From an uncultured Candidatus Saccharibacteria bacterium (GTDB lineage: Bacteria > Patescibacteriota > Saccharimonadia > Saccharimonadales > CAYVSP01): 44,902 nucleotides of DNA. The stretch is from assembly GCA_964453655.1 (NCBI GenBank), contig CAYVSP010000003.1, positions 1 to 44,902 of the forward strand, in the 5' to 3' direction. The notes below the pieces were generated by a model. The model had not been told where the DNA came from. It worked only from the letters and a program-made list of their open reading frames with translations, and did no database searches. Of the stretch, positions 1 to 44,902 are shown one piece after another; position 1 is the stretch's first letter, and the number at the start of each line of letters is the position of its first letter. Made by a program: the position numbers and the translations under genes.

Positions 1-4
1 CTTA

Positions 5-524
5 TGGTGGAGCTGCCGGGTACTGCCCCCGGGTCCGCTAGTTTACCAATGTTAGACGTCTACAGGCTTAGGTCATTTAATTACTGCAAAACATTGAAAT
101 GACCAAAAAGTTTTACAGGTTGATTCAATTGTCTTAACCGAATGTCGAATCAAATATTCGGTGCATCCAGATGATATGACACGCTACTAGAATATCTGGC
201 GTCAGGCTAGGCGCGGCTTTAGTAAATTAAACTAAAGCTAATGCTTTAGGAGCAAAAGCAGCAGCAAGACTGTTAAGTTTTGTGCTTACAAATGCAGTAA
301 AGCGTTCTTTAAGATTTGCATCTAAAAGGTTGTTGCCTATTCAAGACCTACCTACCGATGTTTCATATCCTAAAAATCGTTGATTTTTTGCTGAAAAGAT
401 ATATTCTTCACTACCAAACTAAACAATTTCAGATTCATGAAACACCAATAGGTAGGCCTCACGCTGACAAGCGACCTGCTGATCTAACTGATAAAGTCCA
501 ACGTCGAGCTTAAAATTCAGCCCC
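5..524 (-). ncRNA. ssrA: tmRNA (SsrA), unusually long (about 520 nt)
   Basis: The minus-strand read begins GGGGCTGAATTTTAAGCTCGACG (rc of 502-524). It ends GGACCCGGGGGCAGTACCCGGCAGCTCCACCA (rc of 5-36). This gives a 7-bp acceptor stem GGGGCTG/CAGCTCC with the G3:U alanine identity pair, discriminator A and CCA. A candidate tag frame ends GCA TTA GCT TTA GTT TAA (..KALALV stop). Its stop (rc of 227-229) sits in the loop of hairpin GCTTTAGT/ACTAAAGC, as in known tmRNAs. The T-loop (GGCAGTA) is non-canonical. Confidence 0.8.
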
Positions 525-582
525 GTAACAGATATTATACACTCTTAATACGCTTATGTCTACCCCTTTGCCTTCGCGAAAA

Positions 583-1047
583 CTAAACATCAAACGGGTG
601 GTCGCATGACCCTGGTTTGTCGCCTCGGCACACTTCCTGGTGCATGAGCGTCAAGCTCTCCAATAGTTGGGCCTGTTGTTTGTCACTTAATTTAGCAAAC
701 ATCGGCGCGTGATAGCTATTTAATACTTGCAGGGCTTCTTCCGTCATGCGCTCTCCTTTGGACGAGGGTACAGTAATATGCTCTCGGCGATTACGCTCAC
801 TGATGCGAGTTGTCAGCATACTTTGATCATGCAGCAGCTTTATTTGTCGGCTAATACTAGCCTCAGTTTGACCAAGTGCTTCGGCTATATAGCGCTGCTG
901 AACATTTGGATTCCACTGTAACACCATCAATATCTTAAATTGGGAAAACCCTATGCCGAGCCGTTCCTGCAGTGCTTGATCAGATTGTTTGGCTAACACG
1001 CCAGACAAATGTTGAAGCAGGTAGCCGATGTTGTTTGTTGGTCGCAT
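583..1047 (-). CDS. MarR-family transcriptional regulator
   Basis: 154 aa. The winged-helix pattern is typical of MarR (..FSQFKILMVLQWNPNVQQRYIAEALGQTEASISRQIKLL..RNRREHITVPSSKGE..). Confidence 0.8.
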   Translation of the reverse strand: MRPTNNIGYLLQHLSGVLAKQSDQALQERLGIGFSQFKILMVLQWNPNVQQRYIAEALGQTEASISRQIKLLHDQSMLTTRISERNRREHITVPSSKGERMTEEALQVLNSYHAPMFAKLSDKQQAQLLESLTLMHQEVCRGDKPGSCDHPFDV

Positions 1048-1137
1048 TAGTTTAAAACCTTGAAAATATCTTAACCAACTAATTGTAGCGCATGCATACT
1101 TAACACATCAAGTATTGGCTGCGTTGGAGCAGGGAAG

Positions 1138-1950
1138 TTACAAAATTTCGGCTTTGACGCTGGCTACATAAAGTCTGTTCCAGTCCCTAAGAGACAACGC
1201 TTGGGGACGCAAGTCAGAAGCAATTTGAGCCTCATCCAGAACTGCTTGTATCTGAGCCTTTTCCATTCTTAGACTGCCTGCTAGAGAGTTAATCAGGGTT
1301 TTGCGTCGCGCGGCAAATCCAGCTTTTACCAACCTAAAAAAGGCTTTTGTGCCAATGTCCGATAGGAGTTGTTCTGATCGGCTCTTGAGAATCAAAATCT
1401 GCGAATCAACTTTGGGTGGCGGTGTGAACAATCGAGCTGGGACGACCTGACCCAAGCTAACCTGCCAGTAAAATTGAGCTGTTACGGACAACAACGACAT
1501 AGCGCCTGGCTGAGCCGCTACTCGCTGGGCCACTTCTTTTTGGACCAATAAAACAACCCGACTGGCTGGATTTGGTGAGTCCGATAGCATTCTGAGTAGA
1601 TTACCGGTCAAGTAGTAAGGAATATTGGCCACAATCTTATACTTTGGGGGCAGCTGGGTTAAGTCAAGCCGTAAAATATCCCCTTCCATCACCTCCAGTC
1701 CCTCCCCCTGCATATGTGCTAGGTTTATCCTTTCACTTAGAGATTTGGCGAGTTGGTGGTCTTTTTCAACGGCTATAACGTGGTTAGTCTGCTCTAGCAG
1801 CTTTTTGGTGAGTGTTCCCAGACCTGGGCCAATTTCAAGCACATTATCATCTTTAGTCAGCTCTCCTGCTGCACAAATAGCGTCTAAGGCTTGTTCATCG
1901 TGCAGCCAATGCTGGCCCAGGCTTTTCTTGGTAGTATGTTCACTGGTCAT
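1138..1950 (-). CDS. rsmA: 16S rRNA (adenine1518/1519-N6)-dimethyltransferase RsmA/KsgA
   Basis: 270 aa. It has the N-terminal SLGQHWL motif, SAM motif VLEIGPGLGTLT and the NIPYY motif. Confidence 0.9.
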   Translation of the reverse strand: MTSEHTTKKSLGQHWLHDEQALDAICAAGELTKDDNVLEIGPGLGTLTKKLLEQTNHVIAVEKDHQLAKSLSERINLAHMQGEGLEVMEGDILRLDLTQLPPKYKIVANIPYYLTGNLLRMLSDSPNPASRVVLLVQKEVAQRVAAQPGAMSLLSVTAQFYWQVSLGQVVPARLFTPPPKVDSQILILKSRSEQLLSDIGTKAFFRLVKAGFAARRKTLINSLAGSLRMEKAQIQAVLDEAQIASDLRPQALSLRDWNRLYVASVKAEIL

Positions 1951-1981
1951 ACTCTGACTATAACAAATCTAGAGATTACAT

Positions 1982-3247
1982 CTACCAGCTGTGATAGCTT
2001 TGCCAATGGCTAGAAGCAGCAGCCCAACTACCGTAACGACCGACCGCATAACCTGAGCACCAACGCATTTGAGTGACCGGATTACTCGCCCAATCACCCC
2101 CGGCGGCCGACATTTTGGATGGAGGTGTGGCCTGGCACAAACCATAGCCGCCGGCGCCCGGCGCACCATGATAAGCCGGACAACCGCCAGCCTCGCCTTG
2201 CCACTTGGTGGCACACCAACCAGACTCATGACTAATGATATAGTTGGCATAGCCGTAATCGCCTTCCGATAAGCCGGCGGATGCCATAATGGCAGTCTTA
2301 TCTGTCGGCACATCAATAAAGCTACCCTCCGCAACAATTTGCACGACGGGCGGTTGAATAGTAACTTCCTGTACAATTTGCCGCTTGCCGTCTGGACCAT
2401 TAATGAAGGTAACTAGTTTTTTGCCTGGACTGCCTTGCTGACGGATAGCGGTTGCACCCAAAGAAAGACTCTTGTCTTTTATTCTTTGCTGTGGCATTGC
2501 AATTTCTTGTTGTTCAGTTAGTAGCTGGGTACCTTTACGTAAAATGAATACTTGTTGATTCGGCGTAATTGTTGTGCTGGCGCCGGGCTGGACACTGTCG
2601 CCTTCTGCGAGATGGATGTTTTTTTCCTTTAGTAAATCACTCACTTTGGCAGTCTGAGTCCTCACCTCGGCGGGCGTACCATAGACATTCAACACAAGCG
2701 GCGTGGCACGCTTAACCGTAACCTTAGCGGTAATGCCGTCTCTTAGAAAGTCATTCGATGGCGCCTCATTAACAACGTCTTCAGGGTAAAGATTGACACC
2801 AACTTGTTGGGCAACACTACGCGGTGTTGTGGCTGCGCTCAACGAAAAAACCTTGGTGCTGCCTTCAACCACCGTCACTGGCCTTGCCCGGTAGACGTTT
2901 ACTTTAAAATTGTCTTCCACTATGGGTGTATCGGCTGCCGGTTCTACCACATCGCCTTGATTGAGGACGATATTAAGTCGCTTTAAAAAATCACCGACAG
3001 TGGTTGCGCGAGTCGGCAGGGTTTCTTCCTTTTTATTATTATTAAGAATTACGATGTGAGAGTCACTAGCAGTAACGGTGTGGCTACCAAGCGAAACAAA
3101 AAGCGTCAGCGTAATAAAAAACAGAATTAAAAAGGTAGCTACTGGCACAATAAATGGATGACTTTTAAGTGCCACGAGGCGATGACGCCTGGCCGTTCGC
3201 TTGGCGAGGTGTTTGTTCTTGTGGACAAATTTAATGCGTTTACGCAT
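1982..3247 (-). CDS. Cell-wall hydrolase of RpfB/YabE architecture (TM anchor, DUF348-like repeats, G5-like region, C-terminal lysozyme-like/Apf-type domain)
   Basis: 421 aa with an N-terminal TM helix and repeated segments of the type V..DG......T...TVGD.L....I. The C terminus is YIISHESGW..GGYGLCQA..YAVGRYGSWAAASSHWQSYHSW, resembling the SLT/aggregation-promoting-factor C-terminal domain. Confidence 0.65.
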   Translation of the reverse strand: MRKRIKFVHKNKHLAKRTARRHRLVALKSHPFIVPVATFLILFFITLTLFVSLGSHTVTASDSHIVILNNNKKEETLPTRATTVGDFLKRLNIVLNQGDVVEPAADTPIVEDNFKVNVYRARPVTVVEGSTKVFSLSAATTPRSVAQQVGVNLYPEDVVNEAPSNDFLRDGITAKVTVKRATPLVLNVYGTPAEVRTQTAKVSDLLKEKNIHLAEGDSVQPGASTTITPNQQVFILRKGTQLLTEQQEIAMPQQRIKDKSLSLGATAIRQQGSPGKKLVTFINGPDGKRQIVQEVTIQPPVVQIVAEGSFIDVPTDKTAIMASAGLSEGDYGYANYIISHESGWCATKWQGEAGGCPAYHGAPGAGGYGLCQATPPSKMSAAGGDWASNPVTQMRWCSGYAVGRYGSWAAASSHWQSYHSW

Positions 3248-3358
3248 TGGTGGTGCCTACCCGCACGCTCCTTTTATGACTACTTATCTTCAAAACGACA
3301 ACAATTTCACCAAAGAAAACCAGCGTCCAGTGTAGCAAATTTAAGGGGTAAATGCTAC

Positions 3359-5479
3359 TTACAGTCGCTCTAGAGGAGCAAAAGCAATATTCAGCTTTTT
3401 AGTACCACTCCCCTTAAAATAAATAGTTGCGTTGTCGCCGCTTATCTCGACAACCCGGCCGGTTCCAAAAAGCTTATGGCGCACCTGATCGCCCTCATTT
3501 AGTTCCGGTAGATAGACGGGCTCCTGATTGACTTCATCAAAGTTTGGTGGAGTCGATTCAAAAGCTGTCCGTTGGCTGGCAGGCTCAATCTCACTCAAGA
3601 ATCTGGACGGTGGATTGTGCTGAGAGGTTCCATAAAGTAAGCGCTGGCTAGCATGAATGAGATACAGCTCCTCTTTAGCCCTAGTCATGCCGACATAACA
3701 TAGCCGCCGCTCCTCTTCCATTTCATTTTGATCATACAAGGCCCGCGAGTGTGGAAAGATAGTCTCTTCCATACCGGTTATAAACACCACTGGAAACTCC
3801 AGGCCCTTAGCAGCATGTAAAGTCATTAGCGTTACAGCGTCATTACCAAATTTGGCGGCGTCAATGTCGCTAATTAGTGCCACTTCCTCTAAGAAACCGG
3901 CTAGCCCTGCCTCTTCGAATGAGCGAGCCACACTTAAAAGCTCGCGTACGTTTTCCTGCCGAGCTTCGCCTTGCGGTGTACCATCTGTCAGATAGTCTAG
4001 GTAGTTTAAGCGACGTATTAGGCTGTCCAGCAGGCCGGATAGACTTGTTTCTGCAATAAGCTCATGGAGTTTACTAATCAATTCGCCCAGCTCGTGCAAC
4101 GCTTGACGTGCTTTGGGAGTTAGCTCTATACAACTATCAACCTGCAATAAGGCACCCAGCAAACTTTTGCCACCCCGCCAATCATGGAAAACTTGAAGCG
4201 ACTTTGGTCCGATACCACGCGTTGGCACATTCACAACGCGCTCAAAGCTAACATGGTCTTGTGGTTGATAAATAAGCCTTAAATAGGCTAACAAGTCTTT
4301 AATTTCTTTGCGTTCATAAAAGCGTACCCCGCCAACTATGCGATAAGGAATAGCGTAACGGATAAATGTCTCTTCGATGGAGCGGCTCTGAGCATTAGTA
4401 CGATATAGCACGGCGAAATCCTCAAATTTCCTCAGGCGCAGGTCCGTGGCCGTTCGAACGCGTTGCATTACCGCTTCAGCCTCGGCCCGCTCACTGCCGA
4501 CTTGCATGATCTGGACTGGCATACCATGCTGTGCTTCGGTCCATAACTTCTTATCAGAACGCTGCTGGTTCTTAGTGATAACGGCATGTGCCGCTTCCAA
4601 AATGTGCTTTGTACTTCGGTAATTTTGCTCAAGTTTAATAATAGTCGTTTTGGGATAGTCTTTTTCAAAATTAAGAATATTTCTAAAGTCAGCACCTCGC
4701 CAGGAGTAAATACTTTGCCAATCGTCACCAACGACGGCAATGTTTTGATCTTTATTAGTTAGTAGCTTTACCAAGCGGTACTGCGCCGCGTTGGTGTCTT
4801 GATACTCATCGATTAGGACATAGCGAAATTGACGTTGCCATTTCTCGAAAATTTCTTTCTGGCTTTCTAATAAGTACACGGTGCGTCCGATCAGATCATC
4901 AAAATCAAGAGCGCTGGCGTCTTTGAGTACTTGTTGATAACGAGGAAAGGCTGCTGAAGCCGCGCGCTCTGCTGGACTATTCTGTAGCCCGGCATACTGG
5001 GCTGGCGTAATCAACTCATTTTTAGCACTGCTAATCAGGCTTGCCAATAATCTAGGCGGGAAACTTTTTTCGTCAATGTGCAGCTCTTTTGCTACTTGCT
5101 TTAGCGCTGCTTGCCGATCGGCCTCATCAAAGATAACGAAATTACGTGGAATGCCACTATGCTCACCGTCCTGTCTAAGTATTCGTACACAAATGCTGTG
5201 AAATGTACCAGCGAACGGCAGGAATGAACGGTTATCGGGATTCTCGCCCATTAGCTTAGCAATCCGTTCACGCATTTCGCGAGCCGCCTTATTGGTAAAT
5301 GTTACTGCCAAGATATTAAACGGGGTCGCTTTCTTGCTGGTAATTAAGTAAGCAATCCGGTGCGTCAGTGTCTTAGTCTTACCACTGCCGGCACCAGCTA
5401 GAATAAGCAACGGACCCTCAGTAGTTTCAACTGCCCGCTGCTGCTCTTTATTTAATCCTGTCAGTAAGCTCTCAAGCAC
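3359..5479 (-). CDS. pcrA: ATP-dependent DNA helicase PcrA/UvrD (SF1)
   Basis: 706 aa. It has Walker A AGAGSGKTKT, the DEYQDT motif, the VGDDWQSIYSWRGA and TLHAAKGLEFP motifs, and a C-terminal Tudor-like tail. Confidence 0.92.
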   Translation of the reverse strand: MLESLLTGLNKEQQRAVETTEGPLLILAGAGSGKTKTLTHRIAYLITSKKATPFNILAVTFTNKAAREMRERIAKLMGENPDNRSFLPFAGTFHSICVRILRQDGEHSGIPRNFVIFDEADRQAALKQVAKELHIDEKSFPPRLLASLISSAKNELITPAQYAGLQNSPAERAASAAFPRYQQVLKDASALDFDDLIGRTVYLLESQKEIFEKWQRQFRYVLIDEYQDTNAAQYRLVKLLTNKDQNIAVVGDDWQSIYSWRGADFRNILNFEKDYPKTTIIKLEQNYRSTKHILEAAHAVITKNQQRSDKKLWTEAQHGMPVQIMQVGSERAEAEAVMQRVRTATDLRLRKFEDFAVLYRTNAQSRSIEETFIRYAIPYRIVGGVRFYERKEIKDLLAYLRLIYQPQDHVSFERVVNVPTRGIGPKSLQVFHDWRGGKSLLGALLQVDSCIELTPKARQALHELGELISKLHELIAETSLSGLLDSLIRRLNYLDYLTDGTPQGEARQENVRELLSVARSFEEAGLAGFLEEVALISDIDAAKFGNDAVTLMTLHAAKGLEFPVVFITGMEETIFPHSRALYDQNEMEEERRLCYVGMTRAKEELYLIHASQRLLYGTSQHNPPSRFLSEIEPASQRTAFESTPPNFDEVNQEPVYLPELNEGDQVRHKLFGTGRVVEISGDNATIYFKGSGTKKLNIAFAPLERL

Positions 5480-5510
5480 TTGGCTATTTTAGCAGCAATA
5501 GGCTTGCTAG

Positions 5511-6116
5511 CTAAGAGCTCATCAGTAGCCAAGCTATCAACAACAAGGCTACTGCACCAACTCCCAAAATCAGTAATAAAATGCGCTTGCTGCGCTGGCG
5601 TTTCTCTTCGCCGACGTGAACGACGTATTGCTTATCATCTATTAGCTTTTGCACAGTTGCTTGGCGAGCTTTTTCTTCGTCACTAACTTTTTCTTCACTT
5701 GTTTCTGTTTCTTTTTCTTTTTTGTCAGATTCAGCTTGTTGTATTGCAGAACTATCAGATGTTTTTGGATTATCTTCACTCGGTTTAGTTGGTGGTTCCG
5801 GTGTTGGTGGTTCAGGCGCCACGGTTTCGTGTAATGGACTTACCGGGTGTGCCTCATGAGGCGCAATCTTATCTTCAGTTGATTTTAGAGAGCTGTCTTG
5901 TTCATCGTTATCTTTTTTACTGGCAGCAACACTAGTGGAAGCTGAAGCGGTAACCATCGGATCTTCCACCATACTTTTATGTCCTACTATGATCGGGCGT
6001 GAGGTAGTATCTGGCCTGCTTTGGCCCGGCTTGGCAACATCAAAAACGCCGCTCGTATCATCATTTTTTGCGTTCACTATTTGTCCCCTCTGCTTCATGA
6101 AGTACTTTTTCGGCAC
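5511..6116 (-). CDS. Hypothetical acidic, P/E/S/T-rich protein with C-terminal TM anchor
   Basis: 201-aa ORF of low complexity ending in a hydrophobic helix (ILLLILGVGAVALLLIAWLL). It overlaps the 3' end of tpiA by 56 nt, so the true start may be further downstream. Confidence 0.4.
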   Translation of the reverse strand: MPKKYFMKQRGQIVNAKNDDTSGVFDVAKPGQSRPDTTSRPIIVGHKSMVEDPMVTASASTSVAASKKDNDEQDSSLKSTEDKIAPHEAHPVSPLHETVAPEPPTPEPPTKPSEDNPKTSDSSAIQQAESDKKEKETETSEEKVSDEEKARQATVQKLIDDKQYVVHVGEEKRQRSKRILLLILGVGAVALLLIAWLLMSS

Positions 6117-6879
6117 TTTGTATTATGCTGCTAAACTCCTGATAATTCAGACTCGCGCCGCCAGGTAACAAACCATCAATTCCAGGTACTGTTAAGTAAC
6201 CATAGGCGTTTTCACCATCGCTACTGCCACCATAAAGCACACGAACCCGTTTGGCGGCTTTTTCACCATAGAGTTCACCAATATGATGTCTGATTAAAGC
6301 AGCTGCCTTTTCAACCTCATCCGGTTTAGCAATGGCATGGTGAGTATAATCACTGCCGCTACTAATGGCCCAAACCGGCTCATAAGCAACGACCAAATCC
6401 CCAACTTCCTCAGCCGTCAAGCCACTGATAGCCGTGGTAAGCTGGTCGTGAATAACTCGCGGTGTCTCACCCATCATTTTTTCGCTTTTAGTCTCGCCAA
6501 CACACAAGATAGGAATCAGTTCATTGCGAAAGGCGGCAGCCACTTTTTCACTCACCAGGCTTAAACTTTCATTAAAAATATGCCGGCGTTCAGAGTGGCC
6601 AACCAACACATAGTGGACTATATCGCGCAGCATGCTAAACGAGACTTCGCCGGTAAAAGCTCCATCATCTTTGAAATAGGCGTTCTGAGCAGCCAAGCGG
6701 AACTTGCGCCTGTCAAGCTGAACGCTCAAAGGCTGCAAAGCAAGCATGCTGGGTGCTAACACTACTTCAATATCCCGATGTCCTTTAATGTGTTTATCGA
6801 GCCGCTGTAATAGCAAGCTGGACTGCGCCACCGTCAAATGCATTTTCCAGTTTCCAACGATTAAAATCTTACGCATCAT
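6061..6879 (-). CDS. tpiA: Triosephosphate isomerase
   Basis: 272 aa with the GNWKMH, GHSERR and AYEPVWAI motifs. Confidence 0.92.
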   Translation of the reverse strand: MMRKILIVGNWKMHLTVAQSSLLLQRLDKHIKGHRDIEVVLAPSMLALQPLSVQLDRRKFRLAAQNAYFKDDGAFTGEVSFSMLRDIVHYVLVGHSERRHIFNESLSLVSEKVAAAFRNELIPILCVGETKSEKMMGETPRVIHDQLTTAISGLTAEEVGDLVVAYEPVWAISSGSDYTHHAIAKPDEVEKAAALIRHHIGELYGEKAAKRVRVLYGGSSDGENAYGYLTVPGIDGLLPGGASLNYQEFSSIIQSAEKVLHEAEGTNSERKK

Positions 6880-6900
6880 GCTTAAGGTTATTGTACAGCA

Positions 6901-8196
6901 TTATTTACCTTTATTTTGCAGTGCTTCAACCCCTGGTAGTTTTTTGCCGGCCATCAATTCCAGGCTGGCACCGCCGCCGGTTGAAACATGATTAAAGTAG
7001 CTTGTCATGTGGCGCTCAGCCAGGTAAGCCGCAGTGTCGCCACCACCCACTAAGGTAAACGGTTGATGGCCGTATTCGCCAATTAAAGCATCAATGACTA
7101 GTTCTGTGCCATGTGCAAATGGACCGACCGCCCCTTGCAGAGCAGGTACTTCGGTTACCCCCATTGCACCATTCCATACAACTGTTTCGCACAGCTGAGT
7201 TGCACCAGCAATAAAGGCACCACTAAACGGCCCAATATCTAATATCATTTCGTCAGCTTTAATCATCGCGCTTTCGCGCGGCGGCCGCTTTGGATAGTTT
7301 TCTACTTCTGCAATCACGTGCGCATCCCAATCTACAATGCGAGTTGTGGCATGTTCCTCAACACGTTTTGCCACTACACCGTCTTGCGGTAAGTAAAAAA
7401 TAAAGTGTTCTTTCTTAGCTTTAGTGCGGGCTTTTTCTAATATATCCTTGGCCAGCGGCAAATCAGTTTTATCAGCCATGCTCTTGCCAATTTTGACACC
7501 TTGAGCCAGCAAAAATGTATTAGACATAGCCCCACCGATTACTACGATGTCGGCAATTTCAATGAAACGTTTTATGATATCGATTTTATCGGCAATCTTG
7601 GCGCCGCCTACAATTGCCATTAAAGGGCGCTGGGGCTTTTCCATAACGTCAGTGATGGTGTCTACTTCTTGTTCGAGTAAGAGTCCAGCTACAGCTGGCA
7701 GTAGTTTCGCTACACCACTAATCGACGCATGGTTCCGATGGGCATTACCAAACGCATCTTGGACGAATACCTGGCAGCCATTGGCTAGTTCGGCGGCAAA
7801 GCCTGAATCATTAGCTTCTTCACCAGCGTGAAAACGGGTGTTCTCGAGCAACAGTATCTGACCAGGTTTCAGCTTTGAGACTGTTTGTTTTACGACCGGG
7901 CCGATGCAGTCTTTCTCAAACTGCACTTCTTTGCCAATGAGTTTAGAAAGTATTGGCGCAACTGGCCGTAAGCTAAACTTAGGCACAACCTTTCCATCAG
8001 GTCGACCTCGGTGGCTGATGAGTACAATCCGGCATTTTTTCTCAAGTAAATACTTTAAAGTTGGCAGCGAGGCCTTGATGCGATAGTCGTCAGTAACTTC
8101 GCCTTGGTCATTACCAGGCACATTATAGTCAACACTTACCAGAACGCATTTATCGTCAAGCTTGATATCTCTAATTGTTTTTTTGCGAAATCCCAC
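6901..8196 (-). CDS. pgk: Phosphoglycerate kinase
   Basis: 431 aa with the SHRGRP, ENTRFH and GGGDTAA motifs and the C-terminal STGGGASLE motif. Confidence 0.92.
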   Translation of the reverse strand: MGFRKKTIRDIKLDDKCVLVSVDYNVPGNDQGEVTDDYRIKASLPTLKYLLEKKCRIVLISHRGRPDGKVVPKFSLRPVAPILSKLIGKEVQFEKDCIGPVVKQTVSKLKPGQILLLENTRFHAGEEANDSGFAAELANGCQVFVQDAFGNAHRNHASISGVAKLLPAVAGLLLEQEVDTITDVMEKPQRPLMAIVGGAKIADKIDIIKRFIEIADIVVIGGAMSNTFLLAQGVKIGKSMADKTDLPLAKDILEKARTKAKKEHFIFYLPQDGVVAKRVEEHATTRIVDWDAHVIAEVENYPKRPPRESAMIKADEMILDIGPFSGAFIAGATQLCETVVWNGAMGVTEVPALQGAVGPFAHGTELVIDALIGEYGHQPFTLVGGGDTAAYLAERHMTSYFNHVSTGGGASLELMAGKKLPGVEALQNKGK

Positions 8197-8305
8197 CCTA
8201 CTCCACCCGCTTTATTCCTATATTATAAACTGTAATTAGATTAAATTGGGAAGAGAAGCTGCGGTTCGCGCTAAGCGAATTGGAATTTATTTCCAAAGCA
8301 GCGAT

Positions 8306-8372
8306 GAGAAACCCAAGCCGGAGGTCCCATTTACCTGTGTTACAGGCCAAATGGGCCGCGCATGGGTGTCTC
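8306..8372 (-). terminator. Compound 67-nt stem-loop immediately after the pyk stop (intercistronic hairpin or terminator)
   Basis: Three nested stems: GAGAAACCCA (8306-8315) with TGGGTGTCTC (8363-8372), CCCATTT (8326-8332) with AAATGGG (8349-8355), and CCTGT/ACAGG inside. There is no clear U-tract, so a role in termination versus mRNA processing or stability is unresolved. Confidence 0.35.
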
Positions 8373-8373
8373 A

Positions 8374-9807
8374 TTATTGTAATACCCTGATTTTAATTGT
8401 ATCTGTCGTTCCAACAACACCGGGATATTTACTTGAAGCAGTCACTATAATATCACCTTTGTTTAGTACTTTTTTCTGATTAAGCCAGTTTGTTAGCTTG
8501 GTTGCAGCTAGCTTGTCGCTCGGCCGGACATAACTTTTGACACCGTACACCAATGCTAGTTGTTGGGCCACATGGTTATCAAATGTCACAGCAATGATTG
8601 AGCGGTTTGGCCGCTGCGCTGACAACTGCATGGCGGTTGCGCCAGATTTAGTTTCGGCCACAACCGCTTTGGCACCGACTGAATCGGCCAACAAAATGGC
8701 AGCCCCTGAAATAGCCCGCGATTGACCGCCTTCTGCATTATCCAGAAAGTCGACTTCAACAATATGATTAGCTTCAATGTATTTAATAACTCGTTTCATA
8801 ACTTCGACCGCACTGATTGGATATTTGCCGCTAGCCGTTTCATCACTTAGCATTAGGCAGTCACTGCCTAAGATGACAGCGGTAGCAATATCTGATACCT
8901 CAGCGCGAGTCGGTTCTGCTTCATGCACCATACTGGCAAGCATTTGAGTAGCTACAATAGTCGGTTTGGCCAGTCGTAAACCTAACGCAGTAATTTTCCT
9001 TTGTACTACCGGGACAGCTTCCGGCGTCATTTCTGTAGCTAGGTCGCCGCGCGCCACCATGAGAGCATCAGCTTCGCGAGCAATTTCTTCTAGATGTTCC
9101 ACTGCTGCCTTGGTCTCAATCTTGGCAATAATCTTGGCCGTGCTGCCCAGGTTTTGTAGTATTTTGCGTAATTTGCGTATATCGGCTTCGGTTTGTACAA
9201 AACTTAGTGCTACATAATCCATATCATGAGTTACACCGTAAACAATGTCTTGGCGATCCTTGTCGGTAATAATGTCGCCGGCAAAGTCGGTGTCTGGCAG
9301 ATTAATACCCTTGCGTTTAATAAGTACGCCTTCATTCTCGGCGGTAACATAAATTGCACCATCACGAACACTCGTTATGGTGGTTCGTACTTTGCCGTCA
9401 AAGATATAGAATCGTTCGCCCCGTTTGACTTTTTTACTGAGATCGAACTGTGTTGGTATAAAACCCGTTTGTTCGTAATCAACGTCGTATTTGAAACGCA
9501 GTCCTTGTCCTTTTTGGATTGGTATAACCCCTTCAAAATCGCCTAGACGGAGTTTTGGCCCTTGCAAATCTTGCACGATAGCAACCGGCTTACCGTATTC
9601 TTTGCTGGCTTTACGAATCCATTTAATCTGCTGCCCACGCTCCTCAAAGCTACCGTGGCTAAAATTAAGTCGTAGTCCGTTTGCACCGGCTTGTAACATG
9701 CCCAAAATAGCTTCGTAGCTGTTTGTGGCTGGCCCAAGTGTAGCTAAGATTTTAGTTCGTTTAAACTTAGCCAATGGAACATTAGGGATGCGGTCTGTCG
9801 TATCCAT
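8374..9807 (-). CDS. pyk: Pyruvate kinase
   Basis: 477 aa with the KILATLGPA, LNFSHG and MVARGDL motifs. Confidence 0.92.
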   Translation of the reverse strand: MDTTDRIPNVPLAKFKRTKILATLGPATNSYEAILGMLQAGANGLRLNFSHGSFEERGQQIKWIRKASKEYGKPVAIVQDLQGPKLRLGDFEGVIPIQKGQGLRFKYDVDYEQTGFIPTQFDLSKKVKRGERFYIFDGKVRTTITSVRDGAIYVTAENEGVLIKRKGINLPDTDFAGDIITDKDRQDIVYGVTHDMDYVALSFVQTEADIRKLRKILQNLGSTAKIIAKIETKAAVEHLEEIAREADALMVARGDLATEMTPEAVPVVQRKITALGLRLAKPTIVATQMLASMVHEAEPTRAEVSDIATAVILGSDCLMLSDETASGKYPISAVEVMKRVIKYIEANHIVEVDFLDNAEGGQSRAISGAAILLADSVGAKAVVAETKSGATAMQLSAQRPNRSIIAVTFDNHVAQQLALVYGVKSYVRPSDKLAATKLTNWLNQKKVLNKGDIIVTASSKYPGVVGTTDTIKIRVLQ

Positions 9808-10014
9808 TATCTATCAGTGTACTTGCTTGTGCTTATCCGAGGCAAGCAAGTAGTCATAATAAAAAGCACCTGGGGTGCTTCTATTGGTGACCCGATTAGA
9901 GACGAAGTGGAACCTTATCTGTGAGGAAATACTTCGCTGGCAGCAATTACTCAAGTCAGGTCAAGGGTCATTAGCACTACCTGTTGGTAGTTGAACCCAA
10001 GTCTAAATTCTACC

Positions 10015-10578
10015 CTAAAGATACTTGCGAGTCAGGTTTTCTATGTTTTCAACAGCGGTTATTATGTTTTCATTGAAACTATCATCAGTTGGTTTGGCCC
10101 AAAGTACTTTTCTTGCATCCATATCAAAGTCCTCAGCAGTAAAACCTGACCCAGGGCGCTTAACGTCAATATATTGCTCATAAGTTACTTGTAGCTCACG
10201 GATTAGTTTCATTAACTTATCAACCTCTTGCTTAATGTCTTTGCTTAGATGTACCTCGGCTTTTAAGGACAATAACGACAGCTGGACAACAGGCTCGGTA
10301 ACCTCTTTCCATCTTCGCTCCATTGCTTCAACATAACCAAAGAACTCATTCATTTCCTTACTGGCCTTATCGTTCTTTACTGGGGTGTATTGAACGAAGG
10401 ATGAACGAACTACCCCAACGCCTTCACGCACTCTATAAACTTCTAACAATAACTCACTGGCAACTTTGTATTTATCGGTTCCTTTGATTTGGCGCTTCCA
10501 AGTGTCTAGACCAATCCATGCGATTATTACCCCTGCTATAGGGGTTAATTTGATGATAAAGTCTATTGCGTCGTTCAT
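10015..10578 (-). CDS. Hypothetical protein with N-terminal TM helix; third gene of the M-R operon
   Basis: 187-aa ORF that starts 21 nt after the stop of the restriction endonuclease gene, on the same strand. I recognise no family. Confidence 0.5.
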   Translation of the reverse strand: MNDAIDFIIKLTPIAGVIIAWIGLDTWKRQIKGTDKYKVASELLLEVYRVREGVGVVRSSFVQYTPVKNDKASKEMNEFFGYVEAMERRWKEVTEPVVQLSLLSLKAEVHLSKDIKQEVDKLMKLIRELQVTYEQYIDVKRPGSGFTAEDFDMDARKVLWAKPTDDSFNENIITAVENIENLTRKYL

Positions 10579-10599
10579 GGCTACATCAGGCTCACAGAC

Positions 10600-11385
10600 T
10601 TAAAACAATACTTCTTTTTCTCTGTAGAGTTGCGGCCAACTATTTTGCCTAATTCTGAACTTGGTGCCGTGATTATGTCCAGTACGTGCGTCAAAATCAA
10701 CTAGTACCGTGCTGTTTTCTAAGCATTGTAAAAATCCTTCAAAATCAAACCCTGTTAATTTCATTGCCCGTTCATATTTATAAAACTCTTTGCCGTTCTC
10801 TCTTTTTACTGCTGCCTGCACAAAAAAGCAGTTTGTCAGCTTGGCACCAACTTTGTGTTCCAAATCTTCAAAGCCCCAGTATGGTTGCGGATTTAACTCA
10901 CCTAAGCCGACTTTTGCCTCAACACCAGCCAGCCAGTCCTTATGTCGGTCCGATACGGCGTTTTTATCAAATGAAATCAGTACTTTCTTTTCCTTGCGGT
11001 CAATCTGTACCATGAAGCCTCTGTCGCTTCTACTGAGGCCGTTGATTGTCTGTCTAAAACTCATTTCAGTCTCGGAGTACTTCTTACCAGCTTCTTTGTG
11101 GGCCCAACCGTATTTCGGCAATAATATAGCAGGCACAAACTTAAGGGCAGTCGGTGACGGCTCCGTGTGAAATAGTGTAGTTAATGAGGATGTATTTAGC
11201 CGCTGTGTCTTCAACTCCCACTCAGCTGCATTAGGTATGGGTAAGTTGTTTTCTTCAATACCTAGCAAGTCTTCAAGAGTGTTACCAATACCACCATGGT
11301 TGCCATGACGCCCATTTTCTACCCAACCCATGGCAGCAATCTCGTGCAGTCTCTTTATTAACTCGTCTTTGGTATAGATTTTCAT
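10600..11385 (-). CDS. Type II restriction endonuclease, MvaI/BcnI-like
   Basis: 261 aa. The N-terminal block GWVENGRHGNHGGIGNTLEDLLGIEENNLPIPNAAEWELKTQR matches my memory of the MvaI/BcnI family signature. There is a 4-nt ATGA overlap with the upstream methyltransferase. Confidence 0.65.
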   Translation of the reverse strand: MKIYTKDELIKRLHEIAAMGWVENGRHGNHGGIGNTLEDLLGIEENNLPIPNAAEWELKTQRLNTSSLTTLFHTEPSPTALKFVPAILLPKYGWAHKEAGKKYSETEMSFRQTINGLSRSDRGFMVQIDRKEKKVLISFDKNAVSDRHKDWLAGVEAKVGLGELNPQPYWGFEDLEHKVGAKLTNCFFVQAAVKRENGKEFYKYERAMKLTGFDFEGFLQCLENSTVLVDFDARTGHNHGTKFRIRQNSWPQLYREKEVLF

Positions 11386-12140
11386 GCGATTAGACTTTCT
11401 TGTTTTTGGTGGTTTTTTATACGCTCATCTGCTAATTCGCAGTACTTCTTAGATAGCTCTATACCGATGTACTCTCTGTCTAGGTTCAGTGCAGCTATAG
11501 CAGTGGTACCTGAACCCATGAATGGGTCTAGGATGATTTTACCGTTCGTAGAGCCAACAATTCTTTCAATTAGTTTGACTGGGAAAGGTGCGGGGTGTGT
11601 GTTTTTTAGTTCCTGCCCGAACTCCCAAATGTCGCCAAGACTACTTGCTTTAGGGGCTAGCTTAAACTTAGGCTTAGCAATTAAATAAATGACCTCGTAT
11701 GTCGGCAGGAAGTAGCCAGGGTTGAAATTAATCCCGCCTTTTCTACGCCAAATTATTATTTGTCTAACTGGAAAGCCCTCAACAATATCATGTCTGTCCT
11801 GTAACAAGCCACCCTGTACACGCCACTTGTGATTGTAGAAAACGGCCCCGTCTTCTTTGGTAACACGCAACATTTCCTTTAAGCATTCTCGTTGCCACGC
11901 TACGTAATCATCATGCGGCATATTATCGTGGTGTTCTTCGTAGCCGTTCATTAGCGCAGCCCTTGACCATTTACCACCACGACCGTCTTTCATGCCGTTA
12001 CCAGTTGAGTTCTTGAGGTTATAAGGTGGTGACGTGATGACTAGGTCTACACTGGCATCAGGCATTTGCTTCATGACAGCTACGGCATCGCCACAGACGT
12101 TTTTATTAATAAAATCAGCTGGAAACTTTAACTTTTTCAT
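11382..12140 (-). CDS. DNA methyltransferase, beta-class (N4-cytosine or N6-adenine; SPPY motif favours m4C)
   Basis: 252 aa. Motif IV (DLVITSPPYNL) lies near the N terminus and motif I (LDPFMGSGTT) near the C terminus, which is the beta-permuted order. Confidence 0.85.
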   Translation of the reverse strand: MKKLKFPADFINKNVCGDAVAVMKQMPDASVDLVITSPPYNLKNSTGNGMKDGRGGKWSRAALMNGYEEHHDNMPHDDYVAWQRECLKEMLRVTKEDGAVFYNHKWRVQGGLLQDRHDIVEGFPVRQIIIWRRKGGINFNPGYFLPTYEVIYLIAKPKFKLAPKASSLGDIWEFGQELKNTHPAPFPVKLIERIVGSTNGKIILDPFMGSGTTAIAALNLDREYIGIELSKKYCELADERIKNHQKQESLIA

Positions 12141-12356
12141 TCTTTACCATTGTAACCTTATTAACCCTTTAATCAGTATCATAAGCATGCCCTGTAATGT
12201 CATCAGGGCTGAATACCCAAGCTGCTGCTTTTGATTATAGACTTTTTTACGGTGGTTTTACAGGGAAATAATAGCCAATACGCCCCCATATATAACCTTT
12301 ATCTGAGTCTCTTGCTCAACTGATTAATATATGTGGGTACAAATATGCTTGCATGC

Positions 12357-12420
12357 ACCTAGCAAAACCTAGCAAAACCTAACATTTGGCCGACCTGAGA
12401 AAACCTAAGAAAACCTAAGA
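12357..12420. repeat. Two pairs of tandem 10-bp repeats sharing AAAACCTA (candidate operator or iterons)
   Basis: ACCTAGCAAA occurs twice (12357-12376) followed by ACCTAACA. GAAAACCTAA occurs twice (12399-12418). The spacing is one helical turn. The site lies between the divergent methyltransferase and HTH/recombinase genes. Confidence 0.6.
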
Positions 12421-12500
12421 TTGTGCTACTATGAAAGTAACTCGGGTAAGGGACGAGTAACACAAACTATTCAAGAGCCAACACCAGTCTTGAGGTTTTA

Positions 12501-12677
12501 ATGTTACTAAACCCGCCCACAACTCTTCCAATATCAATAAAGGAGGCTCGCAAGCTATTAGGAGTCTCTGCTGCTGGTTTGTCAGATGACCAAATAGCAG
12601 AACTTGTCATATGCCTTACAGAGGTAGCTGATAATTTCTTGCAAGATTTAGGTTCCACTAACTATAATGGTGTCTAG
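12501..12677 (+). CDS. Small (58 aa) HTH-like protein upstream of the recombinase (possible regulator or directionality factor)
   Basis: My own translation gives MLLNPPTTLPISIKEARKLLGVSAAGLSDDQIAELVICLTEVADNFLQDLGSTNYNGV. The ISIKEARKLLGVS segment looks like an HTH. It falls below the 60-aa cutoff of the ORF track. Its stop lies 1 nt before the ATG at 12679. Confidence 0.45.
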   Translation: MLLNPPTTLPISIKEARKLLGVSAAGLSDDQIAELVICLTEVADNFLQDLGSTNYNGV

Positions 12678-14313
12678 TATGCTACCCGAACGTCTACAAA
12701 GGCAAAAGCAACAAACAATGGCCTTACGAAGCAACAAGGCTGTAGCGTACATACGTGTGTCAACAAAAGACCAGGTGGACAACGAAAGCATTGACACACA
12801 ACGTCAACGTATCACTCAGTACGCCGACCAGAACGGCCTTGAAATTGTTAAGTGGTTCATAGAAGAAGGTCGTTCGGGAAAAACAGTCGGAAAGAGACCA
12901 GCAGTCAAGGACATGCTTTTCTACCTTGCTCGTAATAAGGGCAAGATGGGGTACGCCATATTTTACAAAATGCAACGCTCGTCAAGAGACGTACAAAGCT
13001 GGGCAAGTGACCTGAAGTCTGTATTAAACGGCCTAGGCGTTGCTGTTCGTTCTGCGACTGAACATATTGACGAAAGTCCAACGGGTCGTTTTATGGAAGT
13101 TATGTTGGTCGCAAACGGTCAGTTAGACAATGACATCAAGTCTGGTGTTACAAGCGACAACATGGCTTCAGTCGCAAAACAGGGCTGGTGGCAAGGCGGT
13201 CCAATACCTGGCTATGACGTCGTTAGGGTCAAAATTGACTCTCAAAAAACACACTCAATGCTACGCAGCAACAAGCACGCTCCTGCACTAAAGACGCTTT
13301 ACGAGCGCTACTCAACTGGACAGTACAGTAAGGCTGACATAAAGCGGATGGCTAATGAACTCGGCGTGCGTAATGCCCATGGCGGTTACCTGAATGATAC
13401 AAGCGTTGACCGTATGCTTTCGCAACCTGCTTATATGGGCTACATATGCAATAAGCATTCAGGATTTGAACTATACGAGGGCAAACACATAGCAGACTCA
13501 ATAGTTACCCCAGAATTGTTTAACAAGACACAACGTGTACTAGCACTTCAGTCTAAAAGCACTAACAAACTGGGTAAGAAAAAGCTAATCATCAACAGTA
13601 TGTACCCCCTGAAGCGTTTTATACGTTGTGACAACTGTGGTGGGGCATACAGGGCTTCCGCTCCACTTTCTGGCGGCGGTAAAAGTCACTCTGCAAGATA
13701 CCATTGTCCTCGCCCTCAGTGTAAAGGGATTGTGCGTTCACGTAAGGCTGATGATGTACACAATGGGTTCGTAGAGCTACTAGATGACATAACTCCGTCA
13801 GAGGGTGTACTGAGGCTCTATAAGGAAATATTAAATCGTCAGGCCCTAACCCAACTTGGCAACCTGAATAAGCGTATTGAGCAACAGCGTAAATCGCTTA
13901 GTAACCTGGATGCCGAACGTCTTACTGCCCTACGTAGTGCAAACAATGGCCAACTGACCACTGAAGAAAAGGATGAACTGATTAGTAGCATTGCAGCCAA
14001 TAAAGCTGAGGTGATTGAAAATATAGCCAAACTTGAAGAGCAACAGCAGGTCAAGCAGTCAGCCGTGGAGTATGCGTTGAACTTCATGGGTGATGTCAAA
14101 AAATTATGGGTTGATGCAGACCCCGACCTAAAACAAAGGTTCCAAAAAATGATATTCCCAGATGGGGTGTCACTTAACACAAACAATATGACTTTTGGAA
14201 CCGAAGCTATAAGCCCACTTTACAGATACGTGCCAAATAAAAAAGACCTTTCCGCAAAGGAAAAGTCTCTTTTGGTGACCTCAAGGAGAATCGAACTCCT
14301 ATTGCCAGGATGA
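12667..14313 (+). CDS. Large serine recombinase (resolvase/invertase catalytic domain, recombinase domain, zinc ribbon, coiled coil)
   Basis: 548 aa. The catalytic-Ser motif is AVAYIRVSTKDQ and the Cys cluster is CDNCGG..YHCPRPQC. Alternative starts lie at 12679 and 12718. The last 14 codons (14272-14313) are antisense to tRNA-Glu. Confidence 0.88.
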   Translation: MVSSMLPERLQRQKQQTMALRSNKAVAYIRVSTKDQVDNESIDTQRQRITQYADQNGLEIVKWFIEEGRSGKTVGKRPAVKDMLFYLARNKGKMGYAIFYKMQRSSRDVQSWASDLKSVLNGLGVAVRSATEHIDESPTGRFMEVMLVANGQLDNDIKSGVTSDNMASVAKQGWWQGGPIPGYDVVRVKIDSQKTHSMLRSNKHAPALKTLYERYSTGQYSKADIKRMANELGVRNAHGGYLNDTSVDRMLSQPAYMGYICNKHSGFELYEGKHIADSIVTPELFNKTQRVLALQSKSTNKLGKKKLIINSMYPLKRFIRCDNCGGAYRASAPLSGGGKSHSARYHCPRPQCKGIVRSRKADDVHNGFVELLDDITPSEGVLRLYKEILNRQALTQLGNLNKRIEQQRKSLSNLDAERLTALRSANNGQLTTEEKDELISSIAANKAEVIENIAKLEEQQQVKQSAVEYALNFMGDVKKLWVDADPDLKQRFQKMIFPDGVSLNTNNMTFGTEAISPLYRYVPNKKDLSAKEKSLLVTSRRIELLLPG

Positions 14314-14347
14314 AAACCTGGTGTCCTAACCGTTAGACGATGAGGCC
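14273..14347 (-). tRNA. tRNA-Glu (anticodon UUC)
   Basis: The rc reads GGCCTCA TC GTCT AACGGTTA GGAC A CCAGG TTTTCAT CCTGG CAAT AGGAG TTCGATT CTCCT TGAGGTC A CCA. This is a cloverleaf with one G-U pair in the acceptor stem and an encoded CCA. Confidence 0.85.
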
Positions 14348-14388
14348 GCATAAGACCGATGAATCATACCATAACAGGGGTGAAAAGG

Positions 14389-14415
14389 AAATCCCCGCTT
14401 TTTTAGCGGGGATTT
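14389..14415. terminator. Bidirectional rho-independent terminator
   Basis: Hairpin AAATCCCCGC-TTTTTTA-GCGGGGATTT, downstream of the surface-protein gene that ends at 14488. Confidence 0.7.
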
Positions 14416-14487
14416 ATCGAGCGGTCAGTAGTCTGTTTTATACTAGCACAATTTTGCGGTTTTGGCCAGATGCTTTTCCACACAGGG

Positions 14488-15468
14488 TTACCGTCTGGCA
14501 AATTTGCGGAGGAAGTAGAATTTGTGCCATAAAGCAGCGCCTATAGCAGTTGCCGTAAACATACCAATGGCATCACCTGCACCGGTATTGGTAAGTTCCG
14601 TTGTAGTGCTGCTCGGCGTAGCTGTTGGGGTGGAAGTTGACACAGTAGTGACTGTCGGCGGTGTGATGGTTTTGGTTTTGAAGTTCACCACACGCTGACA
14701 CTGCCGGCCATCTTTCCAGACCGTGCTACCATCAGCCTGTTTTACTTGTACCATTCCGGTGATAGTAAATGTGTCTTTTTCAGTACCATATTTGTGGTTT
14801 TTAGTCTGCGCATTGTCGGATGTACCGTCGCCCCACACGATCTTATAGCCAATGATGTTAGTGCCTGTACCGTTTACTTTAGCACTTACCGTACGATTTT
14901 CTTTGTTCACGAAAGCTACGTCTAGACTACTGCATGCGCCGGTTGAGGGCGGTGGCGGCTTGGTTCCACAATCCAGTCCTTGACCACCTAAGTAAGCGTT
15001 CAATAGACGGCCTGGTTCATAAGGCAAGTGTCCGCCGGGACCAGTTGGGTTTGTTCCTAGGGCTAGGTCAACTTGGTAAAAACATTTTGGCACATTAACA
15101 GTCAAGCTATATGTAGCCATCATACCGTTAGGGCCTGATGCCACATTTTGCAGCGTGGCAGATGCAAATAGTTTCTGATCTTCAAGCGGATAAGGGTTGC
15201 CCCCCTGATGAGGAACAATAAAAGAAGCCAGTACGAAATCCTTACGACAGTTACTGTCTCCCTGCACTCCCACCGTTGTGCTGATGGTGTCACCCTTGCT
15301 GTTGCTTCCTTTCGTAAAGCCTTTGCCTAGATCAGCCTGGGGAATATATTTACAGGTTGGTGTATCGCCAGGGGCGGCGTGCACTACTGCACGTACACCT
15401 GTCGCCAATACAACACCTAGTGCAAGAGCTAAAATTATGTTGCGTACTCTGTTTAAACTTTTAGTCAT
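14488..15468 (-). CDS. Secreted surface protein: conserved 4-Cys domain, PKD-like domain and LTNTG sorting signal
   Basis: The start was moved to MTKSLNRV, preceded by AAGGAGGGAGCAAAC. It has a signal peptide and a domain shared with the ORFs at 15740-16375 and 31744-32397 (GDTPTCK..GDSNC.KDFV..NVPKCFYQVDLALG..). A WGDG-containing PKD-like segment follows. The C terminus is LTNTG, then a hydrophobic helix, then RKFARR. Confidence 0.75.
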   Translation of the reverse strand: MTKSLNRVRNIILALALGVVLATGVRAVVHAAPGDTPTCKYIPQADLGKGFTKGSNSKGDTISTTVGVQGDSNCRKDFVLASFIVPHQGGNPYPLEDQKLFASATLQNVASGPNGMMATYSLTVNVPKCFYQVDLALGTNPTGPGGHLPYEPGRLLNAYLGGQGLDCGTKPPPPSTGACSSLDVAFVNKENRTVSAKVNGTGTNIIGYKIVWGDGTSDNAQTKNHKYGTEKDTFTITGMVQVKQADGSTVWKDGRQCQRVVNFKTKTITPPTVTTVSTSTPTATPSSTTTELTNTGAGDAIGMFTATAIGAALWHKFYFLRKFARR

Positions 15469-15641
15469 GTTTGCTCCCTCCTTAAATTCTCCCTCACGCC
15501 CGCTCTCAAACGAGGAATTAGTATGACTTAAATTCTGCAACGAGAACTTATAAAAGTCAATAATTTTATAATATTTTCTATTAAAGCACAAGCATTTTAT
15601 CAATGCTGTGAATTTTTCGTCATTTTGTTTATTATATGAAG

Positions 15642-15716
15642 CTATTTAGTGACGGTTGCAAGAGGGTTGTCGCTCTGAGCGGCGACAACTTCTTGAGCAT
15701 TTGTAGGTGGTTTTAG
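15642..15716 (-). pseudogene. Remnant of the 3' end of a histidine-kinase gene (duplication scar)
   Basis: The rc translates ..LKPPTNAQEVVAAQSDNPLATVTK stop. This parallels the C terminus of the intact kinase, ..LKPPKKVQKVASVQSDNLRASVNK stop (16548-). The flanking non-coding sequence at about 15575-15640 also matches about 16485-16547. Confidence 0.6.
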
Positions 15717-15739
15717 TATGGGTTGTTTTTTCCAACAAG

Positions 15740-16375
15740 TTAGCGCATGCGGCGCACAAGAACTGTACGATAGCTAAGCGCAGCGGCCACGGTAACAATT
15801 GCGAATAGTCCAGCTATATTACCAGCCCCAGTATTTATGAGAGTGGTAGGGGTTGTTGTGGGTTGGGTAGTTACTGGGGTAGCTGGAGGGGTTGGCGTTG
15901 TACATACCCCGTTACCACCCAACTTAGCGTTCAACATACGACCGGGTTCTATAGGTAAGTGGCCATTGGTACCAGTTGGTTTCATACCTAATGCAAGATC
16001 AACTTGATAGAAACACTTTGGTACATTAACAGTCATTTTGTAAGTACCGGGTTTAGCGCCTGGTAGTTGGACAAAGTCAAACAACTTCTGATTTTCAAGT
16101 GGGTAAGGGTTACCAGCTGCATTTGGGATTTCAAAAGAAGCAAATACGAAATCCTTATGGCAATTGCTGTCGCCTTCTACAATAACGTTTACGCTTACAG
16201 TATCGCCTTTTTCATTAGTGCCGGTTGTAAAACCTTTGTGTTGACCTTCTTCATAGATGAACTTGCAGTTTGGCGTATCGCCATTTGCAGCCGATACATG
16301 TGCTGAAGCACTCACGCCTATAGCTAAAACCATACCTAAAGAGGCGATCCCTAAAATTATGTTTCGCATTTTCAT
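15740..16375 (-). CDS. Secreted surface protein paralog with LINTG sorting signal
   Basis: 211 aa with a signal peptide, the same 4-Cys domain and a T/P-rich linker. The C terminus is LINTG, then a hydrophobic helix, then RRMR. Confidence 0.8.
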   Translation of the reverse strand: MKMRNIILGIASLGMVLAIGVSASAHVSAANGDTPNCKFIYEEGQHKGFTTGTNEKGDTVSVNVIVEGDSNCHKDFVFASFEIPNAAGNPYPLENQKLFDFVQLPGAKPGTYKMTVNVPKCFYQVDLALGMKPTGTNGHLPIEPGRMLNAKLGGNGVCTTPTPPATPVTTQPTTTPTTLINTGAGNIAGLFAIVTVAAALSYRTVLVRRMR

Positions 16376-16547
16376 AAACTTTATCCTTCCTTATCCACTA
16401 CTTGATCCCTGTTTCAAGGGAATCTATATAATATATAAGTTATACTTTACCATAATAATTATCAGAGTCAAGACTTTTTATAACATTTCTAATTAAAGCA
16501 CAAGCGTTAATAAGCGCTGCTTTCTCTCATTTTGTTTATTGTATGAG

Positions 16548-18770
16548 CTATTTATTAACGGAAGCCCGCAAGTTGTCACTTTGAACAGAAGCCACTTTTT
16601 GAACCTTCTTAGGCGGTTTTAGCTTAGCTTTTCCAAAGCTGAAGCCAAACGTACTACCTTTGCCCTCTTGGCTTTTAAATATAATCGCTCCGCCTTGGGC
16701 CACGATGACTTTTTTGGCCATGAATAGTCCTAGCCCTGTCCCATCAGGCCGGGCTTTTTTGGCATTCCCAGCTCTATAAAACTTGCTGAACAAATGATGT
16801 TGCTCAGTTTTCGGCACACCAAGGCCGTCGTCCACAACCGTAAATTCAATCGTATCCTCTCGCTCGTTAAGATTTACGCTAATATGCCCACCACTCGGTG
16901 TGTAATAGATAGCGTTATCCACGAAGTTCATAATCACCTGCCTTATTTTTGTTTCATCCAACATAAGTATCGGGAAATTTTTGGGCTTATGATAAATAAG
17001 CTCGAGGCTTCGTTCCTTTGCGGCTTCAACAAGCTGGGATATTTCGCCTTCTATTACGTCAGCTAAGTTAGTCGGAACAGAATCAATTACAAATTTTCCA
17101 GTTTTTAACCGCGAGACATTAAGAAGGTCCGCAATTAAGTAAACCATTCGTTGTGAGCTTACAAAGGATTGCTGAAGTAGTTTTCTTTGCGTCCCGCTAA
17201 TCTTTCCAGCATCACCATCAAGCACCATACTCATATAACCTTTTACGCTTGTGAGCGGTGTACGCAATTGATGAGAGGCCATACTAATAAATTCATCTTT
17301 AGTCTCATCCAACGCCCGCAATTTTTCGTTTGTGCTGCGTAGTTCTTTTGTAGCCGCCTCTACCTTATGCTGAAGCGTAGCGCTAAACTGTTTAATTTCT
17401 TCAAATCTTAGGGCATTTTGAATCGCAACCGCTAATTCATTTGCCACTATTGTGAGCAACTTCTCGTCCTGCGCACCATAGGCGTCACCACTTTGCTTTT
17501 CACCAAATAACACATATCCGACACTCTGGTGTTGTGTACTAAGTTTGAGACTTATAGCCACTCCGTCTTTGAACAATTCTTCTCTGAGTGTTTGGTGCTT
17601 ACTTAACTCATCGGTAATAAGTATTTCTTTGTGTTGCTCCTCCATGTGCTGACTAACCTCTTTCAGGCGTGTCTGAGCTTTAAGGTCCTGCGAAAACTCT
17701 AAACGGGGATGACCGTCTTCAAGCAGTACAAACTCTACAAATGAACTCTTAAGAGCACCTGTTAGAATATGTCGCGTAGCGCTTAAAATCCGATGTAGAT
17801 CAATTTCGGCCACAATCGCACTGCTCAGCTGGTTTAGTACATCTTGTGCGTCATACGCATCTTTGAAAAAAATACGATTGGTTACAGCATCAAAACGTTG
17901 CTTTAACCAATATATTGTAGGTGTAAAAAGTAATGCAAGCGCGATGTATGTAACATGCTGCACGGCATTAATGTGGGCGTTTTTAAAAAATATGTACGAA
18001 ATTGCAAATACAGCGGCGGTATAAAGCAATACGAACGTTGTAACTATCAGCAAATAGGCAACTGAACGAGCAATTACGCTTCTAATATTGAACAAACGGT
18101 GCCTGATTATGGCTATTGTCGTCATACCCAAGAAAATAATGGTGTACAGCGGTGCTAGCGGTACAAATTGACTATTCTTAAAAAGGGCGACTGGGATAAG
18201 AACCGTAAAAATAAGCAATCCCAGCATGAGAGACAGTCCCGTTATAACGTAATTGTACTGGTTCTTTTCATGCCCACTGGCTTTATGTGATTTCTTGACA
18301 AAGCTATAAATGGCTCCAAAACTAAGTCCGATAGCAAAAAGTACAAAAATAGAAAGTCCAGGCCCCGGCAATGCTTCAATTTTTTTGTCTACAATATTGA
18401 CTCCTGTAAAAGCAAAAGGCGATAGTGCGTCTGACATAACCAGCAGAGTGGCCACGATCAAAGCGTATAGACCTACTTTCTTAATATGCAGCTCTTCCTC
18501 AGGCAAGGTATGGGCAAGCAGATAAAAAAGAAGTATTTGTATCGATGCCAAAAATATACTTAGCCTAACCCAGAGCAGTTCTGTGTTTAGTAAAGAGGGA
18601 GTTACCGAAAGGTAAACATCTATAAGCCAAAGCGTAGTAACCAAAGAAAGGGCTGTAAAAATTTGATTGGTGGCGTTTCTGCGACTATTTTTAAACACCA
18701 CAGCTGCCAAAAAACTATTGACCGCTATTGTAAAAATCAGGATTGGTAATCGAAGACCCTCAAAATTCAC
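16548..18770 (-). CDS. Sensor histidine kinase (polytopic membrane N-terminal domain, GAF-like region, HisKA, HATPase_c)
   Basis: 740 aa with about 8 predicted TM helices, H-box SHQLRTPLTSVKGY, N-box FVDNAIYYT and G-box DDGLGV..GTGLGL. It has a GTG start that overlaps the upstream gene by 11 nt. Confidence 0.88.
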   Translation of the reverse strand: MNFEGLRLPILIFTIAVNSFLAAVVFKNSRRNATNQIFTALSLVTTLWLIDVYLSVTPSLLNTELLWVRLSIFLASIQILLFYLLAHTLPEEELHIKKVGLYALIVATLLVMSDALSPFAFTGVNIVDKKIEALPGPGLSIFVLFAIGLSFGAIYSFVKKSHKASGHEKNQYNYVITGLSLMLGLLIFTVLIPVALFKNSQFVPLAPLYTIIFLGMTTIAIIRHRLFNIRSVIARSVAYLLIVTTFVLLYTAAVFAISYIFFKNAHINAVQHVTYIALALLFTPTIYWLKQRFDAVTNRIFFKDAYDAQDVLNQLSSAIVAEIDLHRILSATRHILTGALKSSFVEFVLLEDGHPRLEFSQDLKAQTRLKEVSQHMEEQHKEILITDELSKHQTLREELFKDGVAISLKLSTQHQSVGYVLFGEKQSGDAYGAQDEKLLTIVANELAVAIQNALRFEEIKQFSATLQHKVEAATKELRSTNEKLRALDETKDEFISMASHQLRTPLTSVKGYMSMVLDGDAGKISGTQRKLLQQSFVSSQRMVYLIADLLNVSRLKTGKFVIDSVPTNLADVIEGEISQLVEAAKERSLELIYHKPKNFPILMLDETKIRQVIMNFVDNAIYYTPSGGHISVNLNEREDTIEFTVVDDGLGVPKTEQHHLFSKFYRAGNAKKARPDGTGLGLFMAKKVIVAQGGAIIFKSQEGKGSTFGFSFGKAKLKPPKKVQKVASVQSDNLRASVNK

Positions 18771-20661
18771 TGTTTTTGCCCACCAAAAATCCTATAGCAA
18801 GTTTATCGAACTTTTTTGGCACCTCGACAGGCGGCATATGACCGACTTGTTCCAAGGTTTCAAGCTTGACGTTCGGTATTAGATGTATGTTTTTTTCTAC
18901 AGTCTTAAATGGCATCAGTGGGTCCTTTTTGCCCCATATAACAAAGATTGGAACTTTTATGTTTGGCAAATCGCCTGCCAAGAAAAGTTCTTTGCGCATT
19001 CCAGTAATGTGCGCCAAACGGCTGATGAATAAAATATTATGCGATGTTTGAGATAACTCATAGAAGTAATCCACGAACCTCTTGGATAAATGAAGCTTCT
19101 TATCATAAAAAACATCTCTCATAAATTTTTCTAAATTCTTATTGCTACGCACTGGTCGTAATGCGGTTTTACTTAAGAATAACGCAAGTGGCTGCAATGA
19201 GACGGGTCTAAACTGTATTGGCATATGGGTGGTAAAACCTAGCGGATTAGTTAGAACTACTTTGTGCAAATACGGTTTATTCTCTATTGCAAGCTTTAAG
19301 GCAATCCATCCTCCGAACGAACTGCCCACAATATCGATTTTATCGAATTCCATCTTCTGAATAAATTGTTCCACAATTTTCAGATAGTCTTTTACGAAGT
19401 CAATTTTATGAAAGTTGACTGTAGTGGAGCTACCGGCACCAGGCATATCAATGGCATACACGGTAAAGTACTTGGCAAAATCTGCTATATTTTGATACCA
19501 CTGAGCCCAACCAATATTTGCGCCGTGCAGCATCAAGATAGGCTTACCCTCACCCGCTACAATATAGTTGATGTTATATTTACCAACCTTAATCTGTTTA
19601 TTCTCATAGGTAACACCAAGGTTGTTGGCAAGCCTTTGTTGCGTTTTAATTGGAACCCCCGGAGTTTTACGCCTCGGCGTATGGTAAGGCGCGTGGGTAC
19701 TATATCCAAGACGGAAGAAAATCTGTGGGCTGCCTGCTATGTTCAGTTCTTTGTTAATAGCAGAACGCTGCGTCTTATTTTCGATCATTGCCGCCAAAGG
19801 CGTAATTGCCAACCCCTGTGTAGTCGCTTGAAGAGCTAAGAGTTCATAATAGCGTCCCGCTTTAAACCAGCTTTGCGGATCGTCAGTTTGGGTAGTTATA
19901 AATCCGACAGATGAACTACTTATAATTGCTTGGCAGTCCTTTTTAGCAAGAAGTTTGATGGTAGGCTTGAATTTGCGTATTAAGGCTTTAAAGATTTTTG
20001 ATTGACCATTTGACAGTCCTACCACAAAGCCTGGCATACCATCCTCGGCTTGTGTCTTAGACGGCCGAAGCCACTGGCTAAGCTCTTCAAAAAAGGCTCG
20101 ATTATTTTTATAGCTAACTGTTGCTTGGGCGTGCATCTCCGCAGTTTTTTCTTTTTGTACGTTATCAGTAATTAGTGTTACCCTGCAGCCATCAATTTGC
20201 GGGGAGCTTAGAAAATTATCCTTATGATTTTCCTTTAACACCATGTTCTTATAAGGAAGCTTGTCTGAATATCTTTTCGGTATTGCCCTGAATAACGAAG
20301 CGAGCGATTTATCCGGTTTGGCTATTTCAAACTTAATTACAATCTTACTCTTGGCCCACCTGCATTGTGTTGACAGCCCAAAATAAGATGCCGCAATTAG
20401 TATATTGGTAACGCAGCAACCTAAACTTATTTGCAAATTACGGCCAGCCGGATCAGCCTGATCTAGGGATACTCTTGGATTGCTCGTAATCGTTAGCTCG
20501 TTGTAGTTGACATGAAATTCCCATGGCTGGGTGTTGTGCGTAGAAGGCGCCAAGACGCCGTAACCCATCAGAAACTTAATCTTTTCTGCAATGTTTACAT
20601 TACTTGGAAAATCACTTTCCGCAACTGACCAAGCCTCATAATTTGCTTGTTTCGTCTTCAT
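18760..20661 (-). CDS. Fusion protein: Acg-type (tandem nitroreductase-fold) FMN oxidoreductase fused to an alpha/beta hydrolase
   Basis: 633 aa. The N-terminal roughly 330 aa carry APSTHNTQPWEF, typical of the Acg/nitroreductase family. The C-terminal roughly 280 aa carry HGANIGW and the nucleophile elbow GSSFGG plus a late His (QVGHMPP). There is an ATGA overlap with the upstream gene. Confidence 0.65.
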   Translation of the reverse strand: MKTKQANYEAWSVAESDFPSNVNIAEKIKFLMGYGVLAPSTHNTQPWEFHVNYNELTITSNPRVSLDQADPAGRNLQISLGCCVTNILIAASYFGLSTQCRWAKSKIVIKFEIAKPDKSLASLFRAIPKRYSDKLPYKNMVLKENHKDNFLSSPQIDGCRVTLITDNVQKEKTAEMHAQATVSYKNNRAFFEELSQWLRPSKTQAEDGMPGFVVGLSNGQSKIFKALIRKFKPTIKLLAKKDCQAIISSSSVGFITTQTDDPQSWFKAGRYYELLALQATTQGLAITPLAAMIENKTQRSAINKELNIAGSPQIFFRLGYSTHAPYHTPRRKTPGVPIKTQQRLANNLGVTYENKQIKVGKYNINYIVAGEGKPILMLHGANIGWAQWYQNIADFAKYFTVYAIDMPGAGSSTTVNFHKIDFVKDYLKIVEQFIQKMEFDKIDIVGSSFGGWIALKLAIENKPYLHKVVLTNPLGFTTHMPIQFRPVSLQPLALFLSKTALRPVRSNKNLEKFMRDVFYDKKLHLSKRFVDYFYELSQTSHNILFISRLAHITGMRKELFLAGDLPNIKVPIFVIWGKKDPLMPFKTVEKNIHLIPNVKLETLEQVGHMPPVEVPKKFDKLAIGFLVGKNSEF

Positions 20662-21761
20662 GACTCACCTAGCATTTTATCAAGCTTTTCTACAGCGGCC
20701 TTCTGGTCTGCCGAATCATTCCGGACTATACCAAATAAATTCTCTAGAGATAAATAATAGCGTCCACTTGGTAAAGATTGTCCTAGTATAATCTTCCTGG
20801 CTATAAAAGTACCGATGCCCCCGCCTATCATAATCGTGCTACCCAGTTGGGGACGACCTACAAGCGTACGATTAATTTCAAACAATGACTCTAGCGCTTT
20901 GGCCGGAATATACTTACTACCGACTAAATTAATGGCGTACTTAACCTTTTCGCGTTCGCCAATCTCGCTATTCAAAATCTCTTCGGGGGTATTACCTAGA
21001 AGTCCATTGAAAAGCGCTATATTTTTATCAAGATCGAAGCGTTCAACATCTATAAGAACATTGTCGCCCAAACTTGTAAGCATTACTACCGACACGCCCT
21101 CTTTTTTTGCTTTTATCCGTAGTTTTATTTTCATCTGAAAGTCATCTATCTCGTCAAAAATAACTTGCGGCTTTGTCCCGCCAAAAAAAGCGTCCAGATC
21201 CCCCTCATGAATTCCATGCTCATAAAGTTCGAGCTCAGCAAATGGATTAAGCTCCCAGATTTGCTCTGCCACAAGGTCAACCTTGGGCTTGCCAACATCC
21301 TTCAACCCCGCCCGTAATCGATTCAGGTTTGATGTAGAAATCGTGTCAAAATCTCCCAGCTTCAGAAGACCGTCCACACCGCTATATGCAAGTGTAACTG
21401 CAATGCTATTTCCGACAGACAGACCGAAGATACCTATGCACGCCTTGTTACATTTCTGTAACTCGTCTTTTGTTATGAGGTTTTGATTGCGATTTGTCCT
21501 TAAACGAAACAGCTCCGGTTCACCTATAGTTCGTAAAAGAACGCCAGACCAAGGATAGTAAATCCAGTACTGATCGACGGTTGATATATTATCCTCAATA
21601 AAAGTTTCTCGCTTGGCTTTATCGTTATGGGCTGCTGGAAAGTTAATCTCGTAAAGCTCGCCTAACTGCTCTTTGATTAGATCCACTTGTTGCCAAATTT
21701 TATGAGAAGCTTTGTACTGCTCAATCTCATCTTGTTTTAATATAATTGGGCGTTGCATCAT
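20658..21761 (-). CDS. ThiF/MoeB/E1-like adenylyltransferase family protein
   Basis: The start was reset to the ATG at 21761, which forms an ATGA overlap with the stop of the upstream gene. The Rossmann motif is IGIFGLSVGNSIA. It is followed by GDFDTISTSNLNRL, typical of E1-like enzymes. Confidence 0.65.
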   Translation of the reverse strand: MMQRPIILKQDEIEQYKASHKIWQQVDLIKEQLGELYEINFPAAHNDKAKRETFIEDNISTVDQYWIYYPWSGVLLRTIGEPELFRLRTNRNQNLITKDELQKCNKACIGIFGLSVGNSIAVTLAYSGVDGLLKLGDFDTISTSNLNRLRAGLKDVGKPKVDLVAEQIWELNPFAELELYEHGIHEGDLDAFFGGTKPQVIFDEIDDFQMKIKLRIKAKKEGVSVVMLTSLGDNVLIDVERFDLDKNIALFNGLLGNTPEEILNSEIGEREKVKYAINLVGSKYIPAKALESLFEINRTLVGRPQLGSTIMIGGGIGTFIARKIILGQSLPSGRYYLSLENLFGIVRNDSADQKAAVEKLDKMLGES

Positions 21762-23281
21762 CTTTCTTTCACGACCCACTTCTGCTTTGTGCCTGGGCGG
21801 AAATATGTTGGATCTTCGTAGTTCCAAAGCTTGATGTGAGGTTTGACGATGTTTCCGACAGTTTTATCTACTTCACGGTATTCAGAACTTTCTTCAATTA
21901 GTCGAGTGTGGATGATCGATTGAATCTTGTTTGCTAGATCTTCTTTAAGTTCAATACCATGAGCAAGCTCGATATGTATAGTCAACTGCTGACGACCTTC
22001 GCTGCTGTAATCAACCATCATAGTAAATTTACCAGTAATGGATTTACTTAATCCGTCGTCTTGTAGGGCACGACGAATCATATCTGGATAAATCAGAAAG
22101 GCGTAGTAGCTTACGCTGAAGTCATTGCGTTCATATACATACACGAATGGCAGATTCCAGGTAGTTTGGCCGATTCCGCTTGTTTGAATCTCTTTTTCTA
22201 TGTCAATACCAGCATTATTCAAGGCCTTATGCACGTCTTTTCGCTTTAAGATGCCGCCGTAGTCTTTTAGGTCGTAACGCACCAGCGGCAGTCCACTAAA
22301 AGCAGAACAGTACAAACTATGCTCTTCTTCCTCGAAGTAAAAGAGTTCGGGATCAAATTGTGCGAAGGTAGGCTGGCGGACCACCTCGGGAAATAAAATC
22401 TTAAGTTGGTTATCTTCAACTAGGCGGCGCCTGATTAGAATTGATTCTGGTGTTTCATGGGCCATCGTCCCCAAATCGACTGTACCGTAGTGATTCAACG
22501 TACTAAGTAGAGGGTTCTTTGGATTCGTCACATTGAATACATAGTCTCTAAACTTCTCGGTAAATGCCTCTGCCGAAAAAACAAAACCAATGTTATAGCG
22601 CTTCCAGTCTATGCCTTCACGCACACCGTCATCCAGAATATCCTTTAGAAAAGGCGCATACGCGCCGATAATTATTTGGTCAAAGTTCTCGCCAAGTTGA
22701 TTCACCGCATTAATAACTTCTTGCTTGTGAATACCGGGCGTTATGATGCTTAGCTCATAGCCGCCGTTTTCACCGACAAGCTTCAATGCTTCATAGGTGA
22801 ATAAGCCGCCAATCCAGGCTCCCATAGGAAAGGCCACTATATACAATGTACTTTTACTCTGTATTGAGAAGTTGTTTCTAAGATAGAGTTCAGCTGTTAT
22901 AGCATATTGCCAGTCCTGTGAATGCTCGCGCGGAAAGTAGTAAGGTTCTCCTGTTGAGCCGGAAGTAGTAGATATAACCCACTGCCCGTGACCAAATTCG
23001 CCATCCCAGCACAGCATTTTTTTGGGGTATTGTCGTAGGTAATTATCTTTGTTTATCGGCGGAATTTTGGTGATGTCTTTATAAGACTTGACTGAACTAG
23101 ATGAAAAACTATTTTTTTTCAAAAAGTCTTTGTATGCAGGTACCCTAACCGCCATTTCGTGAAATAGTTGTAATGTTCTTTTCCTGCCTTTCTCTATCCA
23201 TTCGCTCTCAGGCCGTGAATGAAAACGGTTTTGAAGCAACTCAGCGCTGCGATAACCACGTGGCAATAGTAGTCTACTCAT
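21758..23281 (-). CDS. Adenylate-forming enzyme, PaaK/coenzyme F390 synthetase-like (ANL superfamily)
   Basis: 507 aa. The AMP-binding core motif is TSGSTGEPYYF. The N-terminal layout (..VPAYKDFL..I..IPPINKDNYL..) is typical of the phenylacetate-CoA ligase family. Confidence 0.65.
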   Translation of the reverse strand: MSRLLLPRGYRSAELLQNRFHSRPESEWIEKGRKRTLQLFHEMAVRVPAYKDFLKKNSFSSSSVKSYKDITKIPPINKDNYLRQYPKKMLCWDGEFGHGQWVISTTSGSTGEPYYFPREHSQDWQYAITAELYLRNNFSIQSKSTLYIVAFPMGAWIGGLFTYEALKLVGENGGYELSIITPGIHKQEVINAVNQLGENFDQIIIGAYAPFLKDILDDGVREGIDWKRYNIGFVFSAEAFTEKFRDYVFNVTNPKNPLLSTLNHYGTVDLGTMAHETPESILIRRRLVEDNQLKILFPEVVRQPTFAQFDPELFYFEEEEHSLYCSAFSGLPLVRYDLKDYGGILKRKDVHKALNNAGIDIEKEIQTSGIGQTTWNLPFVYVYERNDFSVSYYAFLIYPDMIRRALQDDGLSKSITGKFTMMVDYSSEGRQQLTIHIELAHGIELKEDLANKIQSIIHTRLIEESSEYREVDKTVGNIVKPHIKLWNYEDPTYFRPGTKQKWVVKER

Positions 23282-23294
23282 GTTTGTCTTTCGC

Positions 23295-23363
23295 TATTCT
23301 ACACCTTAAATTATAACATGACCTTACATAAAGTTGCCATTTATAATTAAATAGTGTAGAATA
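23295..23363. promoter_or_regulatory. 10-bp inverted repeat pair in the divergent promoter region (candidate operator)
   Basis: TATTCTACAC (23295-23304) and GTGTAGAATA (23354-23363) are exact reverse complements about 50 bp apart. They lie between the ANL-operon start (23281) and the aminotransferase start (23392). Confidence 0.4.
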
Positions 23364-23391
23364 ATCTGAAGTTTTGATGTAAAAATAAACA

Positions 23392-24540
23392 ATGTCATTT
23401 ATAGCCCAACGCCTAGATTATTTCGACAGTAGCGACTTTCGCAACGCCATACATAAGCAACTACTTTTAAAGGATCCTATAGATCTCAGCATCGGTATTC
23501 CAGAGGAATTGACTGCGGAACATATTAAAGCAGCCGGCATTAAGGCTATACAGGAAGATAAAACCACCTACACCCCCGCCAATGGTTTACCCGAACTCCG
23601 TCGTGTTATAGCCGAGAAACTTGTACGTGATAATAAAATCCAGATCAATCCAGAGATGGTCACGGTTGTTCCTGGGCTCACTACCGGTCAGTTGTTGGTT
23701 TACCTGGCAATTCTGGACCCAGGAGATGAGATTATAGTACTTGATCCGTATTATCCACCGTATCCGCACTTGGCTAGCATGGTTGGTGCTCATGTGGTCT
23801 ACGTGTCAACGCTACCAACGTTTCAACCTGACCTACCTTCTATTGAGGCAAGTATTACAAACCGCACCAAAGCAATAGTTGTAAATTCACCAAATAACCC
23901 AACTGGTGCCGTATATCCAGAGACTACTCTTCGTAAAATTGCGCAAATAGCTGAAGAGCACAATCTTTTAGTAATTTCTGATGAAATTTATGAACATTTT
24001 GTATATGAAGATGAACATTTCAGCATTGGAAGCATCTATCCAAACACCATAACTCTGAATGGGTTTTCAAAGGAGTATGGAATGACGGGGTGGCGAGTAG
24101 GCTATATTGCAGGTCAATCTGACATTATTGAAGCTATTAATGAACTACTGCAATACACGGTCATGTCCAGCTCATCAATTGCTCAGCATGCAGCTTTAGC
24201 AGCGCTCACAAAAAGACCCGAAATTCTACATAAATATCGAGAAAAACGCAATTTGATGACCGCAAAGTTAACAGAGTTTGGTTATGACGTACATGGGATG
24301 CAAGGGGCATACTACTCTTTTATAAAGGCCCCTAACGACTTGACCGATATTGAATTTGTTGACAAAGCTACCGAGCACGGCTTGATCATTGTCCCTGGGC
24401 GTGCCTTTTCTCGTTTACATGGCTTCGTGCGACTGTCGTATGGTGCAGATGTAGAAACCTTAAAGCGTGGTCTCGAGGTGCTTAAGAAATTGTCTCTGCA
24501 ATATTCAGAGCAAGAAAAGATCAAATCAAGCCTGCTATGA
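23392..24540 (+). CDS. PLP-dependent aminotransferase, class I/II (aspartate/aromatic type)
   Basis: 382 aa with the NSPNNPTGAVY motif and the PLP-lysine motif FSKEYGMTGWRVGY. Confidence 0.88.
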   Translation: MSFIAQRLDYFDSSDFRNAIHKQLLLKDPIDLSIGIPEELTAEHIKAAGIKAIQEDKTTYTPANGLPELRRVIAEKLVRDNKIQINPEMVTVVPGLTTGQLLVYLAILDPGDEIIVLDPYYPPYPHLASMVGAHVVYVSTLPTFQPDLPSIEASITNRTKAIVVNSPNNPTGAVYPETTLRKIAQIAEEHNLLVISDEIYEHFVYEDEHFSIGSIYPNTITLNGFSKEYGMTGWRVGYIAGQSDIIEAINELLQYTVMSSSSIAQHAALAALTKRPEILHKYREKRNLMTAKLTEFGYDVHGMQGAYYSFIKAPNDLTDIEFVDKATEHGLIIVPGRAFSRLHGFVRLSYGADVETLKRGLEVLKKLSLQYSEQEKIKSSLL

Positions 24541-24575
24541 AAACCATGGCTATTAAGCTACGATAGTAAGTAACT

Positions 24576-24944
24576 ATGTCGAAAATTGCGATTATTGAGG
24601 ATGATTTGGCAATCAGCCAAATGTACCGTATTAAGTTTGAAGCCGAGGGTTTCAACGTAGACACGGCAGAGAATGGAAAGCTTGGTTTTGAGCTTAGTGA
24701 AAAGATGAAGCCCGACATCATCCTTCTAGATTTAATGATGCCTGAGATGCGTGGTGATGAAATGCTTGCCAAGCTACGTAAAACCGCTTGGGGCAAAGAC
24801 ATCAAAGTTATAATCTTAACTAACGTAGGTGAACAGGAAATACCTGAAGAAGTTAAGAAACTAGGTGTAGCTGCCGTTATTCTAAAGGCCGACATGACTC
24901 CACGTCAGGTCGCCGACCTCGTCAAAAAAACCCTAAAGTCATAG
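24576..24944 (+). CDS. Stand-alone response-regulator receiver domain (CheY-like)
   Basis: 122 aa. It has the acidic pair IEDD, the phospho-acceptor context IILLDLMMP and conserved T/K positions. There is no output domain. Confidence 0.88.
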   Translation: MSKIAIIEDDLAISQMYRIKFEAEGFNVDTAENGKLGFELSEKMKPDIILLDLMMPEMRGDEMLAKLRKTAWGKDIKVIILTNVGEQEIPEEVKKLGVAAVILKADMTPRQVADLVKKTLKS

Positions 24945-24966
24945 GCCTTGCTACAATATAGCTAGT

Positions 24967-25143
24967 ATGGCAAAAACTTCGCATTTGGGTGTAGTGCAAG
25001 GAAGCGTTGAGAAACGCGGTGAGGCGTACATAGAGTACATTGAACGAGTATCGGAAATGCTGACGCAGCAATGCACCAAAAGCCTCAGCAGAGTGACTAG
25101 CTCTGCTTGGCAGCAGGCTGAGGCGTTGCGAGGTTTTGCATGA
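24967..25143 (+). CDS. Small hypothetical protein (58 aa) translationally coupled to murD
   Basis: My own translation gives MAKTSHLGVVQGSVEKRGEAYIEYIERVSEMLTQQCTKSLSRVTSSAWQQAEALRGFA. Its stop overlaps the murD ATG (ATGA at 25140-25143). It falls below the ORF-track cutoff. Confidence 0.35.
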   Translation: MAKTSHLGVVQGSVEKRGEAYIEYIERVSEMLTQQCTKSLSRVTSSAWQQAEALRGFA

Positions 25144-26453
25144 AGATTGCGATTCTTGGTTATGGTGATCAAGGCCGAGCTGCCTATGAATATTGGAACA
25201 AACCGGAAAACGAAATTGTTGTTTGTGACGCCAATGAAAAACTCGAGCTCCCAGCCGGCGTACAGTCCCACCTAGGTCCTAATCATTTAACAAATCTAGA
25301 TGAATTTGACCTGCTTATCCGCACTCCTATTTTGCACCCGCGAGATATCGTTGCAGCCAATCCTGACTCTCCTAACATCTTAGATAAAGTAACAACGGTG
25401 ACTAATGAATTCATGAGGGTATGCCCTACCAAAAACATTATTGGTGTAACAGGCACAAAAGGTAAAGGAACCACTAGCACCTTAATAGCCAAGATGCTTG
25501 AGGCCGTAGGCAAAACAGTTCATCTTGGTGGTAACATTGGCACACCGCCGCTGGATATGCTCAAGGCCGGTATCAAGGTTGACGACTGGGTCGTACTGGA
25601 GCTTGCCAATTTCCAGCTGATTGACTTAAAACAATCACCGGCTTTTGCGGTTTGTTTGATGGTAGTACCTGAACATATGGATTGGCACGGCGATATGAAT
25701 GATTACATTGCTGCTAAACAGCAGTTGTTTGCTCATCAAACTGAACTGGATACAGCAATCTACTATGGTTTAAATGCTACATCTCAACATATTGCAGGTA
25801 TTAGTCCTGGCAATAAGATTCCCTACATGAAGCACCCAGGAGCCGATATAATTGAAAACGCAGTTGTAGTAGACGGCCAAACCATTTGCAAAGTCGAGGA
25901 ACTTAAACTGCTCGGCAAACACAACTGGCAAAATATCTGCGCAGCGGTTACGGCTGTCTGGCAAATCGACAAGAACGTTAATGCAATTCGTTCAGTATTA
26001 ACCAGTTTCAGCGGCTTACCCCACCGTCTTGAACTGTTACGCGAGGTTGGTGGAGTTGCTTATTACAATGACTCTTTTGCTAGTACACCCGACGCTACTA
26101 TGGCGGCGACTGAAGCTATAACCCAGCCAAAAGTGGTAATTGTTGGCGGCTTTGAACGTGGCTTGGACCTAACGGAAATGGCCAACGCTTTTGTGAATAA
26201 CCAAAGCTCTATCCAAGAGGTATTGTGCATCGGCGCAACTGGACCACGCGCCGCCGAAGCCCTAAAAAAAGCTGGATTTAGTAAATATGAAATCCTTAAG
26301 GACAAATCAATGGATACAATTGTCCAAAAAGCCCATACCTTGGCTAAACCTGGCGACGCCGTGATTTTATCACCAGGCTTTGCTAGCTTTGATATGTTCA
26401 AAAACTTTGTGGAGCGTGGCATAAAATTTAAAGAAGCAGTTGAAGCATTATGA
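25140..26453 (+). CDS. murD: UDP-N-acetylmuramoyl-L-alanine--glutamate ligase (MurD; possibly the L-Glu-adding MurD2 type)
   Basis: 437 aa with the Mur ligase P-loop GVTGTKGKGTT, plus LELANFQL and GLPHRLE motifs typical of MurD. Confidence 0.85.
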   Translation: MKIAILGYGDQGRAAYEYWNKPENEIVVCDANEKLELPAGVQSHLGPNHLTNLDEFDLLIRTPILHPRDIVAANPDSPNILDKVTTVTNEFMRVCPTKNIIGVTGTKGKGTTSTLIAKMLEAVGKTVHLGGNIGTPPLDMLKAGIKVDDWVVLELANFQLIDLKQSPAFAVCLMVVPEHMDWHGDMNDYIAAKQQLFAHQTELDTAIYYGLNATSQHIAGISPGNKIPYMKHPGADIIENAVVVDGQTICKVEELKLLGKHNWQNICAAVTAVWQIDKNVNAIRSVLTSFSGLPHRLELLREVGGVAYYNDSFASTPDATMAATEAITQPKVVIVGGFERGLDLTEMANAFVNNQSSIQEVLCIGATGPRAAEALKKAGFSKYEILKDKSMDTIVQKAHTLAKPGDAVILSPGFASFDMFKNFVERGIKFKEAVEAL

Positions 26454-27742
26454 GTAAATATACTTCTTTCATTTTTGAGAATTATGAATTTGACGCTGGC
26501 ACTAAAACGCTGCAACTCCACTACAGCATGGGCGGGATAGTCAATTTTACAGAGACTTACAAGTTCGATTTTGATTTTGTTAACTATAGCCAGGAGGCGC
26601 TTGATATAGCTTTGCAAAGCTTATTTATCGTGGCTGGAGTCTCATATTACAAGGCTTATTTACCAGCTAATATTGATATCCACCTGCCGCTAAAACTTGA
26701 CCAAGCAAGTATGAACTTCTTTGCAAAAACTTACCAAAAGGGTTTAGGGGAATTCTTTTATGCTAACAACCTAAACCCCGACACACCCATTAAATTTCCA
26801 ACAAACAACGCTGTCCCAATACCAATAGAAACTATTAAAAATAAAGGTCTCCTCGTAGGTATCGGTGGCGGTAAAGATTCCTTATTAAGTGTTGAGCTTT
26901 TACGAAATCAGTCCAAAGTGGCAACCTGGAGTGTCGGCCATAAAGCACAGCTCACGCCGCTTATACAAACAATTGGATTACCTCACTATTGGGTAGAACG
27001 AAGAATCGATCCTCAGCTTTTAGAATTAAAAAAAGACCCTGAAGCATACAACGGCCACATTCCTATTTCTGCAATTTTTGCTTGCGTTGGTTCCATAGTA
27101 GCCCTACTAAATGGGTACCAAGATGTAGTGGTCTCGAATGAAAGCTCAGCAAGTGAGCCCAACCTAACTTACGAAGGCGTGCCGATTAATCATCAATACT
27201 CAAAATCTCTAGAGTTTGAACAAGACTTTCAGCATTTTCTAAGTTGTTATTTTGGAGAGGGCCTGCGCTATTATTCATTTCTACGCCCCTTGAGTGAATT
27301 ACATATTGCTAAACTTTTTGCACGATTGGGTTTTGAGAAATATAAAGATACTTTTAGCTCCTGTAACCGAGCATTTACACAAGATAGTAACCATATGTTC
27401 TGGTGCGGGGAATGCCCAAAGTGTGCTTTCACCTTTTTAGCGCTCACCCCTTTTGTAGATCGAGATAAACTTGAGAGACTGTTTTGGGGTAAGAACCTAT
27501 TACTAGATCAACAATTAGACCAAACCTACCGTCACTTGCTTGGTATAGAAGGTGACAAGCCGCTGGAATGCGTAGGTGAAATTAAAGAATCACGCACAGC
27601 GATGCGCCTAGCACAGAAAATATATCCAGAATTGTCAAAGTATAAATTTGAGATACCATCAGATTATGATTATCTGGCGCTCGGTCTGCATAGTATGCCA
27701 AACGAGTTAGCTACAATTCTTAGAAATAGTGTCCAAAATTAA
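26450..27742 (+). CDS. PP-loop-type ATP-utilising protein coupled to murD; candidate MurL-like glycopeptidyl-glutamate epimerase
   Basis: 430 aa with a PP-loop-like motif GIGGGKDS and the C-terminal Cys motif CGECPKC. There is a 4-nt ATGA overlap with murD. The MurL assignment rests on synteny and ATP-motif logic, not on an alignment. Confidence 0.45.
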   Translation: MSKYTSFIFENYEFDAGTKTLQLHYSMGGIVNFTETYKFDFDFVNYSQEALDIALQSLFIVAGVSYYKAYLPANIDIHLPLKLDQASMNFFAKTYQKGLGEFFYANNLNPDTPIKFPTNNAVPIPIETIKNKGLLVGIGGGKDSLLSVELLRNQSKVATWSVGHKAQLTPLIQTIGLPHYWVERRIDPQLLELKKDPEAYNGHIPISAIFACVGSIVALLNGYQDVVVSNESSASEPNLTYEGVPINHQYSKSLEFEQDFQHFLSCYFGEGLRYYSFLRPLSELHIAKLFARLGFEKYKDTFSSCNRAFTQDSNHMFWCGECPKCAFTFLALTPFVDRDKLERLFWGKNLLLDQQLDQTYRHLLGIEGDKPLECVGEIKESRTAMRLAQKIYPELSKYKFEIPSDYDYLALGLHSMPNELATILRNSVQN

Positions 27743-28566
27743 TATTGCGAATCTTTATTATTTTCTACTGTTCTACGAGCAGCACGGATAACATTATCAA
27801 ATAAAGCGCAGACAGTTAGGGGGCCAACACCTCCTTTAGTTGGTGTAATAGTTAGGTCGTCGCGCTCATATACTTCAGGTGCCAGATCGCCAACTGTTTT
27901 GCCTGATTCGCTAGCCACACCAGCATCTACCACTACAGCCCGTTGCTTGATCATATCCGGATAAAGTATGGCCGGGCTACCGGTTGCGGTGATGATAACA
28001 TCAGCTTGTATCGTGTGTTTAGCTAAGTCCGGTACTCCTCGCTCTACTACTTCTACATCAATACCAGATGCTGTAAGCATTTTTTCCAGAGGAGCACCTA
28101 CTAATTTACCCTTACCAAGAAGCAAGACGTGTTTGCCGGGTAAATCAACGTTGTAGCCAGATAATAACCACATAATGGCCATGGGGGTGGCGGGATCAAA
28201 CTTAGCTTCTTTACCAAGTGCATCAACATCTTTTTCTGGAGCTACCATATTAACAATTTCGTCGGTTTGTGCTGTATCGGTCAAAGGCAGCTGAACGATA
28301 ATGCCATGTACTCTCTCATCATAATTAAGTTTTTGCAAAAGATTTGCAATTTCCTCTTGGGAAACAAATTGGATATCGACGTCTACCAAAATATCTGCGC
28401 CATATTGTTTTTTAAGCTTAACGTAGGTGTTTATGACTGGGTCGTCTTTGCATTGGACAATAGCAAGCTTGGGTTTAATGTTTTGAGCTTGGCGTAGACC
28501 ACGAACTGTTTTGGCCTGGCGCTCCTTGATAAAACCGGCTAATTCTTTACCGTTCAGTAATTTCAT
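27739..28566 (-). CDS. folD: Bifunctional methylenetetrahydrofolate dehydrogenase/cyclohydrolase
   Basis: 275 aa with the typical FolD pattern (YVKLKKQ..GIIVQLPL..GKGKLVGAPL..TPTKGGVGPLT). Confidence 0.9.
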   Translation of the reverse strand: MKLLNGKELAGFIKERQAKTVRGLRQAQNIKPKLAIVQCKDDPVINTYVKLKKQYGADILVDVDIQFVSQEEIANLLQKLNYDERVHGIIVQLPLTDTAQTDEIVNMVAPEKDVDALGKEAKFDPATPMAIMWLLSGYNVDLPGKHVLLLGKGKLVGAPLEKMLTASGIDVEVVERGVPDLAKHTIQADVIITATGSPAILYPDMIKQRAVVVDAGVASESGKTVGDLAPEVYERDDLTITPTKGGVGPLTVCALFDNVIRAARRTVENNKDSQY

Positions 28567-28640
28567 ACCGTGCTATTGTAACGCAATATTGCAAAAACAG
28601 GGGTAATTTGCTAAAGTCTCTCATGCATCAAGCAGCATAA

Positions 28641-28819
28641 GTCCTTGTGACACACGCACATTGATGTCGAACAAGGCGCGAGGGAAACGCGCAGCGAATC
28701 GTATACTAATACGGTGAGCGAGCATTGGAGCTCAGCAACAAAGTTCGGCGCAATGAACTTCAGCGGTGTCATGAGTAACGCTCATGAGCAGGCTGAAGTG
28801 GTGCGTGTGTCACAAGGGC
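28641..28819 (+). ncRNA. Unclassified, highly structured element of about 180 nt abutting the tRNA-Lys 5' end
   Basis: A 17-bp perfect closing stem pairs CCTTGTGACACACGCAC (28643-28659) with GTGCGTGTGTCACAAGG (28801-28817). It extends to 19 bp and overlaps the first 4 nt of the tRNA. At least five internal hairpins are present: GCGCG-AGGGAAA-CGCGC, ATCGTAT-ACTA-ATACGGT, AAGTTC..GAACTT, CTTCAGC..GCTGAAG and the enclosed CATGAG-TAACG-CTCATG. The strand is assumed to be that of the tRNA. Confidence 0.45.
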
Positions 28820-28892
28820 CAGTAGCTCAGCTGGTTAGAGCACCTGCCTCTTAAGCAGGGTGTCCGGGGTTCGAGTCCCCGCTGGCCCTCCA
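28816..28892 (+). tRNA. tRNA-Lys (anticodon CUU)
   Basis: GGGCCAG TA GCTC AGCTGGTTA GAGC A CCTGC CTCTTAA GCAGG GTGTC CGGGG TTCGAGT CCCCG CTGGCCC T CCA. This is a canonical cloverleaf with an encoded CCA. Confidence 0.92.
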
Positions 28893-28895
28893 AAC

Positions 28896-28923
28896 TTGTT
28901 ATTCTGCACATTTATTCTATAAT
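28896..28923 (+). promoter_or_regulatory. Promoter-like module for cassette 1 (TTGTTA, 16 nt spacer, TATAAT)
   Basis: The -35-like hexamer is at 28896-28901 and a perfect TATAAT is at 28918-28923. ATGs lie 3 and 9 nt downstream, with no Shine-Dalgarno sequence. This suggests a leaderless or near-leaderless mRNA. Confidence 0.45.
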
Positions 28924-28931
28924 TTATGATT

Positions 28932-29477
28932 ATGGCCTCTCTTGCTACAAACACAGCCCTTGAATTACCTCCAGCAGGTGCACTTTGGGTTAGTCCCGAT
29001 TTCATGGACTTAGAGCTTGTAGATCAAGCCAATCGAGTCACTGACCCACAAACCTATCTTCACATGAGAGGATTTGTGTGGATGCAAAAAAGTCCAGAAG
29101 AGGTTACAGCAATAATTGAAAATGGAGATACTCCAGAACCTCTATGTGAAATGGCACAAAAAGTAGCAGATGCACTTCCTTTTGTATGGAGTAGTCTAAG
29201 TTTTTACATACGTCATATTGGAACTAAAGAGCACACATCTAGCGTAAGTATTCACAGCGACAATGATAAAAGCATGCGTGTTTTAATTGAAGGTGGCAGT
29301 GCTAAATGGGTGTTTGACCAAGAAGAGTGGACACAACAATATCCAAATGGCTTATTACTAAGAAAAGGAACGGCGGCTGTCTTAAACAACTTGTGTGATC
29401 GATCGAGTCAACTACGCCACGGTGTAACAACAGAATTAGATACCAGAACAAGCTATTTGTTTAACTTCTATAAATAG
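28932..29477 (+). CDS. Cassette 1: hypothetical protein (about 181 aa)
   Basis: ORF from the track, with an alternative ATG at 28926. I recognise no family. Confidence 0.55.
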   Translation: MASLATNTALELPPAGALWVSPDFMDLELVDQANRVTDPQTYLHMRGFVWMQKSPEEVTAIIENGDTPEPLCEMAQKVADALPFVWSSLSFYIRHIGTKEHTSSVSIHSDNDKSMRVLIEGGSAKWVFDQEEWTQQYPNGLLLRKGTAAVLNNLCDRSSQLRHGVTTELDTRTSYLFNFYK

Positions 29478-29553
29478 CATCTCCAATTCTGGTAGCACCA
29501 ACCCTCACTATGGCCCTAATTGGCAATATTTAGTTTTGTGTTGCTGTGAATTG

Positions 29554-29604
29554 AAGTAGTAACTAGATCTACGATGGCCCTCCAATACGCTTATGCTTAA
29601 AAAC
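29554..29604 (+). repeat. Cassette-boundary repeat R1
   Basis: agtaactagatctacga TGGCCCTCCA atacgcttatgctt. The right arm matches R3 and R4; the left arm is weaker. Confidence 0.65.
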
Positions 29605-29627
29605 AGAGGTAAATTGCCTCTGTTTTT
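29599..29627 (+). terminator. Rho-independent terminator inside the R1 boundary
   Basis: Hairpin AAAAACAGAGG-TAAATTG-CCTCTGTTTTT. Confidence 0.65.
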
Positions 29628-29641
29628 GTTATGATTAATGG

Positions 29642-30256
29642 ATGGATAAGGTTGACTACAAAAAGAAGTTAAAAGACTTCTATCAGGCCGAGGTCAATAA
29701 GCCTGTAGTTGTGCAAGTCCCAAAGATGAACTTTATTATGATTGACGGCAAAGGTGACCCAAATACATCTCAAGAATATATTGACGCAATTCAAACACTT
29801 TACCCTGTTGCATACACCATAAAGTTCACTTCTAAAATAAAAAATGCTAAAGATTTTGGAGTTATGCCACTCGAAGGTTTATGGTGGACTGAAAATATGG
29901 CAGATCTCAGCCCAGAAGACAAGAGCAACTGGTTATGGACCGCTATGATTATGCAGCCAGATGTTGTTACTGAAGATTTATATAATCAAGCGGTTCAGCA
30001 AGTTAGAGAAAAGAAAAAACCCAAATCTTTAGAAAAACTACGTTTTACACCATACGAAGAAGGCCGCGCCGCACAAGTAATGTATGTCGGTCCGTATTCT
30101 GACGAAGGACCAACTATTCAAAATCTACACAATTTTATAAAAGAGCAAGGCGGCTCATTAGACGATACCAACAAGCATCATCACGAGATTTATTTAGGTG
30201 ACCCACGCCGTACTGACCCATCAAAGCTAAAAACTATAATTAGGCAGCCGTACTAA
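29642..30256 (+). CDS. Cassette 2: GyrI-like small-molecule-binding domain protein
   Basis: 204 aa. The pattern VPKMNFIMIDGKGDPNTSQEY..LYPVAYTIKF..MPLEGLWW..HHEIYLGDPRRTDPSKLKTIIRQPY is characteristic of the widespread GyrI-like/effector-binding family. It is preceded by TGtTATGAT (extended -10-like) 6 nt upstream, with no SD. Confidence 0.75.
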   Translation: MDKVDYKKKLKDFYQAEVNKPVVVQVPKMNFIMIDGKGDPNTSQEYIDAIQTLYPVAYTIKFTSKIKNAKDFGVMPLEGLWWTENMADLSPEDKSNWLWTAMIMQPDVVTEDLYNQAVQQVREKKKPKSLEKLRFTPYEEGRAAQVMYVGPYSDEGPTIQNLHNFIKEQGGSLDDTNKHHHEIYLGDPRRTDPSKLKTIIRQPY

Positions 30257-30277
30257 CTGAGTTCGATGTCCTGATCT

Positions 30278-30328
30278 TAGTTGTAATTGTGTTCACTGTG
30301 GCCCTCCATTCCCGATAATGCTTTATAT
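30278..30328 (+). repeat. Cassette-boundary repeat R2
   Basis: tagttgtaattgtgttcactg TGGCCCTCCA ttcccgataatgcttt. Confidence 0.65.
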
Positions 30329-30346
30329 GATTGTTATAATATAGTT

Positions 30347-30532
30347 ATGAAACAAAATCTTTGGATTGTAGGTTTAGGTCTCGTCATAATCGCAGCATTT
30401 AGGTACGCCTATGCGGGTTCCAGTGAAAAAGCAGCTGCCTGGGCATTAAGTACCGTCATTATGGTGACGGGTGGAATTGTGCTCGGTGCAGCATTTCTTA
30501 GCTATCACACTCTTTCAGGCAATAAAAACTAG
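30347..30532 (+). CDS. Cassette 3: small two-TM membrane protein (61 aa)
   Basis: Sequence MKQNLWIVGLGLVIIAAF..VIMVTGGIVLGAAFL... The start lies 6 nt after TGTTATAAT (30332-30340). The stop TAG is the first triplet of the R3 left arm. Confidence 0.5.
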   Translation: MKQNLWIVGLGLVIIAAFRYAYAGSSEKAAAWALSTVIMVTGGIVLGAAFLSYHTLSGNKN

Positions 30533-30580
30533 TTGCGATGAGCGTTACCGTGGCCCTCCAATTCAGTTATGCTTGCATTG
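30530..30580 (+). repeat. Cassette-boundary repeat R3 (closest to the consensus)
   Basis: tagttgcgatgagcgttaccg TGGCCCTCCA attcagttatgcttgcattg. The left arm is 18/21 identical to R6, 17/21 to R5 and 16/21 to R4. Confidence 0.75.
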
Positions 30581-30601
30581 TTTATTAAATCATCAATAAT
30601 T
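30573..30601 (+). promoter_or_regulatory. Promoter-like module for cassette 4 (TTGCAT, 17 nt spacer, ATAATT)
   Basis: TTGCAT at 30573-30578 and ATAATT at 30596-30601, with the ATG at 30607 and no SD. The same hexamers and spacing occur in R4. Confidence 0.5.
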
Positions 30602-30606
30602 AAGTT

Positions 30607-30906
30607 ATGACTTCACCAGGACAAGAAGGACTTTCTCAGGAATGCGTTGATAGAGCCCTAGCGCTTGAACAACTGTTGTTAGGCCAAGGTCTAATTACTG
30701 ATCAGCCGATTTTAGCAGCTCAGATGCAGGATGAACTGGAAGGCCATCTTAATAAACAAATTGTTGAACTGTTGGGAAGACCGCCAATTAGAAGGACTTT
30801 GTATGCGACTCTTGGAGATTTAGTGATATTAGGTAAGGCACAAGACACAAGCGATGGTATGGTATTCCAAATCTCTTATGTTAGTGAAGGTATCACTGAG
30901 GCATAG
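30607..30906 (+). CDS. Cassette 4: small acidic hypothetical protein (99 aa)
   Basis: ORF from the track. By my count it has about 14 acidic and 6 basic residues. I recognise no family. Confidence 0.5.
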   Translation: MTSPGQEGLSQECVDRALALEQLLLGQGLITDQPILAAQMQDELEGHLNKQIVELLGRPPIRRTLYATLGDLVILGKAQDTSDGMVFQISYVSEGITEA

Positions 30907-30919
30907 TTACTGACCCATT

Positions 30920-30970
30920 TAGTTGAGATAAGCATTACGATGGCCCTCCAATACCGCTTATTCTTGCATT
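30920..30970 (+). repeat. Cassette-boundary repeat R4
   Basis: tagttgagataagcattacga TGGCCCTCCA ataccgcttattcttgcatt. Confidence 0.75.
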
Positions 30971-30992
30971 AATAAATAAAGAGTCAATAATT
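30964..30992 (+). promoter_or_regulatory. Promoter-like module for cassette 5 (TTGCAT, 17 nt spacer, ATAATT)
   Basis: TTGCAT at 30964-30969 and ATAATT at 30987-30992, with the ATG at 31000 and no SD. Confidence 0.5.
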
Positions 30993-30999
30993 ACTAGCC

Positions 31000-31458
31000 A
31001 TGGTGAGTTTAGAATTTAGCGATGTACCATTAGACGAATCTTTAATCGGGCCATTATTTGCTAATAGGATTGGATTGGAGCCAGTTAGATGGGGTCAAAC
31101 ACCAGATTTCACATATGCCGACTCTGAAGTAGGGGATTATATTGAGCGAGAGATTGCAACACTTAAGATAGCAGCACTACCAATTTTACATCATGAACTA
31201 ACTGCACTTCTAGAGGAACTGCAAAGCGGTACTGAGCCCAAAACAGTTCTGCATGGATTTTTGGAATGGGGTGAATCTAGTGTTCCTAAAGTTGCTGGAT
31301 TTCTCGGTCAGCGTGCTGGTGATGTCCAATTAACAGTCCAGTCTTTAAGTAATCTAGGTGTATTAAAACAAGCCGCCAGGGTAGATGTTTTTGGTGATGC
31401 ACAGTTTATAGTAGATCCAAACGCAGAGATTTTTGCTCCCGCAATTTCGTTGCAATGA
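31000..31458 (+). CDS. Cassette 5: acidic hypothetical protein (152 aa)
   Basis: ORF from the track. Its stop TGA lies inside the R5 left arm. I recognise no family. Confidence 0.5.
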   Translation: MVSLEFSDVPLDESLIGPLFANRIGLEPVRWGQTPDFTYADSEVGDYIEREIATLKIAALPILHHELTALLEELQSGTEPKTVLHGFLEWGESSVPKVAGFLGQRAGDVQLTVQSLSNLGVLKQAARVDVFGDAQFIVDPNAEIFAPAISLQ

Positions 31459-31477
31459 GAGCTACCGTGGCCCTCCA
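31447..31477 (+). repeat. Cassette-boundary repeat R5 (left arm and core only)
   Basis: tcgttgcaatgagagctaccg TGGCCCTCCA. The right arm is not conserved. Confidence 0.7.
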
Positions 31478-31495
31478 CGCAAACCAATATATTGC

Positions 31496-31603
31496 CTAGA
31501 ATTGATAACCATTCAGCACATGTTGGTCCCAGTAAAAAAGAATTGCCAAAATTATAACGATAATAATGATTATTGTTGGCTTAGAAAGTTTAAGTTTACT
31601 CAT
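31496..31603 (-). CDS. Cassette 6: reverse-oriented 35-aa hydrophobic peptide
   Basis: My own translation gives MSKLKLSKPTIIIIIVIILAILFYWDQHVLNGYQF, with a single TM-like stretch. On the minus strand it is preceded by TGCTAATGT (weak extended -10-like), 6 nt upstream, with no SD. Confidence 0.3.
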   Translation of the reverse strand: MSKLKLSKPTIIIIIVIILAILFYWDQHVLNGYQF

Positions 31604-31645
31604 GGTTAAACATTAGCATATGTTATGGTTATGGCTAACGTATCC

Positions 31646-31676
31646 TAGCTGCGATGAGTGTTACTGTGGCCCTCCA
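31646..31676 (+). repeat. Cassette-boundary repeat R6 (distal end of the array)
   Basis: tagctgcgatgagtgttactg TGGCCCTCCA, followed by unrelated sequence and a bidirectional terminator. Confidence 0.75.
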
Positions 31677-31698
31677 TCTGTATTAAGATTCCAAATTA

Positions 31699-31726
31699 AA
31701 ACAGTCCGGATTAATCCGGACTGTTT
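31699..31726. terminator. Bidirectional terminator
   Basis: Hairpin AAACAGTCCGGAT-TA-ATCCGGACTGTTT, between the end of the array and the convergent surface-protein gene. Confidence 0.7.
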
Positions 31727-31743
31727 CTTTGGAGACTATGTTT

Positions 31744-32397
31744 TTATTTACTTAGCTGGCGTCGGCGATTGTACATGTAGTGTGCAGTGCCTGCTGCAGC
31801 TGCAACTGACATTGCTGTTGCAACCACGCCCGAGGGACCAGTATTTGTTAATTTGGTAACTGTTTGAGTAGTAGACGCTGGTGTTGCTGGAGGGGTAGTT
31901 GGTGGGGTAGTAGGAGGAGTTGCCTCACACTTCAAACCATGTCCACCCAGGTAAGCGTTCAATAGACGGCCTGGTTCAAATGGTATTTTGCCATTAGGGC
32001 CGGTTGGATTCAGGCCTAGTGCCAGGTCAACTTGGTAGAAACACTTTGGCACATTGACGGTCATGGTGTGTGTACCAGGCTGAGCGTCTTTCAGTTTAGC
32101 AGCTGCAAACAACTTCTGATCTTCAAGAGGGTAAGGGTTGCCATCTTTATGGGGAACTGTGAAGGCGCTAAGCACGAAGTCTTTACGACAATTTGCATCA
32201 CCTTCTACATTGAAGCTAATGCTAATGGTATCGCCTTTACTATTGGTACCCTTGACGAATCCTTTGCCAAGGCCTTCTTCGGTAAACTTACAAGTTGGTG
32301 TATCGCCAGGGTTAGCGTAGACCTTTGCCGACGCAGTAACACCCGTAGCTACAGCTACACCTAAAACTAAACTTAAAATTATATTTCGTATTTTCAT
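31744..32397 (-). CDS. Secreted surface protein paralog with LTNTG sorting signal
   Basis: 217 aa with a signal peptide, the same 4-Cys domain as the ORFs at 14488 and 15740, and a (PTT)n linker. The C terminus is LTNTG, then a hydrophobic helix, then NRRRQLSK. Confidence 0.8.
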   Translation of the reverse strand: MKIRNIILSLVLGVAVATGVTASAKVYANPGDTPTCKFTEEGLGKGFVKGTNSKGDTISISFNVEGDANCRKDFVLSAFTVPHKDGNPYPLEDQKLFAAAKLKDAQPGTHTMTVNVPKCFYQVDLALGLNPTGPNGKIPFEPGRLLNAYLGGHGLKCEATPPTTPPTTPPATPASTTQTVTKLTNTGPSGVVATAMSVAAAAGTAHYMYNRRRQLSK

Positions 32398-32506
32398 AAA
32401 CTATCTCCTATCCTTACAGCCAGTCCTTCTAGCTTGAGTACATATTAGAATAAAACTTAAGAATTGTCAAGCTTTTATTTAACTCTTTCCAGCTTAATGC
32501 AAATTA

Positions 32507-32535
32507 AAAACAGGGCTCATAAGAAGCCCTGTTTT
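32507..32535. terminator. Rho-independent terminator
   Basis: Hairpin AAAACAGGGCT-CATAAGA-AGCCCTGTTTT, downstream of the small KGG-type gene. Confidence 0.65.
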
Positions 32536-32561
32536 AGGAAGTGTGTGGCTACTGCAGGATG

Positions 32562-32672
32562 TTAATTAGAGCTACGATTACGTCTTGCTTTACCGCTGGC
32601 TCGTCCACCCATACTTGAGATTTCACGCTGCCTGGTCTTATCCATAGCTGCAAATCCGCGCTTTTTAACCAT
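32562..32672 (-). CDS. Small KGG-motif stress-induced protein (36 aa)
   Basis: My own translation gives MVKKRGFAAMDKTRQREISSMGGRASGKARRNRSSN. It matches the RGFA.MD....REI.S.GG.AS pattern of the KGG/GsiB-like repeat. A strong SD (AAGGAGG) lies 4 nt upstream. Confidence 0.6.
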   Translation of the reverse strand: MVKKRGFAAMDKTRQREISSMGGRASGKARRNRSSN

Positions 32673-32748
32673 AAACCCTCCTTATTTAGTTGGCCTTCTA
32701 AGCATAGACATAGATTGAATGGTTCGCTGTTAGATATTTAACTTACAC

Positions 32749-33225
32749 TTATTTGCGCCGCCAAACTTCAAAATTGAAGGTGATACCCCCTTCTGTTTTT
32801 GGCTTACTGCTGGAAATCCGCCGAAACCTTTGCTCGAACTCAGGAAAGAACTTAGTGCAATGAAAATCTTGATTCAATCGTGTCAGATACAATTCATCAG
32901 CCATATCAAATGTGCTTTCAAACAATAAAGCGCCGCCAAGATTCCAAATTTCACCTTGAGTGTTTTTCAGGAAAGAACGAGCGTCGTAAACCGATTCAAA
33001 ACCATCTTTTAATTTTTCAGCCCTATTTCTGATTGCCACGTAATTAATACCTTCGGGCATTGGCTTGCTAAGCTCTTTATAAAGCCCGTAGCCCATTAGT
33101 TTTATACCGTCTTTGATGTTTTGCCGATAATACTTTACATCGGAAGGAATACGACCCTGCCAAGGAATGCCGTGGTCATCAGCAATGCCTCTTTTGCTAT
33201 CAATTGCGGCAATAAATCGTATCAT
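32749..33225 (-). CDS. folA: Dihydrofolate reductase
   Basis: 158 aa. The N terminus IAAIDSKRGIADDHGIPW is typical of DHFR. It lies adjacent to folC. Confidence 0.75.
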   Translation of the reverse strand: MIRFIAAIDSKRGIADDHGIPWQGRIPSDVKYYRQNIKDGIKLMGYGLYKELSKPMPEGINYVAIRNRAEKLKDGFESVYDARSFLKNTQGEIWNLGGALLFESTFDMADELYLTRLNQDFHCTKFFPEFEQRFRRISSSKPKTEGGITFNFEVWRRK

Positions 33226-33232
33226 ATCTCTA

Positions 33233-34513
33233 TTATATCGTTTCTTTTTTCTTCTTAAAGATAAGTGGACGAATATGGTTCATGAGGTAGAAAGAACCGG
33301 TGATGACCAAGATCGGCTCACTACGCTTTAATAAAGCCTTATATGCCTCAGCTGGGTCGCTCAAAACTTCAACATTGTTGAAGCCTAATTGCCGGCACCG
33401 TTCAACAACCTTGCGAGGATTTATCGACTGCTTTACAAAATCCTGCTGTGACCTAAAAGACGTAATGATAAGATGGTCGGCTAAGCCTACAAGCGCTTTA
33501 AGGCTAGTTCTCAGCCTGAGGTCTGAGCTTTGTATAAGGCTAAATAGCACGGCCACCTTCTGCTCACCAAACATGCTTTGCACGCTAGTACTCAATGCCT
33601 CTAATTTCTGGGCATTGTGAGCACCATCTAAAATAACGGTTTTGCCGGCTCGTTGGATAATCTCCATGCGAGCCGGTATGTAAGTCTTGGTGGTTTTAAG
33701 CAGTGTTTTAGCAGCTAAAACCGGCAATTTGTCTCTTACGGCCAGATATTCGTAGATCCGCGTAGCAAGATACCAATTACGCTGTTGATAGAGCGGTAAG
33801 TGGGCCGGCAACATGTCGGCTGAAGGTAAGCGCACCTCATGCAACTCAGCCTGCTCTTGTCTGCAGACTTCGCGAATAACTTGCATTATCTCAGCTTTTT
33901 GCTGGTAGGTTACTACTGTATTGTATGGCAAAACAATGCCGGCTTTTTGAGCAGTAATTTCGGGTAGAGTTTTACCTAGTACGCTTGTATGATCTAAACC
34001 GATGTCAGTTATTACGCAGACTTTGTCTGCAGACCGCACAACGTTAGTGCCATCCAACAGTCCCCCCATACCAACTTCCATAACAGCGTAATCGACCTTT
34101 TGGTTGGCAAAATACCAATAAGCCAGCGCCACTAATAGCTCGAAATAGGTTGGTTTAATACCGCTGTTATCGACGATATTTATAAATTCTGTCAGAACAC
34201 TAACGTAGTCTTGCTCCGGCAGTGGTAAGAGATTAATTTGTAGCCGTTCATTTACTTCATCGATGTGCGGCGAAACAGAAAGCCCTGTTTTTTTACCAGC
34301 CGCCGTAAGTAAAGCGGCTATATAATAGCTAGTAGAAGTTTTACCAGAAGTCCCAGCGACATGAATTACCTTCAATTTATTCTGGGGATTGCCCAGGAAG
34401 TCCATAAGTTCGGCCATACGTTCAAGCGTATAAGGCGCACTCATCGACCGGGACCGCGGCACATAGCCCTCCAAGACTTTGTGCGCTTCAGCAAAACTCG
34501 ATATCTTAGTCAT
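33233..34513 (-). CDS. folC: Folylpolyglutamate synthase/dihydrofolate synthase (Mur ligase family)
   Basis: P-loop HVAGTSGKTSTS and a Mur-ligase central domain. The start was moved to the ATG at 34513; the track's longer ORF uses an upstream GTG. Confidence 0.85.
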   Translation of the reverse strand: MTKISSFAEAHKVLEGYVPRSRSMSAPYTLERMAELMDFLGNPQNKLKVIHVAGTSGKTSTSYYIAALLTAAGKKTGLSVSPHIDEVNERLQINLLPLPEQDYVSVLTEFINIVDNSGIKPTYFELLVALAYWYFANQKVDYAVMEVGMGGLLDGTNVVRSADKVCVITDIGLDHTSVLGKTLPEITAQKAGIVLPYNTVVTYQQKAEIMQVIREVCRQEQAELHEVRLPSADMLPAHLPLYQQRNWYLATRIYEYLAVRDKLPVLAAKTLLKTTKTYIPARMEIIQRAGKTVILDGAHNAQKLEALSTSVQSMFGEQKVAVLFSLIQSSDLRLRTSLKALVGLADHLIITSFRSQQDFVKQSINPRKVVERCRQLGFNNVEVLSDPAEAYKALLKRSEPILVITGSFYLMNHIRPLIFKKKKETI

Positions 34514-34571
34514 ATACGCGCGTATTGTACTCCTAACGCACCGATGATGGTACACTGTAAAAGCCTTCTAG

Positions 34572-34648
34572 GCACCCGTAGCTCAGCTGGATAGAGCGCA
34601 TGGCTTCGAACCATGAGGTCGGGAGTTCGAGTCTCTCCGGGTGTACCA
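34572..34648 (+). tRNA. tRNA-Arg (anticodon UCG)
   Basis: GCACCCG TA GCTC AGCTGGATA GAGC G CATGG CTTCGAA CCATG AGGTC GGGAG TTCGAGT CTCTC CGGGTGT A CCA, with a G1-U72 pair and an encoded CCA. Confidence 0.88.
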
Positions 34649-34704
34649 TTTAGTTTATGACTTTAGCTCCCTTATCAAGGTAATTTTTCTGTTAAAATTT
34701 AGAC

Positions 34705-35253
34705 ATGAGTGAAGCGCTAAGCCACGATTTACAGGCTCAGCTGCAGAACCCCCGTCCCCAATCATGGGATGATATAGTTAAGGCATGGCAAAAAGACGAA
34801 GAAAAACCTAACTCAAAAAGTGTTTTTATGCAGAGTGTCCAGCAGGATTGGCTGGATTGGAGAAACGAAATTATTGTTCCGTTGCATCTTGATCAACTTG
34901 AATGGACCGCTTTTACCATTAAGGAGCCAGCTAGGACCGTTCCTCGTTTTCGTGGTGGTCCATTTGAGCCATGGCAAAGATTGTATTATGGCGATAAGCA
35001 GACACCAACGTTTGAAGAGATTGCAGCAAATCCTGTTACAGATGTTCAAACCCGAGATAAGTTTGTGGACATATTAAGCTCGCCAGAACCCATAATTCTA
35101 GTAGGGATTATAAAAGATAACGAGGTTTATGTTGTTGAAGGCATGCATCGTTGTGTCGCTATTGCGCTGGCGGCTAGTAGAGGACAAGTGATCGCTAACT
35201 CTGTACAAATTTCACTTGCGGTCAGTGATTTAGACGTGTTTCCGACAATTTAG
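34705..35253 (+). CDS. Hypothetical protein
   Basis: 182-aa ORF. The segment VYVVEGMHRCVAIALA is vaguely ParB/sulfiredoxin-like (DGxHR) but not convincing. Confidence 0.5.
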   Translation: MSEALSHDLQAQLQNPRPQSWDDIVKAWQKDEEKPNSKSVFMQSVQQDWLDWRNEIIVPLHLDQLEWTAFTIKEPARTVPRFRGGPFEPWQRLYYGDKQTPTFEEIAANPVTDVQTRDKFVDILSSPEPIILVGIIKDNEVYVVEGMHRCVAIALAASRGQVIANSVQISLAVSDLDVFPTI

Positions 35254-35327
35254 CACCCGTTAATCTGTTTCTGAATCTATTCCTTACGGTTCATGCTACT
35301 ATATAGCTATAAACATTAGGAGACGTT

Positions 35328-35564
35328 ATGGACATATTTGGAATGACAATAATCGGTTTTACAATTAGTACTATTTGGGCAGTAATGATATTGCTCATAT
35401 GGATTGCTTTAGCTTTCTGGCCAGCCCGCGTAGCAGGACGCAAGGGTCACAGTTTTTGGGGTTATTTTCTCTTTAGCCTAGTTTTCTTCTTTGCTGCACT
35501 TATCGTGGCTTACATGGTACCGGATAGAAGCAGCCAGTCCCAACAGCCAGCCAGCGCTGAATAG
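35328..35564 (+). CDS. Small membrane protein (3 predicted TM helices)
   Basis: 78-aa ORF with SD-like TAGGAGAC 3 nt upstream. It has hydrophobic helices. Confidence 0.55.
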   Translation: MDIFGMTIIGFTISTIWAVMILLIWIALAFWPARVAGRKGHSFWGYFLFSLVFFFAALIVAYMVPDRSSQSQQPASAE

Positions 35565-35569
35565 ATAGA

Positions 35570-35884
35570 CTACTTATGTTCGTCGTCTTTTGAACCCCGC
35601 CTTTGCTCGTATTTATAGGCACGGCGTTTCATGGTGTAGCTGATAAAAGTTGTGATAATCCCGACGCCGATGAAAATATAAAAAGTCGTGAAGACTTTGC
35701 CGAAGTCAGTATGAGGGGTAAAGTCACCATAACCAACTGTCGCCAAGGTTATAACGCTAAAGTAATAAGAGTTCAGCCAGGAGAACTTTTCTACCAAGTG
35801 GTAGACTATGGTGCCCATGGTCAGAGCAACAAAGACAGCCAACAGTAGAAGGCGATAGATATGTTTATTAAAAGTTTCTGGCAT
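35570..35884 (-). CDS. Minimal two-TM potassium channel
   Basis: 104 aa with the K+ selectivity filter TVGYGD flanked by two TM helices. Confidence 0.85.
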   Translation of the reverse strand: MPETFNKHIYRLLLLAVFVALTMGTIVYHLVEKFSWLNSYYFSVITLATVGYGDFTPHTDFGKVFTTFYIFIGVGIITTFISYTMKRRAYKYEQRRGSKDDEHK

Positions 35885-35984
35885 GGTGCAATTATAGCAG
35901 CGAAAGGTTCATGTCAATTTTAAAGTACATTTAAGTAAAGCCCACCCTGTACTTTAACAATGATTTATCTACGGTTTGCCTTAT

Positions 35985-36395
35985 TTAGGTATTGACTGAT
36001 AGCTCACCACCGTGAACGGTCAGCGCATAAATGACCAAGACATCCACAACCATGAGAATGATTGACCACAAAGGATAGGCACTTAGGAAAGTAAATTGTG
36101 CTACCAGGTTCAAGCTCGCCAGTCCGATAGCGACAATACGGGCCCACATGCGCCCACTAAACAAACTTGTGCCGGCCATTAATATGACAACGCCGAATAA
36201 CAGGTGTACCCAGCCCCATTGAGTGAAATCAAGCATCAACAGTCTTCCCTGTTGTGCTACATAGAACTGATCGTTGAGCAAAGCTGTCAAACCGACAACC
36301 ATTTGAAAAACACCCAGTACGATCATCATGAAACTTGCAAAGTATGCCCATCCTACCCACCCGGAAACGTTGTTGTTAGCAGAATTAGCTGCCAT
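35985..36395 (-). CDS. Membrane protein, DUF7144-like (paralog 1)
   Basis: 136 aa. The pattern GWVGWAYFA..WGWVHLLFG..WARIVAIGLASLN..YPLWSI..D.LVIYAL is shared with the next ORF. Confidence 0.6.
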   Translation of the reverse strand: MAANSANNNVSGWVGWAYFASFMMIVLGVFQMVVGLTALLNDQFYVAQQGRLLMLDFTQWGWVHLLFGVVILMAGTSLFSGRMWARIVAIGLASLNLVAQFTFLSAYPLWSIILMVVDVLVIYALTVHGGELSVNT

Positions 36396-36448
36396 ATGGT
36401 TTCTCCTTTATCTCTAACATTTAGTAATTCTTATTGATTTGGGTTGAA

Positions 36449-36844
36449 CTATTCAGCCCCTGCTTCACCACCGTGCGCTGTCAACGCATATATGATGAGT
36501 CCATCTATGATTAGTGCTGTTGTCGACCACAGCGGATATGCCGTGATAAACGCAATATTGTGCAACATAGATAGGACTACGAGGAGCAGTGCTACTATAC
36601 GAGCCCATGTAGAACCCGCCCATAAACCAAGACCAGTCAGTATTAACAATAAGCCTACGATAAGGCTAATCCAGCCCCACGCTGTGTAATTAAGCGCGAT
36701 GAGGTGAGTCTCCGTTACAACATAGAAACTCTTACGAAAAATACCAACGAGCCCGTTTATGACTTCCAGGCCACCGACAACTAAAAGCATTGTCCCTGCA
36801 AAATAAACCCATCCTACCCACCCTGTTGGATTTTTTTTAGCCAT
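36449..36844 (-). CDS. Membrane protein, DUF7144-like (paralog 2)
   Basis: 131 aa, collinear with the ORF at 35985-36395 (GWVGWVYFA..WGWISLIVG..WARIVALLLVVLS..YPLWST..IIYAL). Confidence 0.6.
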   Translation of the reverse strand: MAKKNPTGWVGWVYFAGTMLLVVGGLEVINGLVGIFRKSFYVVTETHLIALNYTAWGWISLIVGLLLILTGLGLWAGSTWARIVALLLVVLSMLHNIAFITAYPLWSTTALIIDGLIIYALTAHGGEAGAE

Positions 36845-36898
36845 AATTTTCTCCTTTACTTAATAGTTTGGTTTTGTCTTTTTTAGAAAATCTTTGTG

Positions 36899-37453
36899 TT
36901 AAGGTAGCTCTTTGGTCATACGGTGCACGTCAATAGACATGGCAATCAAAAGTGGACCAGTCACTAACGCGTAAAGACCCAGGATCCAAACAAAAGCGAC
37001 GCCTGAAGCAGCTGGTTGGAAGAGCATCAATATGCCCGCCAAAACAGCAGCTACACCGATGATGACGGCCATTGTTTTTGCTGTGGCAATGTCATCTGAT
37101 GTCAAGGTTGCCACTACTTCGACTACGCCGCCGATAATCAGCAGGAAGCCGATGAGCAAAATTAGGGTTGCGAATGATACTCCAGGATGCCTAAGTAGGT
37201 ACACGCCAACACCAAGTTCAAACAATCCGATTAGGACTGTTAAGAACCCCAGCTGGTGATGACCGATTCGGCCAATACCGCTAACGATGCGTATGACACC
37301 TTCAACCAAAACCCAGGCGCTAAACAAGTAGAGCAAGGTTAGGAGGGTGATGCCTGGCCAGAAAACGGCTGCAATACCAAAAGTAACCGCAAGGATGCCT
37401 CGTAGCGTCAAAGCCCACCAGTAAGTCTGTAAGTCGTTTGTATCAGCATTCAT
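36899..37453 (-). CDS. HdeD/DUF308-family membrane protein
   Basis: 184 aa with six hydrophobic helices. The N terminus WWALTLRGILAVTFGIAAVFWPG is typical of DUF308. Confidence 0.65.
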   Translation of the reverse strand: MNADTNDLQTYWWALTLRGILAVTFGIAAVFWPGITLLTLLYLFSAWVLVEGVIRIVSGIGRIGHHQLGFLTVLIGLFELGVGVYLLRHPGVSFATLILLIGFLLIIGGVVEVVATLTSDDIATAKTMAVIIGVAAVLAGILMLFQPAASGVAFVWILGLYALVTGPLLIAMSIDVHRMTKELP

Positions 37454-37493
37454 ACTACATTCTCCTTATTAGATTTATATATCCACCCAGCTT

Positions 37494-38711
37494 CTACATC
37501 ATAGGCACACTCCTTGATCTGTTTGCAAACAGATTGATTAGTTCGACGCTCAGAACCATGAACAAAATCGTACGAACAATTCCTTGCCAGTCGGCGTTCA
37601 ACACAAAAGCAGCTAAGGCCAGCTCAAGCAGTACAACAATGCCCATAATAGCTACTTCGTATTGCCGCGCCTTAATACGCACATTTCGCATCCATAGCCA
37701 TAGTTTTGATTTGCGTAGCACAGCAAGTTGTTTAGTGAGCGTTTTGCTGCGTTTAGTGAATTTATGCTGCGTAAAGAACGTAATTAAGAATATTACTACT
37801 GAAAAAAGTGCGACTAAGGTTGTGCTTCGCCGAAAACTGCTAAGCAGCGTGTCATATACAACTCCTGCCGCCGGCCGGTAAGCAACATCCTGAAGATGGT
37901 TAAGTATTGCCGGGCGGAGCGCCTTAACCCCAATAAGTTGCAGTAACGTTATTACCAAAACCACTAAACTTATTCGCACTATCAGCCTGCGTCGAAAATG
38001 GCTGAAAATAATCGCTCCCAGTAAGCAAACTAGTGCAAACAACCCAATAGTTCCATTCAAAAAGTCAATATTTCGAATATAGGTCTTGAGTTTATCCAGT
38101 GAAGTCTTTAAATCTACGCCGAGATTTGCGTTTTTATCTTCGACTGAAATGGGTGAATTGCTTATCTGGTCATTGCCGGTGCGGCTAAGTAATGAATTTA
38201 TGCTGTTTTTGATTGCAGTCAAATCAAGATTGAAATTAGCCCTGGCTTGATGTGGCGGTGCTGGATCATTACGGGCACTGGCCATAAGCCGTGAATGGGC
38301 CGCGCGATTGGCGGCCTCCCAAGCACTGGTGAATTTATCACTTTGGATAATCTGCTTCGTTCGCGTAGTCACTCTTGTTTGTAATTCATCAGCTATAGTT
38401 GGTGCTATAAAGCTTGCCCTGTCCGGCAAGGCTTGTCCGATTTTTTCTTCGACGTTCAAATTTGTGAATAATGAATCAACAGTGTAAGTGCTCAGAGCGC
38501 TGGCCACCGTATCGTTTTTCGGTAATGGGCCGACGACTTTAACCCAGTTTTCAGTGGTTAAGATTTGGCGCTCAGTCCAGTGAATGATAGTAAAGGCAGT
38601 GAGCGCGGTTATGCCTATAAAAACCAGCAAGAATACAACCAACCCCCGCCACCCTATATGAAACTTGTGCCTTGGCTTGACGGGTTTCGCAACCATCCCA
38701 GCGGCTCCCAA
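37494..38711 (-). CDS. Hypothetical polytopic membrane protein
   Basis: 405-aa ORF with an N-terminal TM helix, a large soluble loop and a C-terminal cluster of TM helices. Confidence 0.55.
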   Translation of the reverse strand: MGAAGMVAKPVKPRHKFHIGWRGLVVFLLVFIGITALTAFTIIHWTERQILTTENWVKVVGPLPKNDTVASALSTYTVDSLFTNLNVEEKIGQALPDRASFIAPTIADELQTRVTTRTKQIIQSDKFTSAWEAANRAAHSRLMASARNDPAPPHQARANFNLDLTAIKNSINSLLSRTGNDQISNSPISVEDKNANLGVDLKTSLDKLKTYIRNIDFLNGTIGLFALVCLLGAIIFSHFRRRLIVRISLVVLVITLLQLIGVKALRPAILNHLQDVAYRPAAGVVYDTLLSSFRRSTTLVALFSVVIFLITFFTQHKFTKRSKTLTKQLAVLRKSKLWLWMRNVRIKARQYEVAIMGIVVLLELALAAFVLNADWQGIVRTILFMVLSVELINLFANRSRSVPMM

Positions 38712-38809
38712 TATTATTCCTACCTATAGTAATATCACTTTTTGCAATGTTTTCAAATGGTTTTATGTTATTTATAAGCCTGCTGACTTATTTAATAAAA
38801 ATCCACCTA

Positions 38810-39388
38810 TCATACTTTTATAAACATAAGTATCTCTTGGATCACTTCTTCATAATAGTGATCGGTGGTATTTATGATTTTATACGGAAGTACTGATTGT
38901 TCTAGTAACTTCAATTGATTTTGTTGTTGATTGATATAATATTGGGCAATTTCCTTTGATGATTTACCCCTTGATTTAAAATAATCCGATCCTCTATTCG
39001 CTGTAGCTTTTGAAATTCTATCCTCAATTGCAGCTTCATCTACTTTGAGAAAAATTGTTAATGGTGAATATTCTGCAAGTACGTCTTCTATTTCTGCATA
39101 ATCCTTAACGCTGCATTTTGCCCTGAACGCTTGAGTTAGATAAAGCCTGTCAAAAATTAATAAGTCAGGTTGCTTGGAGACTTGTTGATTGATAAGAGAC
39201 TTGAAAAACTCCTCGTGCTTATTAGACGTTTCTTTCATGATTGGTATGTGTGTTTCAGACTCCCCAACAACTACGACTTTTAGCGCAGCTAAAGATTTTT
39301 GCAGACCGGAGATAACCGTTGACTTGCCGCTTGTAGCTATACCCTCAAGTATAAGAATCTTCATCTCTGTAATAGTATCATGCAGCAA
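38810..39388 (-). CDS. P-loop NTPase/kinase-like protein
   Basis: Walker A EGIATSGKST. The size and layout resemble small nucleoside/nucleotide or small-molecule kinases. The start is probably the ATG at 39364 (MKILILEG). Confidence 0.6.
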   Translation of the reverse strand: MLHDTITEMKILILEGIATSGKSTVISGLQKSLAALKVVVVGESETHIPIMKETSNKHEEFFKSLINQQVSKQPDLLIFDRLYLTQAFRAKCSVKDYAEIEDVLAEYSPLTIFLKVDEAAIEDRISKATANRGSDYFKSRGKSSKEIAQYYINQQQNQLKLLEQSVLPYKIINTTDHYYEEVIQEILMFIKV

Positions 39389-39443
39389 TATGAACGGCTC
39401 TAACCTGGTTCAGAGTGCAGTACTAATATACAGTTATTTACAA

Positions 39444-40445
39444 TTATAAAAGCGGAGCGGCTGCTTTGTTAATTAAGTTGGTTGCCTCAGGTTTTGTCAG
39501 CGTTTCATTTACATCGAACATGCCTGAAATACAGTCATGTACTTCCCCTGACCGCTCTTGCATAACTACGACTGGCGTTAATTCAATCTTTCCAGCAATC
39601 ATTAAGCTTCGAAGCAGTGTAATTAGGGCATAATCTAACGCTGCTTCTCTGCGAAGAACTTCTTCATAGACCTGAAGGTTAAGGTTCCAGTATCCCGGTT
39701 CATGTCTACGTTGCTGCATTGTATACCACCGCTGTTGGCGTAGTATCATATCTCCAAACAAAGGCACCATAAAAGCACGACCTCCGGGGTTTGTAACTCG
39801 TAGCATTTCGGCAACTCCATCAAGGCGACCCAGCAGCGTTTCAACGTGGACTGACGTGCTGAACATGGAAACGGCTCTATCAAACCCACCATTCCTAAAA
39901 GGCAAACTAAGTGCGTCCCCTTTTATCTGATCCCGTACTCCATCAGCACTACTCCGTAGAGCTTTAAGAGAAAAATCTATCTCGGTCACTCGAGAATTTT
40001 CTATTTGCATAACATCGTCCCCGAAGGCACCAGCCCCGCTGCCAATGTCAAGAATTGATTTATTCCTGAACTCATTAGACAGCAGTTCCTTGTGCTGAGA
40101 ATCAGAAGGATCAAGACCAAGAAAAGCGCCTAAGCTTCCAAGATTACGCCTATCACTAAAGTTCTCGTCACCATCCCGTCTACTGTCAGCCGCTTCAACA
40201 AGATGACTAATCGTTGTAGTAATTGGTACTTCTTTATACCGAGTGACTTCAGTATTGTTTATTCCAAGCTCAACTGTCCCAAGAATATTAAAACCAGTCC
40301 ATCTTTGAGTTCTTTCAATACTTGCCCAGACATTTTCTGGAGCGTTAACTTGACCTTCTGGATTAGCGGCCGGGGACAAGCCGTCCTGGAAGAAAATAGG
40401 ATTAGATGTCAGGCCATCATTCGACATAAGGCAATATTCTAACAT
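39444..40445 (-). CDS. Class I SAM-dependent methyltransferase with an N-terminal extension of about 130 aa
   Basis: Motif I is ILDIGSGAGAFG. The post-I and motif II/III region is DFS..GDALSLPFRNGGFDRAVSMFS. Confidence 0.75.
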   Translation of the reverse strand: MLEYCLMSNDGLTSNPIFFQDGLSPAANPEGQVNAPENVWASIERTQRWTGFNILGTVELGINNTEVTRYKEVPITTTISHLVEAADSRRDGDENFSDRRNLGSLGAFLGLDPSDSQHKELLSNEFRNKSILDIGSGAGAFGDDVMQIENSRVTEIDFSLKALRSSADGVRDQIKGDALSLPFRNGGFDRAVSMFSTSVHVETLLGRLDGVAEMLRVTNPGGRAFMVPLFGDMILRQQRWYTMQQRRHEPGYWNLNLQVYEEVLRREAALDYALITLLRSLMIAGKIELTPVVVMQERSGEVHDCISGMFDVNETLTKPEATNLINKAAAPLL

Positions 40446-40727
40446 GTTTTATTAAAATTACAATGTACGTATCCTGCTTATCCAGCTTCCTATTTAAGAT
40501 AAATCTTCTAAATTAGAAGACTGCAAGTTCGGTGAAGCGAAAGCTCTCACAGAAGCTTGCTTCGAAAAAGCTTGAGTGGAAAAGGATGAAGTCCGCTTTC
40601 CTGTGCGGGGCAATCCTTTTATAAGGCCTAGACTAAAAATTAACAGTATGTATATGCTGCAGGTACGCGATAACCGCAAGGCCTAACGCAATAATCATTA
40701 GAAGCAAAACTGTGCGATGCCACTCTT

Positions 40728-41336
40728 TCATGATGCCCTCTTCGATACTAACTCAGCCTGCACAACCAGTCGCTTTGAGGCTGTTAATAATGGTGTACAA
40801 GTATAAAGTGTCAGCAGGTTATTGTTGCTGGGGGCCACTAATGTACCGTCAGTCGGTGGCACAATTGATATTTTTGTAACTTTATAGGTGTATTCTTGAT
40901 TGTCCCAGTCAACCGTTATGCGGTCATTCAGTTCTATTTTGTCCAAGAAATAAAAGACGCCTTTTGGTGAGGTGTACGTAAAGCGATGGCCAGCCATGAC
41001 AGTATTACTGCCCTGCTGCGGCGTACTACTGTTAGGCAAATGCCAAATACCCTTGTTTAATTCAGAAAAAGTCGGACCGTTATTGATATGCTCTTTTAAG
41101 TCCATTCTTGGAATAGTTATCAGCATCCCCTGTGGTATAGGTTGTTTTTGGTTGCTTGGTTGATTGTCGGTTACTTGAACCACCGAATTAGGAGGCTGGA
41201 CAGTTACGCGCTTGGTGTACCACCACCACAAGTTAGGTAGATATGGTAGCGCTATTAAGTAGAGTCCAATCAGCACTGCGATTACGCTGAGAATGTCATT
41301 AACGGCGCGTAAACGCTTGTTGTGCTTCTTTTTCAT
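40728..41336 (-). CDS. Sortase-family transpeptidase
   Basis: 202 aa with an N-terminal TM anchor, catalytic His context VMAGHRF, catalytic Cys motif TLYTCTP and a downstream Arg (KRLVV). Confidence 0.85.
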   Translation of the reverse strand: MKKKHNKRLRAVNDILSVIAVLIGLYLIALPYLPNLWWWYTKRVTVQPPNSVVQVTDNQPSNQKQPIPQGMLITIPRMDLKEHINNGPTFSELNKGIWHLPNSSTPQQGSNTVMAGHRFTYTSPKGVFYFLDKIELNDRITVDWDNQEYTYKVTKISIVPPTDGTLVAPSNNNLLTLYTCTPLLTASKRLVVQAELVSKRAS

Positions 41337-41546
41337 ACCTCAATTATAGATGGCTTCTATGTAATAAAAAGTGTAAATGTTCTGCAAAAGCTAGCCTTGC
41401 AATTGTCCCTTAAGTAGTATATAGTCCAAATCAAATACAAACTACCCGGGCAAAAAGCTCTAAGTGGGGTAGGTAACTTTGGTGCTAAAAGCAGCACCTA
41501 AAGCGCCGAAATAGACTAACAACAATAATCTAGGCGAGGTGTCATT

Positions 41547-44500
41547 ATGAGTATATTAAATCGTAAATTTTTAACAATTTTACGATCTTTATCATTGTTT
41601 GGTGTATTTGCAGTCTTTCTTCTTAGTTTAATTGCACCCGTTTCTCGTGTTTTTGCCGACGCAGCTGATCCTATCCCCGCCTCTACAGTCGGGCAAGTTG
41701 TTGTCAATGGCGATAGTACTGTAACTGTTACAGTAAATGGCCAGTGGCAGTGGACAACTCATAATAGCGATTGTAATTTAGACCGTTTTGGCGTTGGATC
41801 GGCAGTTGACTGGAATGACTCTTCTCAGCCTGGCAACACGGTTGGTACTATCAACGGCACGACAGTTGATGTGGGGGCCGCTGCGAGTAATAGCTTGAAT
41901 CCGGCCGATAATACTGTTCACTACTTAGCTAACCCGGCAGGCACAATAAACCCGGTAACAAATGCGCCATATGCTGGTACTACATACTGTGGTACTTACA
42001 GCGTAGCTAATGATTATAATTCCGGTAATTGGGGCCCGCTTTCACACACCTACCCGGCTGGCACAACCTCAATCAGCCCTTGTGTCGTAACATATGACAT
42101 TCATGCTAATGAGGGAAATAATACTTTTCCAAGAACGCCCAAATCAGACCATCTTGTTGCGGGTGGCAACAATCACAACGATGACAACTCTATACAAAAG
42201 AATGCCAATACACCTCTCGGCAATGGTTGTTTCACGGCCAACATCCAGAACTTGATCGTAGTTAAGCACGTTATTAATGATAATAATGGAACCAAAACGG
42301 CTAGTGACTTCACTATGAATGTGACGGCTAATAATCCGTCGCAAAGTTCTTTCCCTGGGAGTGAAGCCGGTACGACCGTACAAGTTGGTACCGGTGCTTA
42401 TAGCGTAGATGAAAGCCCTGTGGCTGATTATGCAAAAACTTTGGGCGCCGGCTGTTCTGGTACCTTTGCAGCCGGTGAAACCAAAATCTGCACTATTACA
42501 AATGATGATGTTGTTCCACCGCCAACTCTTAAGTTGGTTAAGACTGTTACCAACGATAACGGTGGGACCAAAACGGCTAGTGACTTTCAAGGAAAAATAG
42601 ATGGAAACAATGTTGATTGGTCTACTCCGGTAGTCGTAACAGCCGGTCAACATACAGCCAGTGAGGTTACTCTACCTTCCTATACAGCCAGCTCTTGGGG
42701 TGGTGACTGTGCAGCTAACGGCACCATTACACTAGCGGCTGGGCAAAACGCCACTTGTACTATTACAAATAATGATAAGCCTCCTATTGTTATTGTTAAC
42801 AAACTAGTCAGCAATCCCTATGGCACTGCCCTCAGCGCCAATTCATTCCCATTGTTTGTTGACGCTACTCAAGTAACCAACGGGGCTTCAAATACCCAGT
42901 TTAATGCCGGTAATCACACCGTAAGTGAAACGCAACAAACAGGCTACAGCTTTACTGGTGTTACGGGTGATTGCTCGATCGATAATTTCCAAGTTATAAA
43001 TATAATGTTGAGCATAGGAACCACATCAACCTGTACCCTAACCAACACAGCTATTCAGCCAAAGCTAATTGTTAAGAAGCACGTCATTAATGACAACAAT
43101 GGGACGAAGACGGCTAGTGACTTTACCATGACAGTTGGCGGTAATTCGGTCGTAGTTCCAAACTTTCCTGGTGATGAAGCCGGTACAACCATTAATTTGA
43201 ATGAGGGCAATTACTCTGTAGATGAGTTAGCTGTTGCCGGATATACAAAAAGCTTAGGCGCCAACTGTAGCGGTACCATAGCTATCGGCGAAACTAAAAC
43301 CTGTACCGTCACCAATGACGACATTGCACAGCCAACTTTGACGTTAGTAAAAACTGTTACAAACAATAACGGCGGCACCAAGACAGCTAATGATTTCCAG
43401 GGTAAGATCGACGGCAACAATGTGGCTTGGTCTACTCCAGTAACCGTAGCTCCTGGTCAGCATAGCGCTAGCGAAGTTACACTGCCTAATTATTCAGCTA
43501 GCTCTTGGGGCGGCGATTGTGCAACCAATGGTAGCATTACCTTATCTTTTGGCCAGAATGCGACCTGTACCATTACCAACGATGATATCCCGCCATCGGT
43601 CATTGTTAACAAGCTAGTCAGCAACCCTTATGGGACACCGCTGGATGCTAGTCTCTTCCCACTCTTCGTTGACGCCACACAGGTAACCAATGGTGCTACA
43701 AACACCCAATTTAATGCTGGTAGCCACACCGTTAGTGAAACCCAGCAGACTGGTTATAGTTTAACTGGCATAAGCGGTGACTGCACTATGGGCAACTCAG
43801 CCATCGGAATTATGTTAAGTATTGGTGTTACTTCATCTTGTACTTTGACTAACACAGCTATTCAACCAAAGTTGATAGTCAAAAAGCACGTTATTAACGA
43901 TAATAGCGGTACTGAGTCAGCTGATGATTTCACTATGACAGTCAGCGGTAATTCAGTTGTGGTTCCTAACTTCCCTGGCGATGAGGGTGGTACAACCATT
44001 AATCTGAACGAGGGTAGTTATTCAGCCGATGAGTTGGCCGATGCCGGCTATACCAAGAGTATTGGAGCCAACTGTAGCGGTACAATAGCCATAGGTGAAA
44101 CGAAAACCTGCACAATTACCAACAACGACGTTCCCCATCCTCAAATCCATGTCGTCAAAAGCGGCCAAGCAACCGCTCATGAAGGCGACACCGTGACTTA
44201 TACATTCACCGTAACTAATACTGGTGATACGCCGCTGGATAACATAACCGTCAACGATAATGTAGCTGGTGTCGGTAACTATCAATCGGGTGACAGTAAT
44301 AATGACGGTATTTTGCAAACCACCGAAACGTGGATATACACCAAAGACTTCGTAATTCCAACCCCTCAGATAGCAAATGTCAATAATACCGTAACAGCAT
44401 GTGGACACCTTAACCAAACGCAAGTTTGTGACACTGATTACCACCATCTGGATGTGCTGCATCCATCCATCCAGGTTGTTAAGTCAGGTCCAGCAACTGC

Positions 44501-44902
44501 GTTCCAAGGCGACACCGTGACTTATCACTTTACTGTGACCAATACCGGAGACATTGCCCTTAACAACGTTGGTATAGATGACGACATTGCAATCGGTGAA
44601 GTATGTAACGATAATACTTTGGATATTGGTGCGTCAACCACTTGCACAGCAACCTACACAATACCTTCATCACAAACTGCTGATGTTACAAACCACGTAA
44701 TTGCCAGCGGCACTGACTCGCTACAAAAAACAGTTACAGATACCGACGAACACACCCTAGTCGTGTTGCACCCATCTATCCAAGTCGTTAAATCAGGTCC
44801 GACCTCAGCCACACCTGGCAGTACTGTGACTTACACCTTTACAGTAACCAATACCGGTAATACACCTATCAGTGCAGTAACAGTCAACGATAACATTGCC
44901 GG
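41547..44902 (+). CDS. Giant repeat-rich surface protein (partial; runs off the window end)
   Basis: It is absent from the ORF track because no stop lies within the window. I translated 41547-44902 by eye without meeting a stop. It has a signal peptide (MSILNRKFLTILRSLSLFGVFAVFLLSLIAPVSRVFA). Next come tandem prealbumin/Cna-B-like modules (..VKHVINDNNGTKTASDFTM.. and ..LVKTVTNDNGGTKTASDF..). From about 44139 it has DUF11-type repeats (VVKSG....GDTVTYTFTVTNTG..). Confidence 0.85.
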   Translation, partial: MSILNRKFLTILRSLSLFGVFAVFLLSLIAPVSRVFADAADPIPASTVGQVVVNGDSTVTVTVNGQWQWTTHNSDCNLDRFGVGSAVDWNDSSQPGNTVGTINGTTVDVGAAASNSLNPADNTVHYLANPAGTINPVTNAPYAGTTYCGTYSVANDYNSGNWGPLSHTYPAGTTSISPCVVTYDIHANEGNNTFPRTPKSDHLVAGGNNHNDDNSIQKNANTPLGNGCFTANIQNLIVVKHVINDNNGTKTASDFTMNVTANNPSQSSFPGSEAGTTVQVGTGAYSVDESPVADYAKTLGAGCSGTFAAGETKICTITNDDVVPPPTLKLVKTVTNDNGGTKTASDFQGKIDGNNVDWSTPVVVTAGQHTASEVTLPSYTASSWGGDCAANGTITLAAGQNATCTITNNDKPPIVIVNKLVSNPYGTALSANSFPLFVDATQVTNGASNTQFNAGNHTVSETQQTGYSFTGVTGDCSIDNFQVINIMLSIGTTSTCTLTNTAIQPKLIVKKHVINDNNGTKTASDFTMTVGGNSVVVPNFPGDEAGTTINLNEGNYSVDELAVAGYTKSLGANCSGTIAIGETKTCTVTNDDIAQPTLTLVKTVTNNNGGTKTANDFQGKIDGNNVAWSTPVTVAPGQHSASEVTLPNYSASSWGGDCATNGSITLSFGQNATCTITNDDIPPSVIVNKLVSNPYGTPLDASLFPLFVDATQVTNGATNTQFNAGSHTVSETQQTGYSLTGISGDCTMGNSAIGIMLSIGVTSSCTLTNTAIQPKLIVKKHVINDNSGTESADDFTMTVSGNSVVVPNFPGDEGGTTINLNEGSYSADELADAGYTKSIGANCSGTIAIGETKTCTITNNDVPHPQIHVVKSGQATAHEGDTVTYTFTVTNTGDTPLDNITVNDNVAGVGNYQSGDSNNDGILQTTETWIYTKDFVIPTPQIANVNNTVTACGHLNQTQVCDTDYHHLDVLHPSIQVVKSGPATAFQGDTVTYHFTVTNTGDIALNNVGIDDDIAIGEVCNDNTLDIGASTTCTATYTIPSSQTADVTNHVIASGTDSLQKTVTDTDEHTLVVLHPSIQVVKSGPTSATPGSTVTYTFTVTNTGNTPISAVTVNDNIA
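42252..44140 (+). repeat. Tandem coding repeats of about 810 bp within the giant surface-protein gene
   Basis: Repeat units start near 42252, 43065 and 43872 (LIVVKHVINDNNG / LIVKKHVINDNNG / LIVKKHVINDNSG). Each full unit comprises three sub-domains. The third unit is truncated. Confidence 0.8.

Follow-up and report, generated by a model that had tools for sequence, protein, structure and literature searches.

Five genes separate pyk from the gene for tRNA-Glu(UUC) in the genome of an uncultured Candidatus Saccharibacteria bacterium, and the question raised by this locus is whether they arrived there as a single mobile element and, if so, how. The stretch of DNA analysed here, referred to as the window, comprises 44,902 nucleotides (GCA_964453655.1, CAYVSP010000003.1:1-44902). 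A preliminary description had listed the five genes as those for a 187-aa protein, a restriction endonuclease, a methyltransferase, a 58-aa ORF and a 548-aa recombinase, and this gene content was recovered as stated. It is very probable that positions 9884-14280 represent a 4,388-bp integrative element inserted by its own large serine recombinase (LSR), through recombination between an attP site in the LSR gene and an attB site at tRNA-Glu(UUC).

That the genes constitute an insertion, as had been proposed, is borne out by relatives in which tRNA-Glu lies directly upstream of pyk (at a distance of 60-80 bp in L001, L004, L008, L019 and L024), the adjacency expected of an empty site. At 48 pyk loci examined, not one of the five island genes is present, and the closest relative (L001) has no island but keeps the flanking synteny on both sides. 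Neither a same-species empty site nor a circular junction was retrieved, a scan of JGI metagenomes with attB/attP patterns gave no match, and no other record of the exact LSR protein was found. The shift in base composition that had been suggested as a check is absent (43.4% GC in the island, 43.7% in the rest of the window); this test is uninformative, since these elements are themselves native to the phylum of the host. The tRNA-Glu/pyk junction is also a general hotspot, at which unrelated inserts of 0.2-6 kb are present.

The LSR gene, in the form found in the integrated element, encodes 548 aa (12667..14313, + strand). Judging from profile matches and a structural model, its product is a large serine recombinase with the canonical domains and fold. 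The catalytic domain matches Pfam Resolvase (6.7e-23, residues 25-173), with Y28, R30 and S32 of the motif YIRVS invariant across 45 LSR homologues, and PDB profiles match the catalytic domains of TP901-1 integrase and TnpX as well as the A118 integrase RD-ZD-CC structure (4kis). Downstream are matches to Pfam Recombinase (4.4e-8) and to Zn_ribbon_recom (1.8e-3, under its cutoff), where C321, C324, C347 and C352 are invariant or nearly so; in the AF2 model of the homologue P0062, residues 356-450 form long paired helices with pLDDT of ~90 over most of the stretch. The match to NCBIfam CcrB reaches 84.6 bits, against a cutoff of 900 bits. Overlapping the LSR start is the 58-aa ORF (12501..12677, + strand), which occurs beside the LSR in 10 of the 10 elements aligned and contains the motif IISVKEARKLLG..LSDDQI.ELI. 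It had been described as HTH-like; it is the sole conserved partner of the recombinase, but searches of Pfam, PADLOC, PHROGs, NCBIfam and PDB detected no HTH family or any other match. The 58-aa ORF and the LSR together make up the conserved module of the elements, and the small protein is a candidate regulator or directionality cofactor.

The junctions had been placed at two copies of the 9-mer TTGGTGACC, at 9884-9892 and 14272-14280, and both copies, which form the attL (9884..9892) and attR (14272..14280) cores with no assigned strand, were found where expected, together with the reported agreement of the surrounding 16-mers at 13 of 16 positions. Taken alone, this repeat is no better than chance: elsewhere in the window, 9-mers match the 33 nt surrounding the tRNA 3' end six times, and a 10-mer does so once. 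The boundary is validated not by repeat length, but by the in-frame continuation after the distal copy and by comparison with relatives. Exactly at the junction, the distal copy passes, without a change of frame, into the C-terminal tail that is conserved in the recombinase family, and in every integrated locus the conserved Leu-Val codons TTG GTN end 4 nt past the tRNA 3' A. Were the repeat coincidental, the five genes could have come in some other way, for instance through homologous recombination at the hotspot; such an origin would fit the lack of statistical significance of the 9-mer and the unrelated inserts, two of which at the same site (L007 and L031) have longer tRNA-fragment repeats of 17-20 nt. 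Against it stand the in-frame tail, recurring at 27 or more loci, the register with the tRNA CCA end that is identical in all integrated relatives, and the like architecture at other tRNAs, which together effectively refute a coincidental repeat and leave it a negligible probability.

The attP and attB sites of this island have only TTGGTGACC in common, and among the family loci the core common to both att sites comprises 7-11 bp. In reconstructed attP sites the dyad axis falls 1.5-2.5 nt past TTGG (complementarity 0.37-0.46, against a background of ~0.2). The 2-bp crossover is predicted to be TG or GA, at 9888-9890 in attL and at 14276-14278 in attR, the exact dinucleotide being a matter of inference.

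The LSR ORF runs into the tRNA gene: its last 11 codons, past ..KSLLVT, are tRNA-Glu(UUC) antisense, and its stop codon is located in the region of the anticodon loop. At the opposite end of the island, in frame with the core, lies the detached 3' end of the LSR gene (LVT-RLETKWNLICEEILRWQQLLKSGQGSLALPVGS-stop; 9884..9994, + strand), which would rejoin the LSR ORF on excision. This conserved tail of ~35 aa (NWNLICxEIxRWxxLL) follows the far-end core copy in frame both here and in 27 or more integrated relatives, and it is continuous with the rest of the protein in L054, L055, L091, L092 and L124, which are circular or free forms; unrecombined LSR ORFs are found in each of these and in L082. 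L054 is a contig of 4,668 nt with an exact terminal overlap of 127 nt, hence a circle of 4,541 bp, which carries a 59-aa ORF and a full-length LSR and has no tRNA. Since the far-end core and tail are in frame and a circular relative encodes the whole protein, the LSR gene must contain attP, and integration therefore exchanges the tail for tRNA-antisense codons. The integrated LSR isoform is accordingly without the conserved tail; among ~80 homologues of 40-75% identity most end in tRNA-antisense peptides, as integrated isoforms do; the free forms have the conserved tail as their terminus. The preliminary description did not note that attP falls within the recombinase ORF, which acquires a new tail upon integration. 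The tail swap may alter the behaviour of the recombinase between the free and the integrated state, and the exchangeable tail is a candidate control element for excision.

The tail might instead be conserved as DNA, being the P' arm of attP with an incidental open frame rather than part of a functional protein. Of 23 reconstructed attP sites, 21 have TGGAAC 20 nt from TTGG, with its third codon positions conserved too, and this fixed distance from the core means that part of the conservation could belong to the attP arm. Consistent with that, elements with LSR bodies of 65-72% identity have distal segments that are 77-91% identical as DNA, and AF2 gives the tail low confidence, with a disordered linker and a low-confidence helix. 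The conservation, however, extends ~100 nt past the core, well over the ~25 bp of an attP half-site in characterised LSRs. The frame is open for 25-38 codons, with similar end positions, in almost all of the at least 27 loci; pairwise differences are fewest at codon position 2, intermediate at position 1 and most numerous at position 3; and the genes of free forms are called as single ORFs that include the tail. A role as DNA alone thus seems unlikely. Searches of PDB and of protein families with the tail gave no match.

The tRNA-Glu(UUC) gene itself is intact (14273..14347, - strand; ARAGORN, Rfam 61.9 bits), although its last few 3' nucleotides and all sequence downstream are now island-derived; 8 nt of its 3' end, GGTCACCA, recur at the other end of the island (9885-9892). 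The proposal that the native terminator had been displaced and replaced by one from the island was upheld, and both hairpins are real, each folding stably and followed by a T-run. The displaced one, AAGCACC-CCA-GGTGCTT followed by TTTTTATT on the tRNA strand (9857..9880, - strand; -16.2 kcal/mol, z=-5.3), lies beyond the island, with the left junction on one side and the pyk promoter region on the other, and a comparable hairpin and T-run directly follow tRNA-Glu in relatives. The island-supplied hairpin (14234..14272, - strand; -15.9 kcal/mol, z=-4.05) is antisense to the LSR codons ..NKKDLSAKEKSLL. A simple terminator scan detected neither of the two. The antisense terminator is present in 19 of the 19 LSR family loci checked, and in their alignment 92.8% of cells are paired and 6 of 10 pairs show double, compensatory changes, values reached in 0 of 500 shuffles. 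The antisense strand of the last LSR codons thus forms a covarying terminator that stands in place of the displaced one.

In the mechanism that we propose, attP within the 3' end of the LSR's own gene would recombine with attB at the discriminator/CCA end of tRNA-Glu(UUC), probably by crossover at TG or GA inside TTGGTGACC. Integration would keep the tRNA intact and push its native terminator 4.4 kb away, a terminator encoded opposite the last LSR codons serving as a substitute, and it would detach the last 33 codons of the LSR, which encode a conserved amphipathic tail, with 11 tRNA-antisense codons put in their place.

The element belongs to a family with over 100 LSR homologues (27-75% identity), of which every named one comes from Saccharibacteria or other Patescibacteria. 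They adjoin, in a single register, the 3' CCA end of tRNA genes: tRNA-Glu(ttc), tRNA-Glu(ctc) and tRNA-Met in the closer family, and Ala, Arg and Leu tRNAs in more distant members. The cargo varies, the other islands carrying OLD-like, NYN, Hypoth_Ymh or aaRS-like genes or genes without an assigned family. Tandem accretion at a single tRNA was seen in L094 and L069. The preliminary description had called the island unusually compact, which it is not for this family, since members are mostly 3.7-8 kb. A phage satellite or the end of a degraded prophage, rather than an autonomous integrative element, is improbable. The recombinase class is typical of phages, with the LSR matching the integrase family phrog_95 at 5.5e-66; L059 carries a terminase-small-subunit-like ORF; and the element itself carries no transfer genes, with no relaxase, oriT or conjugation domain among the five ORFs of the window's island and 30 cargo ORFs from related ones. 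Yet capsid, packaging and replication genes are absent from the window island and from 10 related islands, a search of 2.9 million IMG/VR contigs gave no relative of the family, and complete circular and integrated units measure only 3.7-8 kb.

The cargo of the window's integrative element is a compact restriction-modification (R-M) operon and an accompanying ORF. The endonuclease gene (10600..11385, - strand) encodes a type II enzyme of the MvaI/BcnI family, matching PF15515 over the full profile length (7.7e-67), PADLOC REase_II (8.9e-84) and, in PDB, R.MvaI (1.3e-19) and R.BcnI (2.7e-8). It has the E-x-K motif (EWELK) and an Asn aligned to the first catalytic Asp of MvaI/BcnI (PIPNAAEWELK), the catalytic residues of MvaI being D50, E55 and K57; this Asn is present in all 120 closest homologues, and hence is a subfamily trait and not a lesion of this copy. 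The methyltransferase (11382..12140, - strand) matches N6_N4_Mtase (2.9e-43) and PADLOC MTase_II (5.3e-122), with SPPY ahead of FMGSGTT. The two genes overlap by 4 nt (ATGA), are translationally coupled, and their products each match one half of the fused PADLOC model PDLC03305. For CCWGG and CCSGG, the recognition sites of the MvaI/BcnI type, the host DNA of the window shows no avoidance (observed/expected 1.14 and 1.03, respectively). The third cargo gene (10015..10578, - strand; 187 aa, with a hydrophobic N-terminal segment) had no match in Pfam, PADLOC, PHROGs or NCBIfam and is absent from related islands. Between the R-M and recombinase operons lies a divergent control region (12141..12500, no strand) with two 10-bp tandem arrays (12357-12381 and 12393-12420) that are not common to relatives. 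The R-M system may both defend the host and stabilise the element through post-segregational killing.

An element inserted long ago by this same mechanism could by now be fixed and immobile, retained for nothing but its R-M system. Neither an empty nor a circular form of the exact element was found, its composition is identical to that of the host, and decayed relatives exist: L076 and L065 have a frameshifted LSR, L076 also a stop codon in the tail, and L103 and L148 are remnants of 1.7-1.9 kb. In the window, however, the detached tail and both the LSR and the 58-aa ORFs are undamaged and near consensus, and an untranslated remnant of 111 nt should decay if never rejoined; moreover, the closest relative, L001, is without the island. 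The Logan contig L053 begins exactly at 9892, in the core, as expected if a de Bruijn graph branched between a filled and an empty allele; this break is only suggestive, since assemblies also break inside the tRNA, whose k-mers are common to several organisms. Permanent fixation is thus rather unlikely, if a reading of some weight, and we infer that this copy of the element may still be mobile.

No description of this element family, with an insertion that cuts the LSR gene and replaces a conserved protein tail, was found. LSR elements such as phiC31, Bxb1, A118, TP901-1, Tn4451 (TnpX), SCCmec (Ccr) and Vibrio PLE (Int) share with it the domain order (catalytic Resolvase, Recombinase, and a zinc ribbon with inserted coiled coil), short att sites with few bp in common and an apparent, imperfect dyad symmetry, and a single recombinase gene at one element end. 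The present family differs in its tRNA 3' end target, its size of 4-8 kb, the lack of phage or conjugation genes and the low identity to characterised LSRs. Islander/TIGER tyrosine-integrase islands likewise occupy tRNA 3' ends, supply the displaced 3' part so that the tRNA stays functional, carry variable, often defence-related cargo and undergo tandem accretion (as here in L094 and L069). The sole recombinase here, however, belongs to the serine family and not to the tyrosine integrases, and the displaced tRNA fragment is 8 nt rather than tens of nt (17-20 nt in L007 and L031). SSV1-type archaeal integrases also target a tRNA and have attP inside the integrase gene, which is partitioned on integration. 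There, the tyrosine integrase is split into two non-functional parts, whereas here the exchange affects no more than a tail of ~33 aa and leaves every catalytic and DNA-binding domain whole.

The island shares a compact methyltransferase-endonuclease cargo on a small integrative element with mobile type II R-M units and with R-M systems that act as addiction modules of integrative elements (reviewed for IMEs in PMC5704250). As in such units, the cassette moves between different elements: L164 has the same R-M cassette (endonuclease 88% identical) in a 4.5-kb island at tRNA-Glu(ctc), whose LSR is only 41% identical to that of the window. The carrier here, by comparison, is a tRNA-targeting LSR mini-element of Saccharibacteria, in which relaxase and oriT are not seen. 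Prochlorococcus tycheposons are, according to the parts of the report considered here (bioRxiv 10.1101/2020.12.28.424599), similarly small cargo-carrying integrative elements at tRNA genes of streamlined genomes; they mostly have tyrosine recombinases, often replication genes, and an LSR in 27 of 937 cases, and no split LSR ORF was found described for them in those parts. A further parallel is the integration-dependent immunity of the mycobacteriophages BPs, Brujita and Charlie (Broussard et al. 2013, summarised in PMC3694055). In these phages, attP lies inside an ORF whose C-terminus is exchanged to give 'viral' and 'prophage' isoforms, the split gene being that of the repressor, the integrase a tyrosine enzyme, and the removed segment a demonstrated degradation tag. 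In the present element, attP is likewise within a coding sequence and the C-terminus is changed by integration, but the gene that is split is that of the serine recombinase itself.

The window originates from Saccharibacteria (TM7), and its pyruvate kinase shows no more than 77% identity to its counterparts in MAGs of uncultured Candidatus Saccharibacteria. As claimed in the preliminary description, the 9-bp sequence TTGGTGACC is present twice, at 9884-9892 and 14272-14280, with 13/16 identity between the enclosing 16-mers; because tRNA-Glu(UUC) spans 14273-14347 on the minus strand, the right copy is the reverse complement of the last 8 nt of the tRNA (GGTCACCA) plus one more base. Between the two copies lie an ORF of 187 aa, an endonuclease of the MvaI/BcnI family (E=7.7e-67), a methyltransferase of the N6_N4 family with an SPPY motif (E=2.9e-43; 4-nt overlap with the endonuclease start), an ORF of 58 aa and a large serine recombinase (LSR) of 548 aa with Resolvase, Recombinase and zinc-ribbon domains. 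The LSR gene runs into the tRNA, its reading frame passing the repeat as TTG GTG ACC and continuing through 11 tRNA-antisense codons to a stop at 14313, in the anticodon-loop region. The genes and their order thus stand as first described, whereas the HTH label given to the 58-aa ORF is not supported, since searches of Pfam, PADLOC, PHROGs, NCBIfam and PDB profiles returned neither a family nor a structural match; the 187-aa ORF also had no match in these searches, and the tRNA was the sole match in Rfam. Elsewhere in the 45 kb, six 9-mers and one 10-mer match the 33-nt stretch around the tRNA end; the 9-bp repeat alone is no more than expected by chance, and the case for the island is built on comparison. 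No shift from the flanks in composition or codon style is seen within the window (43.4% GC in the island vs 43.7% outside), a test that is uninformative because the element family is native to the same phylum. The overall reading, an LSR island with a restriction-modification (R-M) module at the tRNA-Glu end, is supported by relatives that lack these genes, by the register common to the recombinase family and by an in-frame tail. Within its family the island is unexceptional; the interest lies in the family as a whole.

The predicted empty arrangement, with tRNA-Glu adjoining pyk, is found in five of 48 loci encoding a pyk relative (L001, L004, L008, L019 and L024), where tRNA-Glu(UUC) lies 60-80 bp upstream of pyk on the same strand. 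The closest relative, L001, retains both flanks, with a 61%-identical counterpart of the gene on the other side of the tRNA and with pgk after pyk; the order is far-side gene, tRNA-Glu, pyk, pgk with nothing intervening. Homologues of the four cargo and partner genes (the 187-aa ORF, the endonuclease, the methyltransferase and the 58-aa ORF) occur in none of the 48 pyk loci, and a recombinase of 24% identity occurs in one. Given this absence, the five genes are an insertion, 4,388 bp in length, and not a case of lineage-wide synteny, the alternative that the preliminary description had set against an island. Just past tRNA-Glu, on the minus strand, the window encodes two paralogous secreted-looking proteins (14488-15468 and 15740-16375) that resemble one another in their N-terminal halves; each has a linker rich in Thr and Pro and, at the C-terminus, an NTGAG motif ahead of a hydrophobic segment. 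Pfam gives no match for either, and two copies are also present in L001.

The pyk/tRNA-Glu junction is a general hotspot, and unrelated inserts of 0.2-6 kb are found at it in many other relatives. Scars adjoining pyk in L017 (7307-7405) and L014 (2331-2399) are remnants of the conserved C-terminal segment, or tail, of the LSR family, and therefore indicate repeated use of the site; both the family recombinase and the tRNA are absent from the available sequence of these loci. A different scar type with longer repeats is seen in the tRNA-Glu/pyk spacer of L007 (7767-8000) and L031 (7743-8000), where the inserts measure 170-190 bp and 17-20 nt of the tRNA-Glu 3' end are repeated at their boundary, each copy being followed by its own terminator hairpin.

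Protein searches identified about 80 homologues of the LSR at 40-75% identity and some more distant ones. In sequence and fold the protein belongs to the large serine recombinase family, and it is distant from the characterised members (84.6 bits against NCBIfam CcrB, with a cutoff of 900). Most homologues are 544-548 aa long and share a conserved ..KS(L/V)(L/V)V followed by a C-terminal peptide of the IPRGIEPLLPG, TPAGVEPAIFRMRT or AGAGLEPATSWL type; these peptides are antisense translations of tRNA T-arms. At every integrated reference-genome locus fetched, the Leu-Val codons TTG GTN end exactly 4 nt after the 3' A of a minus-strand tRNA, and the targets are tRNA-Glu(UUC), tRNA-Glu(CUC) and tRNA-Met. 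Among a further 80 metagenome loci, members of 27-38% identity adjoin genes for tRNA-Glu, Ala, Arg and Leu, again in this orientation. Wherever a source organism is named, it belongs to Saccharibacteria or to another group of Patescibacteria. A phage origin of the element was considered and set aside, because a scan of IMG/VR with the family profile found no relatives. Two or three tail remnants in series precede a single recombinase in L094 (174-1100) and L069 (1053-1700), a pattern that suggests tandem accretion or successive element replacement at one tRNA; in L059, an additional 25-nt fragment of tRNA-Met is present at 4758-4782.

A minority of the LSR homologues are longer and end in a tail not derived from tRNA. 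Rejoining the window junctions (14280 to 9893) extends the LSR frame as RLETKWNLICEEILRWQQLLKSGQGSLALPVGS up to a stop codon (9893-9994), giving a protein of 570 aa; the added segment resembles these tails. By a systematic search, with a pattern that gave essentially one spurious match, the same arrangement was found in at least 27 other integrated elements, in which a short core copy 1.7-10 kb (mostly 3.7-8 kb) upstream is followed by an in-frame LVxxxxxNWNLICxEIxRWxxLL, the frame remaining open for 25-38 codons. Differences between tails are most frequent at codon position 3 and least frequent at position 2, as expected for translated sequence. Part of the conservation is probably that of an attP arm, since the spacing between TGGAAC and the core is constant in 21 of the 23 attP sites reconstructed. 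Profile searches with the tail in Pfam, PADLOC, PHROGs, NCBIfam and PDB yielded no family or structure, and an AF2 model of a free-form homologue, with a confident LSR body and a low-confidence tail, is uninformative on tail docking.

The circular form is represented by L054 (= L062; JACDEK010000067.1), a 4,668-nt contig whose ends share an exact overlap of 127 nt and which therefore indicates a circle of 4,541 bp. It has been binned with a Saccharibacteria MAG, at low coverage, and carries HTH genes, a 59-aa ORF, an uninterrupted full-length LSR with its tail and a G5-domain protein, and no tRNA. Unrecombined LSR ORFs are also present in L055, L082, L091, L092 and L124. A second free-form tail type of about 40 aa (..WNSL....L..KL..LG..), departing from the NWNLICxEIxRW type after the common W-N, is observed in L082 (1080-2819), L110, L111 (8001-9650) and the homologues P0020, P0042, P0043 and P0074; the LSR of L082 is the closest free-form relative of that in the window, at 71% identity. 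The dyad axis of the reconstructed attP lies 1.5-2.5 nt after TTGG (CTTGG-TTGC-CCAAG in the Met clade, TTGG-TGAC-CC in the window), which makes a 2-bp crossover at TG or GA (14276-14278 and 9888-9890) likely. The crossover predicted from this symmetry would coincide with the tRNA discriminator and the last base of the acceptor stem.

The preliminary description had proposed that the native terminator is displaced and that the element supplies a replacement. This proposal is borne out, and family-wide. Direct folding shows that both hairpins, the displaced distal one (9857-9880, tRNA strand; -16.2 kcal/mol, z=-5.3) and that on the island side (14234-14272, minus strand; -15.9 kcal/mol, z=-4.05), fold well and are each followed by a T-run on the tRNA strand, a simple promoter/terminator scan having missed both. 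A hairpin of -12 to -16.5 kcal/mol with TTTTTT behind it is formed, in 19 of 19 loci of the family and also in free forms, by the 33 nt that come directly after the tRNA CCA on the tRNA strand; these 33 nt are antisense to the LSR codons ..NKKDLSxxEKSxL. The stem sequence varies between clades while pairing is maintained (92.8% of cells paired, with both sides changed in 6 of 10 pairs); these values were reached by none of 500 shuffles, and every slid register scored lower. The LSR peptide opposite the terminator is a disordered linker in the AF2 model, which fits a stretch constrained mainly at the nucleic-acid level. On the plus strand of 14234-14272, an A-run precedes the hairpin and UCUUUUGG follows it, so that the hairpin could act as a bidirectional terminator, stopping transcription of the recombinase gene immediately ahead of the crossover and leaving transcripts that have no stop codon.

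Only the small ORF and the LSR are common to the elements compared. The small ORF is kept in all ten elements aligned, where it overlaps the LSR start, and is a candidate for a regulatory role or for that of a directionality cofactor. In the divergent region between the methyltransferase and the 58-aa ORF, two 10-bp tandem arrays, at 12357-12381 (ACCTAGCAAA x2.5) and 12393-12420 (ACCTAAGAAA x2.8), present six AAACCTA-type repeats in helical phase and may constitute an operator for R-M or recombinase control; they are not conserved in relatives and have for that reason been left out of the model. In L061 (7900-7984), L071 (9800-9877) and L055 (2420-2479), a hairpin with a T-run lies directly upstream of the small ORF and downstream of a sigma-70-like promoter, and may act as an attenuator of recombinase expression. 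The 5' leader of the 58-aa ORF in the window folds no better than shuffles (z=-0.87).

The cargo of related islands is diverse, comprising a class II aminoacyl-tRNA-synthetase-like gene with DUF5681, an OLD/GajA-like ATPase-TOPRIM protein, NYN, Hypoth_Ymh, TPR and CAP/G5 proteins and many genes without assignment. The methyltransferase-endonuclease cassette of the window recurs at the same position in a 4.5-kb island (L164:690-5300; ERR4450749) that targets tRNA-Glu(CUC); its endonuclease is 88% identical to that of the window and its LSR merely 41%, and cargo cassettes are therefore exchanged between elements. The cassette is also found in L162, beside a KwaB gene and without an LSR. The endonuclease subfamily is very large and highly conserved, with 7,009 matches spanning several phyla and named sources including Saccharibacteria, Peribacteraceae, Prevotellaceae and Methanosarcinales. 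In the window protein (10600-11385), Asn occupies the position of the first catalytic Asp of R.MvaI and R.BcnI (PIPNAAEWELK, residues ~48-63), as it does in all of the best 120 of these 7,009 homologues, and is therefore a subfamily trait rather than damage to this copy. Avoidance of CCWGG/CCSGG was not detected within the window.

In the window, LSR and small ORF are intact and near consensus, as is the 111-nt tail remnant, which is untranslated; this counts in favour of activity. Loss of function is illustrated by decayed relatives, namely L065 and L076 with frameshifts (the L076 tail also containing a stop codon) and the truncated remnants L103 and L148. The Logan contig L053 (SRR9179562) starts exactly at GGTCACCAA, window position 9892, the point at which coexisting filled and empty alleles would make a de Bruijn graph branch. 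Exact-protein look-ups for an empty site or circle of the same species yielded nothing beyond three contigs with pyk and two with flanks, which come from a single sample series (SRR9179559, SRR9179560 and SRR9179562) and are broken at the core, within the tRNA or 6 nt into the island. As one of these, L051, starts 6 nt inside the island and others of the same samples break inside the tRNA, the break of L053 is only suggestive. A degenerate attB/attP/attL/attR pattern scan of JGI metagenomes gave no matches.

Alongside the observed boundaries, split ORF, antisense terminator, register at the tRNA CCA ends, variable cargo and circular relative, the insertion itself was in all likelihood made by LSR-catalysed attP x attB recombination within TTGGTGACC. 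The R-M module might, besides host defence, stabilise a non-replicating element through post-segregational killing, and exchange of the tail might alter the stability, activity or directionality of the recombinase between the free and integrated states. A more speculative idea, which we regard as rather doubtful, is that tail exchange constitutes a built-in state sensor, replacing or working with a directionality factor. Full-length LSR would then be produced from the free circle, its conserved C-terminal helix licensing attP x attB integration or setting protein stability, and the integrated copy would yield a re-tailed isoform that differs from it in activity, stability or directionality. 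If the state-sensor idea were true, a minimal ~2-kb cassette, formed by the 58-aa ORF and an LSR that contains attP and the antisense terminator, would be a self-contained integration switch that is safe for the tRNA and occurs widely among Saccharibacteria and other Patescibacteria. The position of attP inside the recombinase ORF, giving two isoforms tied to the integration state, is a new regulatory possibility and makes directionality control of a minimal, RDF-poor element directly testable, and the last LSR codons, doubling as a replacement terminator for the host tRNA, are a compact case of both-strand constraint. Genetic manipulation of Saccharibacteria is difficult, and the 2-kb recombinase/attP module, with a defined attB in conserved tRNA genes, is a natural integration-vector candidate for them. 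The elements also illustrate how defence-type genes, R-M genes among them, spread through the reduced genomes found in the phylum.

Islands driven by an LSR are known, and so is R-M cargo on small integrative elements (PMC5704250); the present elements differ in target class, in the attP inside the recombinase ORF and in the dual-use terminator. It has been stated that serine integrases do not target tRNA genes (PMC4383910); here a whole LSR clade does so, and its register at the CCA end is the same in at least five tRNA species. The tycheposons include a few LSR-bearing elements, and a split ORF is not described in the part of that work considered here. The literature searched contains no description of this LSR family or of an LSR with internal attP, though the large recent att-site catalogues may hold an earlier mention. 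Integration-state isoform logic is known for a phage repressor with a tyrosine integrase; in the same literature no serine integrase example was found. That system, integration-dependent immunity in mycobacteriophages, is the closest precedent for tail exchange: the repressor ORF contains attP and loses a degradation tag on integration (PMC3694055), so that a protein C-terminus is likewise changed by integration. It employs a tyrosine integrase and splits the repressor gene, whereas in the LSR family it is the gene of the recombinase itself that is split.

What the first reader, a model, noticed from the sequence alone, without database searches (positions are those of the whole stretch)
16548..24944. 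Translationally coupled operon (ANL ligase, E1-like enzyme, nitroreductase/hydrolase fusion, sensor kinase) with divergent aminotransferase and orphan receiver
Four minus-strand genes are chained by overlaps:
- ATGA at 21758-21761
- ATGA at 20658-20661
- an 11-nt overlap at 18760-18770

The genes are:
- a PaaK/F390-synthetase-like adenylating enzyme (TSGSTGEP)
- a ThiF/E1-like adenylyltransferase
- an Acg-type nitroreductase-fold protein (NTQPWEF) fused to an alpha/beta hydrolase (GSSFGG)
- a polytopic GAF-HisKA-HATPase kinase

A class I aminotransferase and a receiver-only response regulator are transcribed divergently.

ThiF plus nitroreductase is the domain pair found fused in Rv1355c/MoeY-type proteins. 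It also recalls E1-like and FMN-dehydrogenase partners of peptide-modifying pathways. Here, though, there is no YcaO and no obvious precursor peptide. Two different carboxylate-activating enzymes are present, and the hydrolase fusion and direct coupling to a kinase are unusual.

The locus plausibly makes or modifies an amino-acid-derived small molecule or a protein C terminus. That product could be tied to a signalling circuit.
Basis: partly seen in the sequence, partly recalled or inferred. Interest (0 to 1): 0.75.

Follow-up and report, generated by a model that had tools for sequence, protein, structure and literature searches.

The report
Oxazolone-like pathway wired to sensor kinase
This Saccharibacteria operon joins a two-component sensor to an unusual version of the enzyme set that makes N-acyl oxazolone lipids in mycobacteria, and the same module is conserved across the ultrasmall Patescibacteria, so it may be a self-made chemical signal with its receptor.

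Summary
Four overlapping minus-strand genes (PaaK-like ANL ligase, ThiF/E1-like enzyme, Acg-type nitroreductase fused to an alpha/beta hydrolase, 7TM-GAF histidine kinase) face a class I aminotransferase and a receiver-only regulator.

The adjacency is not chance. In 41 related Patescibacteria loci with enough flanking DNA:
- the ligase sits beside the E1-like gene in 40 and the kinase in 39;
- an aminotransferase or a Leu/Trp-type amino-acid dehydrogenase is present in at least 35, never both;
- the nitroreductase is present in 28.

Fusions link the parts: DH~ligase~E1, ligase~E1, E1~NTR and E1~NTR~hydrolase.

Rv1355c is TrzS, and with OxzB and TyzBC it makes N-acyl oxazolones by ATP-dependent cyclisation and O2-dependent desaturation. 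The window's E1 shares that family's signature motifs and catalytic residues.

The defining acyl-CoA N-acyltransferase is absent here. The ANL ligase probably makes the amide directly.

I read the locus as a CoA-independent variant of the oxazolone pathway coupled to its own sensor. The chemistry and the signalling role are inferred, not shown. It is a new variant of a known kind.

The parts
21758..23281 (-). PaaK-like ANL adenylate-forming ligase (507 aa). Proposed CoA-independent acid-activating and amide-forming step.
   Evidence: NCBIfam PaaK 1.6e-7. PDB 4r1l 2.5e-5. AF2 model pLDDT 82.9; Foldseek PaaK1 2y27 E 1e-18, ClxA amide ligase 9s3l E 1.5e-12. Invariant T106-S-G-S-T-G111, Y265-G-T, D340, R385, K499 in 15 orthologues. 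41-83% identical across 60 Patescibacteria loci.
20658..21761 (-). ThiF/E1-like adenylating enzyme of the Rv1355c (TrzS) family (367 aa from the ATG at 21761). Proposed ATP-dependent cyclase.
   Evidence: NF005901 Rv1355c family 1.6e-85, 288 bits, model positions 25-350 of 722; next-best family 68 bits. 60 of 60 orthologues hit the same model. Invariant R91, G113, G117, D139, N145, N147, R148, K160, D206, K211, R215, and no conserved Cys. GLSVG, YPW, DFD..SNLNR, DD..K..R and ERFDL motifs shared with proteins that pass the Rv1355c cut-off.
19657..20661 (-). Acg-type nitroreductase-fold flavin-dependent oxidase domain (residues 1-335 of the 633-aa fusion). Proposed C-alpha/C-beta desaturase.
   Evidence: NF047509 Acg family 212-214 bits, above the cut-off of 199; also Rv1355c C-terminal half 90-92 bits. 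Fold match to the M. smegmatis Acg homologue 2ymv, E 6.9e-15, TM 0.77. Invariant H42-N-T-Q45, W47, R130, S132, R317, H327, P329, R330 in 33 fusion orthologues.
18760..19611 (-). Alpha/beta-hydrolase domain (residues about 351-633 of the fusion). Closest to meta-cleavage-product C-C hydrolases. Proposed ring-opening or transfer step.
   Evidence: Abhydrolase_1 3.6e-23. HsaD 7zjt 2.8e-24 by sequence and 5jzb E 4e-17 by fold. Catalytic Ser448, Asp580 and His608 invariant in 33 orthologues.
16548..18770 (-). Sensor histidine kinase: N-terminal 7TM region, divergent GAF-like domain, HisKA, HATPase (740 aa, GTG start).
   Evidence: HisKA_7TM 3.9e-9, GAF_3 1.1e-4 (below cut-off), HisKA 1.6e-14, HATPase_c 1.4e-24. 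Of 37 orthologues, 35 hit HisKA_7TM, 12 GAF_3, 8 GAF_2 and 6 GAF. H500 box invariant. Present downstream of the enzymes in 39 of 41 loci.
23392..24540 (+). Class I (Asp/aromatic-type) PLP aminotransferase, transcribed divergently. Replaced in other lineages by a Leu/Trp-type amino-acid dehydrogenase.
   Evidence: Aminotran_1_2 4e-69. T. thermophilus AspAT 1.3e-79 and P. horikoshii aromatic aminotransferase 2e-61. AT in 27 and DH in at least 8 of 41 loci, never both. The DH matches Leu DH 3vpx 8e-67 and Trp DH 5b37 1.6e-59. A DH~ligase~E1 fusion exists, P0228.
24576..24944 (+). Receiver-only response regulator (122 aa), the likely partner of the kinase.
   Evidence: Response_reg 5.7e-20. Adjacent to the aminotransferase in most Saccharimonadia loci, or immediately downstream of the kinase in others such as L009/L043, L042, L046, L051, L058, L065 and L067.
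23282..23391 (.). 110-bp AT-rich divergent intergenic region between ligase and aminotransferase. Presumed promoters.
   Evidence: Sequence read. No conserved small ORF found there.

Best explanation
The locus is a conserved Patescibacteria module. It makes an amino-acid-derived small molecule with a CoA-independent variant of the oxazolone-synthetase pathway, and it carries its own two-component sensor.

Proposed steps:
1. The aminotransferase (a Leu/Trp-type dehydrogenase in other lineages) interconverts an amino acid and its 2-oxo acid to supply one building block.
2. The PaaK-like ligase adenylates a carboxylic acid and joins it to an amino group. This gives an N-acyl amino acid and takes the place of the acyl-CoA N-acyltransferase (OxzA/TyzA/TrzA).
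3. The ThiF-like enzyme adenylates the amino-acid carboxylate, so that the amide oxygen closes an oxazolone ring, as in TrzS and TyzB.
4. The Acg-type flavoenzyme desaturates C-alpha/C-beta with O2.
5. The fused serine hydrolase opens or transfers the activated ring, or trims the product.
6. The 7TM-GAF kinase senses the product or a precursor and phosphorylates the receiver-only regulator.

Shown: gene order, overlaps, family assignments, intact catalytic residues, co-conservation and fusions. Inferred: substrates, product, direction of step 1, the role of the hydrolase, and the sensing link.
For: Family assignment.
- E1 belongs to the TrzS family: 288 bits to the Rv1355c model against 68 bits for ThiF, and 60 of 60 orthologues hit it.
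- It is 38-43% identical to proteins that pass the Rv1355c cut-off, and it shares their GLSVG loop and other signature motifs.
- All ATP and Mg residues are invariant and there is no conserved Cys.
- The best PDB sequence hits are TcdA cyclodehydratases.
- The NTR is an Acg-type FDO. Its closest structure, 2ymv, is the same one reported for the TrzS FDO domain (PMC12856293).

Functional linkage.
- Fusions occur in every combination: DH~lig~E1 (P0228), lig~E1 (P0231, L054), E1~NTR (L032, L034, L059), NTR~E1 (L010), E1~NTR~ABH (P0125/L008, P0233) and E1~ABH (P0225).
- Co-conservation in 41 loci: E1 40, kinase 39, AT or DH at least 35 and mutually exclusive, NTR 28.
- Genes in the module are tightly spaced.

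Chemical plausibility.
- PaaK-fold ligases that form amides without CoA are known: ClxA and NatL2 (PMC12519233).
- Variable tailoring genes are typical of small-molecule pathways. A SAM methyltransferase replaces E1 in L038 and L067, and an FAD monooxygenase is inserted in L029, L030, L037 and L069.

Signalling parallels.
- DH-ligase-methyltransferase-kinase-receiver resembles PhcB/PhcS quorum sensing (PMC8578825).
- The TrzS authors note the AHL-like shape of oxazolones and the signalling genes next to trzAS (PMC12856293).
Against: - No OxzA/TyzA/TrzA-like N-acyltransferase is present in the cluster, in the other window ORFs scanned, or in the related loci. Amide formation by the ligase is only an analogy.
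- The NTR is absent from about a third of related loci (13 of 41). Desaturation is therefore not universal, or the gene lies elsewhere in those genomes.
- The NTR domain scores higher on the Acg/Rv3131 model than on the Rv1355c C-terminal half (212 against 92 bits). It may not be an orthologue of the TrzS oxidase.
- Known oxazolone pathways have no hydrolase, aminotransferase or dehydrogenase.
- The known oxidases need O2, whereas many Patescibacteria are anaerobes.
- The aminotransferase could be a housekeeping AspAT kept nearby by synteny.
- The receiver has no output domain, and no ligand-kinase link has been shown.
- No chemistry has been measured.
Confidence: 0.5

Rival explanations
1. 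The locus is a catabolic or salvage route for a hydrophobic or aromatic amino acid, induced through the two-component system. The amino acid goes to a 2-oxo or aryl acid, then to a CoA thioester or adenylate, with later flavin oxidation and C-C/ester hydrolysis.
For: An aminotransferase or Leu/Trp-type dehydrogenase, a PaaK-like ligase and a meta-cleavage-type hydrolase are all classic catabolic parts. The best fold match for the ligase is phenylacetate-CoA ligase.
Against: - No other paa or beta-oxidation genes are present in any of the 60 loci.
- The E1-like enzyme, present in 40 of 41 loci and sometimes fused to the ligase, has no role in such a route.
- The hydrolase is present in only about 10 of 60 loci.
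- Patescibacteria have minimal catabolism (background knowledge).
Confidence: 0.15
2. The enzymes covalently modify a cell component rather than make a free metabolite, for example by acylating a peptidoglycan stem peptide, a lipid or the kinase/receiver itself. The kinase monitors that modification.
For: In Saccharimonadia the module lies next to murD and murL/murI. The ligase is unusually conserved (52-83% identity across classes), as expected for an enzyme with a macromolecular partner. Sortase-anchored surface proteins often follow the kinase gene.
Against: - The mur neighbourhood is lineage-specific and is lost in Paceibacteria-type loci, while the module persists.
- The E1 family's only characterised members act on small N-acyl amino acids (PMC12856293, PMC10404671).
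- No carrier or target gene is co-conserved.
Confidence: 0.1
3. The locus modifies a peptide or protein C terminus. This could be E1-like activation of a ubiquitin-like protein or of a RiPP precursor, with an FMN dehydrogenase as in azoline/azole pathways.
For: The ThiF fold is used by MccB, PaaA and the TOMM C-proteins. PaaA appears weakly among the PDB hits (6e-4). Nitroreductase-fold dehydrogenases partner such systems (background knowledge).
Against: - No YcaO and no ubiquitin-like or ThiS/MoaD gene is present.
- Intergenic gaps are 0-170 bp, and every ORF of 20 aa or more in the region overlaps one of the long genes at least in part.
- No small ORF is co-conserved in 60 loci.
- No Cys is conserved in the E1.
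- The E1 clusters with the small-molecule TrzS family at 288 bits.
Confidence: 0.06
4. The locus carries out sulfur-carrier or cofactor chemistry (MoeB/ThiF for molybdopterin or thiamine) or tRNA ct6A formation (TcdA).
For: Weak matches to the MoeB, ThiF and TcdA models at 30-68 bits. TcdA proteins are the top PDB sequence hits.
Against: - Scores are four-fold lower than for the Rv1355c family.
- No MoaD/ThiS, rhodanese or Zn-Cys motifs are present.
- None of the Moco or thiamine partner genes occurs in the window.
- The linkage to a ligase, an NTR and a kinase is unexplained by these roles.
Confidence: 0.02

Closest known systems
TrzAS (Rv1356c-Rv1355c) N-acyl tryptazolone pathway of mycobacteria and Rhodococcus (PMC12856293)
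   Same: - The E1 is in the same ThiF-like cyclase family: 288 bits to the Rv1355c model, with shared GLSVG, YPW and ERFDL motifs and the conserved adenylation Asp (D206 here).
- It is paired with an Acg-fold flavin-dependent oxidase.
- Both loci lie beside signalling genes (c-di-GMP genes in M. tuberculosis, a kinase and receiver here).
   Different: - The cyclase and oxidase are separate, overlapping genes here. Fused forms exist in some relatives.
- There is no TrzA N-acyltransferase; a PaaK-like ANL ligase stands in its place.
- An aminotransferase or dehydrogenase and an alpha/beta hydrolase are added.
- A 7TM kinase and a receiver are hard-wired to the enzymes.
- The host is a Patescibacterium with a reduced genome.
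OxzAB (Pseudoalteromonas rubra) and TyzACB (Rv2336-Rv2338c) tyrazolone pathways (bioRxiv 10.1101/2020.06.11.147165; PMC10404671)
   Same: The logic is the same: N-acyl amino acid, then ATP-dependent ThiF-type cyclisation, then nitroreductase-fold desaturation. As in TyzBC, the two enzymes are separate adjacent genes.
   Different: - Sequence similarity is more distant. The PRK14851 and PRK08223 models, which I only guess to be OxzB- and TyzB-like, score about 65 bits.
- Those pathways depend on acyl-CoA or acyl-ACP N-acyltransferases.
- They have no sensor kinase, hydrolase or aminotransferase.
PaaK-fold adenylate-forming ligases, including the CoA-independent amide/ester ligases ClxA and NatL2 (PMC12519233)
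   Same: Two-domain ANL fold, P-loop TSGSTG and C-terminal catalytic Lys. The best structural matches are PaaK1 and BT_0428, followed by ClxA.
   Different: - Only 14-17% identity over the structural alignments.
- About 70 residues longer than PaaK.
- Not recognised by Pfam AMP-binding.
- Substrate and acceptor are unknown.
Signal synthase plus cognate membrane kinase operons: PhcB/PhcS/PhcR (PMC8578825), and CqsA/CqsS and LqsA/LqsS/LqsR (background knowledge)
   Same: Small-molecule biosynthetic enzymes are encoded in one operon with a polytopic sensor kinase and a regulator. LqsR is likewise receiver-type. Two relatives (L038, L067) carry a methyltransferase-kinase-receiver arrangement like phcBSR.
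   Different: There is no sequence relationship between the synthases. The signalling role here is inferred only from gene linkage.
Rv3131-DevS/DosT neighbourhood of M. tuberculosis: an Acg-family protein next to a GAF kinase (background knowledge)
   Same: An Acg-family nitroreductase-fold gene sits directly beside a GAF-containing histidine kinase.
   Different: DevS is a soluble haem-GAF kinase with a LuxR-type regulator, DosR. Here the kinase is a 7TM protein, the GAF domain is divergent and the regulator has no output domain.

Membership tests
Oxazolone synthetase systems (OxzAB / TyzACB / TrzAS) | ThiF-like ATP-dependent cyclase of the Rv1355c/TyzB/OxzB clade with an intact adenylation site | tested here: met
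   NF005901 at 288 bits over the ThiF half. 60 of 60 orthologues hit it. Motifs are shared with proteins scoring 674-801 bits, above the cut-off of 476. R91, D137, D139, N145, R148, K160 and D206 are invariant or nearly so.
Oxazolone synthetase systems (OxzAB / TyzACB / TrzAS) | Nitroreductase-superfamily flavin-dependent oxidase fused or adjacent to the ThiF enzyme | tested here: met
   The Acg-type domain starts in an ATGA overlap with the E1 stop codon. NF047509 at 212 bits, above the cut-off of 199. Fold match to 2ymv. E1~NTR fusions occur in relatives. Caveats: absent in 13 of 41 related loci, and scores higher on the Acg/Rv3131 model than on the Rv1355c C-terminal half.
Oxazolone synthetase systems (OxzAB / TyzACB / TrzAS) | Adjacent acyl-CoA/ACP-dependent N-acyltransferase (OxzA/TyzA/TrzA; AHL-synthase/FeeM-like fold) | tested here: not met
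   No such domain in any cluster gene, nor in the other window ORFs of 150 aa or more that were scanned. None is co-conserved in the 60 loci. A PaaK-like ligase occupies that position.
Oxazolone synthetase systems (OxzAB / TyzACB / TrzAS) | Product is a 2-alkyl-4-arylidene-oxazol-5(4H)-one | not testable with these tools
   Needs expression or in-vitro reconstitution with LC-MS.
ANL superfamily, PaaK-like subgroup | Two-domain adenylate-forming fold with P-loop (A3), A5, A7 and A8 motifs and the A10 lysine | tested here: met
   Foldseek match to PaaK1 at E 1e-18, probability 1.00. Invariant TSGSTG, YGT, D340, R385 and K499.
ANL superfamily, PaaK-like subgroup | Forms a phenylacetyl-CoA (acyl-CoA) thioester | not testable with these tools
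   NCBIfam PaaK equivalog scores are 20-30 bits against cut-offs of 646-700, so this is not an orthologue. The acceptor is unknown.
MoeB/ThiF/E1 activators of ubiquitin-like or sulfur-carrier proteins | Partner ThiS/MoaD/Ubl protein with a Gly-Gly C terminus, and conserved Cys (thioester, persulfide or Zn CxxC) | tested here: not met
   No such gene in the cluster or in the related loci. No conserved Cys in 60 E1 orthologues. MoeB and ThiF models score 30-68 bits.
TOMM / azol(in)e RiPP cyclodehydratase-dehydrogenase systems | YcaO cyclodehydratase and a precursor peptide next to the E1-like and FMN dehydrogenase genes | tested here: not met
   No YcaO domain in any gene. There is no free intergenic space and no conserved short ORF.
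Two-component system (HisKA-type kinase plus receiver) | H-box histidine, HATPase N/G boxes, and a receiver with an acidic pocket | tested here: met
   HisKA 1.6e-14, HATPase_c 1.4e-24, Response_reg 5.7e-20. H500, N615/N619 and the G boxes are invariant. The receiver has D9/D10 and D52 by eye. That the two are cognate is inferred from adjacency in other lineages.
GAF-domain sensor kinases | Recognisable GAF fold between the membrane region and HisKA | tested here: inconclusive
   GAF_3 at 23 bits, below the cut-off of 27, but covering profile positions 4-129 of 129. Of 37 orthologues, 12 hit GAF_3, 8 GAF_2 and 6 GAF, best E 2e-6.

The most novel reading that the evidence does not exclude
The module is a Patescibacteria-wide chemical signalling circuit. 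An oxazolone-type or N-acyl-(dehydro)amino-acid signal is made without acyl-CoA by the aminotransferase/dehydrogenase, ligase, ThiF-cyclase and oxidase. It is sensed by the co-encoded 7TM-GAF kinase and relayed to a receiver-only regulator. This would be the first self-produced signal and receptor pair described in these host-dependent ultrasmall bacteria, and the first physiological role assigned to bacterial oxazolones.
Probability: 0.25. Interest if true: 0.85.

Novelty: new variant of a known kind. Interest (0 to 1): 0.66.

Why it matters
Patescibacteria have stripped-down genomes with very little biosynthesis. Even so, they keep this five- to six-gene module, and its ligase is 52-83% identical across most of the classes sampled (one Roizmanbacteria locus is 41%). 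A retained small-molecule pathway tied to a sensor is a concrete lead on how these epibionts sense themselves or their hosts. No paper in the searchable library addresses it.

The physiological role of bacterial oxazolones is also still unknown. A lineage in which the cyclase-oxidase pair is hard-wired to a kinase gives a direct way to test the proposed signalling role.

The module also predicts new enzymology:
- a PaaK-fold ligase acting as an N-acyl-amino-acid synthetase;
- an FDO-hydrolase fusion;
- interchangeable methyltransferase or cyclase steps that cap the carboxylate.

Tried and rejected
- Chance adjacency: rejected by 60 loci with the same module.
- Precursor peptide: every ORF of 20 aa or more between 16.4 and 25.1 kb overlaps one of the long genes at least in part. 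Intergenic gaps are 0-172 bp. No small family is co-conserved apart from antisense shadows of the conserved genes.
- YcaO/TOMM, MoeB/ThiF sulfur transfer and TcdA: rejected on scores and missing partners.
- My first sample of four loci (L003, L004, L005, L007) suggested that the NTR was peculiar to this genome. The wider survey corrected this: the NTR is present in 28 of 41 loci (against 36, 55).
- The unknown 433-aa protein that sits between NTR~E1 and the kinase in L010 is not a divergent ligase (hhalign probability 0.2%) and has no Pfam, NCBIfam or PDB match.
- A scan with the 60-sequence E1 alignment failed because no stretch was conserved enough.
GAF was assessed with Pfam on the orthologues instead.
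- Literature searches found nothing on this module: Saccharibacteria with phenylacetate-CoA ligase or with ThiF; oxazolone with Patescibacteria; and term look-ups in PMC10633639 and PMC11665869.
- The E. coli MoeB sequence used as a guide was recalled from memory. The residue equivalences were re-checked against HMMER alignments to TcdA structures and against bona fide Rv1355c-family proteins.

Full report
**1. What is in the sequence**

The window has about 43% G+C and comes from a Candidatus Saccharibacteria-like genome. The closest public locus is a Saccharibacteria MAG, and the best ligase homologues are labelled Saccharimonadales.

Four minus-strand genes are chained by overlaps, which I read directly:
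- the ligase stop TGA (21760-21758) overlaps the E1 start ATG (21761-21759);
- the E1 stop (20660-20658) overlaps the fusion-protein ATG (20661-20659);
- the kinase GTG (18770) lies 11 nt upstream of the end of the fusion gene's stop codon (18760).

The aminotransferase and the receiver-only regulator are transcribed divergently from a 110-bp AT-rich spacer.

**2. Domain assignments**

*Ligase.* It has no Pfam match. It resembles PaaK by NCBIfam and by PDB sequence search. An AlphaFold model (pLDDT 83) matches PaaK1 and BT_0428 at Foldseek E about 1e-18. The next hits include the CoA-independent amide/ester ligase ClxA, then GH3 and McbA amide synthetases. The ANL motifs and the C-terminal lysine are invariant in the orthologues.

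*E1-like protein.* It matches the NCBIfam 'Rv1355c family' model at 288 bits over model positions 25-350. ThiF, MoeB and TcdA models score 68 bits or less.

*Fusion protein.* It has an N-terminal Acg-family flavin-oxidoreductase domain (212 bits, cut-off 199). That domain also matches the C-terminal half of the Rv1355c model. The C-terminal alpha/beta-hydrolase domain is closest to the meta-cleavage C-C hydrolases HsaD and BphD. A confident model (pLDDT 91) matches 2ymv (an Acg homologue) and HsaD. Ser448, Asp580 and His608 are invariant in 33 orthologues.

*Kinase.* It has a HisKA_7TM region, HisKA and HATPase. The GAF assignment is sub-threshold in this protein. Of 37 orthologues, 12 hit GAF_3, 8 hit GAF_2 and 6 hit GAF.

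**3. The module is conserved across Patescibacteria**

A pattern search with a ligase alignment returned 60 genome loci. They are labelled Saccharimonadia, Paceibacterota, Adler-, Kaiser-, Doudna-, Lipton-, Gottesman- and Roizmanbacteria. Ligase identity to the window protein is 41-83%.

I mapped the window proteins onto these loci. In the 41 loci with at least 2.5 kb upstream and 5.5 kb downstream:
- the E1-like gene is present in 40;
- the 7TM kinase is present in 39;
- the nitroreductase is present in 28, and in about 10 of all 60 loci it is fused to, or followed by, the hydrolase;
- either the aminotransferase (27) or an ELFV-family dehydrogenase (at least 8) is present, never both.

The dehydrogenase is closest to leucine and tryptophan dehydrogenases and is usually translationally coupled to the ligase.

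Flanking genes differ between classes. murD, murL/murI and folD occur only in Saccharimonadia. Gene order is sometimes permuted, for example E1-DH-ligase-NTR...kinase. The nitroreductase is inverted in six loci. The set nevertheless stays together.

Fusions link every neighbouring pair:
- DH~ligase~E1 (P0228, 1242 aa);
- ligase~E1 (P0231, L054);
- E1~NTR (L032, L034, L059);
- NTR~E1 (L010);
- E1~NTR~hydrolase (P0125/L008, P0233);
- E1~hydrolase (P0225).

This refutes chance adjacency. It also shows that coupling to the kinase is the rule, and that the hydrolase fusion is the lineage-specific extra.

**4. The link to known biology**

Rv1355c has now been characterised as TrzS. [quoted passage not shown] It converts N-acyl tryptophan, made by the acyl-CoA N-acyltransferase TrzA, into an N-acyl tryptazolone. 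The steps are ATP-dependent cyclisation followed by O2-dependent desaturation (PMC12856293).

The same enzyme pair makes tyrazolones in M. tuberculosis (TyzB and TyzC with TyzA; PMC10404671) and in Pseudoalteromonas rubra (OxzB with OxzA; bioRxiv 10.1101/2020.06.11.147165).

The window's E1 belongs to this family:
- it is 38-43% identical (E down to about 4e-64) to proteins that pass the curated Rv1355c cut-off at 674-801 bits;
- it shares their unusual GLSVG nucleotide loop and the YPW, DFD..SNLNR, DD..K..R and ERFDL motifs;
- the residues that bind ATP and Mg in ThiF-type enzymes are invariant in 60 orthologues, and no cysteine is conserved;
- D206 occupies the position of the adenylation aspartate, whose D217A substitution abolished TrzS cyclase activity. 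I infer this equivalence from the motif; I did not check it against the M. smegmatis sequence.

The closest solved structure to the NTR domain, 2ymv, is the one the TrzS authors report for their FDO domain.

**5. How it most likely works**

Making an oxazolone from a free acid and an amino acid needs two carboxylate activations. One forms the amide and one closes the ring. The known pathways pre-pay the first with acyl-CoA.

Here the N-acyltransferase is absent and a PaaK-fold ligase is always present. In some lineages that ligase is fused to the cyclase. PaaK-fold ligases that couple their acyl-adenylate directly to amines or phenols are known (ClxA and NatL2; PMC12519233).

I therefore propose the following order:
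1. the ligase makes an N-acyl amino acid;
2. E1 cyclises it;
3. the FDO desaturates it;
4. the hydrolase, which has an intact triad, opens or transfers the activated ring.

The mutually exclusive aminotransferase and dehydrogenase show that an amino-acid/2-oxo-acid interconversion belongs to the pathway. They do not show its direction. Either the amino acid is made for acylation, or a 2-oxo acid is made as the acyl donor. The second option has a precedent in the aminotransferase plus adenylating-enzyme pairs of arylpyruvate-derived natural products (background knowledge).

Variable tailoring genes fit a small-molecule pathway:
- a SAM methyltransferase replaces E1 in L038 and L067, an alternative way of capping a carboxylate;
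- an aromatic-hydroxylase-type FAD monooxygenase is inserted in four loci.

**6. The kinase link**

The kinase gene follows the last enzyme gene with gaps of a few nucleotides in most loci. The receiver either follows it or sits beside the aminotransferase.

The simplest reading is that the kinase senses the pathway product or a precursor, through its membrane region or its cytoplasmic GAF-like domain. This parallels operons in which a signal synthase is encoded with its membrane kinase, such as PhcB/PhcS (PMC8578825) and CqsA/CqsS or Lqs (background knowledge). It also fits the suggestion that oxazolones are signal-like (PMC12856293).

This step is inference from linkage only.

**7. Rivals**

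- A catabolic route explains the aminotransferase/dehydrogenase, ligase and hydrolase. It does not explain the near-universal E1 or the ligase~E1 fusions.
- Modification of a cell-envelope or protein target is not excluded.
- Peptide or protein C-terminal chemistry, sulfur transfer and ct6A formation are disfavoured. Their partner genes are missing, no cysteine is conserved, no precursor ORF exists, and the family scores are much lower.

**8. Novelty**

The cyclase-oxidase core is a known kind. The following are not described in the papers I could search:
- the CoA-independent ligase front end;
- the amino-acid/2-oxo-acid step;
- the FDO-hydrolase fusion;
- the obligate coupling to a two-component system;
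- the distribution across Patescibacteria.

I rate the locus a new variant of a known kind. The proposed chemistry carries moderate confidence and the signalling role low-to-moderate confidence.

Noticed in passing
window 15740-16375(-), 14488-15603(-), 31744-32397(-): Three paralogous secreted proteins with a signal peptide and a C-terminal L[IT]NTGAG motif followed by a hydrophobic stretch and an Arg-rich tail, which is a sortase-type sorting signal. They have no Pfam hit. Members of the same family lie just downstream of the kinase gene in about 21 related loci, on either strand.
   Followed up: partly
window 10600-14347: A large serine recombinase (12667-14313, +) whose 3' end overlaps tRNA-Glu (14273-14347, -). 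It lies beside an MvaI/BcnI-type restriction endonuclease (10600-11385) and an N4/N6 DNA methyltransferase (11382-12140). This may be an integrated mobile island at a tRNA gene.
   Followed up: no
window 25140-27742; related loci L011-L069: murD is followed here by a MurL-type UDP-MurNAc-L-Ala-L-Glu epimerase (NF041275, 334 bits, below its cut-off of 700). In related Saccharimonadia loci, a MurL homologue and a 215-aa family that carries the Pfam Asp/Glu racemase domain in three checked loci alternate beside murD, never both. This suggests two interchangeable routes to D-Glu in peptidoglycan.
   Followed up: partly
P0228 (1242 aa), P0231 (863 aa), L054:3024-5690, P0225 (654 aa): Multi-enzyme fusions of the module in other Patescibacteria: dehydrogenase~ligase~E1, ligase~E1, and E1~hydrolase without the nitroreductase.
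   Followed up: partly
L038:2899-3621, L067:9481-10188: In two loci a SAM-dependent methyltransferase (Methyltransf_11/31, 5e-22) sits between the ligase and the kinase in place of the E1-like gene. In L067 this gives dehydrogenase-ligase-methyltransferase-kinase-receiver.
   Followed up: partly
L029:1296-2534, L030:2498-3727, L037:2568-3797, L069:6761-7957: An FAD_binding_3 (aromatic-hydroxylase-type) monooxygenase is inserted between the aminotransferase and the ligase in four Saccharimonadia loci. This hints at an aromatic substrate.
   Followed up: no
L062 (CAVRAP010000021.1, 372-kb contig): A 64% G+C contig binned as Actinomycetota carries ligase-E1-NTR (ligase 57% identical to the window's) without the kinase. 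This may reflect horizontal transfer out of Patescibacteria, or misbinning.
   Followed up: no
L010:2985-4286: A 433-aa protein with no Pfam, NCBIfam or PDB match lies between an NTR~E1 fusion and a 7TM kinase, where the ligase would be expected. It is unrelated to the ligase by profile comparison.
   Followed up: yes
window 5-524(-): A tmRNA gene (Rfam RF00023, 48.9 bits, just above its gathering score of 47) lies at the left edge of the window.
   Followed up: no

Follow-up and report, generated by a model that had tools for sequence, protein, structure and literature searches.

The stretch of DNA analysed here (the window; 44,902 nucleotides from an uncultured Candidatus Saccharibacteria bacterium) carries a plus-strand tRNA-Lys(CTT) gene at 28816-28892 (ARAGORN; Rfam tRNA, 70.2 bits) whose last 10 nt, at 28883-28892, are the first copy of a repeated core, TGGCCCTCCA. 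The exact core occurs seven times, always on the plus strand, starting at 28883, 29575, 30299, 30551, 30941, 31468 and 31667. These are the count and the positions given in a preliminary description of the locus, which had recognised a seven-fold, same-orientation repeat of the tRNA-Lys 3' end across 28883-31676. When up to one mismatch is tolerated, there are nine matches against 1.73 expected, and none of 100 shuffles reached nine. Because the end of the tRNA is itself the first core, the gene provides both an attB-type (B) half-site and the anchor of the array. Thus, region 28883-31676 is a genuine array of six tiny, mostly one-gene cassettes downstream of tRNA-Lys.

The list of open reading frames agrees that each interval between consecutive cores holds a single ORF, with the proviso that the last of them is doubtful; in order, the products have 183/181, 204, 61, 99 and 152 aa, followed by the doubtful 35 aa on the minus strand. 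The cassette 1 ORF (28926-29477, plus strand; 183 aa) is an ORFan whose protein matched nothing but itself among 5.8 billion proteins and nothing in Pfam, PADLOC or NCBIfam, and its AF2 model is poor (pLDDT 37). Cassette 2 (29642-30256, plus strand) encodes a 204-aa GyrI-like small-molecule-binding protein, the only product of the array with a Pfam match (PF06445, E = 1.9e-16). Cassette 3 (30347-30532, plus strand) specifies a hydrophobic two-helix peptide of 61 aa and cassette 4 (30607-30906, plus strand) an acidic protein of 99 aa; neither these nor the ORF of interval 6 matched a family in Pfam, PADLOC or NCBIfam. The 152-aa product of cassette 5 (31000-31458, plus strand) has a predicted C-terminal winged-helix-like fold and 16 relatives in a representative search, and its AF2 model (pLDDT 81) gives weak Foldseek matches to MarR/ArsR proteins (E about 2.5e-3). 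Interval 6 (31478-31644), in which the doubtful hydrophobic ORF lies at 31496-31603 on the minus strand, may represent a cassette that is empty or has decayed.

Each cassette begins with a right arm, in some cases followed by a terminator; then come a promoter, a single small gene, the left arm of 21 nt and finally the 10-bp core. The left arm, TAGTTGCGATGAGCGTTAC, has three matches at three or fewer mismatches in the 44.9-kb window against 0.01 expected, all of them inside the array, and direct reading reproduces the reported identities of 18/21 between junctions R3 and R6 and 17/21 between R3 and R5. All six junctions lie on the plus strand, and for each we give the minus-strand reading of arm and core. 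R1 spans 29553-29584 (arm 29553-29574, core 29575-29584; WRAIVDLVTT), R2 spans 30277-30325 including a right arm (core 30299-30308; WRATVNTITT), and R3 spans 30529-30577, where the left arm TAGTTGCGATGAGCGTTACCG, which includes the TAG stop codon of cassette 3, is followed by the core at 30551-30560 and by a type-2 right arm, ATTCAGTTATGCTTGCA, containing a -35-like box, TTGCAT (WRATVTLIAT). R4 occupies 30919-30967 (core 30941-30950, type-2 right arm ATACCGCTTATTCTTGCATT; WRAIVMLIST), R5 occupies 31446-31477 (core 31468-31477; WRATVALIAT) and has a right flank that is not of the conserved type (class 'P / other'), and R6 occupies 31645-31676 and holds the last core, 31667-31676 (WRATVTLIAA).

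The right arm previously noticed at R1, R3 and R4 is likewise real (repeat families D1, D5 and D7). At R1, alignment and a terminator scan place a type-2 arm, ATACGCTTATGCTT, and an intrinsic terminator within 29585-29628, the terminator consisting of a 14-pair stem and a T run at 29598-29628. Across the loci collected, the type-2 consensus AT.CCG.TTATGCTT follows 23 left-arm junctions and never, in canonical form, a bare tRNA; it may be either a P'-type or a B'-type half-site. A weaker version (AACTTGTTATTCT...; 28893-28925, plus strand; family D5) stands directly 3' of tRNA-Lys itself, overlapping a promoter-like TTGTTA-16-TATAAT for cassette 1 at 28896-28923 in a promoter scan whose overall number of sites did not exceed that of shuffles.

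A further junction has eroded. At 29489-29519 on the plus strand, a decayed arm, GGTAGCACCAACCCTCACTA, precedes a core that lacks 2 nt (TGGCCCT--AA). The deleted core, at 29511, had been noticed before; its left flank adds a decayed left arm, which brings the arm-plus-core junctions of the array to seven, this eroded one included. The flank resembles an arm variant, GGTAGCCATAATCATCACAA, from a related locus (L014), and by our own reading the minus strand would encode WRAIVRVGAT if the deletion were restored. At the distal end, R6 is the attR-type end of the island. Beyond it, on the B' side, chromosomal flanking sequence closes the array with a bidirectional terminator, the perfect inverted repeat I16 (14+14; 31699-31726). 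The convergent gene beyond it (31744-32397, minus strand) encodes a 217-aa surface protein with a C-terminal LTNTG-type anchor-like tail and marks the edge of the variable region; its 75%-identical homologue lies just beyond the single-cassette array of locus L059. This closure was correctly described at the outset, as was the lack of a recombinase adjacent to the array. The only large serine recombinase (LSR) gene in the window, at 12667-14313, sits at tRNA-Glu, and its product is 23% identical to the LSR family found at tRNA-Lys, no cognate member of which is encoded in the 44.9 kb.

The identity of the left arm comes from that family. The 21-nt arm is the P half-site of the attP of LSR elements of about 8 kb that use tRNA-Lys in Saccharibacteria and that exist in both integrated and circular forms. 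The repeats are indeed more than tRNA scars, as was proposed, and the arm is not a feature peculiar to the cassettes. A clean integrated element of 8.3 kb (L056-L058) reads tRNA-Lys, core, LSR and, at its far end, left arm CCTAGTTGCGATAGCAACCACTA, core and terminator. In another locus (L052), the gene abutting tRNA-Lys encodes 561 aa with Resolvase, Recombinase and Zn_ribbon_recom domains, and its final 14 codons are supplied by the complementary strand of the tRNA 3' end. The circular form is represented by an 8,060-bp contig (L064), which is closed, its termini overlapping by 30 nt; here the attP consists of left arm, core and LSR 3' end, and the contig also encodes a repressor and a DnaD/O-like replication initiator. 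The same attP-type junction is present in L055.

The LSR gene spans attP. When the element is a circle, the codons at the end of the gene come from the strand opposite core and left arm (...W-R-A-[I/T]-V-x-L-I-A-T...); once it has integrated, they come from the strand opposite the tRNA 3' end (...W-R-A-R-R-D-S-N-P-R-H-x-A). Among the best 120 of 597 LSR homologues at E<=1e-20, whose C-terminal tails were examined, nearly all end in W-R-A and residues resembling the tRNA-Lys T arm; the strict motif WRA[RQ]RD is found in 43 of the 120, most others carry variants such as WRASGDSNPGHPA, and three instead read on as WRA[IT]V..., as encoded opposite the left arm. When the minus strand is read in the frame of TGG AGG GCC, all 50 of 50 non-redundant left arms give WRA[I/T]Vx[LAV]I[AST]T with no stop, and the entropy of their columns peaks at third codon positions (1.39 bits; first positions, 1.03; second positions, 0.70; permutation p = 0.018). 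Because the gene crosses attP and exchanges its tail upon integration, each 'left arm + core' of the array is an attR-type junction produced by recombination at the core.

This coding constraint, in which left-arm variation tracks codon positions of the opposite strand, also speaks against a role at the RNA level, whereby the repeated tRNA 3' end would tag the 3' ends of cassette mRNAs for tRNA-like processing or for stabilisation. Cassette transcripts would terminate in ...TGGCCCTCCA, and relatives possess tRNA-like elements with acceptor-type stems downstream of tRNA-Lys. However, the upstream part of the repeat contains no GGGCCA that could pair as 5' acceptor partner, and the repeat has neither a stable fold nor an Rfam match; we find such a signal scarcely credible. 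Similar observations bear on the integron-like framing of the preliminary description, in which a dedicated recombinase elsewhere in the genome would act on folded repeat DNA as IntI does on attC. The cassettes are single-gene, repeat-bounded and co-oriented, and some junctions, such as R4, have an imperfect ATAAGC/GCTTAT dyad around the core. Nevertheless, the repeats form no attC-like hairpin (single-stranded folding is no better than in shuffles, z -1.1 to +1.0) and lack a GTTRRRY box, no IntI-like gene occurs among the neighbours scanned, promoter-like sequences reside on the cassettes themselves, and the LSR attP fully accounts for the left arm. A true integron-like platform is, in our judgement, highly improbable.

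A scan for left arm plus core across 185,579 species genomes yielded 38 loci, in which every multi-copy match belongs to a Saccharibacteria MAG and the remainder are single chance matches; a stricter version of the pattern gave 16 metagenome loci. L014 carries eight copies in 8 kb and L012 five, the first at tRNA-Lys, and ARAGORN confirmed a tRNA-Lys(CTT) anchor in L012, L029, L035, L050 and L052. Several of the sequence blocks retrieved, including that of L014, end short of the anchor; wherever the start of an array is visible, it lies at tRNA-Lys or at a tRNA-like 3' fragment. The repeat is thus no generic intergenic element.

Many Saccharibacteria assemblies have such arrays downstream of tRNA-Lys, with content that varies, as anticipated. 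The closest relative with usable sequence carries other cassettes at the orthologous locus: L059 retains FolD (84% identical) and tRNA-Lys on one side and the LPXTG-like gene, KGG, DHFR and FolC on the other, with one unrelated cassette between these flanks versus six in the window. Homologues of the window cassettes are absent from the 13 Saccharibacteria loci of the genome scan, and matches in a wider comparison of the loci are limited to flanking genes. The collections hold no strain-level relatives (the closest FolD is 87% identical), no circular cassette junctions were seen, and the two other assemblies of the array are identical to the window. Elsewhere, L022 and L040 have two consecutive cassettes in common, and what is, by our own reading of the sequences, a putative RelE/ParE-like pair adjoins a left arm in L013, L041 and L045.

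A copy of cassette 5 with 74% protein identity is the first cassette after tRNA-Lys(UUU) in L067, and the DNA homology starts at one core and stops at the next. To its right in L067 is a hydrolase cassette, whose product, judged from the two translations, is probably homologous to that of the first cassette of L012. Cassette boundaries therefore lie at the core, and the repeats bound discrete, promoter-bearing, mostly single-gene units, as had been suggested.

It could be argued that such arrays are passive scar fields, in which the junctions are attR scars of separate full-size LSR elements, each deleted down to its last gene, and the cassettes are immobile wreckage. The left arm is, after all, the LSR element's own P arm, and decay is evident in L049, where an LSR C-terminal remnant adjoins a tRNA fragment, in the eroded junction at 29489-29519 and in the mutated cores of L059 and L067; moreover, an LSR within about 8 kb is missing from the majority of the arrays examined. 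Yet none of the cores in the window has an LSR remnant on its right, and internal junctions share a right arm that is conserved across species, which independent deletions would not yield. The right arm, promoter, gene and left arm of cassette 5 recur elsewhere as one homologous block, among other neighbours and ending at cores. Finally, core-to-core spacing has a median of 692 bp and is at most 1 kb in 31 of 48 intervals, which is a narrow range for 8-kb elements decaying at random. We regard this account as unlikely.

A second possibility is that LSR elements only seeded the repeats, and that the repeats, of about 50 nt, then served as portable homology for RecA-type swapping after DNA uptake. 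Natural transformation has been reported in Saccharibacteria, the repeats are alike between species, and L004 and L029 each have an inserted cassette with a copy of the core's right-hand sequence on both sides. These copies reach about 90-120 nt past the core, enough for a homologous crossover. However, most repeat copies share only a short stretch of imperfect homology (10 identical bases and arms of 60-85% identity), and shared cassettes are bounded at the core rather than at varying positions in the arms. Every pairing at the core is seen between the left sides (tRNA, tRNA-like fragment or P arm) and the right sides (LSR, two conserved arm types or plain terminator), as expected of exchange at the core; this suits a fixed crossover point. 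We consider homology-driven exchange quite improbable.

We therefore favour, as the probable explanation, that 28883-31676 is a composite island of recombinase-less mini-cassettes accumulated at the tRNA-Lys 3' end and moved by LSR elements that use the same site. Serial accretion of miniature cassettes mobilised in trans had been raised before as an alternative, and it is the reading that the evidence supports. We infer that the LSR, not another process, moves the cassettes. LSR elements might integrate at a core copy and exit via a different downstream junction; alternatively, the enzyme might recombine cassette circles in trans. Either route would allow cassettes to be gained, lost, reshuffled and transferred between genomes while the tRNA is kept intact. 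For canonical large serine integrases, attP and attB are the sole substrate pair, and recombining attL with attR requires a directionality factor (PMC3783163). Given this rule, repeated insertion next to an occupied tRNA, or excision between attR-type junctions, would need relaxed site choice, and the site pairs that we suppose the LSR to accept are of this kind.

Arrays of this kind seem to be undescribed in Saccharibacteria, although the layout is not without precedent, contrary to the initial impression. Its closest analogues are probably CIMEs, which accrete at tRNA-Lys in streptococci, and the SCC/SCCmec islands; the array appears to share the accretion and cis/trans-mobilisation logic of both. 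SCC/SCCmec composite islands are driven by Ccr serine recombinases (PMC11470126). The array can be likened to a miniature staphylococcal SCC island, scaled down, in contrast to SCC islands and CIMEs, to single genes with their own promoters. Within the core, the dyad centre (TGGCC|CTCCA) is the probable point of crossover. The P arm also shows a weak resemblance to the tRNA T-loop when displaced by 4-5 bp (identity 0.30-0.36, versus 0.12-0.31 at other shifts).

The region downstream of tRNA-Lys(CTT) (28816-28892, plus strand) can best be classified, for Saccharibacteria, as a cassette island of the SCC or CIME kind in miniature, seated at a tRNA-Lys gene and putatively driven by a serine recombinase. 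The tRNA gene carries the first copy of a core, TGGCCCTCCA, in the last ten bases of its 3' end, and a search confirmed the six further exact copies that the preliminary description had reported in one orientation (29575, 30299, 30551, 30941, 31468 and 31667, all on the plus strand). When up to one mismatch is allowed, nine sites are found in the window versus 1.73 expected, and none of 100 shuffles gave a count that high. The 21-nt left arm that precedes the core was found, within the window, in the array alone. Our recount of its identities among the junctions downstream of the tRNA (R1 to R6) agrees with the earlier one (18/21 for R3 versus R6 and 17/21 for R3 versus R5), as does the ORF listing with the claim of a single ORF per interval between cores. 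The right arm attributed to R1, R3 and R4, AT.C.G.TTATGCTTGCATT, is common to all three, and a weaker version directly follows the tRNA. A core copy with a 2-nt deletion is indeed present at 29511 and, because a decayed left arm precedes it, we regard it as an eroded seventh junction. Seven cores and six units without a recombinase are arranged in tandem at tRNA-Lys, as in SCC- or CIME-like islands. Upstream of them lie FolD, a MurL-like protein and MurD, and downstream an LPXTG-like protein, KGG, DHFR and FolC. KGG is a 36-aa KGG-repeat stress-type peptide encoded on the minus strand between the LPXTG-like gene and DHFR (32562-32672), and its position is kept in two related loci, L059 and L061. 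The earlier statement that no recombinase adjoins the array also stands; no integrase is present within 14 kb, and the sole recombinase encoded in the window is a serine recombinase at tRNA-Glu.

A search for a co-occurring recombinase in other genomes that carry the repeat did find one, namely a large serine recombinase (LSR) adjoining tRNA-Lys in the loci L052 and L056-L058. In L052, a 561-aa protein encoded directly after tRNA-Lys (L052:741-2426) has the Resolvase, Recombinase and Zn_ribbon_recom domains (PF00239, PF07508 and PF13408), and the tRNA 3' end, read as its complement, supplies the last 14 codons of its gene, ..NWRARRDSNPRHSA. The first left arm with core is located about 8.5 kb beyond this gene and is followed by further cassettes, such that an array of recombinase-less units lies downstream of a resident LSR element. 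The integrated elements of L056-L058 have the order tRNA-Lys, core, LSR, an 8.3-kb stretch encoding HTH regulators, an ImmA-like peptidase and a DnaD_N protein, then CCTAGTTGCGATAGCAACCACTA, core and terminator. Since the left arm forms the right-hand end of these integrated elements, it can be equated with the P arm of attP, and we consider this identification of the array left arm very probably correct.

The C-termini of the recombinases point to the same origin. The LSR family comprises 597 proteins at E<=1e-20, and among the best 120 of these, whose C-termini were compared, nearly all end with W-R-A followed by residues from the complement of the tRNA-Lys T-arm. The strict motif WRA[RQ]RD occurs in 43 of the best 120, and most others carry T-arm variants such as WRASGDSNPGHPA. 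Three of the best 120 instead read WRA[IT]V..I[AS]T.. after this point. One of the three, P0018, is encoded on L064, a contig of 8,060 bp whose first 25-30 nt recur at 8031, giving a terminal overlap of 30 nt, which is assembly evidence that the contig is circular. Its attP consists of left arm, core and LSR 3' end, with the LSR ORF running across the site, and an attP-type junction as in L064 is also present in L055. The circular element of ~8.03 kb encodes an HTH repressor, a BLIP-like protein, DUF5659, a DnaD/O-like replication initiator and the LSR that spans attP, along with five proteins whose functions are unknown. We recognized no virion or transfer genes on L064, PHROGs assignments on the 8-kb circle were confined to a repressor, a replication initiator, a BLIP-like moron and an integrase, and three IMG/VR scans, run to see whether the repeat or the LSR elements come from viruses, gave no match.

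Related loci thus hold the LSR domain set beside an att site, all four half-site combinations and an attP circle. Both attL (tRNA-core-LSR) and attR (left arm-core-terminator) are found in L056, attP (left arm-core-LSR) is found in L055 and L064, and attB (tRNA-core-terminator) in several loci. The core is the common centre of attB, at the tRNA-Lys 3' end, and of the attP of this element family, whose members occur both integrated and as circles. The junctions of the arrays are of the attR type, with P arm and core.

The left arm is, moreover, the 3' end that the recombinase gene has in the excised element. On the minus strand, in the frame of TGG AGG GCC, 50 of 50 non-redundant array left arms read W R A [I/T] V x [L/A/V] I [A/S/T] T without a stop, and their columns vary most at third codon positions (1.39 bits), less at first (1.03) and least at second positions (0.70; permutation p = 0.018). 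By our reading, the TAG conserved on the plus strand, which at times provides the stop codon of a cassette, results from Thr-Lys codons on the opposite strand. The preliminary description had held that the left arm has no counterpart in the tRNA; alignment in register bears this out, but the arm does have a source, which is the LSR gene. A degenerate tRNA T-arm was considered as the source of the left arm and survives as an idea only, given that there is no similarity in register and only a weak peak in identity at +4/+5 (0.30-0.36) across shifts. The real attP has a dyad, again by our own reading, with GCAA at -16..-13 and TTGC at +23..+26. Because its centre falls between core positions 5 and 6, crossover would be expected at the central CC. 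A Xer/dif-like site of the pdif-module kind was rejected, as the ATAA...TTAT motifs are ~26 bp apart and not 6-8 bp.

To gauge the distribution of the repeat, left arm plus core served as the query for a scan of one genome per species in 185,579 species, which yielded 38 loci. Matches outside Saccharibacteria are single copies that occur by chance, and those within Saccharibacteria are arrays, with eight copies in 8 kb in L014, five running from tRNA-Lys in L012, five in L029 and four each in L030 and L037. A stricter pattern applied to metagenomes added 16 loci. The unit shared across species reads ..TAGTTGCRATAAGC.YYAC.R, then TGGCCCTCCA, then AT.CCG.TTATGCTT.... Loci that combine the repeat with FolD-tRNA-Lys synteny bear the label Candidatus Saccharibacteria MAGs, and the window itself belongs to a genome of the Saccharibacteria type. 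The system is also anchored by a tRNA-Lys(UUU) (L067 448-537) with the 3' end GGGCCCTCCA, which means that the target is wider than the CTT isoacceptor or the exact 10-mer. In the literature on mobile islands of Saccharibacteria or Patescibacteria, we found no account of these arrays.

The FolD of the window has a best database identity of 87%, with no exact copy on record. Cassette 1 is present in just two other contigs, L062 (SRR9179562, corresponding to window 28865-34598) and L063 (SRR9179561, 28865-32104), which derive from two independent short-read assemblies and whose array is 100% identical to that of the window. Both contigs end within the tRNA-Lys T-arm and the other end of L062 lies within tRNA-Arg; these breaks likely reflect shared tRNA k-mers rather than heterogeneity. 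Neither circles nor population variants of the array were seen in the window and these two assemblies.

We also observed a tRNA-like element of ~75-110 nt directly downstream of tRNA-Lys in six loci (L029, L004, L034, L035, L041 and L061), with L029 having it at 448-567 and 1105-1224 in array orientation, on its minus strand. The element begins with GGAGCCAGTAG.. and, since it finishes with ..GTCCCACCTGGCCCTCCA, bears a second core. It forms an acceptor-like stem on folding (z = -3.2), is not called by ARAGORN and has no Rfam match. Conceivably it acts as a decoy or a second attB site, or else as a small RNA.

The arrays are small in scale and variable in content. Core-to-core spacing has a median of 692 bp over 48 intervals, 31 of which span 1 kb or less, and the three intervals longer than 2.5 kb include both of those with a resident LSR element. 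FolD (minus strand) and tRNA-Lys (plus strand) lie upstream of the array in L004, L012, L032, L037 and L059, and in L059 the LPXTG-like gene, KGG, DHFR and FolC also follow downstream. Cassette content differs among relatives, as is seen in this last locus, in which FolD is 84% identical and the array consists of one unrelated 126-aa cassette and a left arm with a mutated core, versus six units in the window. Array flanks are kept and content is not, and the locus is a hotspot between housekeeping genes.

Some units, at least, are discrete modules with their limits at the core. The clearest comparison involves cassette 5 (152 aa), whose homologue P0242, 74% identical, is the first unit after tRNA-Lys(UUU) in L067. 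In the DNA alignment, homology runs from one core to the next, degenerate core, and encompasses right arm, promoter-like TTGCAT...ATAATT, ORF and left arm, with unrelated sequence on both outer sides. The next unit of L067 encodes a hydrolase homologous, as read from the two unaligned translations, to the first cassette of L012. Furthermore, a RelE/ParE-like pair, identified by our own reading of the sequence, is found beside the left arm in L013, L041 and L045, and L022 and L040 have two consecutive cassettes in common. Thus, in a few examples, the same unit recurs in different genomes and positions with homology that ends at the repeats. The 90-120 nt that usually trail the tRNA are present on either side of an inserted unit in both L004 and L029, as expected if a circle with a junction of left arm, core and downstream flank inserts at the core. 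A census of junctions, in which the right parts were scored as LSR, two conserved arm types or plain terminator, found every pairing of these with a left part (tRNA, tRNA-like fragment or P arm), which is the prediction of exchange at the core. We think it quite likely that the units are discrete modules exchanged there.

What the cassettes do is less readily summarized. Profile and structure searches of the window cassettes were productive in part: cassette 2 is GyrI-like, the sole Pfam match among them, and the AF2 model of cassette 5 (pLDDT 81) has a winged-helix-like C-terminal part with weak Foldseek matches to MarR/ArsR regulators. Cassette 1 is an ORFan whose AF2 model is unusable, cassette 3 encodes a 61-aa membrane peptide, cassette 4 a 99-aa acidic protein, and interval 6 is possibly devoid of a gene. 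No window cassette was matched by PADLOC or NCBIfam, and the results speak neither for nor against a role in defence or immunity. Cassettes in other arrays encode accessory functions of small size, with radical-SAM-like, hydrolase, Nudix and EamA proteins as well as toxin-antitoxin-like pairs, names that come from Pfam or the precomputed families of the sources and mostly from reading translations. We see no basis for naming a common function. Boxes resembling -35 and -10 elements precede several cassettes and a terminator precedes one, with the scan overall yielding 7 sites versus 9.1 expected in shuffles. Outside any tRNA-Lys array, a relative of cassette 5 (43% identical) is encoded in L068 (6404-8426) immediately after a protein of 514 aa that weakly matches Swt1-like HEPN, in a region with many IS110/IS481 transposases and one TIR-domain gene. 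This neighbourhood hints at a toxin/immunity or defence context for the protein family of cassette 5.

Given these sites and elements, the LSR elements would integrate at a copy of the core. Several attR-type junctions follow downstream in the same orientation, so excision could use another one of them, and the element would thereby gain or leave cassettes, a process of accretion followed by cis-mobilization. Alternatively or additionally, the LSR might recombine cassette circles in trans. Ongoing exchange of P arms between arrays and LSR genes would explain why the arms look like coding sequence even in arrays that lack a recombinase. One difficulty is that phage-type and textbook serine integrases act strictly on attP x attB (PMC3783163), such that the enzyme would, under this model, have to be relaxed in its choice of sites or be assisted by a directionality factor. 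Another is that no cognate LSR is encoded in the window: the recombinase encoded at 12667-14313 belongs to a tRNA-Glu island, and was the sole match (23% identical) when the L052 LSR was compared with the 44.9-kb window by tblastn. Moreover, the conserved internal right arm, which was compared with five real P' arms, may be a half-site of either the P' or the B' type. On balance, we lean slightly towards the view that the LSR family moves cassettes today.

A bolder reading, which we put forward more tentatively and with some doubt, is that Saccharibacteria possess an integron-like gene-capture platform run by an LSR with relaxed site choice, the enzyme being delivered by ~8-kb episomes and its tail rewritten. 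The LSR would insert, excise and reshuffle promoter-bearing single-gene cassettes at any core downstream of tRNA-Lys. As its gene spans attP, its C-terminal tail would be rewritten in each event, which may couple activity or directionality to the state of integration.

Nearest in mechanism to the cassette island are the composite islands of SCC/SCCmec, in which Ccr LSRs integrate elements at the 3' end of rlmH/orfX and also excise and circularize neighbouring tandem recombinase-less SCC-like cassettes, singly or combined (PMC11470126). In both systems an LSR targets the 3' end of a conserved housekeeping gene and leaves it intact, and successive elements and recombinase-less cassettes follow one another, with direct repeats of the core marking the limits of each. 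However, the target here is tRNA-Lys, the host belongs to the reduced-genome Saccharibacteria lineage, and the cassettes span 0.2-2 kb, mostly with one gene and its own putative promoter, rather than 5-60 kb. Here, too, the LSR gene straddles attP and changes its C-terminal tail on integration, and the mobilization of cassettes is putative.

CIMEs are att-flanked elements without recombination genes that gather beside an autonomous element at the same site and can leave with it. Examples are known with ICESt1/ICESt3 of Streptococcus thermophilus and at the tRNA-Lys(CTT) 3' end of S. agalactiae, the latter being the very target used here. Those systems rely on tyrosine integrases and conjugative elements, and CIMEs measure several kb to tens of kb, whereas the present system involves a serine recombinase, an 8-kb episome without recognized transfer genes and single-gene units.

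Prochlorococcus tycheposons likewise form islands beside tRNA genes by repeated integration at one site, with older elements pushed inward, partial tRNA repeats and degenerate remnants left behind, and tyrosine recombinases in 910/937 (10.1101/2020.12.28.424599). They share with our arrays the repeated integration beside a tRNA gene and a streamlined host genome. Unlike their partial-tRNA repeats, the repeat here joins a 10-bp core to a recombinase-derived arm, such that 10 nt of tRNA recur, the adjoining 21 nt are not tRNA and the enzyme is a serine recombinase. Their cargo modules are also of kb scale, in contrast to regular single-gene units with a conserved two-armed repeat.

Integrons resemble the array in outward organization, with small cassettes, most of them of one gene, lined up in one orientation behind a fixed anchor, content that is hypervariable between relatives, and ~50-nt repeats with a conserved core and variable arms. 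The preliminary description had called the arrangement integron-like on such grounds, but the array is not an integron. The tyrosine recombinase IntI resides beside the anchor in integrons and none is present here, the cassettes, with promoter-like sequences of their own, may not depend on a common Pc, and the source of the repeat is the attP of an element with a serine recombinase. When folded as DNA, the six junctions formed no attC-like or other hairpin (z from -1.14 to +1.01, MFE from -1.1 to -5.1 kcal/mol), and the repeats contain no R/L boxes with the GTTRRRY signature, both as initially noted.

Phage-type LSRs (phiC31, Bxb1, A118/LI) have the same Resolvase, Recombinase and zinc ribbon domains, an attP of ~50 bp whose dyad has a short core at its centre, and an integrated form that lies between hybrid sites. 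They differ in building no cassette arrays, and the elements described here have no recognizable virion genes and are absent from IMG/VR. Versus all of these systems, the distinct features are the single-gene scale of 0.2-2 kb, the regular two-armed repeat of ~50 nt, the LSR gene that spans attP and the host lineage.

Saccharibacteria and other CPR bacteria have genomes of ~1 Mb, and to our knowledge the way in which they acquire accessory genes is poorly understood. The array is a real finding and not an ordinary one. One-gene modules at this hotspot have been replaced completely between relatives with 84% identical FolD, and the recombinase family to which the hotspot is linked is large and diverse (597 homologues, E<=1e-20). 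If the cassettes are actively moved, the system would represent a second, mechanistically independent route to integron-style shuffling, by way of a serine recombinase, and if the gene-capture reading is true, it would be a main path by which accessory genes enter and leave these reduced genomes. The family also supplies ready pairs of recombinase, attP and attB (the tRNA-Lys 3' end), which could become landing-pad tools for Saccharibacteria, organisms that are hard to engineer, and new serine integrases for genome engineering. In addition, the switch of the LSR C-terminus between a tRNA-encoded and an attP-encoded tail is a candidate for state-dependent regulation.

Several other structures in the window deserve mention. 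The leader of tRNA-Lys (28636-28817) contains a perfect 17-nt inverted repeat (28643-28659 / 28801-28817) that closes a hairpin of ~175 nt ending at the tRNA 5' end, with z = -7.5 for the leader folded together with tRNA-Lys. Only an upstream promoter-like box, TTGCAAAAACAGGGGTAATTTGCTAAAGT, is conserved in the leader across relatives; that of L059 differs in sequence and again has a stem ending at the tRNA 5' end. Known RNA families in the window amount to three tRNAs and one tmRNA gene (5-524, minus strand; Rfam, 48.9 bits), and in the related loci scanned to tRNAs only.

A second, separate island (10015-14347) is located at tRNA-Glu(TTC) (14273-14347, minus strand). Its LSR (548 aa; 12667-14313, plus strand) ends in ~14 codons (..LLVTSRRIELLLPG*) complementary to the 3' end of tRNA-Glu, which parallels the tRNA-Lys family. 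The island also encodes an MvaI/BcnI-type restriction endonuclease (10600-11385) and an N4/N6 DNA methylase (11382-12140), and its far boundary carries no repeat of the tRNA-Glu end. Upstream of the LSR gene, tandem direct repeats at 12358-12425 (ACCTAGCAAAACCTAGCAAAACCTAACA ... GAGAAAACCTAAGAAAACCTAAGA) look like iterons or binding sites.
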